This document shows, one piece after another, positions 1 to 64,000 of a DNA stretch of 64,000 bases. The DNA is from Strigamia acuminata (taxonomy: Eukaryota). The number at the start of each line of letters is the position of its first letter. Position 1 is the first letter of the stretch. The notes below the pieces were generated by a model. That model was not told the origin of the DNA. It made no database searches and worked only from the letters and a program-made list of their open reading frames with translations. Where the stretch lies: assembly GCA_949358305.1 (NCBI GenBank), contig OX442314.1, positions 22,444,001-22,508,000 of the forward strand, written 5' to 3'. Position numbers and translations under genes: made by a program.

Positions 1-219
1 TGTGCGCTGCAGAGAAAATTCGGAATAAATTCCGACATAATATTTAATAAATTTTAGCAATTAAAAAATAATTTATCAGAAAAAAAAATCTCCACTCAAG
101 GTCACTTGAAATTTCAAACTGCGATGTGTGTTTTACACGTGTGCGTCATATAACTTGTAGCATTTTCCGTCTTGGACGATAAATACGATCTTGTTCGTAA
201 ATGTCGGTCAATAATAATT

Positions 220-2220
220 ATGATTACAAAAAACTTAAACAAATTGATCCGAACCGACGGATGGATGCATTCCACAATTTCCAACCGGCGCAAGGTAACC
301 GCCACTCCGCAATTTCACCCAAAAAAGGTCCTCGTCTTATCAAAAATAACGCGATATGAATTCGAGAGACGACGACATCCCAATTTTACCGAAAAACAGC
401 TTTCCGACGCGGTAACTTTCTCAAAAAAATAACATTTTTTCTTCTAAATGAATTATTTATTTATTTATTTTCATTTAAGTTGGCTAAACGTGGCTCGGAC
501 TACAAGGGACTTTTGTACCATCATGACATCCACACAAAATGTTTGAATTTAGTTACGGAAACCCTCAGGTATCCTAAAGAAATCTAAAAAACACATAAAA
601 TAAAAATAAAAATTCTTTATCGATATTTTATTATACCGTACGTGATAAATTTATTTCAGACGGCACGACATAGAGACGAAAGTAGTTCAAAGATCTAATT
701 ATAAGGAAGAATGCATTGACTGGGCAGATGCCATTTTATCTACAGGCGGCGATGGGACATTTTTATTAGGAGCAAGTCGAATTCAAGATTCCAATAAACT
801 CATAATAGGAATAAATAGCGATCCTTCAAGGTTTTATATCTAAGGGGGTTTCATGTCGCAGATTATAATCCATTTTTTAGATTAAATTAATTCAAACTGC
901 GCAATTGCAAAGGTTAAAATCATGAAAAAATAAACCTCTCCTGACTGGTATAAGTTTAAAAATTAAGGATTATTGCAAATGGCGCCAGATTAGATGATCT
1001 ACCACTTCAACCATCGCGTGTAGAATTCTATACTCAACTGGTGTTGATTTGAATCATCGATTTAATTCTGCTTTGATTGAACTAAAAAATAATCAAAGAT
1101 CTCACATCCTGTGTTGTAATCTTAAGGTTTTTATTTTTTTATTATAATCTGTTGCGTGAAACCCTTAGAGAGATGAAATTGATATTAGAAATAATAAAAT
1201 TTGTTTTTATTTTTGTTAAATTTAGGTCTGAAGGTTATTTGTGTTTACCAGCAAAATACTCGACTGAATTTCCGCTAGCTATGAAGAAACTTCTCGAGGG
1301 ACGTTTCCGATGGAATCTGAGGCACCGCGTCCGAATCACGTTGACCGGCGAACACGCGTTTGAGCCTCCGCTGGAATTACACGATTCGCAGCTCACGTAT
1401 CCCGAGTACAGATTCATGGATTGCATTCAAGAGCACCACAAAGCCGCGTTGCAGTTACCAAAGAATGTTGACAACAGACAGGTTCGCGTTCTTCCCGTTC
1501 TTGCACTTAACGAAGTGTTTATCGGAGAATCTCTTTCATCAAGGTGTTAATCATGATAGTCATCCTTGTAAATTGCAATTTTGTGGACTGTAAAATGTGT
1601 ATTAATCTCTTTCAATTGTAGGGTGTCGTACTACGAAATATCAATCGACGGAGGAAAGAGAGTCAAACAGAAGAGCTCGGGTGTTACTATCTGCACCGGC
1701 ACGGGGTCTTCATCTTGGTACTTTAATATCAACAAACTGACGCAGCAATGTGTGCACAATCTGCTCAATATTGGTACAAAACAAAATGGCGGCTGGGCTT
1801 CGTAACGTCTAACGAGTGTTTATTTGCAGTTAAGGAAGAAACCGGGTGCGGAATCAGCATAACACCGGAATTAGGGAACAAAATCCAATCGAAATTCAAT
1901 AATTCTTTATATTTTGATCCTGAGGAATTAAAAATGGCGTACACCATTCGTGATCCGGTGGTTAATGGAACTGTATACACATCGAAGCCTCGCGGTTTTG
2001 CCAACAGGTTTGGATTTAATAAATTTAGGTAATGTTTACGTTTTTTCAATATTTTTTTTTTATTATTATATTTTTCAGCATTGAAATTAAATCTCGTTGT
2101 TTTAACGCGTGTTTGGTAATCGACGGCGGTTTGTCGTTCGTTTTCAACGACGGAGCCACGGCGTTATTTGATATGTTCCCCGAGGATGCCTTGCGCAGTG
2201 TGATACTGTTAGAAGACTAA
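220..2220 (+). CDS. NADK2: Mitochondrial NAD kinase 2, multi-exon (start codon uncertain)
   Basis: Spliced exons give KITRYEFE, the GGDGT motif (~745-760), GINSDP|RSEGYLCLP, ALNEVFIGE, QKSSGVTICTGTGSSSW and LVIDGG. Stop at 2218-2220. Confidence 0.9.
841..1167. mobile_element. MITE-like element in a NADK2 intron
   Basis: Imperfect ~28-bp terminal inverted repeats: TAAGGGGGTTTCATGTCGCAGATTATAAT (841-869) versus ATTATAATCTGTTGCGTGAAACCCTTA (1141-1167). Non-coding interior; explains the unusually long intron. Confidence 0.7.
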
Positions 2221-2586
2221 ATAAAAATAATAATAATCACTTTGCCCATTCCTAGTTTACACAAGACCAATAAAACAAACTGTATTTTGCTATATTGTTA
2301 CGACTTCCTTGATTCCCCAACCATTTTTCTCTTTGGTAAAAATTTATCACAATATCTCAAGACTTAAAATTTAAGCAAATAACTTATTTATTACAAAATG
2401 GAAAAAAAAAATTTCTAAAAAGGTTTCACGATTACTTTAAAAAAAAATTGATTTTACAGTTGGTTAAAAAAAAAAGTTTTTCTGTGCGAAAAATTAATTT
2501 TAACCACGAGCACACAGAGCATGTTATTAGGGTTAAAGTGCATTATATTAGTAGCCGATAAGCTGCCAGCAGGATTGAATTGTAAC

Positions 2587-6236
<3,650 letters not shown>

Positions 6237-6959
6237 TGTGCATTTACAAAGAAGAAAATATCAAAGTGCTAATTGTAAGGGAAAAAAGTTCGTTCGGTTG
6301 ACAGTTGCACCTCGATTTGAAAATCGTTTAGGCTTGGTTTTGGGCATAAATATTCTTCGAGATTCTCACGTGACTGATTCAAATGTTCAAATTTCCTCAC
6401 TATAAGTTAAACACGAATCGCGAAAATTCGTTAATCATTACTTTAAAAATTAGAAGCAAAATGATGTTTTAAACCGTGTCCACAAAAACCTTTGCGAATT
6501 TTGCTCGTTTCTGGAATTCGGGGAAACTATAACGCTTCAAGCGGTTTTCCGCTGCTCTGGTAGCGATAAAAGGTGAAACGCTAAAATAAAAATAAAAATG
6601 ATCATTAATAAACGTGTAATCAACCTTTCTTTATTTTTTTATTCCGATCAGTTGCTATTTTTTTTGTAAACGAATTTAAATAAACTGGTTTATTTAGATG
6701 ATTTAATATTTAAATGTGCTTATCGAGTTGGGTTTTCTTGATCGATTACCGCACGTTTCGGATTTTTGATTTGAAATACTGTTGATAGGTGGTACCCATG
6801 GTTACGCATTGACCATTTCCTTCAGCTGCTTTATCAGGTCGCTAACTGGTGATTATAGTGTTTTATTAGTATAGAATAAATTGTTCGAGGGTTCAATATA
6901 TCTTAATTACAACTTTTTTTTCTATTAAATTGTTCTTTCTAATTTTAGGTCGTTGGATC

Positions 6960-9900
6960 ATGGCGGCGACTGCAACAACTGTGGCCAGTAAAACCAAATT
7001 TCACGTTTTTTGTGAAATATGTGAAAAAATCTGCACCAAACAAGGCAAAGAAAAGAAACAAATTCTGCAAGAATTTATCAATAAATGGCGGAGTAATCAT
7101 TCAATATTACATAAAGATAACGTTAATACTGTATGTTTGTTTCAACCAAATATTGCGAAATAATTGAAAAACTTTAATTAAATGTTGTTTTTTTTAGACC
7201 GATTCTTTCTACCCAGCAATGAGATTACTTTTGCCTCAATTTGATAAGGAAAGGGGAGCGTATGGAATCAAAGAGGTGAAGAAGAAAAGTTATAAATACT
7301 TAAATTTGGTCATTAAATATTGAATTTCGTGGTTTTTCAGACAAGTTTAGCCAAACATTATATAGAAATATTGAATCTGAGTAAAGACAGCCAAGATGCA
7401 TTAAAGCTGTTGAATTATCGAGCACCACAGACTGCGAAAGCGGTACTTCGAGTCGATTACGATTTCGTGGAAAGATTATAAGATATTTATCAACTTTTTT
7501 TAGGAAGCTGGCGACTTTGCAAATGTGGCTTATTTCGTTTTAAAACATAGATGTCCCAAAAATGGAAATTTAACGATTGAAAATATCAACACTTATTTAG
7601 ATGAAATTGCTTTAAGTCACGCGGAGAATAAGAGAGGTATAAAACTTGATGTCCACTGTTGTGTTTGTGCTAATTTTAAATTTATGTTTAAAGATAATGT
7701 TAAAAAAAGTCTTTTTAACCTCCTAAGACAAACATCAGCATTCGAACAAAAATGGCTAATTCGGATTATTATGAAAAGCATGAAGTTGGGACAGAGTGAA
7801 CAAACTGTTTTGAACGCATTTCACCCAGATGCAAAAGAAGCGTATGATAATTCGAGCAGCTTATTAAAAGTAATTTGCTCATGTTTTTTTTTAATTTTTA
7901 AATTTCTTTTTATGATGATATATACGCTCTAGGTTTGTACTCTTTTACGGGACCCTTCAGTACGTGGACACGAAATAGCCATAAGTTTATTCTCGCCGTT
8001 TCGACCAATGTTAGCGGAAACCGCAAACCCCGAAAAAGTAGAACACAATCGTGTATTATCGATTAATATATATAAATAAATCGATTTTCATTTTAAGATG
8101 GACAAAATTTTGAACAAAATGTTCTACGCCCAGACCAAATTGGACGGAGAACGAATACAGCTGCACACGGATGGGAAGAAATTCACTTATTTCTCTCGCA
8201 ATTCGAACGATTTTACCGACAGTTTTGGCAGCACCTCTTCGCAGGGTCCTTTAACGTGCCACATAGCGAGTTGTTTCAACAGCCACGTCGTCAATTGCAT
8301 TTTAGATGGAGAAATGGTTGGCTACAATTTGAGCACTAATTGCATCGGTATTTTTTTAAAAAAAAAAATTACATTATGAATTATTGGTGACAAAATTTTA
8401 ATTTTCAGGCTCAAAAGGTGAAAATTTTGACGTGAAAGCGTTAAAAGATGACAAGGAATATCAGCCGTGCTATTGCGTGTTTGATATCGTCATGTACAAC
8501 GGCCGAGTTTTAACAAACCTCCCTTTGAGCGAACGATTAAGTTTTTTAGATAATCTGTTCACGCCCCTGGATGGACGGCTTCAGCTCGTGGAAAGGAAAG
8601 AAATCAAATCAAAACAAGACGCAATAACTCAATTAAATATGGCAATTGACCTGCGGGAAGAAGGGATCATGATAAAAAACCCCGCATCGGTGTACAAACC
8701 GAATGATCGTAAAGCTGGTTGGTACAAAATCAAACCGGATTACGTGGACGAACTCGTGGAACAGTTGGATCTTCTGATAATCGGCGGGAATTTCGGCGAA
8801 GGTCGAAGAGGAGGTGTGCCGTCCCACTTTTTGCTCGGGGTTGCCTTAGATCCGAAGATTCCCGGTGAAAAACCGACGGTTTTTCATTCGGTTTGCCGGG
8901 TCGGATCGGGATACTCGTTGAAGGAGTTGTACGAGTTAAATGTACAGTTGGGGGACCACTGGAAGTGTTACGATACGCGTACTAAACCCGACTGTATCGT
9001 GACTGAAAACGGCAAAAATGAAAGACCGGATGTTTGGATAGAACCGTCTAAATCGAGAATCGTGCAGGTTAAAGCTGCGGAAATTAATCGAAGTGATAAG
9101 TTTAAGACTGGTTACACGTTAAGGTTTCCTCGTGTAGAGAAAGTGCGATACGATAAAGAATGGTACGACTGCATGACTTTGAGTGAATTCGAACATCTGC
9201 GAAAGGTTGGATTAATTTTAATTATTTTTAATTAATTTAATTGAGTTTTAATAAGTTTGGATTTTATTTTTTGTGCAGCAATCTTGTGGGAAATTGGCGT
9301 TGCATCATGTGTCGAATGAGAGTGAACCAGCTGTTAAAAGGCAACGAATTGCTGTTAGAGAGAGACCGACACTTGCGCCGCAGTTTAGGGGGCCAGATGA
9401 AAGTTGCATCACGAAAGTTGGTAATAGTTAATTGAGGTTTATTTTCGAAATTAAAAGTGAATGTTTGCAGGAATCGGATCTTTTCGCCTCTAAAGTGTTC
9501 TGCGTGATTAATGGACCTGAAAAATGTCCGAAAAGTGAATTACAAACACTGATAGTCAAACATGGTGGCAAAACTGTACAAAATCCAGGTTGGTTTTGAT
9601 GTTTTTCCACAATGAAGTATTAAATTCTAATCTTGTAATTTGTTTTGTCAAGGTAAAGACACTTTCTGCGTAATTGCCGACAAAATAATCATTCATGCGC
9701 GCAATATTATTAAAGAAGGAAAGTACGACGTGGTGAAATGCAGCTGGTTGCTTGCTTGTATCGAACAAAAACGACTTATAAATTGGTGAAACTAATTACC
9801 GAAATTTAATATTTTAGTTTGTTTATTTATTTTGGTGTATTTCAGGAGCCCTTCGTGCATGTGGTACAGTACGGACAAAACAGTGGATCGATTTTCGCTG

Positions 9901-10402
9901 CGTTTTGACGAATACGGCGACAGTTACACCGAGGAGATCGACGAAAATGATCTGAAATCGATTTTTCAGCAAATCGATGCCGATCAAATTGGAAAATTAG
10001 ATTCACGAGATATAAGAGATTTGGAAATGGAATATTTCCCGGACTCTTCATCTTTAGGATTATTTCGTTCTTGCGTTACGTATTTCGATGCACATTCGGG
10101 TCTAAAGTTAACACGAAGCAAGTTCCAATTTTATGGAGGTAGTGTGAGCGAACACATCCACAAACAAGTCAGTCACGTGGTTGTCCACGCTAGGTGAGTT
10201 AAAAAATTACATCTTTAATAATAATAGCTTTTAAAGTCGAATTGTATATTTTCACAGCGATTCGAGCAATTTAAACGCGCTGAAGTCTTTAAATCGATCC
10301 CGGCCAAAAAAATTCCACATCGTCAGCCACGACTGGATCGAAAACAGCATTAAGGACAGAACTCTACACGCGGAGAAAAATTATCAACCTATTTTATCTT
10401 AA
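6960..10402 (+). CDS. LIG4: DNA ligase IV, multi-exon
   Basis: [12 protein letters not shown]...AYGIKE, adenylation motif [31 protein letters not shown], then tandem BRCT domains with the DEYGDSY XRCC4-interaction linker. Confidence 0.95.
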
Positions 10403-10459
10403 CGTTTTACAATCAAATTCCTTGCGAATAATTAAATTCGTAATTAAAATGAAATTATT

Positions 10460-11079
10460 TTACAAACTCGGTAATATTTGGTTCGCGTATTCTGTACCTA
10501 TCAATCCTCGACACATTAGAGAAAATGTTTTAACATGTTCTTGCAATTTCCGCTTATTTGAATAGTCCCTTGAAAATTAAGAGTTAGTCAGATAAAGATG
10601 GAATATTATTTGTCCCCAACACATTCGATCGACTTACTTTAAGATCTTATTTACAAATATTTCTTTCTGCTCTCTGCTAACGTGAACTGCGGGAAAATTT
10701 TCCTTGGGAGTTATTGAATGAAGCCATCGAGTTGTGTTGTCGAAATATTTTTTTATCATAGCTGCTAAAACGTCCGTCATTGAATCCATTAATCCTCTAG
10801 GCGACAGTCCACTGATGCACTAAAACAATTTAAAATTTCTCATTTTATCTCATCACAAAATTAAGCTTACTACCAATTCCAGGACAGTTGTGAATTTACT
10901 ACACCATTTAGTGACAGAAGTTAATATTCACAACTATACAAGAATGTGGTATGCCTGGTCCATGATGTAACTTACAGACAAAATTTGCGTTAACAAAACG
11001 TCGCCGTAATTATTTATAACGTTTAACATGGTTGGATAATCTCGAGATTGATTTATAAAATTGACCTGTAAATAAATAA

Positions 11080-11121
<42 letters not shown>

Positions 11122-14100
11122 GAACTCAAGAAAAATTACCATGAACGATGAAGCCGATTTTACAGCTGGGACTTCGGGAATGGCTAGCACAGCAACTCCT
11201 TTATTAAACAAAACAAAACATATCAATAAATGAACATAAAATGTAAAACATTCTAATAATTGTACCATATTGAAACAACAGAAGTAAATCGATATCATTA
11301 TGCAATACACAAGTTGGTCGCTTTTTAACCAAATTTGCCATCAACTGACAAAATGCATCGCAAATATCGGAATTATTTGATAAACCGCCTAAAAATATCA
11401 AAATCTATTACAATCCATTACCATTATTCCGATTTTCCTTACCAATTTGACTTATTGTTAACGTTTGACTAATTATTAACACCAAGGTGGATTGAACGAT
11501 CATTTTCTGCTCTTCATTATCAAAAAATATGAGCGCAATCTAAATAAAACAAAACAACTAAATATAACAAAACAACTAAATATAAATATACAAAATTATT
11601 CGGTACAAAACTAATTAATATCTGACCATTTTATACAAATTCAAAGCTGCCACTGATGGTAAAGACGTGTAAATCACATTAAGGAAGTGCAAAATGCTTC
11701 CTAATGCCGGCAACACATCATCCAGTAAATTTGTCACCGCACGTTTTAAAAGTTCACAAACGGCGTCGGTTAGAGGCGAAGACAAAGGCCAGCGAGTGAT
11801 AATTTCTTTCAGAACGGGCACGAACTCTTCCAATATCGGTAAAACCGGTTGTATTATTGAAACAGTTTCGTCTGTCCGCGGCACGATCTTCTCATTTCCT
11901 TCATGGTCTTCACCTTTCACTTTGACATTCAACGTTTGGAACAACGTAGATAGAATTTTAAGCCTCGAAATCAAAACAGTCTGTTCAACGGCTGTTAATT
12001 CTTGTTTCTGCGACAAGTTTTGCATCTCCACAAAAACTGGTGTCAGAAGTTTCTTCAGATAATTCAGTAGCACCTCCGGAGGTAACAACGACCCCGCATA
12101 ACCGACAGAATACATCAATCGAACTTCTTCCTGTTGCTTGAGTAAACGTTTCTCAAACACATCCTGCAAAAATCAATTTTTAATTACGATAATTTGTAAT
12201 ACTTAACACTAATAAGTAATAATTAAATAAAATGCGAACCTCGCAAACCAACAGTATACTCTCCGCAAATGGCCTCATATTTAATTGGCAATCGCGACTA
12301 ATGTCCGAGAGAGCGAGAGTTGCCGACGAAGCGGCTCCTGGTTCATTTAACCCTAACAATATAAGAGGTATGATTTGCGACAACGCATTGGGATTGCAGT
12401 TGATCCATTCTGCATACGCTCCTGAAAAGAAAATACATTGAAATACATAAATAAAATAAAAATTGTGTGTATTTATTTATGATTTCCTACCAACTGCATC
12501 TATTGCAGATGCTAAGACGAAAGGATTGTCTCGATATGGAATGTTTAGGAGCTGAGATAGAAATTGAGGCACGTATATATTTTCATCGGTGTCTACACTA
12601 TCCGCAACCGATTGGAAAGCGGAGACACAAACTTCGAGTGCTTGCTCAAACTCGTCTGGATTCGACTTTGCCCGAAGTAAAACGTTATTTAAATGATTAA
12701 GCAAACGTTCCAACATCTTCGTACGTAATAAGTTGTAACAATACATCTATGGGGGGATTAAATAAACGAATAAATACGAATTAATAAATGGTAATGTCAT
12801 TTTTTACGCACAAAACTATCGCCTATATCTTCGCGGTAACATCGGAACTGTTCAATCTCATCTAAAAAAAAACATGATAATTAATCTGTGCTTTTGTTTT
12901 TGTTTCGTTCAATTCCAACCTGGAGTCCACGAAGAATTCTTAACTTTAGGAGACATGCGTTTTTGTAACAAAGTATCAACCAAAGACTCAAAAATAGATG
13001 TGAAATAACTTCTGTAAATCTTGGCGTTTTTCTTATCAGAAGAGATAATCTCATCCTATTAAAACAAAGCAAGTATTAAAAATTGTGACAATATATTAAA
13101 CGTTCATATTTTTAAAATTACCTGTAGGTTATACCAAAATGCAAAAGTGACATAACTGAAAGTTTCATCAATTGGATATTGTCCCGGCGCTCCAGTGCAT
13201 GCCTAAAAAATTATTTCACAGCAATTAAAATCGAAAATATACACATTTCTAAAAATATAAATTATACCAGTATAATTTTGACTAATTTAAGAAAATTCTC
13301 TCTTGTTGACTCATCTTTTAAAAATCCTTCTAAGAATAAGCGCGTGTGGCTTTCACCAATGGCAGTAAACAAACCACACAAAGTCGAGCACGTATCCTAA
13401 TTTTAATAAAAAATCACTAAGTCTTTGTATCGATGCAGAATTATATTAAATTACCATGTCTTTTTCTTGAACAGCAGACATGAGAAGGTTTTCAAGCTGA
13501 AGAACCTTTCTGAGTAATTCCAGTATGGAATCTGGATATCTAAAAACGGATAGAAATTAGATTCGCTGCCTTTATTAGTCTTAAAAAAAATAATATAAAT
13601 TTTACTTGTAGCTATCCGGATGATAAATAATACTTTGTAAAATGTCAGATCCAGCTTCGCAGAATTCTTTCATCGCAATAAAGTTGAAGACTAAATCAAT
13701 CAGTTTTGTACAATCAGGTATCGAAATTCCAAAGACAATCCATTTTTGAAAACACTTCAATGCGTGTAGACTCAGTGAGACATCGTTTGATTTCACTAGA
13801 GTTTCTTGTATTAAGGTAATAACTAAAAAGAAAAATTAAATATTACAACCGAAATAAATAAATTTGAACATTCTATACCGCAGTCGGTATTTAAATTGAA
13901 CTGGGCTCGAACGAGAGTACGGAAACTTTGTGCAAGAGTCACAGTTTGAAACTAAAAAAAGATAAAATTAAGCAGAAATTTTAACTTTATTTATAAATTC
14001 TATAATAATAAAAAAAAAATTTTACTTCTTCGGTGAGGACTGTCAACAATAATAACAACGCTGAAATTGATTTTTCTGGCTGTAAATGACACTTGATTAG

Positions 14101-14791
14101 TGTAAGAAAATATGGAATTTACAGTGATTTGTCAATACCGGAATATCTGGTAAATTTTCTACTTTAAAGACACTAATTATATCTACAATTGCCGTCGTCC
14201 AATATGATGTTACAGTCCGAATAATGAAATTAGAAAGCTAAAAAAAAATGTTGTAAAATAATTTATTTACTGTAATTTAAAAAAAAAATCCAAATTACCG
14301 CAACACAGAGCCTAGTTAATATTATTCTAGGGCCTTGTGAGATGTAGGCAATAAGGTGACGAATTAATTTGATTTTTAACTCAGCGTACTGCTCCTCGTT
14401 TAATTCGGACCTTTAAAAAACAACAGCATCAATATTTAAGTAAAAAAAACAATTAATATTTTACCAATATTTTGATAGTTTAGCGCACAGTGTCGTTGCG
14501 CCGTAAAATTGAACTTCCTGAGACTAAAATACAATACAAACATTATTAAATATTTTTAAAAATTAAAATTGAAATTTTGCTCGCTTTTTCAGGTTGCATT
14601 AATTCCCAACAAAATTTCCACGCTTGGGGACTTTCTTGAGCTATTGTCAGCCATTGATGAGCTTGAACGTAATTCGCTGGGACGAGGTAAAATTGGTAAA
14701 CAGCCTGAGAAAAAGACAAATGTCAAACACTAAGAAATTACATTGTTAAATGTTTGTTAACCTTTTCCACCGATTCTGCATTTATATCCAT
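10460..14791 (-). CDS. IPO13: Importin-13, multi-exon
   Basis: MDINAESVEK|AVYQFY...AHQWLTIAQESPQAWKFCWELM N-terminus, EQFRCYREDIGD, MYSVG and C-terminal LMCRGLIGTEYA. HEAT-repeat-like exons. Confidence 0.88.
11084..11114. repeat. (TA)n microsatellite in an IPO13 intron
   Basis: Run of ~15 TA dinucleotides. Confidence 0.9.
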
Positions 14792-15374
14792 TGTAATTTT
14801 ATATTTATGCAATCTACAGATTTTTATAAATACGACGGAATTGTTTATTAAAAGTTAAAGATGACTAAATTAAAGTATCACACTGCTAGAATCCGCCATG
14901 TTGTGGGTGCAGCGCGGAACAAAATTTGACGTCACAACATGTAATAAAATGTAATAAAATCACGGATTATTTAATCTGTGATGATAAAATAACATAAAAT
15001 AATATTATTTTTATTATTATTTTTATTGGATTTAATGAATCAGGAAAAATAATTTAAAAAATTTTAAGCAATCCTGTCTTGAAAAGGGCGCAACTCGACA
15101 AGTTGTGCTCAATTGTATAACCTGTCTGAAATAAAAAAGAAAGAAAAGGGCTACTTTGAGTTGCCAGAGGTATTCAAATATGAAATTACTTTTTAAAGCA
15201 TGGTTCCGATTTTCCCAGCCGCTTGCAAAATTTTGCGCAGCTTTTATAGGTTTAATAATTATCAGTATTTTACTGAATGACAAACGAAGTACGTAAGAAA
15301 AATATTTAATTCAAAGTTCTATACAACTCTAAAGTTACAAATATGATTTTTTTTAAGGTCAACATTTGCCCATT

Positions 15375-16472
15375 ATGGGTGGAAATCTTCTGGATTTTTT
15401 CCCTGAAACTCGAGGAGATGGCAGTAGATTATTATGGAATCATGCAGTCAACAGCAGAACACATCTAGAAGCAGCTCTGAGATGTAATTTAAAGGAAAAA
15501 TTAATATAAATTGATTAAGAAACATAAAAACGTCAAAATGCTCTCATTCCAAGTTAAAAATCCTTCAAAAAATAGATCATTTTGATTTTGATTTTAATCT
15601 TTCTTTAAAAAAAAGTGTTTTAATTTCCATGTCTCTTATGGTTTTGATGACAATTTCTAATTAATTTTTGTTTTCCAGCTAAATCTTTGATGCTAGAGGC
15701 CGATGTGAGTCTTCCTGCATCAGGAGAAGGTACCCCAATCATGGCTCATCCTCCATCTACTGAAAGTGACATAAATCTTATTGATTGGTTGAATCTTGTA
15801 ATGAAAAAGAACAGGCAAGGAATTAAATTGTACATCAGCACCATAGAAGTTTTGGAACCAACATTGACCATTCTTAAACAATATGAATCACAGGTAAAGG
15901 AAAACATTAATCACTGCGATTGAAAGCAGATTAAATCGGCCACCATTTTTGAAGTTAGATTTAGAAAAACAGTTTTAATGTCTAATTTTGAATTCAACTT
16001 TTTCATTTAGATGAAAGTGCCTTTCATGTTGGATGCTGACATTTTGCCAGGTCCTGGCAATCCGTTGACAAATCCAGTGGATGCTCTTAACTTTTTAACT
16101 AAATGCAAAGAATCCTTTCCTAACAGCGTCCTCTCCTTAGGCTGGACCTCGTACGTTGATTCTAGCATTGTGGATCCAACTTACGACGACGTGATGATCT
16201 CGGACATGAAGAAAGTAGTTATGGATGCGAAGATTACGCAACCAATAACTTTTGCGGTTCGTGCGTGCATTGCTAAGAATTCTGTTTCCCGGCTTCAAGA
16301 TTTGTTACGTACTTTTCCTGGAAGTACTTTAACCGTGTGGTCGAGACCTGACGATCCGGTCACGAGTAAAGAAGTTTTGCAATTCCGCTCTTATTTCAAT
16401 CTCAAATCGGTTTACTACGATTTGTCCAGTCCCTTAAAAGAGGAATTTCTCGAAGGAATTGATAATGCATGA
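15375..16472 (+). CDS. FAM151/menorin-family protein (5' end uncertain; the frame may extend upstream into a hydrophobic anchor near 15230-15275)
   Basis: WNHAVNS, MLEADV, PIMAHPP, GIKL, DADILPGP, LSLGWT, PITFAVRA, TLTVW and VYYDL motifs typical of FAM151. Confidence 0.85.
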
Positions 16473-17777
16473 AAATAATTGCCAATTTGTTATTTTTCTT
16501 TTGCTTTGATGGAATCGGATGAATGTAAATGATTATCGTAAATTGTTTTGGTTGCTCTCTATTGGTGAATTTACGTTAATTGTGCACGATCGACCAACAT
16601 ATTGCCAAACCCGCATTTTTATTATCATTGAGTAATATAGTATACAACTTTTTTATATCAATTTTTTTTCGACTGCTGTTCGGTTTTACAGCTATTCAAC
16701 TAACATTTTTATAAGATATTTTGGGTGCCATAATTATCTTAATTCGGTTTCTTTGCGATGCATTTAAGTTGAGGATATCTAGTACTCTCAACCAATGGGT
16801 GTGGCCAATTTGAAGCTCAAAGTTTGCATTTAAATCAGTGAAAATCACTTAGATGGTTTAAATTTCATGATATTTTGATGCTTTTGCATTTCTTTAAATT
16901 AATTTAAGATGTCAGGGTAGAGATTGTTCATTTTTTGGATTTTTGATATTGTAATGTAATGAGGGAAAAAAAGGCATTTGTTACTTAACAATTACCATCT
17001 AGCCATTAAAACCTTTTAGAATATATTCTAAAATACCAATAGCAATGTGATGTTTAGTTTGAGACATGAAAATTGTTTGGATTTTATTGTGATTTTGCAG
17101 TAGACTCAATTTGGAGAGAAATACCAAATGAAAACGCACAATTTTTCTAAAAATAAAAAAGACTACTACAAATTCAGTACAAAAATAAAGTATTTTTAAA
17201 ATATTTGACCAAAAATGACCTTAAAATTTTAGCAATAAATTACTGCTTTATTTTCCGCTTTATGCCATTTTATTCATACGAAATTTAGTCTTCTCTTTTT
17301 TTTTTGTGAATTTTTATTGTGGAATTTAAAAGATTTATTGGTTCTGTTCAAGTTGTAATTATATTTTTTTTATCTTATTGTTACTTATACACATTTGTAC
17401 TAATTTTGAGATTATTTTTTGTTTATACAGGGTTTTTCCGGTGAATTGTTTAATGGTTAAAATTGATTTATGACTTAATTTTTATTTGTCATTTTCTATT
17501 AATTTTAATTTTAATTTTATTTTTAATGTTTCATCATTTTTATTTGTATTAAAATATATATTATTCAATAAAAAAAAAAGTTTTGTAACAAAAAATATAA
17601 TTTGTTTCTATTAAAATTGCACACATAAGAATTACATTTTCCACTTGATTTGGTAAGTATAAATGAAATAAAGGATATGCCTTTTAAAAGGTCACAAAAC
17701 AGGATTCATGCCAAATATCCTTTTCCTAAAATTTTTGTCTTTCAGAATTTTGACACCAAAACTATATCAAATCCACA

Positions 17778-20700
17778 ATGGCCCTCACACAAGCCGCTTC
17801 ATTGTGTCTTTTTGCAGTCATCATTGCCCATTTTATTGTTTCTAGTCAACACCATCAAAATCTTGTAAGTTATTTATGATAGTAACGCTTCTTTACCATA
17901 AATTTCACCAATATTTATTTATTTATTTACTGATATCATAGGAATTTCAAAGTCTGACAGTACGACAAGCAGAAACAATCACTAGAAAACCTTTATCAAG
18001 CTCTTGCACTTTTGATTCTTTTGATCCACCAGTAATTTCTGAACCAACAAACCCCCAGCAAGCGAGTCAAACATCTGCTGCACCCACTGCCGCGACTACC
18101 GTTGTAAGTCGATTAAAGCCAAATAAATTCAAAGACCGTACAAAGCGTGCTTTAGCCAACACGATTTGCAACATTTGGGACTTAACTGACTCTTCTTGGA
18201 CACTCAGTTCTGCGAGCAATGCATTTTTTAATGGGGGACCCCTAGAAGATGCTAGCAAGAATGCACGTAAGTAATTTTGATCTCAAGATGGCGTCAAACC
18301 GTTTTCTGATGTTCCAAAATAATCAATCTAGCTTCTCATGGTTATCTGGTATTGGATTTATATTCTAAAAAAACATTATCGACAACATCTAGAAGAGTAA
18401 CGAGTTTAACTCGACCCCCCACAGGACCAAAGGGAGTTTGTTTTACATTTGCTTTTGCTATAACTGGACTAGGAGCTGGTGGACTTGAAGTTGTGTTGAG
18501 TACGAATGATTCTGATAGTGGCAATAACACAAGTGAAAGAATCCTATGGAAAGATTTTGATGTTTCGGGAGGAAAATGGAAAAATGGATCCGTTTCCTTC
18601 ACATCCTCTAAACCCTACAAAGTAAATAGACTCCCAAATGACGATCTTTTTATGTTTTAAATGTGTACCATTTATATTTAGATTGCATTTCAAGGGGTTG
18701 GAGCAGATTTTAACATAAACATAGCTGATTTCCGTGGTTATGTCGCTATTGATGAAACTCAATTATTTGAAGGGTTTTGCAGAGGCGATTGCAATTTCGA
18801 TTTAGACACATGTCAATGGGAAAACGACAAGTTGGACGACTTTGATTGGAAGTTAGGATGGGGCACGTACTTCAGCAATACTGGCCCTTTAAAAGATCAT
18901 TCAGACTACGGCGGTTACCTTTACGTAGACTCTAATTATCCCCGACGAAATGGCGATATTGCCCGCATATTAAGTCCGAACATTACGGCCACTGATCCGT
19001 TATGCTTGCGTTTTTGGGTATCCGAGTTTGGTACTGGACTTGGGCCTTTGTCGGTTTTCATTGCACCATCTTCTGGTAACTCTACGCTCATTTGGTCAAT
19101 CAAAGAACCAATTGGGGCAGGATTGACAAGAGATACTTGGTATCCAGCACAAGTGACGGTGTCGTGGCCGTCTACATTTCGTGTAATAATTCAAGCAGCT
19201 GTGGGATTATCATCGAGAGGAAATATAGCAATTGATGATATAAGTTTTCAAGTTGGATCCTGTGCACGTACGTGAATTTCGAGTATATTTTGATAACTTT
19301 GCTTTGATTATGTACATTGTACAGCATTGCCTACAACAGCGAATGGAAGACCAGGAGAATGCGCTTTTGTGGACGACCGTTGCAAATGGACTGTGCAGAG
19401 AGTTCATCAAGCATTGAACAGTCCAGATTTGTGGAAATTGGTCAATAGTGGCACCCAGGTAGCTCAACCTACAGGACACACTGTATTGCCAGACACCCTA
19501 ACAGGTAAGAATTAGTCATTTCCAAAATAAAACTAAAAGTAAACGACATTTTGATTGTAAGATGGTTACATGAAATTCGAAACTAATTCTTACACGCATC
19601 AACCGCTTGACCGGTCACGGATTCTTAGTCCCATCTTACCACCAACTGATGGAAAGATTTGCATGAATTTCTGGGTTTATATGTCATCTCCAATAACTTC
19701 TAAAAAAGGATTGGGAGCATTACAAGTACTTTTTTTAAAAATATAATCAAATAGAATCTGTATTACTTGCCTTTAATGTAACAACAGGTTTTATTTCTTA
19801 ATTCCACTGATGATTCAACACCTCCAACTGTCATTTGGAGATTAGAAAACCATCAGTATCCTCACTGGATTCAGTCTCAAGTGTCCATTTCCTCAGAAAT
19901 ACCTTTCCAAGTAGCATTTGAAGGAATAAGAGGTGCCCAAGTGTTGGGATTGGTGGCTGTTGACGACATAGCCTTTGTGCATCCTTCAAAAGCTTTGAAA
20001 ACGAAGAAACGAAGGTTTAGGAGACAAGATGCACCCGCTACTCCACAAGTGACATCAGTAGCACCAGCAGGAGAAAATCCAACGCTTAGCACTCCAGTGA
20101 CAGGAGGTGTCACTACTGTGGTTAATCAAGTGATTTCCACAAATTTAAAGGATTCTTGTATAGGTAAATTGAAACTGTTATTGTCCAACTTGAAAATGCA
20201 TTGTTTTATGTGTTTATTTTATTTTAGTTCTTCCTGTTAAAGCAAAAGTGTTTCCTGCTGATTGTTCTTTTGATGTTGATTTTTGTGGGTGGACCACTTC
20301 AGGCATAAGTTCAGACGTCAAATGGCAAATGGCAAAACCAAATAAATCGCCTACTAATGTTCGTGATCGAACTTACAATATTCCTCAAGGTGAATTATAA
20401 GCATTAGTAATTTTTTTTTTTTTAAATGATTTTTTTCGGGGTATTTTCAGCTGGTTTTATTTATTTTGACCCATTTACACCAGCTGGTAACCCAACAACG
20501 GCGCATATAGAAAGCACCACTTTAACGCCCGCTCCGTCAGTCATGTGTATGACGTTTTGGTTCATGATTTACGGAAATGACATAAGTGAAGCATTTATTA
20601 GAAAAAATATTACGTAAAAATTAAATAAAAACAATTATAATTCTGTTGACATCATTCTAGCTGCTTCGTTGAGTGTGTCTGAACGGAAATTTAAAAATGA

Positions 20701-21018
20701 ACCGTGGCGGGAAGTTTGGAAGGAAAATATGGTTACCAGGGCTCCCAAGTGGCGTTTTGCAGAATTATTAGTTGGTTTAAATCAGATCGAGCCATTTAAA
20801 GTATAAAAAAATATATAATAATTATAAAAAGTAAAATAACAAATTTTTTTGCTGTAATTTTCAAGGTAATTTTATCTTCTACATCCAGAGCAGCAACAGT
20901 CGTTATAGACGATGTTAAATTTTATGATGATCGTTGTCGTAGTAAGGATGAAACCTGATGAGCACGAATATTTAAAAGTTTTAAATTAACGTAATTTTAT
21001 TTTTCAGAAAAGCCTTAA
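17778..21018 (+). CDS. Secreted protein with four MAM domains
   Basis: Signal-peptide-like exon 1 (MALTQAASLCLFAVIIAHF) and four C-x-F-D...W...GY...C(L/M)xFW...IAIDD repeats. No C-terminal TM seen; stop at 21016-21018. Confidence 0.85.
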
Positions 21019-21434
21019 TGAATAATTGAACAAGAATTACATAAAGTCATCAACAGAAGATGACTTAAAGATATTTTAGAGGAAACTATTTGAGTTCTTG
21101 TATATTTTTACGAGTTATATTAAAATTTATTGCTTGAAATAAAAATTTGTTTCAACCTTGGAATGAGTACAGAGTATTCTCGTGAATTTTCACACGAGAC
21201 ACAAATTGTTATTGTCGAATTGTGAGCGATAAAAATCTGTTGGTTGCGTATAAAGAATGACCCAGGATGCAGATATTGCTGACATGATTTCCTGAGAAGA
21301 ATGCATACCAACGGAAAACAAAGTTGAATGGACATTGTCAACAACTAGATTTCAATAAAAATACAATCATATAACTTCCAGTAGCATTTTGACTCGACGT
21401 TCACTTTGCGTTTTATTGTAGACTTAGCAGCAAC

Positions 21435-22460
21435 ATGTTCGTTCTACGTGTATTAGCTCTTGCTTGTACCGCTCTTGCTACCACTCAGGTATGCATGAAA
21501 AATATTTATATAAGCTTACATGTTGGGACTAATTACTTAATTAATTACCGAAGAGATAATTGTATTTGTTTTTCAGGCTTGTGAACTGCACGAAGAAATA
21601 TATAAATCTGGCGAGCAGTTTATTGTAAAGTTTATTGTGAAGCACGATAAGGTAATAAGAACTGTAGACAATTTAGTTTGTAATGTTTTAAATTCTTTAA
21701 TTAATGTAGAACATTGACGTTCAAGAAGTACTGGGATGTTGGAAAGCTCTGATGACCGGAGTGAGTAAAATTTTAAAAACTTTTCTTAAACGAATAATTT
21801 TAAATTAATTTTTTTTAAAATTAGGATGCGAGTAAATGCAATGCTAAAAAATTTAAACTTCCACAAGTAAGTATATTTAATTTTAATGTTTTGTTAAACA
21901 AATATTCAAATGCTTGTTTATTTAGTATCCAAGTTGCGAAAAATGTGTCCAACACGTAAGTTACTGTTTATCTACTTGGTGTTGACAAATTTCTGTTAAA
22001 TTCTCATTTTTAGCCTAACGTGAAAGAAAAATTTACTCAATACAATGTTAAATCGTTTACACCTATGCTGGAAAATGTATTGTTTTCTGTGGGCGAAGAT
22101 GCGGATGAAATTTGTGAGAAATTGCCTGCGCTTACTAGCCAGGGAATGGTTGTGCTGGAAAGTTACATGGAGGGTGGCGAATCAGCGGCTAAAGGAGCTG
22201 CGGATAAATTTTGCGAGAAAGATAAAGAAACATGCGAGCAAATGAAAGGTTTACCCGAAAAGATTGCCGCCAAATTTAAATTCAATTTTAAAGATTTTCT
22301 TAAGCAGCTTAAAAACACTGGTAAAAGCAAGGGTGTCGCAATGGGTTCGTCTTTAGCTAATGGGATTAAAATGGCATTTGGAGGCGATGAGTTTGGTGAA
22401 TCCGTTTCCAAATGTACTTTGGAAGTTGGAACTCATATTGGCAAAAAAATTGCTTTATAA
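21435..22460 (+). CDS. Orphan secreted Cys-rich helical protein, family A member 1 (6 exons)
   Basis: Signal peptide MFVLRVLALACTALATTQ; canonical GT-AG introns splice in frame. Shares C...KFKLPQ...C and FGGxxFG...KC motifs with the paralogues. Confidence 0.85.
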
Positions 22461-22662
22461 GGGCATTTTTATTTGAATATGTAAGTTACGCACTGCATAA
22501 TAAAAACGAATAAAATGTGAATCATTTAACCGTAATTAGTTATTATCATTACTGAATGGTAAAAATAAATAAAATTCTCTTTTTAGAATGTTATAATATT
22601 GGATTTTAACAAGCGATGTAAATATCTCAAACACACGTTACAAATAAATAAAGATATCCTCA

Positions 22663-23016
22663 GACCGCGTGTCACGGCAGCCATTGGGCCTCATGACACA
22701 CGCGGTCAAGATTACGTTTCCGCCACGCCGCCATAACGTTCACGGAGAACGTACGACGGACGCGGCCACCATGGACGCTCAGGCCCCCGCTGGCGACAGA
22801 GTCGTTTGGGTCGCCACAGCAGCCAGTTTGGAGAGACGGTCGGAATGCGACCGTTCGCCTTGCTGGTTGAGGAACAACTCTTCTGACTTGTGAGCACAAC
22901 TTCCGGAAAATCACTTCCGGGGCCCACAGTCCCACCTGGTTGCGGGGGACCGCAACAGGCACACGAGAGGTGCGAGAACTGCACCAAGTGCATTGCGATG
23001 CAGGTATGTGATCAGC
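22663..23016 (-). mobile_element. Truncated, diverged inverted copy of the LTR-like element at 24197-24868
   Basis: GC-rich island in AT-rich DNA. Its reverse complement aligns co-linearly with ~24217-24670 (GCTGATCAC, GCAACCAGGTGG, TTCCGGAAGT, GGCGAACGGTCGC, CCGTGAACGTTA, CGCGTGTCATG-like). Confidence 0.75.
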
Positions 23017-23601
23017 GCGCAGGGTCACATATAATATACAAGTATAATATATATTTTTATAATATAAAATTTTCATTATAATTTTAATTTTAAATTATAA
23101 AATTATAAAATGTAACTTTAATGATCAAAGAATCAATAAATTGAGACTATTAAAGCCAGATTGTAATTAGCGTTATTTGTGCCACGAAAATGATTCATTT
23201 ACGTTAGAATTAAGTACAGTAATTAAAATATTCAGTTATAATTATCAGCAGTCAAAAGTCGCGTGTCATACAGTTCCATTTTGACGATTCGTCATCAGTG
23301 CTTCTGAATAACTTTGGTAAGCATAAATAGTCCTGTTTAGTACTCCATATTATTTTATTTTAGGCCTACTCTGTTTTCTTTTAAATTCTATTACTGCGTT
23401 AACTTTTTAGTGTAAAAAGAACAAACCTTGGATACACGTTTTCAAACGAGTGTACTTACACCAGGTAATAAGTTTGAGTTTACGTAAAGTAAAGTAAACA
23501 TACACTGGAAAAAAATGTAAATTTCCAAACATTTCCAAGTTGGAAATTTATATGAGGTCCTTGGTTGGTCGGCGGAATCGACCTATCGATCGTCCGGCTG
23601 C

Positions 23602-23670
23602 ATATGGGAAATGTAACATTTAAATATGGGAAATGTAATATTTAAATATGGGAAATGTAATATTTAAATA
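23602..23670. repeat. 22-bp minisatellite, ~3 copies
   Basis: ATATGGGAAATGTAA(C/T)ATTTAA repeated in tandem. Confidence 0.85.
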
Positions 23671-24022
23671 CGGAAAACGTAACAAGAACAAGGTAAAATA
23701 CGGTCAGGAACAAGAAAATTGTATCAAATTTGAACTCACAAGTCAGAAGAGAAAATAATGTATAAAATGATCCAATTTCGAAACGATGGGGACAAAATAT
23801 GAAATCGGGCCAAACAGCAGAGGAACGGAAAAATATGTGTGGATGAAACATAATGTCAATAAAATAAACCCACTCCTTCACAAAAAAAACGCTTTATGTT
23901 AATTCCACTAACCAAGATGGCTGCTTTTCTCATGACTCCGTAATATACAAACTTTACAATCCAACAATATCAACCAAGGAACACGTTATCATATGCTTTT
24001 TCAATGTTTAATATTTAAATAA

Positions 24023-24129
24023 TGTTACGTAACATTATTGAGAACCCCCCCTCCCCTGTCGTAACATCCCGTAACAAAATTTGAAACTCCACCCTCCTTA
24101 AGGCGTTACTTAATTTTTGGACGGCCCCC
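24023..24129. mobile_element. Probable end fragment of a non-autonomous DNA transposon (MITE)
   Basis: Repeated CGTAAC/CGTTAC words, a C-rich tract and an end GCGTTACTTAATTTTTGGACGGCCCC. This resembles common arthropod MITE termini as recalled; the other end was not found. Confidence 0.4.
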
Positions 24130-24196
24130 TAGTGGATAGAGCAGTGGTCTTTAGAACAAAGGGTCCCAGGTCACAAGGTCAGGCCTAGGAATGTAG

Positions 24197-24868
24197 TGTA
24201 AGTGCTGTTTCCGCAGGCTGATCACTCACCTGCAATGCAAGGCACCTAGTGCAGCTCTCGCACATGTGCAAGAGCTGCAGCTGCACTAAGTTCACGAGGT
24301 GCACCTCGTGTTTCTCGTGCGCAGCCAGTTGTGGTCCTCGGCAACCAGGTGGAGCTGCGGGCCATTGGTTCCACTAATCGGGACCCGAAAGTGCTCTTCC
24401 GGAAGTGGGTGGGCCCCGCAGAGGCCCAAGAGAGTTCTACTAGCCAGCGAGGCGAACGGTCGCTTCCACGACCGCTCTTCCAAACTGACTATCGTAGCAA
24501 CCCGAATGATCGGCGTAGCGACCCGAATGATCAGCGTGGCGACTCTGTCTGAGCGTTCGAGTATGCCGTGTTCGCCGTACATTCCCCGTGAACGTTACGC
24601 CGACGCGGCCGAACATGCTATTCCGATCACGCGTGTCATGCGGCCAGTGGCCGCCGTGCCACGCTGTCTTGTTAGAGATGGCTGCGTTGCAGCCATCGCA
24701 TTGGGAAATGCACCTGAGACACCAATCATACCCCTAGACAACAATAAAGCTATTCAATAACTAAACCTGTGTCTCTGGCTGTATTTCGGTGATAATCTTA
24801 TCGTGTGTGTTGCGTCCAGCATCCCGTGGCCCTCCCCTGATCAAGTGGCGTCCGTCCGAACACTCACA
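24197..24868 (+). mobile_element. Solo LTR-like element (672 bp), hairpin-rich
   Basis: TGTAAGTG...CACTCACA inverted termini (TG..CA), GC-rich, AATAAA at ~24743 followed by GT-rich sequence. No clean TSD. Confidence 0.65.
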
Positions 24869-25316
24869 GTGCAAAGAAAACTAAAAGGTTAAGTTATTGT
24901 AACTAATTGCAAAATGGTGTAAGTAAAAAAAATCAAACAGTTTAAATAATAAAAAAAAAATATTTGAGCTAGTGTATTTAAAATTTTAAAAATGAAAGGT
25001 AGTAGATTTTTTTATATTGGTAGAAAACTTGGGAACATATTGGAAATATATAGGAAATGTATTGTGAAATTTCAAATTTTCAAAATTTTCAAAATTTTCA
25101 AAATGTTTATAAAGTTATTGTAAAAAAAATCATGTAAATGGTCTCTTTCCTAGATTGTAAAAATTTTCAGAAAAAACTTATTTTCAATTGATTGTAAATC
25201 TAATTTCCAAAGTTGTAAAATCCATCTGCTTTTATATTTACAATGCTCCACAAGTGAGTAAATCTGCTTTTTTCCGGTGCAGTCTCAGACAGATTAGTGT
25301 TCAAACAACCCGAATA

Positions 25317-26376
25317 ATGAAGATCACTTTACTCTTGGCAGTCGTCGCTGTTGTAGTTGTTGATGATGCGCAATCACAAGTAAAATTCAAGGATTCATGA
25401 TTAAGGAAAAAATTCTTATTTAAGATTAATTTGTTCAATATACTGTATTAGGAATGCGACCTAATAGACCAGTTTAACAATGGGTTTGCAAAATTGATCA
25501 GAACACTGGTTTCAGACACAGACGTAATGATTTTATTTACTCGACTGACTTACTTGTTAGTTATTAACATGAAATTTACCTTTTTTTTACAGCTCCAAGA
25601 CGCCTATGTTGGATGTGTAAAACCCTTCGTTTTGGGTGTACGTATTTTTTATTTAATATACAATTTATTACAATGTCGCAAGTACTATTTATTTTCTCGT
25701 AGGATTCCTCAGAATGCGACCCCAAAAAATTTAAACTTCCACAAGCCAAAATCTGTGAAAAAGTCATACAGCACGTGTGTTTTTATTTTATTTTATTTTA
25801 TTTGATTCCTCTTTTATTTATTGAAACATTCTAACAAAAATTTATAGGCGGAGTTTAAGAAACAAGTCAAAAATCACAATATTTTGGGCTTCAGAAATAT
25901 AATCGAAAATATAATTTACGCCGACGGTGGGGAGGTAGATGAATTCTGCAAAAACATGCCGACAGAAGTCGATAAACTGCTGCCGAAACTCACGAAAGAG
26001 GCGGAATTGGAGAAAACAGGTCTTGGCGAAACTACATTGATTTATACCTTTCGACACAATACAGTATAATAATTTCATTTAAAAGTAATAATTTTTTATC
26101 TTTGTATTTTTAGAGGAATTGCTCGATAAAGTGTGTAAAAAGAATCCCAATCGTTGTATAGATAAAGTATTAGCTTCCCAAGAAGCTCAAGACTTCTTTT
26201 TTGAAGATGTGTCACCAAGCTTTAAAGATTTCATCAAAAATATTATCGCGCAATTCAAAGAAAATGGAAATCTCAACGTTACCGGAAAATTGGAGTTGAT
26301 GTTCGGAGGTGGTGATTTTGGTATCAAAGTGACCAAATGTCTTAATAAAATTCTTACTATCTCTACTAGTAGCTAG
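25317..26376 (+). CDS. Orphan secreted protein, family A member 2 (last donor site altered, C-terminus shortened)
   Basis: MKITLLLAVVAVVVV signal; exons homologous to 40886-41967. The GTCAGT donor used by paralogues is absent; a nearby GT at ~26020 could restore the frame. Confidence 0.75.
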
Positions 26377-26809
26377 TTAAAGAGATGAAACACTTACAAA
26401 CTTTCCAACATTCTATTAATTTAGGTTGGTAATTCAATGTATTCGGACGTAATAAATTTTTGTTTTATTACCAATAACAAAAATTGCTTCCATTTAGCCA
26501 ATAAACTTAGTCAGAAATTTATTTCTATTGTGATAATGGAGTTAAAGGTCACATGGGTAAAAAATGAATGAAAGGGGCACAGAAGCAACTGTGCCGCAAC
26601 ATTAAACTACGTCAGGAATCTTTTCGAATCCATCTGGTTCTACGGATTCACGACGCTAGATGTCAGCGTTAATCAAACTGTAACGTATTTCCTTTGGATT
26701 TACGCTTCCTTTTCCTCCAAAAGCCGAAAGGCCGTGCGGACGGGTAAGACGAAAACTCGGTATCACTGGAAATAAAAGAAATAAAAGTACAAAATTGCGG
26801 AAGCAAATA

Positions 26810-27740
26810 ACTTATCAGCAAATGATCTTTTTCACTATAAATCCACTATTGACCATGAAATTTCTTTCAATGGTTGGGGTCTGCAAGTACATAGAAGTAG
26901 AAGGAGACAAATTATTAACAAAGTTGAAGAGATGCGGATTCTGTAAAACTGACTTGTCAGCGTTTTAAGTCAGTTGATTTTTTTTATGAATAATTATTTA
27001 CTGAGTAATTTTTTTTACGATGGTTCCAAACAATAAACTTTTTATCAAAAATACTATTTTAACGGTTGGCTATAGCAACCTGGCTGAAATACAGCTGACA
27101 TGTTGCGAACTCAAGAGAGTAGGCCTACTCTGTGATTCAGACATTCGTTTTGTGAGTGGCGGACGACGCTAAACGCACCTCACAAGGTAAATGACAAAAA
27201 GAGCACACTGGTTTTGGTGTCTAGGGATCAGTGTCCCTAACATGCATTACCTTGACCAACATCTGGCCACATAGTCGGACACCACATGGACAGCCTGGTC
27301 GGATCACTTTAAACCGTGCCGTTCTTTTCAGTACGGTTGCTGAACGATCGTTCACGTTGCTGGGCCAGTGGAAACCTGGCCGCTGAGCGCTGACCATACT
27401 GATCCTTTGTTTTGCAACTCCTCTTTCCCCAATGGTTCTCTCACCACTTTCTGGGATTGCTTTCGTCATATTGATGAGTCTAGTGACCTCTGGTGCCAGG
27501 TGGCCAAAGTTTTAGTGAAGAAGGGGTCAAATTTACAAAAGTTTTTGTAATGATTATCCAATGGAATATGAAAAAAAAAATAGAAGCTCAATAAAAACAA
27601 TTCAAAAATTACATTTCTTATGTCGTAATTCTGAGCTTTAAAGGTTACCTCATACACCTCATACCTCATATCTCAAACATAGGAATGTTTTTAAGTCTTA
27701 AGTGGGTGCCATTACATGGTGCTTTTGTTCAAAGTGTTCG
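26810..27740 (+). pseudogene. Degenerate family A fragments (exons 5 and 6)
   Basis: 26810-27020 matches exon 5 and the following intron of 43049-44095 (LSANDLFHYKSTIDHEISFNGW, GTCAGTTGATTTT) with deletions. 27683-27740 matches the KWVP exon with a frameshift. Confidence 0.75.
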
Positions 27741-28162
27741 ATCGTCGACAAAGTGATCGAGCCCCGATTAAGAGTCAGGAGATATTTCTAGATTTAATGG
27801 AAAAACATTTGGCCACATTGCAATAAGTTAAATGGAATTATAAAGTAGACAGGATTGGGGATAAATTCAGAAGATCAGTGTAACAAGTGAAAGAGAAAAC
27901 TGAAGGAATAAAAGTAGAAAATCCCTTAAACCTCTGTGGGATCGGTAGATCATTCCTTGGGCTTCCCATTTATTTGAAGCAAATCTTGTCTTCATTAGAG
28001 GAAATTGTCTCTTGTTATTTGAATCTTGAAAAATTAGGTGTGCATTAGAGAGAGGCAAATAAAGATGGCAGTTTCCAAGTTCCAAACCAGATTAAGAAAA
28101 TAATTTTCGGTTTGTCTTTTTCAGCCGCAAATTTGATATTTGTGATAATTATTTATTAGGCA

Positions 28163-29121
28163 TGCTGCGATCCGGGTTTTTATCCACTTAATTTCTAATA
28201 AATTAAGCAGAAACCGCAGGTGAATGCTTTACAAGACTTATATCGCGGCCGAAACTTGTCTAGGGTTAAGTTTACGGAAATAGGAATAAAAAGACAGTTT
28301 ATTATGGTAATAAAAATCACACAAATGTTTTATTCGATAAATTACAATATATACTAATTATGATTATGAATATCACAGAATAAAATGAGCGGGAAACAAT
28401 GAAACAAAGGAAGGGCTTGCAACGACTGTTGCAAGCTACAAAGCGTCAGAAATGGCGCTTAAACAACTTGAAGTTGTTAGGCGAAGGCAAATTGTCTTCG
28501 TTCTACGAACTCACGAACGATGGTCGAAGACGATGGTTCTCGTGGGCTCCTTCTACGGCTCGTGCGACGGCTCGGCGGCGGTGGTTGACGGCTGTAGGCG
28601 TCCGGCTTTCGTACGATGGCGGTGGCTGTCGTTCGCGCAACAGCGACGGCGATGGTTCACGATCGTCGGGAATCTTCTCTTCTCGATTGCTGGAATTAGC
28701 GACGGCTAATTCAAGCAGGATTGCTGGCTTTGTGCGTTTGATACACAAAGATAGCAGGTGAAACTGAGTTACAACGGTCCTCTATCAATACTTTTCTTTC
28801 AGGAGCAAAAGCAGTGATGTTGAGGTTGTTGTTGTATTTTTCAGAGTCCCGATTTGAGCCAAGACGCGAGCCCAGCACGCTTCAATATTGCGCAGAAAAC
28901 CTGCGCACTTAGCTCAAATGGGTGCAACTAGTGGTTATTACACCATATTGCACCATAACGGCTAATAACCGTTTTCACCCCGGACAACCTGGGGTGATAT
29001 GTGCCTAGAGAGGATTTCTCCCCTCGGTCACATGATCTGACTTGGCGTGTGCCACAGTCAAATTAATTAGAAGATAATTAATTTAATCTTCTAAGTTGGT
29101 GAATATTTTGAGATCACCACA
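28163..29121 (-). repeat. 3' LTR of element 1
   Basis: Direct repeat of 39544-40502 (offset 11381). PPT AAATGGGGGGATG (29122-29134, minus) abuts it. Confidence 0.95.
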
Positions 29122-29173
29122 CATCCCCCCATTTAAGACGAATCTTACATGGAGAGAAAATGAACGAACCAAT

Positions 29174-31969
29174 TTATGATTCGTCCATGGTCTGAGTTCG
29201 CTCAGGCGTCAACGGGCGCATCATATCCGTGGTGTCGTCCCTCGGGTTGGACCGCTCGTTAACCGTACACAGGTCGCGACCTGCGTTTGGTCCGGAGACC
29301 ATTCCAGGGTTGACATGAAGCCAAACCTGGATGATTCTTGCCGAGTTCGCTCGGTTGAAGAATCCTAGCGCCGCGAACTCGATTGGATCCTCTGGCGCTA
29401 ATCGTGCTCTCAGGAGTCGATCATGGAGCACCGATGGTGGGCTTAACACCCGGATGTGGTCCTCGAGCCACATAAACACCTGCCTCGACAACTTGTGGTT
29501 GTTGCTAAGCAGTGTTCGCGTATCCGGCGTCAAATAGAAGTGCGGATACAGGCGCATTAGGGTCTTGAAAGCCGACTCTTTTTTCAGCGGCTTGACCTTC
29601 GTCTCCGGCTTGGCTGGCGGCGGCGGCGGCGGACGTGAGTCTTCCGTCGTGGCATCGTCAAACTGGCACTGCGGGCCCAAGAAAACCAACGCAGGTGCGG
29701 AGGTTGACGAGGGTGTGACGCCTCGTCCCGGTGCTCGACCCACACCGGGGAGCTGACGGGTTTCGACTACCCGTTGAACTCCGGCTGGAGTTTGAGAACT
29801 TCCGGCGTTCTCTGGCCAAAATGAACATCCAGCGCCCTCTTGGGCCGACTGGAAAACAGCCAGTGACGCAGCTGCTGTGGCGCTTGTAACTGGAAGCGGT
29901 GGTCTTCCGGTCATTCGCGCCGTGGCCTTCGCAAAGGACCACTCGGTTCGCAACCGAACGGCGGCCTCTTCTTCGGTCTCACCGTTTGCTACGACTTGCT
30001 TTATTAGCTCGGCTAAGATCGTAGGCGGGTCGAGCCTGAGGTGGTACCACAGCTCGACTTTCTTCTCCGACAGGCCCATCGGCGCGGTCCAAAGGTACGT
30101 TATGGCCGCTAACGCCTGTCCTGGCGAAGGAAGAACACCAGGGTACAACACCCTAGTCATCCCCGGAATTAGCTGACGCTGAAAATCCATCAGACGGGGA
30201 TCATCAATGGTATTGATGTCGGAGACTTCTAGCCTTTCAGCTAGTCTCTGCCAGTCCTTCTGCGACTCGGCGATCTGGGCGCTTTGGTATGCGTCCAGCT
30301 TCTGGAGCACTTCCTGCTGTGCTCTAATGGGTTGCTGCTCGTAGCAGGTCCATTGTGGGCCGAATGACTCACTAAAAAATGGCCGGAGTTGCAGGTTGCT
30401 AACTCCAGCCGGCAAGCGGGAAACATATCCTTGTTCGGGCAAGCGGCTAGCATGTCCAGGTACTGGCACGCTACAGTCGGGAGAAATATCACCGACAACA
30501 CGTCTCATGGCGTATGGAGTAGCCGAGTTGTCCACTTTGAACGTGGAGGCGGTTCGGCTACTTCGGGCGGACTTAATTGTGGAGTCCGATTCAAAACTCA
30601 GCGAAGACGACGAGCCAAACGACTCTGGTGTCCGTCCTCGTCGCGACTGCGGGCGTGATGGCTGCGCGTCAGTCGAATATGGGCGTGATCGCTTCTGACG
30701 TTCCTCTCGATCGCGGCTTGATTCGCGGAACATCGGTCGGACTGGAACCGGCGGAGGGAGTTGCCCCACCCTCAAATCCTCGTCTTGCGGCGGAGGATTG
30801 ATGGCCGCTGGGGCCGGAATTTCATCTTCTTGATAAAAAGGGAGAGCGCAACGCGCTTGCTCCTCTGCCTCGTGTTCTCGAGCCAGTTGTCGATTTTCGT
30901 CGACGCGAAGCTGCACCGCGGCAGCTCTGAGTGCTTTGGACGGGAAAAATCCCGGAAAATCGTTAAAACACCCGGCGAGCGCCAACTGGTGGAGCTCGGT
31001 TTGTGTGACGGGAAGTTGTGGGTTCCCGTCACGAACGGATTTGCGATACCGTTTAACGACTTCGCGTTGTGTCGTCTTGAGGTTCTTCCTCAATTGGGTT
31101 AGAGCACCGTAATTAATTCCGGTACTCTTTAGCGCTCTTCTGCGCTCGTGACGCTCTCGTGGCGTCACTGGCCACTGGTTGTGCAGCAACTCTGCTGCAA
31201 GCGGTCCTGGGGGGCTCTCGTCGAGCGTCCACTCGATTTCGTCGACACCGTCCACGTGAAGGCGCTCGATGAATCTTCCTTTTGCACCAAATCCTTGCAG
31301 CGCTGATCTGCTGAAGTCGTGGCGCAACTTCCACCAGGTATTGTTTGCCGTCTTCAGTCTTCTGATTTTTTCGGGCAATGCCGCTCGAAAAATCAGCGGG
31401 TGCTGAGTCGGCACGTGATCGGGAAGCGCGAATGGCGTTTCTCGATCCCTCTCGATCTGTATTCGAAGAAAAATAAATAAATTAGTTTATTTAAAAATAA
31501 ACAAATAATTTCTTATTTGAAATATTTTTTAAGCTTAGCGCTTGTGGCTGTGAGTCACTAAGGGATGTTGGTTGTCATGGCAACTCCCTTCGCACATGCT
31601 TGAAGCACGTGACTTTTATAGCCGCCATTTTTATTTTTTAGCGGCTTGTGTTTGAAGTCAGGAAAAGTGAAATTACTCAATTTTTCTGACTTAAACACTT
31701 GGTAAAAATTTATTCTAATAATTTACCCGTTGTTGAAGCGTCAATTGAACGTCTTCATTTGCCCCTTCCATGGGCATTTCTCCGTCCGCCTGGAGTTGGA
31801 TCGCTTCCTCGTCCATTCTCTTTCGTTTTCCGGTAATTTCGGAAATTCTTTCGTCTTGAAAGAGAAATAATACATAAATCTTATGTTTTATCAAATTTTT
31901 CATACAGAAAAATTACTTACGATCAGGTTGTCGAACTATTCGGGTCGTAACGTAGGCGATGCGATGCAT
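29174..31969 (-). CDS. Element-1 ORF3: three-exon orphan protein, ~819 aa, not env-like
   Basis: Exons 31969-31921, 31854-31727 and 31456-29174 join in frame via GTAAGT..AAG (66 nt) and GTAAAT..CAG (270 nt) introns. KRKR NLS-like motif; no signal peptide or TM helix seen. Confidence 0.8.
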
Positions 31970-31994
31970 ACACTCTCGAAACTTTTGAAAAAGT

Positions 31995-32106
31995 GACTAA
32001 GTTCGTTGATTGCAAACACGAACTTGGATTAGAGACGCTTTGTGACGTCACTAATTATAACGTATGATTAACGTTGTCATTCGAGTGGGTACTACGAATG
32101 ACGTCA
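31995..32106 (-). promoter_or_regulatory. Putative internal promoter for ORF3
   Basis: Two perfect TGACGTCA palindromes (32043-32050, 32099-32106) between the pol stop and an Inr-like TTAGTC (32000-31995), ~30 nt upstream of the ATG. Confidence 0.5.
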
Positions 32107-32158
32107 CGAGATTGCTTTCTCGGATCTTTTGGGTAAACCCAAAAGGTGAAAGACAACA

Positions 32159-35100
32159 CTATGTCTTGGCTCGCGGAACGCGAGATCTCAAGTTGTACTT
32201 TGACTTTCGCGAAGTACAATCCAACTTGTTTAGATTGTCATCAGCATCGTCTCCAATGTCAGATGAGTTATATACTTCATTGTTTGAAATTTTCTCTTTT
32301 TCTAAAAACATTTCCTTTTCTAGATTTTCATCAAGAGAAACATTTTCAAGTCGCTGGTTTATTTCATCGACTTCGTTATTTTTGAGTTTCGATTTTTTAC
32401 TCGATTCCGTGTTTTCGACAGGAATTTTGGATAATTTAGCATCATCCAAGGTATTAACAATATTTTTTGTTTTTTGACCCACTTCCTCCCCTTCCAGCCA
32501 AATTTCTTGGTTGAAAACGGGAAAGTACGGCATTAATTCAGTGCCGTGAACAGCTGGATAAATTTTATTATCACTCAGCCGTCGAAGTTGAAAGGCGCCT
32601 CCTTGTAACCTTTTGATAATTACATAAGGCCCATTCCTTTTCGGTGAAATGCCTGCTGCTATTCCTTTAGCGGCATTTGAGAGAATATGAGACTCTCGCC
32701 AGACTAAATCATTTTGTCTGAAGTTGTCGAATTTCTTATCTGATTTTTCAGCTTCGACACGGCGTCTCAAATCTAAGACGTGAGACATCATATGCTGATA
32801 CGTCTCTGCAATTATTGTTTCTAATTTCTGAACATATAAATGCGGATTTTTTGGATCAATGACTAAAATTCCTTCCGGAATTCTTGGATCCCAAGGAATT
32901 CTTAATTCTCGGAAAAAATTTAAGAAAGCAGGAGAATAATCTCTGCCTCTTGTTACAGTTGTTCTCAAACTGAATGCAAATTCGCGTAGATACTCATCCC
33001 ATTGGTCATGAATATCTAAATAAATCGAAACTAAATATTTAATATCTCGATTGGTTCTCTCCACAGGATTGCTTTGTGGATGATAAATCGATCTCGGTGT
33101 TCGCGACATGTCGAATTTTTTGCAAAATTCTTTATAGACCTGTGATCGAAATTGTGGTCCATTATCACTTATGATTTGTCTCGGAAATCCGAAAGTCATT
33201 GATAAGTGATAAATTGTGTTGGCAACTTTTATTGCCGTTGGATTACACATTGGAAATAATTCGGGCCAATGTGTAGCGACATCTACGATGACGCAAATGT
33301 GGGTATTGTTTTTTCTGGTTCTTGGTTTGGGACCAGACAAATCCACACTGAGGCAGTCAAATGGTCCAAATGGTCCAATTTGAGCGCCTTCAATTTCGGT
33401 CTTTGATCTCGGCTTACATGCCTGACATCCTTGACAATGTTGAATAAAACGTGTAATATCACGTTTCATACCTTTCCAGGTATAAACTCTTCGAGTTCGG
33501 TACATTGTCCTCGCAATGCCTGGGTGGCCGGACAGTGGATGTCCGTGCATCAACCAAATGATTTTATAAATCAATTTTCTTGGCACAACAACTTTAAGTG
33601 CCCTACCATCCTCTCCCAATTCATCGGTGGAGGTAGGATGATAATGGAGTAGCATATCTTCTTCAATGAGATAAGTACTCGCGTGTCTTTCAAAGTTTCT
33701 TCTTTGAAGACGAGTTACTATGTAACTTGGATATTGCTTGTTTAGCAAGTAATTGCGAATATGTTGGCAAAATTCGTCTGCTTTTTGCGCTGCAATAATG
33801 TCATCTCTCGTTGGAGGATCACATTCTAATTGCTTCGCAATTTTAGCTGCAAATGCTTTAATTAAAACATTTGTTGTTGGCAGCTCGAATTTTTTAGCCA
33901 TCATAGCTCTTAATTCGACGTCAGGGGTTCCTGACGGATCATGCATGTTAATACAAAAATTAATTAATGCTTGATCGTCGTCATTAACTATTATTGACTT
34001 GGGTAATTCGTTCAATTTTCCCATTTGCCAACTTCGGCAAGGAGATGGACAATATGATAATAAATCATCATTATCGCCATCGTCTTCTGGTTCGTCAGGT
34101 GCGCTGACAGGTGCACGTGACAATGCGTCTGCTATTACATTTAGCGGACCTTTGACGTATTGTATTTCGAACGAATACGCCATCAGCTCCATTTGCCAAC
34201 GAGCTAATCTGCCCGACGGGTCAGATAACGACATCAACCACCTAAGTGCTTGGTGATCCGTTTGTACAGTGAATGTAGTGTACTCTAAGTATGGGCGAAA
34301 TTTGCGTAATCCCCATACTACTGCGAGACATTCTAATTCTGTCACAGTATAATTCTTTTCAGCGGGTTGCAAGCTTCTGCTTGCATACACGCATGGCATT
34401 TCGACTTCTTGGCCATCCACATTTTTCTTTTGTGTAAGGGCTGCACCCAACCCTTGTTTACTGGCGTCAGTATGAACAATAAATGGCATGTACAAGTCAG
34501 GCATCTTCATTGTTTCAGCATTCGTAAGCAGGTCTTTTATTGCGTCGAATGCTGCTTGATGATGCAGTTCCCAATCGAACTCCGCATCTTTCTTCAAGAG
34601 TGGCCTTAGTGGTTCTGCCACTGTGGCCAAATTCTTGATTAGGCGGTGAAAGAAATTCACCATGCCTAGAAATCTTTGTAATTCCTTAAGATTGGTAGGA
34701 GCAGGAAATTGCGTAATTGCAGCGACTTTTTTAGGGTCTACTGCAAGTCCTTCTACTCCTACTTTGTAGCCTAGAAAAATTAATTCCTTTCTACAGAGAT
34801 GCGTCTTGCCAGGGTGCGCATGTAAATTAGCTTCTGCCAATTTTTTAAACACTATATCTAAATGTTTAATGTGTTCTTCGAACGATTTGGATACAATAAT
34901 TATGTCATCCAAATATGCCCATGCAAATTTTCTGTAAACGTCACCCAAAACTTTTTCCATTAATTCTTGGAAGGTAGTTGGTGCGTTTACTAATCCGAAA
35001 GGCATGACTAAAAACATTAGTCTTCCCATTGGGCTCCAGAAGGCAGTTTTTTCTCTGTCTTCAGGTCGCAATTCTATCTGCCAATATCCCTTGGTCAGAT

Positions 35101-36412
35101 CTATAGTACTGACCCATTCGAATTCTCCGATTTCTCGCAGAATTTCCTCAATTGTTGGCATTTGAGGTGGGTTGTACTTAGTATGTGTATTGATGGGGCG
35201 AAAATCAATGCACAAGCGTGGGTCGTTTCCTGGTCGCATGACTAGGACTGGCCGCATTCCGTAATCGCCTTCAGCTTTGACGACTACGCCTTTGTCAATC
35301 ATGTCTTGACAAAGTTGTCTGATTATTTCCCTTTTTTGAGGGTTTATGCTCTTAAAGGGGACACGGATGGGTTTCTCCGTGTCAAGCTCAATTTTGTGCT
35401 TAACCAGGTGTGTTTTACCTGGATCTTTAGAAATAATCCTTTTATGTTTGGATAACATCTTTTCTAATAATTTGGATTGCTCCAAATTTAAGTTAGCTTC
35501 TTCGACTAACTTTTGGATGAAATTCTCTTCATCAATTTTGCCTTGAGTTACACTTGCAGCGTAAGCTTTTGCAAAGGTCATAAATGAGGAATCGGGTTCC
35601 TCTATTTTCTCCAAATAACGATCCAGCAACGCTTGTGGAATGTAGGGTAAATCTGCATCCATAGGTTGCGTGAAATTCCAAGACATCGTCTGTGGATTAG
35701 GTTGGATTTTTAATTTATTCATAAAATCGCAACCCAATAGTACCATTGGATACTTATTTGGTATTACGATGAACGGATGACGTAACGTGCCATGTGTCCA
35801 TCGAAATGAAAGATGGATGGTTCCATCTGGAGTGACTTCTTCACTTGCCGTCGTAACTCTGACACCAGGTCCGATAGGTCGTAGATATTTTTCTAGACCT
35901 AGTTGATTAATAACTGAAGTGGCTAGGAAGCTTTTATTTGCTCCTGAGTCCAACATTCCGGTTATTACACCTTTTAACGTTTCTAACTTTAACGTCGGAA
36001 GGTCTTGGCTGTTTGGTATTCCAGCCACTTTGCACTCAAACTTGCGCAATTTATGAGGAACTGTAATTGGAGGCTCCAAAGGCAATTCATCTAATAACTC
36101 ATTGGTATCAAGAGTTGTAGCTGCAAATAACTTAATGCACTCCTCAATTCCAGGTGTCTCTGGAACTGAGCTTGGTCTATCGTCTTTAACTTCGACTTTA
36201 TCTTGAATATTGGAAGTGTCTTCTTCAGTCGGGGTTTCGCCGACAATCTCCTTTTTTACATCAAGAGATCCTTTTTCTTTTAGTTCTGTTTGACGAATTA
36301 ATTCATCAATAACTTCTCCAACATCTTCCATTATCTTCAGATTTTCATTCTCTGATTCCGATTTCGGAGGTGACGCAGCGTCCACTAGACCTGATGGATC
36401 TGCGTCTACAAG
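32159..36412 (-). CDS. pol: Gypsy Pol polyprotein (protease, RT, RNase H, integrase), expressed by -1 frameshift from gag
   Basis: LDSGA protease, MPFGL and YLDDI RT, DASKQG RNase H, H..H..CQGC zinc finger, D-D-E core (VDL, SDNG, VER) and GPY motif; no stops. Confidence 0.97.
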   Translation of the reverse strand, partial: LVDADPSGLVDAASPPKSESENENLKIMEDVGEVIDELIRQTELKEKGSLDVKKEIVGETPTEEDTSNIQDKVEVKDDRPSSVPETPGIEECIKLFAATTLDTNELLDELPLEPPITVPHKLRKFECKVAGIPNSQDLPTLKLETLKGVITGMLDSGANKSFLATSVINQLGLEKYLRPIGPGVRVTTASEEVTPDGTIHLSFRWTHGTLRHPFIVIPNKYPMVLLGCDFMNKLKIQPNPQTMSWNFTQPMDADLPYIPQALLDRYLEKIEEPDSSFMTFAKAYAASVTQGKIDEENFIQKLVEEANLNLEQSKLLEKMLSKHKRIISKDPGKTHLVKHKIELDTEKPIRVPFKSINPQKREIIRQLCQDMIDKGVVVKAEGDYGMRPVLVMRPGNDPRLCIDFRPINTHTKYNPPQMPTIEEILREIGEFEWVSTIDLTKGYWQIELRPEDREKTAFWSPMGRLMFLVMPFGLVNAPTTFQELMEKVLGDVYRKFAWAYLDDIIIVSKSFEEHIKHLDIVFKKLAEANLHAHPGKTHLCRKELIFLGYKVGVEGLAVDPKKVAAITQFPAPTNLKELQRFLGMVNFFHRLIKNLATVAEPLRPLLKKDAEFDWELHHQAAFDAIKDLLTNAETMKMPDLYMPFIVHTDASKQGLGAALTQKKNVDGQEVEMPCVYASRSLQPAEKNYTVTELECLAVVWGLRKFRPYLEYTTFTVQTDHQALRWLMSLSDPSGRLARWQMELMAYSFEIQYVKGPLNVIADALSRAPVSAPDEPEDDGDNDDLLSYCPSPCRSWQMGKLNELPKSIIVNDDDQALINFCINMHDPSGTPDVELRAMMAKKFELPTTNVLIKAFAAKIAKQLECDPPTRDDIIAAQKADEFCQHIRNYLLNKQYPSYIVTRLQRRNFERHASTYLIEEDMLLHYHPTSTDELGEDGRALKVVVPRKLIYKIIWLMHGHPLSGHPGIARTMYRTRRVYTWKGMKRDITRFIQHCQGCQACKPRSKTEIEGAQIGPFGPFDCLSVDLSGPKPRTRKNNTHICVIVDVATHWPELFPMCNPTAIKVANTIYHLSMTFGFPRQIISDNGPQFRSQVYKEFCKKFDMSRTPRSIYHPQSNPVERTNRDIKYLVSIYLDIHDQWDEYLREFAFSLRTTVTRGRDYSPAFLNFFRELRIPWDPRIPEGILVIDPKNPHLYVQKLETIIAETYQHMMSHVLDLRRRVEAEKSDKKFDNFRQNDLVWRESHILSNAAKGIAAGISPKRNGPYVIIKRLQGGAFQLRRLSDNKIYPAVHGTELMPYFPVFNQEIWLEGEEVGQKTKNIVNTLDDAKLSKIPVENTESSKKSKLKNNEVDEINQRLENVSLDENLEKEMFLEKEKISNNEVYNSSDIGDDADDNLNKLDCTSRKSKYNLRSRVPRAKT

Positions 36413-36418
36413 TTTTTT
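36372..36418 (-). promoter_or_regulatory. -1 programmed ribosomal frameshift signal
   Basis: A_AAA_AAC heptamer (36418-36412) in the gag frame, 5-nt spacer, then stem GACGCAG/CTGCGTC with inner TCCA/TGGA. The -1 frame (LVDADPSGLVDAASPP) is the pol frame. Confidence 0.9.
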
Positions 36419-39400
36419 CGAAACATGTCAGTTATGATCTTGACTGCTTTTTCAAACTCAGCTGTTGACACTGGTTTGTCCTTTTTAGAGGAAGGGCAGT
36501 CTTTTTGCCAATGCCCTAATTTTTTGCATAAATTGCATGGATCAGTGGCAGGCGATTTCTTTTTCGTTGCTGCTGGCGAGGCAGAACGAGAACGAGCGTC
36601 AGACCGGCGCTCTGGCGACACCGCAGGTGACTTTGAATTCCTTTCGGTATTCACCTTTGATGCGTCAAATGAAACATTTTTTGGTTTCATCCTTGGCTTC
36701 CATTTGCCCGCAACGGGGTTATTTTTTGCTAACAACGCCGTTGCTTTGGCCAATAAAGCCATCGTCTCGTCTCCTGTTTCCTCCTCCTCTTCAGCTTCTT
36801 CAGCTTCAGACGACGGAGTTTCAGCTCCAGTTATATTTGCGTGTAACTTAGGGACTGAATGAGGATTTTTGACGTCCTTTTTGGAAGATTCTTTTTTCGA
36901 ACTCTTCTCATCCACTTCGTCTAGAAAGTCTTCGTAACTAGGTGGCTGCAACAATTTCAAACCATTAAAGGTTTCATTGTTTTGCTCAGCGAGTCTTTTC
37001 TCTCGCTTTAAGTACGCTGACCTTTCGGCTTCTGTAAGATAAGCTTTGTACTTTTCGTCAATGCGCAATTGATTGACTTCCATGAACTCGTTTAACTCGG
37101 AGAATTTCCCCGGGTCGGGAGCGTCCGACATCATCAGAATATTTTTACTATATTCTGTGAGGCCAGCTCTAAACTGATCATCTGCTGTTGCATCAGTAAC
37201 AGCATGTGGCATTCTGCCAAGCAGATTCTCTGCTCTTAGCATGTACGAATGTAAGCTTTCGCCTTTTCGTTGCTTAAGACATCTCCAGAGCGTTTTGATG
37301 TCTTCGCTCGATTCACCAAATTTAAACATAAATTGTTTAACGAAGTCATCCCACTTCGTGAAGTCTTTCCTGCGAAACCACTCCTTGACACCGCCAACTA
37401 GTATTCTTGGTACTAGATGGGCCAATGCACCTTCACAGCTAAAACTGTGAACTTTGCCTAGTTCGAATATTTCCAGCAAGAGGTTTGACCCTGCTTGCCA
37501 ATTTCCATTATAGGCATGTGGGATAACTCGATCCCATCTAATGAACTTTTCATCTGTTGTTTGATGAGTCCATTTATCAGAAGTAAATTCACTTATTTTT
37601 TGCAAAATAATTTTATCCCTTCTGCTTTTTCGCTGTTGTTGAGCATTTTGCCTCAACAACTGGTCAATCTCATCTTTCGTGTAGAAATCGGGTCTTTGAG
37701 TTCTACTACGTGTTCTGTGACGAGATCGCCCTCTCACACTGGGACGTGAGGAATCTGTATCTGACGCAGATTCATGATTCGGATTTGGCGGCGGATCAGG
37801 GTCCGGAGGATCGTCGCCATCTGGCGGACGACGGTCTCCATTTGGTGGTCCCCTTCCATTTCGATTGCCATTCGAATTGTGGTCACGTGAGTGGCCACCT
37901 CCATGTCCATCTGAACTATCTCCACCTGGTGGGTCACCACCTGGCGGATTTCCACGGTATCTCGGCCCATCACGGATGTCGTTATGACAATCTCGTTTTG
38001 GTGAGCCTTCTCGCGGATTATCGTGTGACCGTCCACGATCGTGTGGTTTCTCACGTTCTTTATTCTTTTTCTCTAGCATTCCGATTAATCGGTCGCTATT
38101 GCTAAAGAATCGATCCGAATCTTGCGTAACTTTTGGGGAATGATATTCGGTCGGGTCTGGTTGTCGCTTTCGCTTTTTGCGACTGTGATGACTGTTACGG
38201 CTTCCACGACTACTGCGTGAGTCATCACTGTCAGTCCAACTTGATTGTCGACTGACTTTTGGTTTAGCTGATGTTAAATCAATCAACTCAGGTGATTTGG
38301 AAGCACCTTTTTGCAAAACTGGGGCTGGCTTTGCAAAATTATCTTCGCCACAAACGTCTTGTACTTTTTGTACGACTACTGCAAAGTTTTCTTGTACCGT
38401 CAATAGATCTGCGCGAAGAATTTCGTTTTCACGAGCTTGCGCAGCTAAGTCGGCACGTAATAACTGCTCTGCAGTGCTTAGACTTTTGGCGGCTTGACCA
38501 GCATCAATTACAGACTGCTGTCGAGCGAGAAATACTTCATTTTCTCGTTGCGCTAATCTCTTAGCTCTTGCTGCTTGTTCTGCAGCATAATTCTCGTAAT
38601 TTCGAGACGTGGAGGGAATTACTTCCCTCGCTCGAACTGGGGCGGTTAGTTCGGCAGTCATTAAATTTGTGTTGGCTTCTCGCAAATTTGCGTTAGCCAA
38701 TCTCAAATTTTCATTAGCAATTTCTAAATCTTTTTGTGCTTGATTTAGTTGCTCGAGCCTTTGTTGTTGCTCTTCGTCAGTAATTAGCCAGGAAGCTTTT
38801 TCCTGTTCTAATTGTAACAACTTAACATGGTCATTCGCACGTTGTTGTTTTAGTTCGGCATTTTGCTGATGCATTTCTGCACGCATTCGCTCGAACTCTG
38901 CTTGCAAGCTTGTTCTGACGATTTCAACGTCTTTTTGGCTTTGTTTGCGAACCATAGCTTTGTGGATTTGTTCCACAGTCATTTCGCTAGTGACTTTTAC
39001 TCCCTCGAGCCTAGCTTGCTCACGGAGTGCGTCCATCATGGTAACACGCACGGGAGAATGAGAAACTTCCATATTGGAGTTCTCAGAATCTTGTTGTGCT
39101 GCACCTTGAACCGGTGATGAATTCAGCGAGTGCTCCGCACTTGATGATTGAATTCGTAAATTCAAATCATCGTTTTGCGACTTGGAACGGCCACTTCCAG
39201 TTGGATTTTTTAAGTCCAACTGGCCGCTGGGCGGGGATGGCTGTTGTCGCTCCAACGCTTGCGTGAATTCATTCACGATTAACTGTGCCGAGTTACAGTT
39301 AGCTGTTTGATCCATAGTTTCAAACAGTTCTTGTGACTCAGTCACTTCTTGATCCACGGCTGGTAGATCGATCGCCACTCGTCTCTTCGCTGGTCTGCCT

Positions 39401-39429
39401 CTCGGTCTCTTTTCGCCTGGAGTCGCCAT
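36406..39429 (-). CDS. gag: Gypsy Gag, 1007 aa
   Basis: First ORF after the PBS. Coiled-coil and low-complexity N-terminus, capsid-like WFRR...WDDFVKQFMFKF...LKQRKGESLHSY, and zinc knuckle CNLCKKLGHWQKDC. Confidence 0.92.
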   Translation of the reverse strand: MATPGEKRPRGRPAKRRVAIDLPAVDQEVTESQELFETMDQTANCNSAQLIVNEFTQALERQQPSPPSGQLDLKNPTGSGRSKSQNDDLNLRIQSSSAEHSLNSSPVQGAAQQDSENSNMEVSHSPVRVTMMDALREQARLEGVKVTSEMTVEQIHKAMVRKQSQKDVEIVRTSLQAEFERMRAEMHQQNAELKQQRANDHVKLLQLEQEKASWLITDEEQQQRLEQLNQAQKDLEIANENLRLANANLREANTNLMTAELTAPVRAREVIPSTSRNYENYAAEQAARAKRLAQRENEVFLARQQSVIDAGQAAKSLSTAEQLLRADLAAQARENEILRADLLTVQENFAVVVQKVQDVCGEDNFAKPAPVLQKGASKSPELIDLTSAKPKVSRQSSWTDSDDSRSSRGSRNSHHSRKKRKRQPDPTEYHSPKVTQDSDRFFSNSDRLIGMLEKKNKEREKPHDRGRSHDNPREGSPKRDCHNDIRDGPRYRGNPPGGDPPGGDSSDGHGGGHSRDHNSNGNRNGRGPPNGDRRPPDGDDPPDPDPPPNPNHESASDTDSSRPSVRGRSRHRTRSRTQRPDFYTKDEIDQLLRQNAQQQRKSRRDKIILQKISEFTSDKWTHQTTDEKFIRWDRVIPHAYNGNWQAGSNLLLEIFELGKVHSFSCEGALAHLVPRILVGGVKEWFRRKDFTKWDDFVKQFMFKFGESSEDIKTLWRCLKQRKGESLHSYMLRAENLLGRMPHAVTDATADDQFRAGLTEYSKNILMMSDAPDPGKFSELNEFMEVNQLRIDEKYKAYLTEAERSAYLKREKRLAEQNNETFNGLKLLQPPSYEDFLDEVDEKSSKKESSKKDVKNPHSVPKLHANITGAETPSSEAEEAEEEEETGDETMALLAKATALLAKNNPVAGKWKPRMKPKNVSFDASKVNTERNSKSPAVSPERRSDARSRSASPAATKKKSPATDPCNLCKKLGHWQKDCPSSKKDKPVSTAEFEKAVKIITDMFRKNL

Positions 39430-39523
39430 TTTTCAAATGAAGACAAAGAAAGGATAGAGAAGAAAGATAAGCAAGATAAAAATGGCGGGTAAATTTTAAA
39501 CTATCAAAATTTATACAATGACT

Positions 39524-39541
39524 ATCCCGGCCAGGCCCCCA
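39524..39541 (-). other. Primer-binding site, tRNA-Pro-like
   Basis: TGGGGGCCTGGCCGGGAT, 2 nt inside the 5' LTR; 15/18 match to the canonical tRNA-Pro PBS TGGGGGCTCGTCCGGGAT. Confidence 0.8.
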
Positions 39542-39543
39542 CG

Positions 39544-40502
39544 TGCTGCGATCCGGGTTTTTATCCACTTAATTTCTAATAAATTAAGCAGAAACCGCAG
39601 GTGAATGCTTTACAAGACTTATATCGCGGCCGAAACTTGTCTAGGGTTAAGTTTACGGAAATAGGAATAAAAAGACAGTTTATTATGGTAATAAAAATCA
39701 CACAAATGTTTTATTCGATAAATTACAATATATACTAATTATGATTATGAATATCACAGAATAAAATGAGCGGGAAACAATGAAACAAAGGAAGGGCTTG
39801 CAACGACTGTTGCAAGCTACAAAGCGTCAGAAATGGCGCTTAAACAACTTGAAGTTGTTAGGCGAAGGCAAATTGTCTTCGTTCTACGAACTCACGAACG
39901 ATGGTCGAAGACGATGGTTCTCGTGGGCTCCTTCTACGGCTCGTGCGACGGCTCGGCGGCGGTGGTTGACGGCTGTAGGCGTCCGGCTTTCGTACGATGG
40001 CGGTGGCTGTCGTTCGCGCAACAGCGACGGCGATGGTTCACGATCGTCGGGAATCTTCTCTTCTCGATTGCTGGAATTAGCGACGGCTAATTCAAGCAGG
40101 ATTGCTGGCTTTGTGCGTTTGATACACAAAGATAGCAGGTGAAACTGAGTTACAACGGTCCTCTATCAATACTTTTCTTTCAGGAGCAAAAGCAGTGATG
40201 TTGAGGTTGTTGTTGTATTTTTCAGAGTCCCGATTTGAGCCAAGACGCGAGCCCAGCACGCTTCAATATTGCGCAGAAAACCTGCGCACTTAGCTCAAAT
40301 GGGTGCAACTAGTGGTTATTACACCATATTGCACCATAACGGCTAATAACCGTTTTCACCCCGGACAACCTGGGGTGATATGTGCCTAGAGAGGATTTCT
40401 CCCCTCGGTCACATGATCTGACTTGGCGTGTGCCACAGTCAAATTAATTAGAAGATAATTAATTTAATCTTCTAAGTTGGTGAATATTTTGAGATCACCA
40501 CA
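39544..40502 (-). repeat. 5' LTR of element 1
   Basis: Repeat of 28163-29121. Inr-like TCAGTT near 40146 and AATAAA near 39710 on the minus strand. Confidence 0.95.
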
Positions 40503-40885
40503 GGCAAAATGTAAAATTTCTTAGCGAAGTTGTTTTTGTGGTTTTTAGACTTATTTACAATGCCCAATGCATTGATATGGTAATACTACATTCTCTGCAT
40601 TGTTGTCATTTCCTGTGCATGTTTATTTATTTACTTATATGGAAATACGATGCATGATGGTTGGGAAAAATTGATTTACAATAAAGTAAAAAAAAATAAT
40701 GACGTAAGAAGAGCAAAATAAGAGTGTTTTCAAATTTAAAACACGGATGTTCGTGAACGAATGTGAAACCCCTTAGCCTTTAATCATGCAAATAAGTTGA
40801 ATATTTTTATAAAACGCGTGGTTATAAAAGCCATCAGCTGGTGCGCACCAATCTCAGACAGATTAGTGTTCAAACAACTCGAATC

Positions 40886-41967
40886 ATGAAGATCACTTTA
40901 CTCTTGGCAATCGTCGCCGTTGCAGTTGTTGATGAAGCGCAATCCGAAGTAAAATTCTAGGACATGATTAACGATAAAAAGACGTCTAATTTATTTTGTT
41001 TAATTTGTTTAAAATATTAGGATTGCTGCATAGTCAAACAGATGTATGCTGCGGTTGAAAAATTCATCAGACAGCTGGTTCCGGACAAAGCCGTAACAAT
41101 TTTATTTGCTATAGACTGTTTTATTTATTAACGTGTATTTTGACATTTTTGACAGCATCATGACACCTATTGTGGATGCGCAAAAGCTTTCATTTTAGGA
41201 GTACGTATTTTTTATTCAGTTTACAATTTATTACAATTTCTCAAGTTATATTTATTTTCTCGTAGGATTCCTCACAATGCGACCCCAAAAAATTTAAACT
41301 TCCACAAGCCAAAATCTGTGAAGAAGTTATGCAGCACGTGCGTTTTTATTTCATTTGATTTGATTTGATTTTTATTTGATTCCTATTTCATTTATTGAAA
41401 CATTGTAACAAAAATTTGTAGACGGACTTTAAGAAGAAATGCAAAGAACACAATATTTTGGGCTTCAAATCTTTGATCGAAAATGCAGTTTACTCCAACG
41501 GTGGGGACGCTGATGAAGTCTGCGAAAACATGCCAAAAGAAGTCGATAAAATGTTGGCGAAAGGAAAAGAATTGGAACAAGGAGGCCCCGGCAAAGCTAG
41601 TCAGTTGATTTATATCTTTCGATACAATATAATGATTTCAGTTGAAAGTAATCATTTTTTTTTCGTATTATTAGAGGAAGTGTACGACAAAGTGTGTAAA
41701 AAGGATCCCAAAGGTTGTAAAGATCTGACAGACCTTCCCCAAGAAGCTCAAGATTACATTACGAAAGATATGGCACCATGCTTTAAAGATTTAATCAAAT
41801 TGTGTAAAAATACCGCGAAATCCAAGACCATGCCTGCAATTGGCGCTGCTACTCAAGGAGTGGAATTGATGTTCGGAGGTGGTGATTTTGGTATCAAAGT
41901 GTCCAAATGTCTTAATGAAATTATTACTCTCGCTACCAAGATGGGTAAATCTATTTCTGGTCGTTAA
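40886..41967 (+). CDS. Orphan secreted protein, family A member 3
   Basis: TATAAAAG ~60 nt upstream, MKITLLLAIVAVAVV signal and six exons splicing in frame. Closest to 25317-26376. Confidence 0.88.
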
Positions 41968-43048
41968 GGAGTTGAAGTACTAAAATGTAATAATTGTACA
42001 ATTAAAAATTGTAAAATAAAAATACTTTCCAAAAGATATTATTATTGTATTTATATAGGTTGGAGATTCAGTCTCTCCACAATCCACACATGATAAATTT
42101 TTAGATTAATAGATTGCTTTAATTTTGTCAATAAAAATAAATTTGATTTATTTTAATTCAAACTATATTTTTTCCAAAAGATGATAAGGACGCCAATTTA
42201 GTGTGTTCTTCACTGTTATTCAGATGTAAAAATTGGGTAGTCAAGAAGCGGACGTTAGTAAAGTCATGAAATATCAGTAAAGCAAGATGGAGTCGGAGCA
42301 CTCACAAGCGACACTTAAATTTGGCGGCATTTGATTATTTTTTCAAACTTTCATAATGCGTTGTGCAGAGGAGTCGAAAGCAAAAATTGTCCAGGAATTG
42401 ACCAAAAAGTATTGCGGCGAAACCTGCATCTATTTTACATTTATCGCAAGCTTTTTATTATTATTATAATTATTTTCTCTGCAATGACTACAAATGGCGA
42501 CATTTTCCTCTGAGCTCTCAAAAGGTTTTGTTTACCCAGATCCACTGTTTGTTATTGTTACTCAAAATTCATTCTGTTTTAAACTTTCTGTGTTGCAACC
42601 GATCACAACAATTAAAATACCACGTTAGAAACTCGTATCATGGTCGTCAGTTGCAAGTGTTTCGCTGTATACAAGAATGCCAGTCGGTATATCAGCCTGA
42701 AGTGAGGTTTTACAAAAAATAATTATATTGCAAAACCAACTACTTGAAAGTATTTTCTTTCGTTTAATGATGCGTATTGCATATTTACGGTGTGAAAGGA
42801 AGTTGGTGTGCGTTTCCACAAAAGCACGGATTGTGTGCGTAGGGGTCGAGAAAATTATGATTCTAGACCGACTGATAATGGAGATGTAGAATTTGCCACG
42901 GATGTTCGTGAACAACTGTTAAACCCCTTATATTTATTGTAAAAAAATATTTGCGTTTTAGGATAACGAATAATTTTTGTATGCAAATTTGTATGCAATT
43001 TTTGTACGAAAACATCAATTTTGAAGTGACAAACTCAGAACTATAACC

Positions 43049-44095
43049 ATGAAGATTTTACTCCTTGCCGTTGCTCTTGTTTACAGTCTGCAAACTCAGA
43101 ACTCAGGTGGAAATGTAAGAATCCATTCTCATTTAACAAAAATAGCTCATTTTATTATTTTCTTTTATACATTTGAAGTGCGATGTAGTTACCGAAATGT
43201 ACAACCTTTCGGATAAAGCCATCGATCTATTCATCAGTGACAACAGAAGTGTAATAAACTTACAAAAAAAGTGTACTTTTACACTTAACTTTTAAATTTA
43301 TTTATTTATTTCTACGTATAGTACCATGCAATCTACGCTGGCTGTGCAAAAGCAGTAATATTTGGAGTATGTATTTTATTGAAATCGATTATAGTATTCT
43401 ATAATAATTTTTAATATTTGTTTTAGGATTCTAAAGATTGCAGATTGGATAAATTCGAAATACCACAGGCCAAAGTCTGTCAAAACATCATAAATAACGT
43501 AACTAAAAAATCGGATTAATTCTCTTAACTTGCACTGTAAATAAAAAATACAACATTTATTACACAGCTAGACGCAAAAAAATTATCAGCAAATAATCTT
43601 CTTAACTACAAATCCATAATTGATCATGCGATTGTTTTCAATGGTTGGAATGCTGATAAGGTCTGCAATACCATAGCAGTAGATGGAGAAATATATTTAA
43701 GAAAATTTAAGACGTATTTCGATAATTTAAGCGTCAGCGTATTGAGTCAGTTGATTTTTTTGTGAATATAATATTTACTGAATTATTATTATTTTTTTTT
43801 AGAACCACTTTACGATGCTTACTGTTCTGAGTATAAAAAGGATTGTGAAAAAATCGAAGCTCAATACGATCAAGTCAAAAATTACATTTTTGATGTTGTA
43901 TTTCCAAGCTTTAAAAAATACATCAAACTAGTTAAAAATATTTTTAAGTCTAAGTGGGTGCCAGTAACTAGTGCTTTTGTCGAAGGTATCCAAGTGTTGG
44001 CTGGAGGTGGTGAGTTTGGCGGCCAAGTCAACACATGCTATCACGAACTAATCACCATTGTAACTAGATTTGCTAAATCTAGATTAACTTACTAA
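43049..44095 (+). CDS. Orphan secreted protein, family A member 4
   Basis: MKILLLAVALVYSL signal. Same six-exon layout and Cys pattern as member 3 (YAGCAKA, DC..DKFEIPQAKVC, AGGGEFG..V..C). Confidence 0.85.
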
Positions 44096-44890
44096 ACTGT
44101 TGATATGATTATAAACTGTAGTGATATATACAATTAATATTGTACAATATTTTATGTGGAGAGAATAAATTAAAGTTGGATCATTAAAACTGCAATCTTG
44201 TATAAAAATTTTTGAGTCTTTTTCATTCTTTTTGTAAATATTTTTATTTTTGAAATATTTTTCGTTGGTCGAGAACTTTGTGGTTGACCCTAAAGTTCAT
44301 CGCACATCCTTCAGGTGAAATGAAATAGTTCAATGCACTAAAGAAGTTCAAGGTTAAGAATTATGCCATCTTATTATTTCATTTGTTTTCGTTCAGAGCA
44401 GTCATGAAAACTGTTTACATCGCAATTCTTGTGCTTGGATTGATTGGGGTAATATATTGACTTTTGTTTGAAAGTTAAAATTCAATCCACAGATTTCTTT
44501 AATGTTTATTTTTATTGTAAAAGGGAGTAATCTGTGAGGCATTTCCTTGGGAGAATACTTGCAATGTGTTCAGTTCTAAGTTTCGATTAAAAAAGGAAGA
44601 ATGCAGATCCTGTTTCGTGGTTGCATCGACAACAAACAAAGTAAGTTATGGGTTGAAATTATTGTTCTCATTCACAAATTGCTCAAATTATTATTTTTTA
44701 AACCATAAAACAACAGGAAAATGAAACATTTTCAGCTGCTCAAAAAACTTGTATCCATACATTACCAAAAATGGTAAATTTTAACGAAATTTTAATAAAA
44801 TTTACAGACAAATCTAATGTGAAAATTTAATTTTTAGTTTCATTCTTGCGCTGATGAGCCGGAGGTAGAAAACTGCCTGAAAGAAAACAT

Positions 44891-46050
44891 TGTAATGAGC
44901 TCAAATTTCACTATAAAATAATAGTGAAATTTCTTTCTCATTGGTGCCGCATCGGGACTTATCAAAATTCTACTAAAACTCAACTCTAAAATCTTAACTG
45001 ACTAATCAAAGAAGAAATAATCACTAATTAGTTCTTAAATAAAGGAAAAAGATTTATTCTTGGCTTGAATAAACTAATAGTAAAATACAATTAAATAATA
45101 GGAATTAAAGGTAAAAGTAATAATAATTGAAGGTGAAATGGCGAAAATAATACAAAATAGCGGCGATGGCTTGTCGCTCGCTCTCGAACTTCGTTCTTCA
45201 CTCGACGCTCGCTCTCGAACCTCGTTCTTCACTCGACGCTCGCTCTCGGACCTCGATACTCGCTCTCGGACCTCAATGCCCGCTCCAAACCTCAAAACGG
45301 CGTCCAAACTTCACTCTTTACTCACGATGTTCATTCCTGGTTAAACCGGACAAATTTCCGAATTCTTGGTGACTTGAACTCGGACACAATTCCGTTTCTT
45401 CTCTCTCAAAACTCGCAACAGATTCGGACACAATTCCGACTCTTCTTCCTTGATGACTCCGTGGTTGCGGCAAATTCCGCTTTATGTTGACTGGGACAAA
45501 TTTCCCAATGAGGATTTCTCATCCAAACAATGGCTGCTTGGCAAGAATGATGATCTCTCCAAACAATGGCTGCTTGGCAAGATGAAAATCCCACTGATGA
45601 ATATGCTCAATCAGCAAGATAAATTTCCCACTACTGGATGTACACAGTAGCAAGAACTCCCACAATAACTTTATGTTATTGTAAGAAATGAGTCTCAATA
45701 CTCAAGAACATCTCAAAACTGCTTTAGCAATTTGCAAGAAGGAGTCTAAATACTCAGGCAATCTTTCACCAAATCCACTTGAAGAATTGTATTTTCCCAG
45801 GGTAGATTTTGTGACTTGTTGCTCTCAAAGTTGATTTCAGACTGAAGATTTTTTCTCATTCTCTGCAGGAAGCATTTCCTGTTACAGGAAGCTCATGGGC
45901 TGGTTGCCCTGGCAACCACCCTCATGTCTTCAAGTTATGCCAGACTTCCTGTTCAGGCATAAAAAATAAACTCAAATAAAAATATGAAATATATAAAATA
46001 TTTCCAGACACATTTCTGTTCTTCATCTAGTGACCACTAGGGTCACTACA
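44891..46050 (-). repeat. 3' LTR of element 2
   Basis: Direct repeat of 50641-51800; contains internal tandem repeats (45175-45273; 45522-45582). Confidence 0.95.
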
Positions 46051-46086
46051 CTTCCCCCCTTTTTAGGAAGTTAGTTCCTAACTTCT

Positions 46087-49000
46087 CTAAATCTCATCAT
46101 CGATCCTCGAGGCGAAGTCCTTGATGGGGATTTCAGATTCGGAGACCGAAAACTTCAGTTTGTCTTGGGATTTCGTTGAATCATTCCTTGTCGTAACCGA
46201 TTGATTCTGTCCAGCAATTGCAGATGGTGTCCCGCTCCCAGGACTGAAATCCTGCCATCCGCTTCTTCCGGCAGCTTCCTTCAAGTGACCGGTCCAGTTG
46301 GCTCGAACAGGCAATTGATTTTCAGTTGTGTGTTCAAATGATCTGAAACAGGCATCTTGCAAAACTTTGCCTGAGTCAGCTCGATCATTCTGAGTTTTAA
46401 CATTCATTTCTGGTGTTGTCGCCACTAATTGTTGTTGCACAGCTGATGCGTTTGTTGCTTCAAAATTCAATGGCTTTTTGCTTTCCATTAATGTGATTTT
46501 ATTCCCTGCAATCTTCTCAATTTCAAGCCACTGCTTCTGGATTTCCGGTTGAGTGTTTGGCAAATCTACATGTTGAATTCTGAACTCCTCCAATAAAAAA
46601 CTTGCAACTGGCTGTTTTCCTTCAGATGTACTCTTAATTGTAACTGTAGTGGGCACTGTAGCTCTGCTGTCTGAATTGCTACAATCAGATTTTTTAACAG
46701 TATCTGAAAAATTAATCTTGGACTTATTTCCAATTGCAACTGCACTGACAATATGTTTCTGTAGGTCAGTTGATTCAGTGTAGCTTGCGTAACTAAGCTT
46801 CATTGCAGTTTTAACTTCACTGGACTCCATGAAGTGTTGATCAACTTGGATTATTTGATTTGGTTGCTTTTCCAATAAATTAATTTTTGAAATGTTTTCA
46901 GTTGTGATTGAGCTGGCAGCAAATTTTGGTAACTCAATTGATTGAGTGTTGTGTTGCTTCAAGTCAATTCTCTGCAAAGTTTTTTCCAAAATTCTGTTTT
47001 CTTTTTCTGTTGGTCGTGGACCTTGTTTTTCAATTTGACCAATTGATGTTAATACTTGGCAATCTTGATTTTCTGGTCGTCCTTTCAATCCTGTATTTGT
47101 ATGCTGTTTACTGCAAAGCATCTTGTAATCATCTGTTTGTAGAGGTTTTTCATTTTCATGTTCACTCCTTGTATCTCCAGATGTTTGGATTGTTTCTACC
47201 AGTTTAACTTCAGACCTTTCCTCTAATTGAATCAATTGCTGTTTAGCTTGGATTCTTTTCTTTGGCAGCTTCTCCACTTTTTCTTTGGTGTCTTGAGTTT
47301 CATTTGCCAAATCCAGTCGCTGATAACAATTTTTGATCAAAATTTTTACTTCCTGTAGGTCTTCAGAAGTTATATTTTCCAGTATGTTCTTCAGAGCCAC
47401 GATGAAATATTTGGAGGGCCACTCTGAATTCTGCCGACATAATTTCGGTGAAAACGTGGAATCTTGTAACATTACATTATCTGTCAGTCGTTTGATCACT
47501 TTTCGAAGTTGTTTTCGAACAATTTTCGTTTCTCGAACCAGACATTTATTTTCTGATTTTCTAGGATTCCTGGATGAATTTTGATTCTTTTTCTCTTTTT
47601 CCATCACTCTTCCCCCCTTTTTTGGAAATGGTTGAACTTGTTCATCAGTTTCAAAATCTACACTTTTTGGAAAAAGCAATGGATTTTCTTCTAAGTTTTC
47701 AAAAATCAAATTTTCTGTGTCCGATTCGATAATTTTTTCTGCAATCTGTGCATCATCTTGGTTCTTCTTATCATCAGAATTTTGTGTATCCTGTAGAGGT
47801 TGCGCATTTTTGTGAGCTTGCATTTTGTTCGATTTGGACGCACTTTGTGTAATTCCTGTATTTTCAACAACCTGTGTGTCTTCTGCATGTCGTGTGTCTT
47901 CTGCACTTTGCACACTTTTTTCTTCTTGTTGTCTACCATCTATGGCTGTTTTTTGGTCATTGAAATTTTCGAAATTGATTGATCTTTGATGGTGACGATC
48001 ATTTTCGTTTGGCCAGCCTGCCATACATGTGTCAACTTGTGTTTGGCCAAGTTCTCTGTTTGCTGTGGACATTCTGATGTCATCTGGTTGTTGGAGGTTC
48101 TGCTTGTCCATGACATCAAATAACATTTTCTTCTGAGCAGGTGTTGAGGTTTGGTTATTATCTCTACGATATTTTGTATCGTCATTTCCTCGCTTTACTG
48201 CATTTCCTGTTGAATCCGTAATTGACTGTTCAACTTTCGACTGATGCATGACACTTGCTGTATTCCTAACTGGTGGACACCGTGAATGTGCCATGTACCG
48301 CAGCTCTTGTGGATCTGGTTTTGACTTCTTTGCGTCTTCCTGAGCTGGTGGAGATGCTTTAGGAAAATTTTCGTTTTCAACATGCAATGATGATTCCATT
48401 GTCTTCCCTTCTACGACGAGTGCTTGATTAAAGCTGTCAATCTTTTCCATTTTTTCAGAAGGTGTCTTTTTTGCAAAATTAATCGAAAATGTTTTCATTT
48501 CTAGAATTAAGCTTTTCCTCGATTCAGACATTGTTTCTGTTTCTTCACCAGATGTAGATAACCTTTTTAATGCCTTCTTGACTGCATCCATTGCTACTGG
48601 CAATGACAATTTTTTGGCAACTTCAGAAAACCTTAAGTCCACTGGTGAGTTGTGTCTTTTCCTTGTGGTTACCTCAGCACTGGTCCCATATCTTAAAATT
48701 TTCTGGTCATCTCTGGATTGACGTTTCGTCTCTGCAGGACTGTCTCTAGTTTCGGTCTGTAAACGGCGACGTACTTCTTGTAATTTAAGTCGGGTTGGCG
48801 AGCGTACTGCTGATAATGCCGTGCTGTCAACTGATTTTCTGGTCGAAGTCTTCTTATCCGCCTTTATTAAACAACCTCTTTCTTCGGTTATTTTGATTGG
48901 TTCTTCGAACAACAATTTCGTGAGATCGCTTTTGCTTCGTGGAATGGATTTTACATTTTCAGATAATGAACGTACTGGAGATGTGGTGCGCGATACGTAA

Positions 49001-50379
49001 TGTCTTCGTGATTGTACTTTGTTGGCTTCGAATTTATTTTGTGTTTCGCGTATTTCAAGCTCCATTCTTATTTGCGCGAGTTTATTGTCCAATTTGGTTT
49101 CACGTTCCTTGCGCTCTTCCACAAGTAATTGTTCCTGTAGTTTTTGCTCTTCTAATCTGTAACATTCCCTCCGCTGATCTCGATCATTCGCCGCAGCTAT
49201 CCATGCAGCATATTCCTCGTGGGACATTGGTTCATTTATGTGGCAATAACATGCTTCATGCGTAATGTCTAGCATCCGGTCTTGTACTTCTCGCAGCTTG
49301 AGACGTGTTGGCGAAATTATTCTTTTCAACTGTGTCAAGTCGGTCCTGCAACTGGGTGAGAATCTTGCGCGATTTAGCAATAAACACTTTTGACATGTGG
49401 CACGTGGTACGCATTGTTTTGGTGATTGCACTGTTTGCATTGTTAAATCCACTGATTCCTGGGAACTCGAGGGAGATTTTGCTAGACTTTCATCCGTTTG
49501 TTTCAAGACGAATTCTTGTTCTTTTATTGCGTTTGCTGGTGAACCAAAGTTATACGACTCATTTCGATAAGAGTAACCATACTCGTTTTGCTGACACGCT
49601 TTGTCTTTGAAATGTGATTCACTTTTCTGGCGGGCTTCGTCCTGATAACGCGACTCATTTCGCTGATTTGAGTCCTCGTTTGGACGTGAGTTGTTCTTAA
49701 AACGTGATTCACTTCTGTGGCAAATTTCGTCATGATAATGCGACTCATTTCGCGGATCTGAATTTTCGCGTTGACGTGATTCGCAACAATAACGCGACTC
49801 GTTTCGCGAATGTGAGTCCTCTTGTTGACACTCTTTGTCACGGTAGTGCGACTCATTTCGCGACTGGAAGTCCTCGTATTGGCGGAAATCGTCTTTGAGC
49901 GAACGTTCTCGTGACGTAGAAGGACCATGTTCTTCTTTTCTTTGATTAACTTCGCTTCGACTATCAAGTCCCGAATCATTTCGGTTATCATATCGAATGT
50001 CGTATTTTGGTATATCCTGATCTCGTTGATCGCATCTTCTTTGATAGTTCTGTGGTGAAGAAGAATGACGCATTTCATTTTTATCTCTTGATTGCCGTGT
50101 CTTATGGATTGTTAATGTACCACTTCTACTCTGGCTGGCTTGTAGTTGGTGGTCAGCCATCTTGATTGTAAAATCTTGGAAAAAATTTTCTTGATCCCGT
50201 TGAACAATCTTGGAATGTTTTCTGTCATCTGTGTTCTTAATGGCAATCGGAGACGACATATCTTCTGTGTGGTGTAACAATCCCAAATGTGGTGGCAAAC
50301 TATATCTTTTCAATCGCAATGATGATTGTTGAACTTCCATGGTTGGTCTTTGTACTTGTTTCTTATGATGATCAGACAT
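46087..50379 (-). CDS. Orphan 1430-aa hydrophilic, largely low-complexity protein encoded by element 2
   Basis: Uninterrupted 4.3-kb ORF filling the internal region. ~7 RNES(H/R)Y-type repeats, Cys/His cluster (CQKC...HEACYCH), coiled coil, duplicated SPTRLKL motif. Confidence 0.8.
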   Translation of the reverse strand: MSDHHKKQVQRPTMEVQQSSLRLKRYSLPPHLGLLHHTEDMSSPIAIKNTDDRKHSKIVQRDQENFFQDFTIKMADHQLQASQSRSGTLTIHKTRQSRDKNEMRHSSSPQNYQRRCDQRDQDIPKYDIRYDNRNDSGLDSRSEVNQRKEEHGPSTSRERSLKDDFRQYEDFQSRNESHYRDKECQQEDSHSRNESRYCCESRQRENSDPRNESHYHDEICHRSESRFKNNSRPNEDSNQRNESRYQDEARQKSESHFKDKACQQNEYGYSYRNESYNFGSPANAIKEQEFVLKQTDESLAKSPSSSQESVDLTMQTVQSPKQCVPRATCQKCLLLNRARFSPSCRTDLTQLKRIISPTRLKLREVQDRMLDITHEACYCHINEPMSHEEYAAWIAAANDRDQRRECYRLEEQKLQEQLLVEERKERETKLDNKLAQIRMELEIRETQNKFEANKVQSRRHYVSRTTSPVRSLSENVKSIPRSKSDLTKLLFEEPIKITEERGCLIKADKKTSTRKSVDSTALSAVRSPTRLKLQEVRRRLQTETRDSPAETKRQSRDDQKILRYGTSAEVTTRKRHNSPVDLRFSEVAKKLSLPVAMDAVKKALKRLSTSGEETETMSESRKSLILEMKTFSINFAKKTPSEKMEKIDSFNQALVVEGKTMESSLHVENENFPKASPPAQEDAKKSKPDPQELRYMAHSRCPPVRNTASVMHQSKVEQSITDSTGNAVKRGNDDTKYRRDNNQTSTPAQKKMLFDVMDKQNLQQPDDIRMSTANRELGQTQVDTCMAGWPNENDRHHQRSINFENFNDQKTAIDGRQQEEKSVQSAEDTRHAEDTQVVENTGITQSASKSNKMQAHKNAQPLQDTQNSDDKKNQDDAQIAEKIIESDTENLIFENLEENPLLFPKSVDFETDEQVQPFPKKGGRVMEKEKKNQNSSRNPRKSENKCLVRETKIVRKQLRKVIKRLTDNVMLQDSTFSPKLCRQNSEWPSKYFIVALKNILENITSEDLQEVKILIKNCYQRLDLANETQDTKEKVEKLPKKRIQAKQQLIQLEERSEVKLVETIQTSGDTRSEHENEKPLQTDDYKMLCSKQHTNTGLKGRPENQDCQVLTSIGQIEKQGPRPTEKENRILEKTLQRIDLKQHNTQSIELPKFAASSITTENISKINLLEKQPNQIIQVDQHFMESSEVKTAMKLSYASYTESTDLQKHIVSAVAIGNKSKINFSDTVKKSDCSNSDSRATVPTTVTIKSTSEGKQPVASFLLEEFRIQHVDLPNTQPEIQKQWLEIEKIAGNKITLMESKKPLNFEATNASAVQQQLVATTPEMNVKTQNDRADSGKVLQDACFRSFEHTTENQLPVRANWTGHLKEAAGRSGWQDFSPGSGTPSAIAGQNQSVTTRNDSTKSQDKLKFSVSESEIPIKDFASRIDDEI

Positions 50380-50640
50380 GATGTTAATTTTTAGTAGATA
50401 GGATAATGAAGAAAGAAATAGTTTAACTTAGAAAAATATCTTCTAAACTCTGTTAACCATTTTCCCCCTTTTTTGTTTGAGAACCAAAAAAAAAAATTCA
50501 CACCTATTCTTACTACAAATCAAAAAATAGAAGTTCCTCAATCTAATTAACCTATCACAAAACAATTTTCCAAACAAATTAGGTCCCTCAACTAAATAAA
50601 AGTTGTTAAGGTTCAAATCTTTCAGGCCCAGGCCCCCAAG

Positions 50641-51800
50641 TGTAATGAGCTCAAATTTCACTATAAAATAATAGTGAAATTTCTTTCTCATTGGTGCCGC
50701 ATCGGGACTTATCAAAATTCTACTAAAACTCAACTCTAAAATCTTAACTGACTAATCAAAGAAGAAATAATCACTAATTAGTTCTTAAATAAAGGAAAAA
50801 GATTTATTCTTGGCTTGAATAAACTAATAGTAAAATACAATTAAATAATAGGAATTAAAGGTAAAAGTAATAATAATTGAAGGTGAAATGGCGAAAATAA
50901 TACAAAATAGCGGCGATGGCTTGTCGCTCGCTCTCGAACTTCGTTCTTCACTCGACGCTCGCTCTCGAACCTCGTTCTTCACTCGACGCTCGCTCTCGGA
51001 CCTCGATACTCGCTCTCGGACCTCAATGCCCGCTCCAAACCTCAAAACGGCGTCCAAACTTCACTCTTTACTCACGATGTTCATTCCTGGTTAAACCGGA
51101 CAAATTTCCGAATTCTTGGTGACTTGAACTCGGACACAATTCCGTTTCTTCTCTCTCAAAACTCGCAACAGATTCGGACACAATTCCGACTCTTCTTCCT
51201 TGATGACTCCGTGGTTGCGGCAAATTCCGCTTTATGTTGACTGGGACAAATTTCCCAATGAGGATTTCTCATCCAAACAATGGCTGCTTGGCAAGAATGA
51301 TGATCTCTCCAAACAATGGCTGCTTGGCAAGATGAAAATCCCACTGATGAATATGCTCAATCAGCAAGATAAATTTCCCACTACTGGATGTACACAGTAG
51401 CAAGAACTCCCACAATAACTTTATGTTATTGTAAGAAATGAGTCTCAATACTCAAGAACATCTCAAAACTGCTTTAGCAATTTGCAAGAAGGAGTCTAAA
51501 TACTCAGGCAATCTTTCACCAAATCCACTTGAAGAATTGTATTTTCCCAGGGTAGATTTTGTGACTTGTTGCTCTCAAAGTTGATTTCAGACTGAAGATT
51601 TTTTCTCATTCTCTGCAGGAAGCATTTCCTGTTACAGGAAGCTCATGGGCTGGTTGCCCTGGCAACCACCCTCATGTCTTCAAGTTATGCCAGACTTCCT
51701 GTTCAGGCATAAAAAATAAACTCAAATAAAAATATGAAATATATAAAATATTTCCAGACACATTTCTGTTCTTCATCTAGTGACCACTAGGGTCACTACA
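50641..51800 (-). repeat. 5' LTR of element 2
   Basis: Direct repeat of 44891-46050, adjacent to the PBS. Confidence 0.95.
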
Positions 51801-52132
51801 ACATTCGTGAATTTTTTGTGAGTATTGCAGCGAAGCTTACATTTCTTATACTCCGAGTTTGTTTCTTTTTCTCATTTTACAGAAACAGAAATTCCAGCAA
51901 TTTTGGAAACGCTGGAAAGAAGTTTTCACAGAAGTTTGTATATACAATTAGATATCATAATTCATATTTAAACATTTTTACTTTATTATTAAATTTATAG
52001 ACTGAAAAAGGTCGAATCCACCAAGTTTTTTCACTCAAGACAATTTTATACAAAATCGGAGTAGAATCTCAGAAAAATAGCAATAATAACCTTGATCTAG
52101 TAATTATTCCATCTTTTAATCGATTTAATTAA

Positions 52133-52315
<183 letters not shown>

Positions 52316-53099
52316 TAATAAAATCCACAAAACAAAACGCAACTGACGCTTAATTTCACAGGAAGGTAATGAGGAAGATGATGACATTGAAGACGATTTG
52401 GAAAGAAAGAAAAGAGAGAATTCCTATGATGATTTAGAGGAAGATAATTTCCAAGAAGACAAAGTTTTCGCAGAAAAGAAAGCCAGGTTAAGCGCGTATA
52501 TTGATACCGCTTTTGAGTCATTTCACTGTAAAGTCAAGCAAATTGTAAGTGTTTATTGAAATAGTTACCCATCCATCCATTATCCCCGTACATAATAGTC
52601 ATCTTTAATTTATTACGTAGAAAACAAACCAAGTTATCAAAAATATTTTTAAAAATATTATCGAGCATTCGTATGACGATGTAGTTCCTGCTGAGGTATG
52701 AGGATGACTAAGTATCTATAAAACACTTTTTAATATTGTCTATTTTATATATTTTAGATCGTGAGAGCTCTCTATACGTAGAAAAGAATATATATGAAAT
52801 AAAAGTGCATAAGTAATAATTTAAAGTGTGTAACTTCCGGTGTTTTTCTTACATATTTGTTAACTTAACCTTGAATATTTATGAACTCTTTTCACATTTT
52901 GTAAGTTGCGGAGGAAGTTGAAATAAAAAATGAACAAACAAGTTTCCTTTCCTTTTATATATGTAACTATGAAAATTCATAATTCATATTTCATGAGCTT
53001 TGTGGACGCACGTGTTAGCATAACGGATGCCACATGCACTCTATATAGACCAAAACATCGTCGCAAACATTTTACAAAAAATAAAATTGAAGATTTACG

Positions 53100-54775
53100 A
53101 TGAGATTTTTAATCTTTTTGCTTATAAATTGTCTCACTGTGTTTTGTGAAGAGGTAAAATCATTTTGATTAAAAAGTAGAGAGAAAAAGTTTAAAAATCT
53201 TATAATTTCAGAAAAAAAAGGGAGAAACAGACAAACACATAATATTCTCAGTATGTGAATATTACGATAACATTGGAAATGAAGTAAATATTATATTTTA
53301 ATATTTTGACATAAAATAATTTTATATTTATAATTTTAGGCAAAAAGAAACGAATGTGTCACCTGCCTGAAAACTTCATATGGATCAAGTGAGGTATGTA
53401 GAAACTAGAAATTATGAATTTATTTTTAAAAAAATGCTAAAGAATGTGTTTGATGTCAAATGTGTTTCTGTTTTCAAATGTAGAAACTTAAGTGTATTTA
53501 GCATTAGCAGCGAAGCTCAGGGGTAGCGTATTATAACATTTACTTTTTTTGGTGCAGGTTCCAACAGACAACTTAAAAAAATGCATCGAAGCACTTCCAG
53601 AACGGGTAAGGATATGTGTTATGAACATTAATAAAGCTCTCTAGTGGAGGTTTTATAAAATATATTTATTTCGGTATTAGTGTGTTTACTTATTTCAAAT
53701 ATATATTTTTTTTAGTTTAGAAAGTGTACTGAATCTAAGGTAATAAATAAAAATAAAGATTTGTATTATTTAAATTATCGTTAATTAATTTCAGACGATT
53801 TTTCCAACGTTTAAACAAGAAATTTTAAAATGGCGCGAGGTAAATAATTTTTTTGATGCGCTTATTTACTTAAAAAATTAATCCCAAAACTTTAGGAACA
53901 AAGAATTATATTTACTAAAAACCATAAAGACGTTCTAAGTTTTGTAAGTACAAACTACAAATTTAATAGGGGTAAATAAAATTAACAAAATTTCCACAAT
54001 TGTTTGTAGAAAGAAATCGAAACTTTGAGTCAAGTCGCTGCCAGTTTCTTCATGGCACATCACATGGTTAAAGATTTGCCAGCAAAACAAATAGAATCGG
54101 TTAGTTTTTATCAATATCTCAAAAAAACTATCTTATACTCCGTAATAATTAAGTTATACTATTTTAAAATAGCTAATAAAACCAGTTTATAAGTGTTTGG
54201 AACCAGGAATGGATATGTCTAAATTTGATAATGAAGTGATGAATGAACAAGATGTTGAAAATGGGGTAATGAATCTCTTAATAGTTAATAAAAATAAAAT
54301 TTACTTTTTTAAAATAACCATTTCAGTTAAATAATGATGAAGGCACGATGATAAAGAAGGGATCCAACGTTGTAAAGCGTCAGGCAACTGAAGTAATTAA
54401 TTTATTTATTTTACGCACCAAATCACATTTTATTTTACTCGTAATTTATATTATTACAGGACGATGTTTCCATTCGAACGAGAGTAAAAAATATGTATAA
54501 AAGAGTGGTTCGATATTACGTCTGCTCAATTAATAGAATTGTAACGTTAAATAAACTCTAAATTTGTTTAAATTAATCTTGATAATTCTCTTGTTCTCTT
54601 TTTAAGGGCGAAGATAAAGAAGCTTCCAGTATAGTCAAGGAGTACATGATAAAGTACGAAGGCATAGTCCCTGCAAAGGTAAACAGTAGTAAAGACATCG
54701 AAAATCGAACACCTCATAATTCAATCACATTTTTGTTGTTATTTGCAGGTGGCAAGGGATGCTTGCAAGTGGTAG
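53100..54775 (+). CDS. Orphan secreted protein, family B member 2 (13 small exons, all introns phase 0)
   Basis: MRFLIFLLINCLTVFC signal. Aligns to member 1 at ECxxC, CIxxLP, FxxC, (V/F)YxC, a dibasic site and Y..(I/V)VPA. Stop at 54773-54775. Confidence 0.8.
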
Positions 54776-55404
54776 GATCAAAATAAAGAAATTGGCAAAA
54801 TACTTTATGTAATTAAATTATTAAAGAAAGGAATAAAATAAAAATGGGCATCTATATCTAGATCGCTTCAGTTACTTTTTTTGATTCACACACATCTCAG
54901 ATCTCAAATGCTGCCTATAAGATGCGAGCTTAAAAATTTTAATTCTCGCATTTTATTGGTACGATTCCTACGCTTTGGTACTCTATTTAGATCTCCTGTG
55001 GTGCATTAGACACCACAGGACCACATATTTTGTTATGTATTTACGCAAGCATCCATATTATTTTACAACAATATTTTGGCTCAAACGAACATAACAACTA
55101 CGAGTATGTAACCGTGTTGCTAGGTTTCCACGCATAGCAACACAAGAATTAGTTATGAATAAAGTCAGTCGACACCCAAAATTTGACTAACTTAGTAACC
55201 ATCTTCATTTCTGCTGTGGAATTTAACACTACAGATTTTAAGCTGTTGTCAGCAGTGTCTGTCAGAATTGCATTGTCGCGGATATACCGACACTGTTGTC
55301 GCTCTGGTGTGTGTCACGCGAGGGCAGTGACGCGACTTTGGCTAGTTTCGCCCCGCCCCCCTTTATTAGCATAAAATTACTGGTGGCGCTGCGAGTGCGA
55401 GCGC

Positions 55405-57116
55405 GTCATGAAATATCAGTAAAACAACAAACGGCATTTGATTTTTTTTTCAAACTTTCATAATGCGTTGTGCAGAGAAGCTGAAAGTAGAAATTGTCCC
55501 CGAATTGACCAAAAAGTATTGCGGCGAAACCTGCATGCTTTTTACTATTATTATAATTATTTGCTCTGCAAAAGCTACAAATGGCGGCATTGTATTTTAT
55601 AACTAAACTACTTTTTCTACTTGCCAATAACCTTCGCCCCTGAGCTCTCAAAAGGTTTTGTTTATCCAGATCCACTGTTTGTTATTGTTACTCAAAATCC
55701 ATTGTTTTAAACTTTATTGTTCCAACGATGAAAACAATTAAAATACCACGTTAGAAACTCGTATCATTGTTTTCAGTTGCAATTGTTTCGCTGTATACAA
55801 GAATACCAGTCGGTATATCAGCCTGAAGTGAAGTTTTACAAAAAATAATTATATTGCATATTTATGGTGTAAAAGGAAGTTGGTATGCGTTTCCACAAAA
55901 GCACAGATTGTGTGCGTAGACCGACTGATAATGCAGATTTAGAATTTGCCACGGATGTTCGTCAACAACTGTTATACCCCTTAAATTTATTGTAAAAAAT
56001 TATTTGAGTTTTAGGATAACGAATAATTTTTGTCTGCATAGAACTCTGTCATTTGTACGAAAACCAATTTTGAAGTAAAAAACTCAGAACTATACCCATG
56101 AAGATTTTACTTCTTACCGTTGCTCTTGTTTACAGTCTGCAAACTCAGAACTCAGGTGGAAATGTAAGAATCCATTCTTCTTTAATAAAAATAGCTCATT
56201 TTATTCTTTTCTTTTATAAATTTAAAGTCCGATGTAATTACCGAATTGTACAACCTTTCGGATAAAGCCATCGATCTATTCATCAGTGACAACAGAAGTG
56301 TAATAAACTTACAAAAAAAGTGTAATTTTACACTTAACTTTTAAGTTTATTTATTCATTTCTACATATAGTACCATGCAATCTACGCTGGCTGTGCAAAA
56401 GCAGTAATATTTGGAGTATGTATTTTATTGAAATCGATTATAGTATTCTATTATGATTTTTAATATTTGTTTTAGGATTCTAAAGATTGCAGATTGGATA
56501 AATTCGAAATACCACAGGCCAAAGTCTGTCAAAACATCATAAATAACGTAACTAAAAAATCGGATTAATTCTCTTAACTTGCACTGGAAATAAAAAATAC
56601 AACATTTATTACACAGCTAGACGCAAAAAAATTATCAACAAATAATCTTCTTAACTACAAATCCATAATTGATCATGCGATTGTTTTCAATGGCTGGAAT
56701 GTTAATAAGGTCTACAATAAAATAGCAGTAGATGGAGAAATAGCATTAAGAAAATTGAAGACGTATTTCGATACTTTAAGCGTCAGCGTGTTGAGTCAGT
56801 TGATTTTTTTGTGAATATAATATTTACTGAATTGTTGTTATTTTTTTTTAGAAACACTTAACGATACTTTCTGTGCTGATTATAAAAAGGATTGTGAAAA
56901 AATCGAAGCTCAATATGATCAAGTCAAAAATTACATTTTTGATGTGGTATTTCCAAGCTTTAGAAAATGCATCAGAATACTTAAAAATATTTTTAAGTCT
57001 AAGTGGGTGCCATTAACTAATGCTTTTGATAAAGGTCTCCAATTGTGGGCTGGAGGTGGTGAGTTTGGTGGCCAAGTCATCACATGCTACCACGAACTAA
57101 TCACCATTGTAACTAG
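55405..57116 (+). repeat. Recent segmental duplication of ~42263-44067
   Basis: High nucleotide identity across ~700 bp of upstream DNA, introns and exons. Confidence 0.92.
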
Positions 57117-57153
57117 TGTGGCAAAGTGGTTTTTTGTGATTCAAAGGAATTAA
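56098..57153 (+). CDS. Orphan secreted protein, family A member 5 (recent duplicate of member 4)
   Basis: Same exons as 43049-44095, open throughout; new C-terminal tail beyond the duplication breakpoint. Confidence 0.83.
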
Positions 57154-58125
57154 ATATGGACAAAATGAGCATGACAACTTCAAAACTTACACTGAAGAAA
57201 ATTATGTAAACTATTTATTAAATCATGTTAAACAAGAAAAAAAAAAAAAAAAAAAAATGTTTCATTCGCCATCTCCCGGTTGACTCCTCTAACAATTTGA
57301 TTTAGTACGCAGTACCAAAATCATTCTATCTAATTCTTACACACTCAGCTAACAAACAACAAGGCTATACGAAATGGAAATAAGAATGACAGAAAATCGG
57401 AATACAAGTTAACTCAAGTTTTTCTAGTCAGTTATTTTCTAGATTCTTAGATTTTCACAAAAGCACTCTCGCCAAAACACACACTTTCACTAAAGTCATT
57501 TAGTTCTTACTTGTTAGTTTCAGGTCCCATACTTGAAGTTGGTGTTTTCATCTCATTTGTAGGAAACTTCAGTTAGTCTCTGCAACTGAAACCTTCTCGC
57601 ATTTTGGTTATAGGAAAATACTGTTCCTATTTTCTGAGTTCTTTGAGTTGATTCTATAGCACTGTGTCTGCCATAATCTAAAAACTAGATTACAGATCTG
57701 TGAACTAGATGTTCTCTCTGCTGTCTCCGCTGGTCAACGAACAAGCGACTAAGGACAGCATTCCTGTCGCTCTCCCATTGGTTAAGGTTAGGTTAGGTTA
57801 GGTTAAAAAGAAAATGTAATAATGTAATAATTGTATCTGGGCCAACACAGCCACCAGAGTAACGAAATAATGCTCACCGCACGCGACTTTTTGGTTTCAA
57901 AATGGCGAGGTTCGAGTCTTCGAGAGAATAGAGGCAGTTTCAAAATCCAAAGTTTTTCGTCTCGGTCTCCGAGCTTAGCCGTAGTTGTTTTGTGCCCCCC
58001 TAATTGGCGCCAGAGTCACCGTATGCCTCGTCTCTCGACTCGTCTTCGCATTTTGTCGACATTTGCCCACATGTTTATTAGTCCTAAGAAGAGGATTTTC
58101 AATTTCCAACTTCACTGAAGCGAAG

Positions 58126-60032
58126 ATGGGACGCCTGGTACTCGCGGAAGAGAATGTACAAAACTCGATTCATTCGTTGTCCGCTTTAAAGGAATCTCTC
58201 GTGGGTTTGGTCATCGGCCAGGTGAATTGAACGGACTCGGACCTTTGGCCTTTGGCCTTTGGGTCAACGAATGCGAATGATTATGATTAAATTTAAAAAT
58301 TGTGGTCGTTTGCAGTCAACCAGCCAAAAAGACATCGTGTGCCACTTGGCGCCGCTTCCGAAGGATGTAAACACGTCGGGGAACGAGAAAAAGAGCCAGA
58401 AGTCGAATAAGGCGGAAGCGAAGCAAATACACTGGGAGGATGAGGACGAGAAATGGATCATACAGCAAGCCAGACAAGTATCGAAATTTGATATTGTCAA
58501 CTAATGGGAGATGGGTTTGTTTCTATAATTGCTGGCATTGTTTGTTTGCAGGTTGTGCGAATGTTGCCAGGTGGATTAAACATTTTAGGCATATTTGTGA
58601 TCAGTCCAGCGGATGCCTTACCTGCTCAAACGTATCAAAAAATCAAACAGGTCGCGATGAGTGGTCAAGATTAAATTGTTGAAAATATTATTCATATTAT
58701 TCTTTTTGTTTTGCAGTTTATTTTAGCGGTTTTTAAGTTTTTGGATCGTAATGAATTCCAAATTTCGTCAAGCGCCGCGATGGATAAAGTGATTCTTCAC
58801 GTTTGTTCCACGAATGAAAAGTAAAGGAGAAGGGAATTGGAATTGGAATTGAATTGTGATGATTTGGTTTAATGTTAATTGCAGGGTGGTGGCCAGAAGT
58901 TTAGACGTATCAAATTTGCAGAATTTCATTAAACCTGCCGAATTTAAATATCAAGCGCACTCAACGTGGCATCGCTTAGATTGTCGCGTCGCCTTGGATT
59001 TTTCCTTTCCGTTCAACGCGGATCAAACCACGTGTTCGCTCCACAAGCAAATTCACGTAAGTTGTACATTTTAATTTAATTTAATTTAATTTCATTTAAT
59101 TTTTTTCTCGACCAGGCGGGGGTTTTGCCTTTTTTCACGGCGCTTAAAATGAGCATGGTGTCGGTGAACGGCAAAGTGCGAAAAGCGAACGAATTTTTGG
59201 AAGAAGCGACGAGTAAAACACAGCAGACAGCGAAGAGCAAGGAATCCGTTTCGAGCGAGAAACTTCACTCCGCCGACGTTTACATGCAACAGCTGTCCCG
59301 AATCGGCGACGAATCGGCCTGCGTGATCGAAGAATGCCAACTCAAGATGCAGCTGCGAGGAACCCTCCAGAGCCGCTCGTACGTGCACGCGCGAGCGACC
59401 GTGGGCGAAGCGGAAGAGGCCGTGCGACAGGACATCATTCGCAGTTTGATCGCGCGTTGCGAAATTCACTGCGAAGATCTTCTCTTAATCGACGAAGACC
59501 AACAGGACCCGAACGTAGTTCACGAACCGCCGCGCCGAGTGTTCGCCAACCTAACCGGAAGCGATATCACGGTCTCGGACTACCTATTTCCGGGCGAAAA
59601 AGCGAGGGATTCGTTGGCGGCCTACAAAGAATTGCTCGGATTGGATTTGACTGAAGATCAAGTGGAATTCCAATACGAACGGTTGGCGGGTAAATTGCAT
59701 TGTTCTTATTGTATTGTATTGATAGAAATAATTTTAATTTTAATTCTGTTTTTGATTAGAAGAAGGTGATTTGCAGCGGGTGCCGTCGGAGCGCGGCTGT
59801 TTGGTTCCGTCCACGTCCGACATTCTTTCCATTCCGGCGACATCGAAATCGACGTGCAACTTACTAGGTGTTGCTTCATCTACTTAATTTGATTTTGGAA
59901 TGTTTTTCTTGACGTTTTGTTTGTTTGTTTTTAGTTCTTCTGCTAACAATTTCGATGGCCGTTCTCGCCGTTTGCCTCTCGTATTTGTTAATTTGGTCGG
60001 CGAGCAGCGAAGACAGGTCGGACGAGAATTAA
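58126..60032 (+). CDS. ODR4: ODR4 homologue (ER GPCR-trafficking protein), multi-exon
   Basis: MGRLVL...GLVIGQ, RMLPGGLNILGIFV, DIIRSLIARCEIHCEDLLL, PRRVF, SDYLFPGE and a C-terminal TM anchor. Confidence 0.92.
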
Positions 60033-60141
60033 AGAAAAGTGAATGCCACGTTCGAATTTGATATTATTGCAAATATTTATCAATTACGGATAATTTTTTA
60101 CAACTATAAATAAAATTATTTTAATAAAACGGGGAAACTGT

Positions 60142-60230
60142 TCAAGAGTGTTCGTTTAATCCGGGTATTCTGTAGACGAATCGGTCTTTTTCGTCGTAGA
60201 CAGTGTCGCCGTGTTGGACTAACCGCTCTT
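60142..60230 (-). pseudogene. NGRN: Isolated 3' end of neugrin, tail-to-tail with ODR4
   Basis: Encodes VQHGDTVYDEKDRFVYRIPGLNEHS*, resembling the neugrin C-terminal G..YD..G.FLYR(I/V)PG motif. Frame is closed upstream. Confidence 0.6.
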
Positions 60231-60906
60231 CGGCGGATATTTATATTTTGAAACGTATTGCTGGTCATCATCTGCAGTGGATGACTGCTGGTCATCATCT
60301 TCAGTATGCTGGGTACTGTTTAATGATGCAGTACAGTTTCCAGTTGATGATTTACTCTCTTCAGTGCAGAAGTTTAAATCAGTGCATGTTTCACTTGTAT
60401 CATGTTGGTTTTTGTTTACTGAAGATGATACAATATGACCACTGTTTTCAAAGTCTTCATATGATGGAACTTCCTTCATATAGAAATTTCAAATCTTATG
60501 TATTATCAAATGTTATTAATTTTATGTAAGAAAAAAAGTTGTTTGAAAAATTGCCATTGTTTAAGTATCATGCCATCAAGAATTTTTAATGGTTTTAAAT
60601 AAATTTTTATGGACTTTTGATAGCTTTTTAATGTATTCATAAACCCGACATTGGAGCATTCGTAAACCAGATAAAACATGTTGTACTTCAATGTCAGGAC
60701 TGATTTCTCCGGAAGAATTACTGTGGCTCATCGCCGAATAAATAAATACACCTAGACCACCATAATAAAACGGGTTTCGTTGGTCGCAACCAGATTGCGC
60801 TGCTCGCGCATGCGCGTAATTAAAACTGCTGTTTTCTTAGCTTGAAAATAACACAAGGTTTTTTTGAACTGTATAAAGATCAGCATCCAAACTACACGAG
60901 GGCGCC

Positions 60907-61305
60907 ATCGAAATCGACTTGCAACTTACTAGGTGTTGCTTCAGTTACTTAATTTGATTTTGGAATGTTTTTCTTGACGTTTTGTTTGTTTGTTTCTAGT
61001 TCTTCTGCTAACGATTTCGATGGCCGTTCTCGCCGTTTGCCTCTCGTATTTGTTAATTTGGTCGGCAAGCAGCGAAGACAGGTCGGACGAGAATTAAAGA
61101 AAAGCGAATGCCACGTTCGAATTTGATATTATTGGGAATATTTATCAATTACGGATTTATTTTCTACAAGTATAAATAAAATTATTTTAACAAAAGGGAA
61201 ACTCTTCAAGAGTGTTCGTTGAATCCGAGTATTGTGTAGACGAATCATTATGATCCAGAAACTTGAAAACCGCTAAAATAAACTGCAAAACAAAAAGAAT
61301 AATAA
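60907..61305 (+). pseudogene. Partial third copy of the ODR4 3' end, followed by an inverted ODR4 intron/exon scrap
   Basis: Matches ~59842-60180. 61245-61305 is the reverse complement of ~58695-58755. The whole block is an inverted repeat of ~62089-62490. Confidence 0.85.
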
Positions 61306-62088
61306 ACTTATTCGGAAAAATTGTCTACATTTTTTTCCTCATCTCGTACGAAACGCACATTTCGTTGAGGTTTTGCTTCGATTCCAGTCTGTTTTCGGAA
61401 CATTTCAGCCGTCATCATTTCCGAATCGTTTTCGGCGTGTTTTGGATCTCGCAAACTTATTTCGTTCCGATTTCTCTGGCATTTCTTTCGTCTCCAATAG
61501 CAGCGACGTGAACATTCCTTTTTTGCTCGAATAGAGGTCCCGTTCCTCTTCGTGCCTCAATTCGGCTATTTCGCACTTTTTATTTGCATTCTCAATTTTC
61601 ACCGCAATCGGGCCTCCAGCTTTACCCATCTTCCGCCATCTTTCAGCGACCACTCGGTCGTGGCGACTTATTGCTTCCGATGTTGTAAGCACGAATTTGC
61701 TCCTTAATAACTTCTGAAATTCGAAATCAACGTAAATTCTAAACGAATTAATCAAAATGTTGAAAAGTTGAAAAATCACTTTGACGCCTTCTGGACCAAT
61801 AGGAAATCCTTTTGATATTTCTTCAACGGTCCACGTTTCGGGATCCGTGTGATGTAAATAACGGATTTTTGCCCACGTCAGAAGATTCATTTCCTGTGGC
61901 TTTTTGAAATACTTTCGCTCGATCGTTTTCAGTTGCTCGACTCGCTCGCGTTGATCAACTTGACTAAAAATTAAAATTACGATTAAAATTAAAAATTAAA
62001 ATGTGCACAATTGGATATATTTTTTTTGAGTTACGAACTCGACGCATCGGGCGATCAATGTCTCACGATCCACCAAAGCCGCAGCCGC
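61306..62088 (-). pseudogene. NGRN: Internal neugrin fragment, truncated at both ends
   Basis: LLTWAKIRYLHHTDPETWTVEEISKGFPI...KLLRSKF matches the neugrin core; two introns; bounded by inverted-repeat arms. Confidence 0.75.
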
Positions 62089-62299
62089 GTATTATTCTTT
62101 TGGTTTTGCAGTTTATTTTAGCGGTTTTCAAGTTTCTGGATCGTAATGATTCGTCTACACAATACTCGGATTCAACGAACAACGAACTTGAAGAGTTTCC
62201 TTTTTGTTAAAATAATTTTATTTATACTTGTAGAAAATAAATCCGTAATTGATAAATATTCCCAATAATATCAAATTCGAACGTGGCATTCGCTTTTCT

Positions 62300-64000
62300 T
62301 TAATTCTCGTCCGACCTGTCTTCGCTGCTCGCCGACCAAATTAACAAATACGAGAGGCAAACGGCGAGAACGGCCATCGAAATCGTTAGCAGAAGAACTA
62401 GAAACAAACAAACAAAACGTCAAGAAAAACATTCCAAAATCAAATTAAGTAAATGAAGCAACACCTAGTAAGTTGCACGTCGATTTCGATGTGGTCGGAA
62501 TGGAAAGAATGTCGGACGTGGACGGAACCAAACAGCCGCGCTCCGACGGCACCCGCTGCAAATCACCTTCTTCTAATCAAACACAGAATTAAAATTATAA
62601 TTATTTCTATCAATACAATACAATAAGAACAATGCAATTTACCCGCCAACCGTTCGTATTGGAATTCCACTTGATCTTCGGTCAAATCCAATCCGAGCAA
62701 TTCTTTGTAGGCCGCCAACGAATCCCGCGCTTTTTCGCCCGGAAATAGGTAGTCCGAGACCGTGATATCGCTTCCGGTTAGGTTGGCGAACACTCGGCGC
62801 GGCGGTTCGTGAACTACGTTCGGGTCCTGTTGATCTTCGTCGATTAAGAGAAGATCTAGAAGATCTTCGCAGTGGATTTCGCAACGCGCGATCAAACTGC
62901 GAATGATGTCCTGTCGCACGGCCTCTTCCGCTTCGCCCACGGTCGCTCGCGCGTGCACGTACGAGCGGCTCTGGAGGGTTCCTCGCAGCTGCATCTTGAA
63001 TTGGCATTCTTCGATCACGCAGGCCGATTCGTCGCCAATTCGGGACAGCTGTTGCATGTAAACGTCGGCGGAGTGAAGTTTCTCGCTCGAAACGGATTCC
63101 TTGCTCTTCGCTTTCTGCTGCGTTTTACTCGTCGCTTCTTCCAAAAATTCGTTTGCCTTTCGCACTTTGCCGTTCACCGATACCATGCTCATTTTAAGCG
63201 CCGTGAAAAAAGGCAAAACCCCCGCCTTGTCAAGGAAAAAATTAAATTAAATTAAATTAAATTAAATTAAAATGTACAACTTACGTGAATTTGCTTGTGG
63301 AGCGAACACGTGGTTTGATCCGCGTTGAACGGAAAGGAAAAATCCAAGGCGACGCGACAATCTAAGCGATGCCACGTTGAGTGCACTTGATATTTAAATT
63401 CGGCAGGTTTAATGAAATTCTGCAAATTTGATACGTCTAAACTTCTGGCCACCACCCTGCAATTAACATCAAACCAAATCATCACAATTCAATTCCAATT
63501 CCAATTCCCTTCTCCTTTACTTCTCATTCGTGGAACAAACGTGAAGAATCACTTTATCCATCGCGGCGCTTGACGAAATTTGGAATTCATTACGATCCAA
63601 AAACTTAAAAACCGCTAAAATAAACTGCAAAACAAAAAGAATAATATGAATAATATTTTCAAAAATTTAATTTTGACCACTCATCGCGACCTGTTTGATT
63701 TTTTGATACGTTTGAGCAGGTAAGGCATCCGCTGGACTGACCACAAATATGCCTAAAATGTTTAATCCACCTGGCAACATTCGCACAACCTGCAAACAAA
63801 CAATGCCAGCAATTTTAGAAACAAACCCATCTGCCATTAGTTGACAATATCAAATTTCAATACTTGTCTGGCTTGCTGTATGATCCATTTCTCGTCCTCA
63901 TCCTCCCAGTGTATTTGCTTCGCTTCCGCCTTATTCGACTTCTGGCTCTTTTTCTCGTTCCCCGACGTGTTTACATCCTTCGGAAGCGGCGCCAAATGGC
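62300..64000 (-). CDS. ODR4: Second, inverted ODR4 copy (5' end beyond the window)
   Basis: Reverse complement of ~58340-60032 with scattered SNPs and an in-frame 9-bp duplication (EDLLDLLL); splice sites retained. Confidence 0.88.

Follow-up and report, generated by a model that had tools for sequence, protein, structure and literature searches.

The window analyzed here, a stretch of 64,000 nucleotides of Strigamia acuminata DNA, contains an intact Ty3/gypsy retrotransposon of approximately 12.3 kb (28163-40502, minus strand), whose third open reading frame (ORF3) lies behind pol and is interrupted by two putative introns. ORF3 is a real coding gene that is kept intact through purifying selection, and the DNA copies of the element keep both introns. 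The ORF3 product is likely made from a spliced subgenomic RNA, as judged from the splice signals and frames, and the retention of these introns suggests that its protein may regulate the element's own RNA.

The LTR ends, the primer-binding site, the polypurine tract and the target-site duplication are all those of a Ty3/gypsy element. The Pfam domains of pol follow the order PR-RT-RNaseH-integrase; the best relative with a solved structure is the Ty3 reverse transcriptase (E=7e-84), retroviral reverse transcriptases come next at 1e-27, and the nearest Pol matches are 29-46% identical. Eight related pol loci (34-42% identical) end too soon, or are truncated, for the region past pol to be seen in them. 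In the available part of the supplement of PMC13524379 the primer-binding-site motif had no match. The features of the element are as follows:

39544..40502, minus strand: 5' LTR, with TG...CA ends, an Inr-like TCAGTT at 40148 and a donor-like TTC/GTGAGT at 39895
39524..39541, minus strand: primer-binding site, 2 nt after the LTR, beginning with TGG and presumably tRNA-Pro-like
36406..39429, minus strand: gag, approximately 1007 codons, with a Retrotrans_gag domain and one CCHC knuckle
32159..36427, minus strand: pol frame (PR-RT-RNaseH-integrase), overlapping the 3' end of gag
36418-36412, minus strand: A AAA AAC heptamer, the likely -1 frameshift site in the gag/pol overlap
31970..32158, minus strand: pol-ORF3 spacer, 189 nt, predicted to fold strongly; it may be an internal promoter or may hold the acceptor of an RNA begun in the LTR
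31921..31969, minus strand: putative ORF3 exon 1, beginning with ATG, 49 nt, the least secure exon
31855..31920, minus strand: putative intron 1, 66 nt, GC 0.20, GTAAGT...AAG
31727..31854, minus strand: putative ORF3 exon 2, 128 nt, encoding KRKR and having in-frame ATGs of its own
31457..31726, minus strand: putative intron 2, 270 nt, GTAAAT...CAG, with AT-rich ends and a row of hairpins predicted mid-intron
29174..31456, minus strand: ORF3 exon 3, 2283 nt, 760 codons, the first ATG being codon 242, under purifying selection
29122..29137, minus strand: polypurine tract
28163..29121, minus strand: 3' LTR, the same sequence as the 5' LTR
28159..28162: 4-nt target-site duplication, with the second copy at 40503-40506

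The element is recently inserted and multi-copy, and its family is active. This agrees with the young gypsy element proposed by the first-pass annotation, as both LTRs are 959 nt long and 100% alike, and an empty site is present, seen in 2/2 public runs as a joint from which 12344 nt (the element plus the duplication) are missing. Since both runs show the empty site, this insertion is not fixed. The two runs come from one study; their kind is not on record, they are DNA-like, and the window itself may derive from them.

The three exons total 2460 nt, that is, 819 codons and a stop. Intron 1 is a phase 1 intron of 66 nt (GTAAGT...TTTCAAG), and intron 2 is a phase 0 intron (GTAAAT...ATACAG) in which a branch-like CTAAT sits some 30 nt upstream of the AG. 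Reading from the ATG without splicing runs into a stop after 18 codons, the exon-3 frame is closed by stops 10 codons upstream of the exon, and the base content has sharp AT/GC steps at all four exon/intron borders. As a sequence arrangement, the earlier model of three exons and two GT-AG introns is thus borne out together with its phases and its 819 codons, and so is the claim that the coding DNA of ORF3 is richer in GC than pol (0.57 in exon 3 vs 0.40; GC3 0.59 vs 0.34). Intron 1 is within the range of the introns of the host LIG4 gene (54-73 nt, GC 0.15-0.30, AAG acceptor in 2/11), the comparison comprising 11 candidate introns, one of them with a doubtful acceptor. GTAAGT and GTAAAT occur once each on the 12.3-kb sense strand, both at the donors. 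The neighbouring element and the antisense strand have few of them as well, so this rarity is not strand-specific; a looser donor pattern yields 40 donor-like sites in the element, the gag region among them. Splicing at the intron-2 acceptor is very probable and splicing of both introns as drawn is probable. The idea that the splice sites are hidden in hairpins was not supported: predicted accessibility is mixed, with acceptor 2 accessible (0.84) and the others at about the median or above.

To determine the pattern of selection, both runs were mapped to 29122-32200, which gave 106 variant places at a share of at least 8%; the 40 best-supported ones were considered, 36 of them in exon 3 and none in exons 1-2. 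Among the 36 listed exon-3 variants (from the best 40 of 106), 26 are synonymous, 10 are non-synonymous and none is a stop. The pN/pS ratio for these 36 variants is 0.16, and the synonymous excess over the expected share of 0.29 has a binomial P=1.3e-7; when the frame is shifted as a control, 4/36 are synonymous in each of the two other frames. For pol and gag the synonymous counts are 6/10 and 6/13, respectively (best 40 of 216 variant places). No indels at a share of at least 8% were seen across 29122-32200 in the two runs. The first-pass annotation had proposed a comparison of copies for intron retention and for selection, and had regarded decay of ORF3 in most copies as contrary to its reading; the copies retain the introns in DNA (see below), the exon-3 ratio among the listed variants is far less than one, and the 36 listed exon-3 variants include no stops.

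The same variants bear on the start of translation. Before codon 242, nine of the 11 listed exon-3 variants are synonymous (P=6e-4), and this excess argues that this part of exon 3 is translated from an upstream start; because the frame above exon 3 is closed by stops, this is most simply explained if an upstream exon is spliced to the acceptor at 31457. Alternatively, the introns could be false, with exon 3 translated via recoding, from a non-AUG start or as a shorter product, and with the upstream exons in phase by chance. The length of intron 1, which is a multiple of three and includes an in-frame ATG, and its AAG acceptor would fit this explanation, but the synonymous excess before the first exon-3 ATG, the canonical donor, branch-like site and acceptor, the steps in base content at the four borders and the stop-closed frames upstream of exon 3 speak against it, and we consider it very improbable. 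Exon 1 may be dispensable, as in-frame ATGs occur in exon 2 and intron 1; given these downstream ATGs and the lack of listed variants in exons 1-2, it is the splice signals that define exon 1.

Retention of the introns is seen directly in contigs. A 486-nt contig of run X1 corresponds to 31662-32147 without mismatch, with intron 1 in full and donor 2. Its depth of 5964, compared with approximately 90-125 for unique contigs of this run, suggests that intron 1 is present in tens of copies, depth not being the same as copy number. Three diverged contigs span acceptor 2 into intron 2, and a listed variant at position -3 of intron 2 leaves the acceptor a pyrimidine-AG. Six joints were listed in 29122-32200, and neither intron corresponds to any of them; they are all deletions at low depth, and in one case exons 1-2 are lost together with the ORF3 start. 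As contigs lose rare variants, a few intron-less copies may exist.

By sequence comparison, the predicted ORF3 protein is an orphan without a recognisable relative. No relatives of exon 3 were found in Pfam (best E 0.1), among PDB sequences, in a collection of 5.8 billion proteins that includes those of S. maritima (7997 candidates of 418-1330 residues scored), among 1.84 billion representatives or in viral contigs, and 14 pattern matches in metagenome contigs yielded no confirmed one. The ESM Atlas, queried with the whole of exon 3 or with residues 365-545, gave no usable match, which indicates neither absence nor novelty. The single-sequence structure models (pLDDT 41 and 42) are too poor for fold search: Foldseek with the low-confidence all-helical model returned nothing at E<=0.001, and VIA, with a best Z of 6.2 (rmsd 12.9, 83 aligned), and the accompanying generic helical hairpins are uninformative for such a model. 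There was no Pfam or PDB sequence match to an F-type or gB-type fusogen, the fold search for these again starting from the low-confidence helical model.

ORF3 was rejected as an env, as it has neither a signal peptide nor a membrane segment and matches no env family in Pfam or among PDB sequences. Here the earlier description of the protein holds in most respects: the peak 19-residue hydropathy in exon 3 is 1.0 and exons 1-2 encode charged residues, in line with the absence of a signal peptide and of a transmembrane helix; the basic NLS-like motif is present as KRKR in exon 2; and no clear match to a known env or accessory protein emerged from Pfam, PDB or the large protein collections. Exon 3 further has one N-glycosylation sequon and seven scattered cysteines with no Cys loop; its counts of NLS, NES and Arg-rich motifs are not in excess over shuffles, and no late-domain motif was found in ORF3. 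Of the three globular blocks proposed earlier, three helical blocks are recovered (exon-3 residues of approximately 84-203, 375-539 and 629-730), though only in a single-sequence model of low confidence (mean pLDDT 41). The listed exon-3 variants weakly favour these predicted blocks, which are separated by Pro/Ser/Arg linkers: the ratio of synonymous to non-synonymous variants is 18:3 in the blocks vs 8:7 in the linkers (Fisher p=0.058). A motif resembling the capsid homology region, noticed by eye at exon-3 residue 492, was considered as a trace of gag duplication and dropped, since neither Pfam nor BLAST against the element's own gag supported it; a shuffle test of this motif is circular.

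The separate base composition of ORF3 raises the question of its origin. The gene could have been captured from the host together with its introns, an old biochemical activity being of benefit to the element or the host: intron 1 resembles host introns, GC3 differs sharply from that of gag and pol, which implies a separate origin, and Strigamia Copia elements have taken up a host MBD, according to the available text of PMC6673714. We nevertheless regard capture as improbable, as no relative was found in the collections described above, S. maritima included, and as ORF3 shares the element-wide folding described below, implying long evolution inside the element. RNA-mediated gene capture, moreover, usually loses introns.

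Complex retroviruses (Rev, Tax/Rex, foamy Tas/Bet) have spliced regulatory genes near the 3' LTR, and their introns persist in the genomic RNA; unlike the element described here, they are Retroviridae with an env, and they have no homology to ORF3. For ORF3, the retention of both introns in new copies means that the RNA which is packaged and reverse-transcribed must be unspliced, and a genome that keeps its introns while its protein requires a spliced message needs a switch. The reading that we tentatively prefer is that the ORF3 protein is a CERV- or Rev-like factor for the unspliced genomic RNA. The spliced subgenomic RNA would give rise to the ORF3 protein, which would act in the nucleus and let the intron-keeping genomic RNA evade splicing and leave the nucleus; a protein made only from spliced RNA and protecting unspliced RNA would constitute a Rev-like feedback. 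As the sequence and fold searches connected ORF3 with neither CERV nor Rev nor any RNA-binding family, this function is proposed by analogy. The precedent with a tested function is the Cer1 protein CERV, which is nuclear, is made from spliced RNA, is not an env and is required for the export of unspliced genomic RNA; simple retroelements of the Mason-Pfizer type, in turn, keep their splice sites without a trans factor (both from the accessible passages of PMC10309623).

The RNA encoding ORF3 may come from an internal promoter or from the donor in the 5' LTR, the sequence signals being compatible with either. The donor at 39895 is strong and is a candidate for an env-type splice route, and a T-rich AG with CTAAT precedes the ORF3 ATG. 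In the spacer, two palindromes TGACGTCA (CRE) are located at 32106-32099 and 32050-32043, 56 nt apart, and an Inr-like TTAGTC is located at 32000, 31 nt upstream of the ATG. Both routes are known from the Tor elements, since, in the parts of PMC4402516 that are available, Tor4b has mapped internal promoters downstream of pol and the env of Tor3a is LTR-spliced. Intron 2 has a cluster of motifs at 31631-31551 (minus strand), lying in the arms or loops of predicted hairpins. These motifs resemble YY1, TATA (TATAAAAG), E-box and AP-1 sites; the cluster may act as an enhancer or as a second promoter, or it may reflect RNA structure only.

If the LTR donor is used, ORF3 could be expressed from an env-style message (39895 to approximately 31982, 31855 or 31457) and the protein could be a cytoplasmic or particle-bound helper of assembly, transport or cell-to-cell passage, with no trans factor involved. 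The strong leader donor, the T-rich AG and the Tor3a env agree with this, as do rotifer-element ORF3s reported to be spliced (PMC5408684) and the precedent of sORF2, a protein for env-independent transmission (PMC11952523), as far as the available portions of these sources go. Known transmission helpers, however, are small membrane proteins, whereas ORF3 has neither a membrane segment nor a late-domain motif and encodes KRKR in exon 2, and a helper of this kind is unlikely. If the spacer promoter is used, the protein of the spliced ORF3 could be a transactivator or anti-silencer that acts on DNA or chromatin from this promoter, like foamy-virus Tas or plant VANC. The two perfect CRE sites in the 189-nt spacer with the Inr-like motif, the promoter of Tor4b, the methylation of silent transposons in Strigamia (reported in the portion of PMC6673714 available), the lack of CpG depletion in the element (CpG o/e 0.96-1.27) and the helical blocks with Pro/Ser/Arg linkers, which suit a nuclear regulator, are in favor of this explanation. 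On the other hand, the count of three CRE sites in the whole window is matched by 9/100 shuffles and both spacer sites are within predicted stems, CpG depletion is absent from host DNA too, no DNA-binding or chromatin domain was recognised in ORF3, and the retention of the introns would be left unexplained, which makes a transactivator somewhat unlikely.

Folding predictions single out the whole element. In 188 windows of 120 nt across it, the mean z-score against dinucleotide shuffles is -2.47; on the sense strand z is between -2.5 and -3.0 for gag, pol, ORF3 and the LTR, and on the antisense strand it is weaker (gag -1.75, pol -2.15, ORF3 -2.28). Four host samples have z from -0.02 to -0.3, and the ORF of the neighbouring element has 0.04. 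In the RT region z is -2.9, compared with -0.4 to +0.44 in eight other gypsy loci, five of which have broken frames. Intron 2 alone folds with z -6.7; it was rejected as a distinct Rev-response-like element, since windows of equal length elsewhere in the element fold at least as well, and its comparison with Rfam gave no notable match (two at E 0.12 and 0.62). The literature search on this folding property in retrotransposons found no paper with such a title. Persistent RNA viruses are known for ordered RNA structure at the genome scale, and the predicted element-wide folding is possibly a cis-acting structure. A broader reading is that of a 'complex' retrotransposon that evolved independently in centipedes, in which an internally promoted, doubly spliced gene of the element's own for a new family of nuclear regulators and a 12-kb RNA folded from end to end would together form a switch between spliced and unspliced RNA. 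This combination we consider doubtful.

The comparison with known systems starts with Cer1 of C. elegans. According to the accessible passages of PMC10309623, CERV/Cer1 resembles the present case in being a Gypsy element with a large non-env ORF in the env position, in having a basic NLS-like motif and three predicted structured domains in the protein, and in having no homologs outside the host group; CERV is made from a multi-exon spliced RNA and the genomic RNA keeps the splice sites, the splicing of ORF3 being inferred. The differences are these: CERV exons 1-4 lie within gag and only exon 5 lies behind pol, whereas the ATG, exons and introns of ORF3 as modelled are all behind pol; CERV has 517 residues vs the 819 of ORF3; and the cysteines of ORF3 exon 3 are scattered and form no Cys loop. 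Searches of the large collections provided no sequence link between ORF3 and CERV, and the ORF3 models are too poor for a comparison of folds. These precedents also temper a premise of the first-pass annotation, namely that sense-strand introns are normally purged in retrotransposition: it was overstated, as Cer1 retains sense introns with a spliced non-env product (PMC10309623) and internal promoters are known in Tor elements (PMC4402516), as far as the available parts of both papers show.

Other third genes differ more. In the Oikopleura elements Tor3b/4b, expression of the third ORF begins internally, within pol or the spacer that follows it, which would be alike if this route holds here, but the Tor ORF3 is a membrane glycoprotein Env with unspliced transcripts (available parts of PMC4402516). 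Errantivirus-type elements with env share the gag-pol-ORF3 order, while ORF3 of the present element has no env features; the passages available from the survey PMC13524379 do not treat intron-bearing non-env third genes, and its genome table has an entry of 1 for S. maritima in the POL-ENV columns. Lineage-specific accessory genes of Ty3/gypsy elements include the bdelloid ORF3s (PMC5408684), gene23 of Grande (PMC7264820) and the sORFs of the MDG1 group (PMC11952523); in the portions of these papers available, some are nuclear or have their own promoter, they are enzymes, antisense genes or short proteins, and a large gene in sense orientation with two short internal introns is not among them (for accessory proteins in general, see PMC13547354, likewise available in part).

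Non-env third ORFs are therefore already known from rotifer, plant and Drosophila MDG1-group elements, and a spliced one in the env position from Cer1, to the extent that these sources are available. New relative to the literature found are a large gene in sense orientation with its start and two short, host-type putative introns all located behind pol, an orphan protein, and an RNA with predicted folding throughout. No title or abstract opening in this literature dealt with the element or described a gypsy gene carrying internal sense introns that lie entirely downstream of pol; the search did not extend to subscription papers, Repbase/Dfam or bioRxiv supplements. The nuclear exit of unspliced RNA and the escape from germline silencing in env-less LTR retrotransposons are largely open questions, CERV being the one tested gypsy-encoded factor found. 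Two host-type introns kept over many rounds of reverse transcription offer a compact test of regulated intron retention, and the folding signal, which the eight other gypsy loci lack, is another peculiarity open to testing. Because ORF3 is split and matches no known family, its start would escape ORF-based annotation, and intron-bearing retrotransposon genes like it may be under-counted.

Several observations concern the neighbourhood of the element in the window. A second young LTR element at 44891-51800 (minus strand) has identical LTRs of 1160 nt and a 4-nt target duplication; its primer-binding site and polypurine tract resemble those of the main element, and there is otherwise no similarity between the two. 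Its single frame of 1446 codons (50427-46087) lacks an RT and matches nothing in Pfam, and the element is probably non-autonomous, encoding an orphan or much-diverged gag-like protein. Diverged local duplications (70-94% alike) at approximately 25300-27750, 40850-44000 and 55400-57050 flank both insertions, which suggests that both elements inserted into a tandem array of host genes. The region 58341-64000 is a large inverted duplication with arms of more than 1.7 kb, 97-98% complementary, and with two facing ODR4-like copies. Host genes at approximately 6980-19300 are those for DNA ligase 4 (plus strand), an importin-13-like protein (minus strand) and a MAM-domain protein (plus strand); the DNA ligase 4 exon, 82% identical to that of Strigamia maritima and at most 64% identical to the other 119 listed proteins, places the host among the centipedes and probably among the geophilomorphs.

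Follow-up and report, generated by a model that had tools for sequence, protein, structure and literature searches.

An LTR retrotransposon at positions 44,891 to 51,800 of the 64,000-nucleotide window analysed here is given over to one open reading frame (ORF) of 1430 codons, and because it holds no copying enzymes it likely borrows those of another element. The explanation we favour, tentatively and with somewhat less than even confidence, is a recent, polymorphic, pol-less insertion of a non-autonomous Ty3/gypsy-type family whose protein derives from the disordered, coiled-coil front part of a Gag and serves as a co-assembly partner. Following established LTR biology, transcription would start from the 5' LTR, a tRNA would prime the minus strand at the primer site, the PPT (and possibly an internal copy of it) would prime the plus strand, and a helper integrase would insert the element, leaving a 4-bp duplication. 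The putative Gag ancestor would have lost its capsid and knuckle, the ORF may have grown through repeat expansion and end-to-end joins, and its product, as a flexible partner in assembly, could bring its own RNA into helper particles. The initial annotation's proposal that the protein promotes the element's spread, as packaging scaffold, condensate former or silencing suppressor, is conjectural for all three roles.

The usual view of dependent LTR elements is that they either encode nothing or supply Gag. A young family that is spreading and holds a 4.3-kb frame open while the residues apparently drift offers a direct test of why a parasite's parasite pays for translation, the alternatives being a protein that competes for helper packaging and the survival of the RNA. 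Annotation that relies on domains misses elements of this kind, so they may be undercounted in invertebrate genomes.

Ends and cis signals of the element

The two LTRs are 100% identical across exactly 1160 bp and have TG...CA termini (Table 1). These direct repeats, with the TSD, the primer site and the PPT, place the element among LTR retrotransposons. The cis signals that the initial annotation had named (identical LTRs, ACAT TSD, primer site and PPT) were all located, and the TSD is corroborated by the empty site described below. The primer site, TGGGGGCCTGG, may be tRNA-Pro-like; a tRNA gene search of the window found none.

Table 1. Features of the element and of its ORF, in window coordinates.
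Feature	Position	Strand	Remarks
5' LTR	50641..51800	-	1160 bp, TG...CA; identical to 3' LTR
3' LTR	44891..46050	-	1160 bp; carries one AATAAA
Candidate polyadenylation signal AATAAA, single copy	45058-45053	-	LTR position 993
TSD ACAT, left copy, 4 bp	44887..44890	.	Empty site in run X3
TSD ACAT, right copy, 4 bp	51801..51804	.	Read from sequence
Primer-binding site TGGGGGCCTGG, 11 nt, 2-nt spacer after 5' LTR	50628..50638	-
12-bp AT-rich hairpin at U5 end, just upstream of primer site	50653..50682	-	Other LTR copy at 44903-44932
Leader, 261 nt, one upstream ATG	50380..50640	-	Many non-triplet indels among family variants
PPT near-copy within leader	50474-50460	-
Single 1430-codon ORF; its hydrophilic product (P0001) has no transmembrane segment or recognised domain, and most of it is predicted to be disordered	46087..50379	-
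Degenerate 90-nt (30-aa) repeats, NES[RH]Y-containing R/S/E/D-rich units	49601..49888	-	Variants differ, in frame, in how many units they have
Predicted long helix/coiled coil, aa 400-463	48991..49182	-	pLDDT 70-93; sole confidently modelled part
Exact 14-nt duplicate of terminal PPT inside ORF, ~aa 920-924	47609..47622	-	Codon shuffles
Low-confidence helical island, aa 945-1056	47212..47547	-	Only generic helical-bundle matches
8-bp inverted repeat, stop codon to PPT interval	46067..46085	-	Read from sequence; not significant alone
Terminal PPT, 14-nt purine tract	46051..46064	-	Abuts 3' LTR; 22 nt past ORF stop codon

The region of the U5-end hairpin folds at a z of -3.45, equalled by none of 200 shuffles. 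The inverted repeat beside the PPT, initially annotated as a hairpin, is present in the sequence but does not rise above chance as RNA: its 66-nt region gives a z of -1.48, 15 of 200 shuffles fold equally well, and the best fold pairs one hairpin arm with the PPT and the LTR start instead. An Rfam match to mir-304 (E 0.052) was sub-threshold and was taken as chance.

A match of 14 nt to the PPT, as found inside the ORF, was reached by none of 2000 codon shuffles (best 12), and the neighbouring gypsy element has no comparable internal copy (best 8). The duplicate is a candidate central PPT or a candidate relic of a former 3' end. Central PPTs have been described in Ty1, EVADE and HIV-1, with the same arrangement of an extra purine tract amid coding sequence at roughly 60% of the element's length (PMC7197481). 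Its role as a second plus-strand primer is putative here, and it may be an old 3'-end relic. It would act as a second plus-strand start if the element were a capsid-less, pol-less satellite whose giant disordered protein is a selfish adaptor or condensate scaffold that loads its own RNA into a helper's particles, a reading that we consider unlikely. If true, it would represent a coding strategy apart from both Gag-only and non-coding dependent LTR elements.

The 1430-residue protein

Base composition predicts ~94 stops across the 1430 codons; there are none (P ~8e-43), and the other five frames over the same region contain 53-115. The ORF covers 4293 of the 4590 interior bases (94%), a coding content that sets the element apart from LARDs and TRIMs, whose interiors are non-coding, and it occupies the position of gag, 261 nt past the LTR. 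Besides a nested frame of 184 aa, no other ATG-initiated ORF of at least 100 aa occurs in the interior.

Pattern scans of the ORF for YxDD, D[ST]G[AS], CCHC and GPY/GPF gave no match. Pfam recognised no family in the whole protein, and no Gag or Pol family in any of 14 overlapping windows. The protease, RT, RNase H and integrase of an autonomous Ty3/gypsy element were not found in the ORF, and the neighbour's Pol was detected as a control; likewise, no CCHC zinc knuckle is present in the protein, and the neighbour's Gag scores zf-CCHC. These scans uphold the original description of an intact, uninterrupted ORF lacking RT, protease, integrase and CCHC motifs. An env-type signature (signal peptide plus transmembrane anchor) is also absent from the protein, whose top 19-residue hydropathy is 0.61.

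Single-sequence structure models of aa 294-1200 (pTM 0.29) and aa 935-1075 (pTM 0.36) predict, ahead of the coiled coil, a Cys-containing helical stretch at aa 323-396. Foldseek returned nothing at E 0.001 for the modelled parts, and the VIA fold search gave only generic helices or bundles (best Z 7.9 and 6.7), with no capsid or death domain listed. A DED match at aa 994-1054 was set aside as too weak (Pfam E 0.055, 14 bits against a cut-off of 35.9; E 0.64 in another window).

If the protein were a Gag that is complete yet extremely diverged, with its capsid hidden in helical islands at aa 583-664 and 945-1056, this would be a Gag-only element like Bik-1 or TR-GAG. The models are alignment-free and poor, and in Bik-1 the capsid of a long uncharacterised ORF came to light only through structure prediction (PMC12067270). 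We nevertheless judge a hidden capsid improbable. With 200-aa windows, Retrotrans_gag matches two windows of the neighbour's Gag (E 9e-8, for the capsid, and 0.002), yet it matches 0 of 14 windows here, so that no capsid is seen by sequence profile. Long polar stretches part the helical islands, the zinc knuckle is absent, and hydrophobic content exceeds 0.31 in none of its 150-aa windows, against 0.36 in the neighbour's Gag.

Homologues of the protein were found neither among 5526 candidates near its length nor among 4203 shorter ones. HMMER, queried with aa 1-1000 over 1.84 billion representatives of any length, gave no match and was the one search to cover subjects longer than 2503 aa. None of 155 pattern matches in metagenome contigs and neither of two in viral contigs was confirmed, the best PDB sequence scored E 0.21, the ESM Atlas held no usable match to aa 300-470 or aa 935-1075, and none of four proteins looked up in a collection of 15 billion was present. 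As a control query, the capsid region of the neighbour's Gag likewise found no homologue among 1137 candidates, and the blanks therefore partly reflect poor sampling of the lineage. The label of orphan protein stands for the databases searched, but it is weak evidence when a genuine Gag capsid next door is also without homologues. Literature searches among open-licence papers listed none on this element or on capsid-less, giant-ORF LTR elements in invertebrates.

The neighbouring gypsy element and known dependent elements

A full Ty3/gypsy element lies nearby, its Pol closest to that of Ty3 among solved structures (E 1.3e-105). Both elements have the 11-nt primer site, the 2-nt spacer, a 4-bp TSD and a similar U5 hairpin, and 8 of 10 bases at the LTR start are identical. 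Beyond the termini the LTR bodies are unrelated and the U5 ends differ; because the bodies are unrelated, the neighbour is unlikely to be the direct helper.

The ORF resembles the neighbour's genes in composition. Its coding strand is A-rich, as in gag and pol, and its GC3 of 0.33 compares with 0.38 in gag, 0.34 in pol and 0.60 in ORF3. Charged residues make up 0.32 of the protein and 0.30 of the first 600 aa of the neighbour's Gag, and STNQ residues 0.30 and 0.28, respectively; aromatic content is 0.05 against 0.12 in the neighbour's capsid region. The two proteins share no sequence similarity (best BLASTP E 2.3; phmmer E at least 0.05), so the argument for Gag ancestry is one of position and gag-like composition, features that any disordered protein could share.

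The protein could instead come from a host gene that was captured, or from an accessory gene of the ORF3 type, such as a silencing suppressor or death-pathway decoy, left between the LTRs after loss of gag and pol. LTR-mediated capture is common in animals (PMC5131818), and extra ORFs of unassigned function occur in LTR elements of rotifers and plants (PMC5408684, PMC7264820). The neighbour itself bears an orphan ORF3, the second PPT inside the ORF could be the trace of a template switch, and a weak DED score lies at aa 994-1054. Capture is nonetheless very improbable: no search found a host homologue, no parent gene lies within the window, the base composition is gag/pol-like and not ORF3-like, the protein has no similarity to the neighbour's ORF3, and the DED match is far below its cut-off and fades in another window. 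LTR-mediated retrocopies and MaLR/MERVL elements do share with this one a cargo between LTRs that is moved in trans (PMC5131818), but here the cargo is the whole interior, in one frame, of a multi-copy family. The rotifer and plant ORFs are similarly non-Gag and non-Pol, and some are coiled-coil; they accompany gag and pol (PMC5408684, PMC7264820), whereas here no other gene stands beside the ORF, which takes the place of gag.

LTR elements that lack pol and encode one ORF form an established class that includes TR-GAG, RLG_Quinta and Bik-1, which qualifies the initial premise that non-autonomous elements are typically non-coding. Zebrafish BHIKHARI Bik-1 and Bik-2 are likewise insertion-polymorphic LTR elements with one long ORF and no pol or env, encoding a protein with an N-terminal coiled coil that was long considered uncharacterised, and they too have no identified partner (PMC12067270). 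Bik-1, however, is 617 aa long, retroviral (lokiretrovirus-related) and predicted to contain a capsid domain, with a glycine-rich patch in place of the zinc knuckle (PMC12067270); the element here has ends of gypsy type, and its protein of 1430 aa is predicted to be largely disordered and shows no detected capsid. Plant TR-GAGs are also non-autonomous, encode one ORF and show signs of being active, but they are shorter than 4 kb and have a recognisable Gag (PMC4350172), against 6.9 kb and no recognised Gag in what is apparently an animal genome, to judge by the flanking genes and their spliceosomal introns. In Triticeae, RLG_Quinta is the non-autonomous partner of RLG_Cereba and has one ORF that includes a domain of unknown function; the partnership is defined by a common primer site, PPT and LTR termini. 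In RLG_Quinta the homology to Gag is clear and the helper has been identified (PMC11302176), whereas Gag ancestry and helper are both putative here.

Copies and variation of the family

In run X3, from another study, one contig of 3089 nt runs from 44,885 straight to 51,800, an empty site that makes the insertion polymorphic. Flank contigs of run X2 end at 44,891 and 51,800, exactly where the filled and empty alleles part. With the identical LTRs and the TSD, the empty site bears out the suggestion that the element transposed recently.

Near-identical interior contigs reach 19-26x flank depth in X2 and 19x in X3, and contigs diverged by roughly 5-20% reach 9-13x; run X6 yielded 10 low-depth pieces. 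The contigs are short and the ratio of ~20x is a rough measure and not a copy number, but the element is likely present in tens of copies. A depth ratio of ~20x or more, diverged variants and a polymorphic site describe a multi-copy, non-autonomous family and not a single dead copy, its lack of pol being read from the window copy.

All eight scorable changes in ORF length in public-run contigs keep the frame: +3; a compensated -1/+1; -168; -63; +72; and net -18, -9 and -3, these last three from piece lengths. Two further joints in the ORF, with skips of 7 and 13 and undetermined letters between, lie outside the eight, and these counts cover the listed rows, beyond which stand another 76 indel rows, 21 joints and 323 loose ends. 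Among 12 small indels listed, nine are in the 261-nt leader, eight of them non-triplet. Nine of 11 listed ORF point variants change the residue, against ~8 expected under neutrality (p 0.40), the 11 being among 40 listed of 829 rows, a listing that favours changes private to this copy. Taken together, the length changes and point variants suggest that selection looks to act on openness of the frame more than on its sequence. The proposal that so long an ORF implies selection accordingly stands for the frame, kept across diverged variants, and not for the amino acids, on which the listed point variants give no sign of selection.

Openness of this kind could serve the RNA. Translation of nearly the whole interior, ending 22 nt short of the PPT, would shield the genomic RNA from nonsense-mediated decay or keep it ribosome-bound, with a near-inert protein as by-product. 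Tolerance of in-frame insertions and deletions as long as 56 codons, point variation as under neutrality, the lack of a modelled folded domain and the share of the interior taken up by the ORF all fit this explanation. We consider it rather unlikely, since ~1 kb of the LTR would stay as 3' UTR regardless, a confident coiled coil of 60 aa is modelled, the sample of variants is both very small and biased, and TRIMs and LARDs, which are non-coding, move without any long ORF.

The co-assembly reading must also be weighed against an origin by internal deletion from an autonomous gypsy element whose very long Gag starts with this sequence; the in-frame variants would then belong to autonomous copies, and the protein would have no role of its own here. 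The initial annotation had named both this case and a divergent Gag as refuting its reading, and each keeps some probability. The neighbour's Gag does have ~600 disordered or coiled-coil residues ahead of its capsid. Three contigs each in X2 and X3 depart at 46,070, immediately after the PPT, and continue in a different sequence (in X3 with a median of 255 nt), two X3 contigs exit the ORF near its end (46,157), and the contigs are too short to tie ORF to PPT copy by copy. A deletion is doubtful all the same: depth is roughly level across the ORF, with no high-depth joint or branch within it among the rows listed, the stop codon sits 22 nt ahead of the PPT, a pre-capsid region of 1430 aa would exceed that of the neighbour more than twofold, and the search with aa 1-1000 over 1.84 billion representatives met no long Gag or Gag-Pol. 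The other interior joined to the same PPT is possibly the helper.

The window copy disrupts a coding exon of a host gene whose product is likely secreted. Because this insertion is segregating, the family is an ongoing cause of mutations.

A multicopy LTR element with one uninterrupted frame

The minus-strand element at 44891-51800 carries each cis signal attributed to it in the initial annotation: identical LTRs, the ACAT duplication, the primer site and the polypurine tract (PPT) are all confirmed in the sequence. On the minus strand, the 5' LTR is followed by a 2-nt spacer, the primer site, a 261-nt leader, the ORF, 22 nt, the 14-nt PPT and the 3' LTR. The ORF is likewise open throughout as described, with no stop where ~94 are expected; the remaining five frames hold 53-115 each. 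CG-rich tandem repeats of 31 nt and 20 nt lie inside the LTR (45170-45285 and 50920-51035), and LTR variants with 60-440 nt deletions are common in the sequencing runs.

Features of the element, its protein P0001, the neighbouring gypsy element and the host locus
Feature	Position	Strand	Details
LTRs	44891-46050 and 50641-51800	-	identical over 1160 bp; start TG, end CA
Target-site duplication ACAT	both sides of LTR pair		sequence comparison
Primer site TGGGGGCCTGG		-	separated from 5' LTR by 2-nt spacer
ORF	50379-46087	-	1430 codons
Exact 14-nt PPT copy in ORF	47622-47609	-	
In-frame change	47436		+3
In-frame change	49158-49163		compensated -1/+1
In-frame change	46695-46871		-168
In-frame change	47195-47273		-63
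In-frame change	ORF repeats		+72
In-frame changes			net -18, -9, -3 (piece lengths of contig records 11, 13, 16)
Degenerate 30-aa repeats	aa 165-260 of P0001		
Confident long helix	aa 400-463 of P0001		predicted structure
Low-confidence helical islands	aa 326-396, 583-664, 945-1056 of P0001		predicted structure
Neighbour, intact Ty3/gypsy	28163-40502	-	identical 959-bp LTRs; TSD GGCA
Neighbour Gag			1007 aa; ~600 disordered/coiled-coil residues ahead of capsid
Neighbour Pol			1390 aa
Neighbour ORF3	29174-30733		519 aa; GC-rich orphan; GC3 0.60 vs 0.34 in pol
Interrupted gene pieces	44404-44448, 44838-44890, 51805-51817, 51883-51933	+	neighbouring exons in phase
Tandem gene family	21800-27700, 40800-44100, 55400-57000		duplicates 83-94% identical
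Recent inverted duplication	58341-64000		arms 97-99% complementary

The element is a real, active family. Further copies, for which the initial annotation had suggested a search, are indicated by contig depth in public runs. Three such runs from two studies, the best-matching of which may be the source sample, contain 81-91% of the words of the element interior. Contigs of runs X2, X3 and X6 were compared with positions 43500-53500 (X3 belongs to a different study from X1 and X2). Relative to the flank, near-identical interior contigs are 19-26 times as deep in X2 and 19 times as deep in X3, and those with roughly 5-20% difference reach 9-13 times. The summed interior depth is 37-41 times that of the flank, a ratio that is not a copy number, and the family is therefore taken, on this rough measure, to comprise several variants and some tens of copies; given the short contigs, individual copies may still carry pol. 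The site itself is polymorphic. A single 3089-nt contig in X3 joins 44885 directly to 51800, leaving the site empty, and X2 appears to carry both alleles because its flank contigs stop at 44891 and 51800, the point where filled and empty alleles diverge. Contigs in X2 and X3 also connect host flank 53315 with 48477 in the element across 10 intervening letters, which may reflect a short repeat common to both.

An ORF without recognizable Gag or Pol domains

Pol-less single-ORF LTR elements are an already known class. The ORF encodes Gag in TR-GAG (PMC4350172), RLG_Quinta (PMC11302176) and Bik-1 (PMC12067270), and Bik-1 illustrates that an apparent orphan can prove to be Gag once well modelled (PMC12067270). 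The present element functions alike, but its ORF fails the capsid and knuckle profile test, and for this reason it is provisionally not filed with the Gag-only group. It also differs from LARDs and TRIMs in being coding, and is thus neither. No description of it was found in the open-licence literature searched.

A motif scan of the ORF found no reverse transcriptase, protease, integrase or knuckle pattern, and its 1430-aa product, P0001, matched no Pfam family as a whole. Because the whole-protein scan also failed on the capsid of the control, the Gag of the neighbouring gypsy element, Pfam was rescanned in 200-aa windows. Both windows of the control match Retrotrans_gag (E 9e-8 and 0.002), and none of the 14 windows of P0001 matches a Gag or Pol family. 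A full Gag with a hidden capsid, for which Bik-1 offers a precedent, is improbable after this rescan. A DED match at aa 994-1054 (Pfam E 0.055), far below the cut-off and unstable between windows, was rejected.

P0001 is hydrophilic (S, E, K, Q and R constitute 43% of residues) and has no transmembrane segment. In its model, 748 of 907 modelled residues fall below pLDDT 50, and fold searches on these mostly low-confidence models return generic helices only. Its supposed orphan status stands insofar as no search returned a homologue, but is weakened by a control in which the neighbour's true capsid region was equally blank.

Selection on the ORF had also been proposed. Among the length changes listed, with 76 indel rows, 21 joints and 323 loose ends beyond the listing, all eight with a readable net size are in frame, a count that leaves out two ORF joints with unknown letters between; at one in three each, the chance is ~1 in 6500, the events not being fully independent. 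The leader accounts for nine of the 12 small indels listed, eight of the nine being non-triplet. Eleven of the 40 listed substitutions (of 829) fall in the ORF: nine nonsynonymous, two synonymous (2.9 expected under neutrality, p 0.40) and no stops. This sample, weak in being biased towards changes specific to the copy in the window, lends no support to residue constraint. Selection is thus likely for the frame, but not supported for the residues. A frame kept open for RNA stability, its protein inert, would accommodate both observations and is considered somewhat unlikely.

Relation to the neighbouring gypsy element

The neighbour sits 4.4 kb from the element. The two have in common an 11-nt primer site, a 2-nt spacer, a 4-bp duplication length, eight of the first ten LTR bases and a U5 hairpin of 12 bp each; the LTR body and U5 end differ. 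These signals suggest membership of the same clade, and the neighbour is probably not the direct helper. In X2 and in X3, at least three contigs each match the element as far as 46070, just behind the PPT. From there they run on into different sequence, with a median length of 255 nt in X3. At least two X3 contigs depart near the ORF end, at 46157. These contigs may come from a helper, or from a variant whose 3' end differs.

P0001 does not align with the neighbour's Gag or ORF3. Judged by where it lies, by its A-rich coding strand, and by its GC3 and residue composition, the ORF is similar to the opening 600 residues of the neighbour Gag, but neither to the Gag capsid region nor to ORF3, itself without a Pfam family. 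A captured or ORF3-type accessory gene is a very improbable source. Origin by deletion from an element whose Gag was very long is considered unlikely. The leading reading, with slightly less than an even chance, is that P0001 could be a Gag-derived, disordered and coiled-coil partner. By established LTR biology, a gypsy helper would copy and integrate the element in trans; P0001 would co-assemble with the helper Gag and favour packaging of the element's own RNA. The element's identity as a dependent LTR element is much more secure than any role proposed for its protein.

The PPT copy inside the ORF has no such counterpart in the neighbour. A 14-nt match was reached in 0 of 2000 codon shuffles of the ORF; A4+G5+A runs occur three times in the 64-kb window, each time within the element. 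In Ty1, EVADE and HIV-1, a central PPT serves as the primer of a second plus strand (PMC7197481). The internal copy could be a candidate for this function; just as plausibly, it could be the trace of a former 3' end, with a join having lengthened the ORF from that point. The annotated hairpin, an 8-bp inverted repeat at 46067-46085 between ORF stop and PPT, can be seen in the sequence, but its folding does not exceed chance (z -1.48); RNA folding favours a structure that pairs one of its arms with the PPT. Pairing of the PPT with sequence just upstream is possible in both elements; the neighbour has a significant hairpin (29116-29181, minus strand; z -3.1, 1/200 shuffles) that includes the 5' portion of its PPT.

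The host locus

A small plus-strand gene with a signal-peptide-like first exon is split by the element in what appears to be coding exon 2 (AG...GT, phase 0). Small, likely secreted, Cys-containing genes without a Pfam match form a tandem family in the window. In the inverted duplication, two ODR4-like copies flank a neugrin-like ORF.
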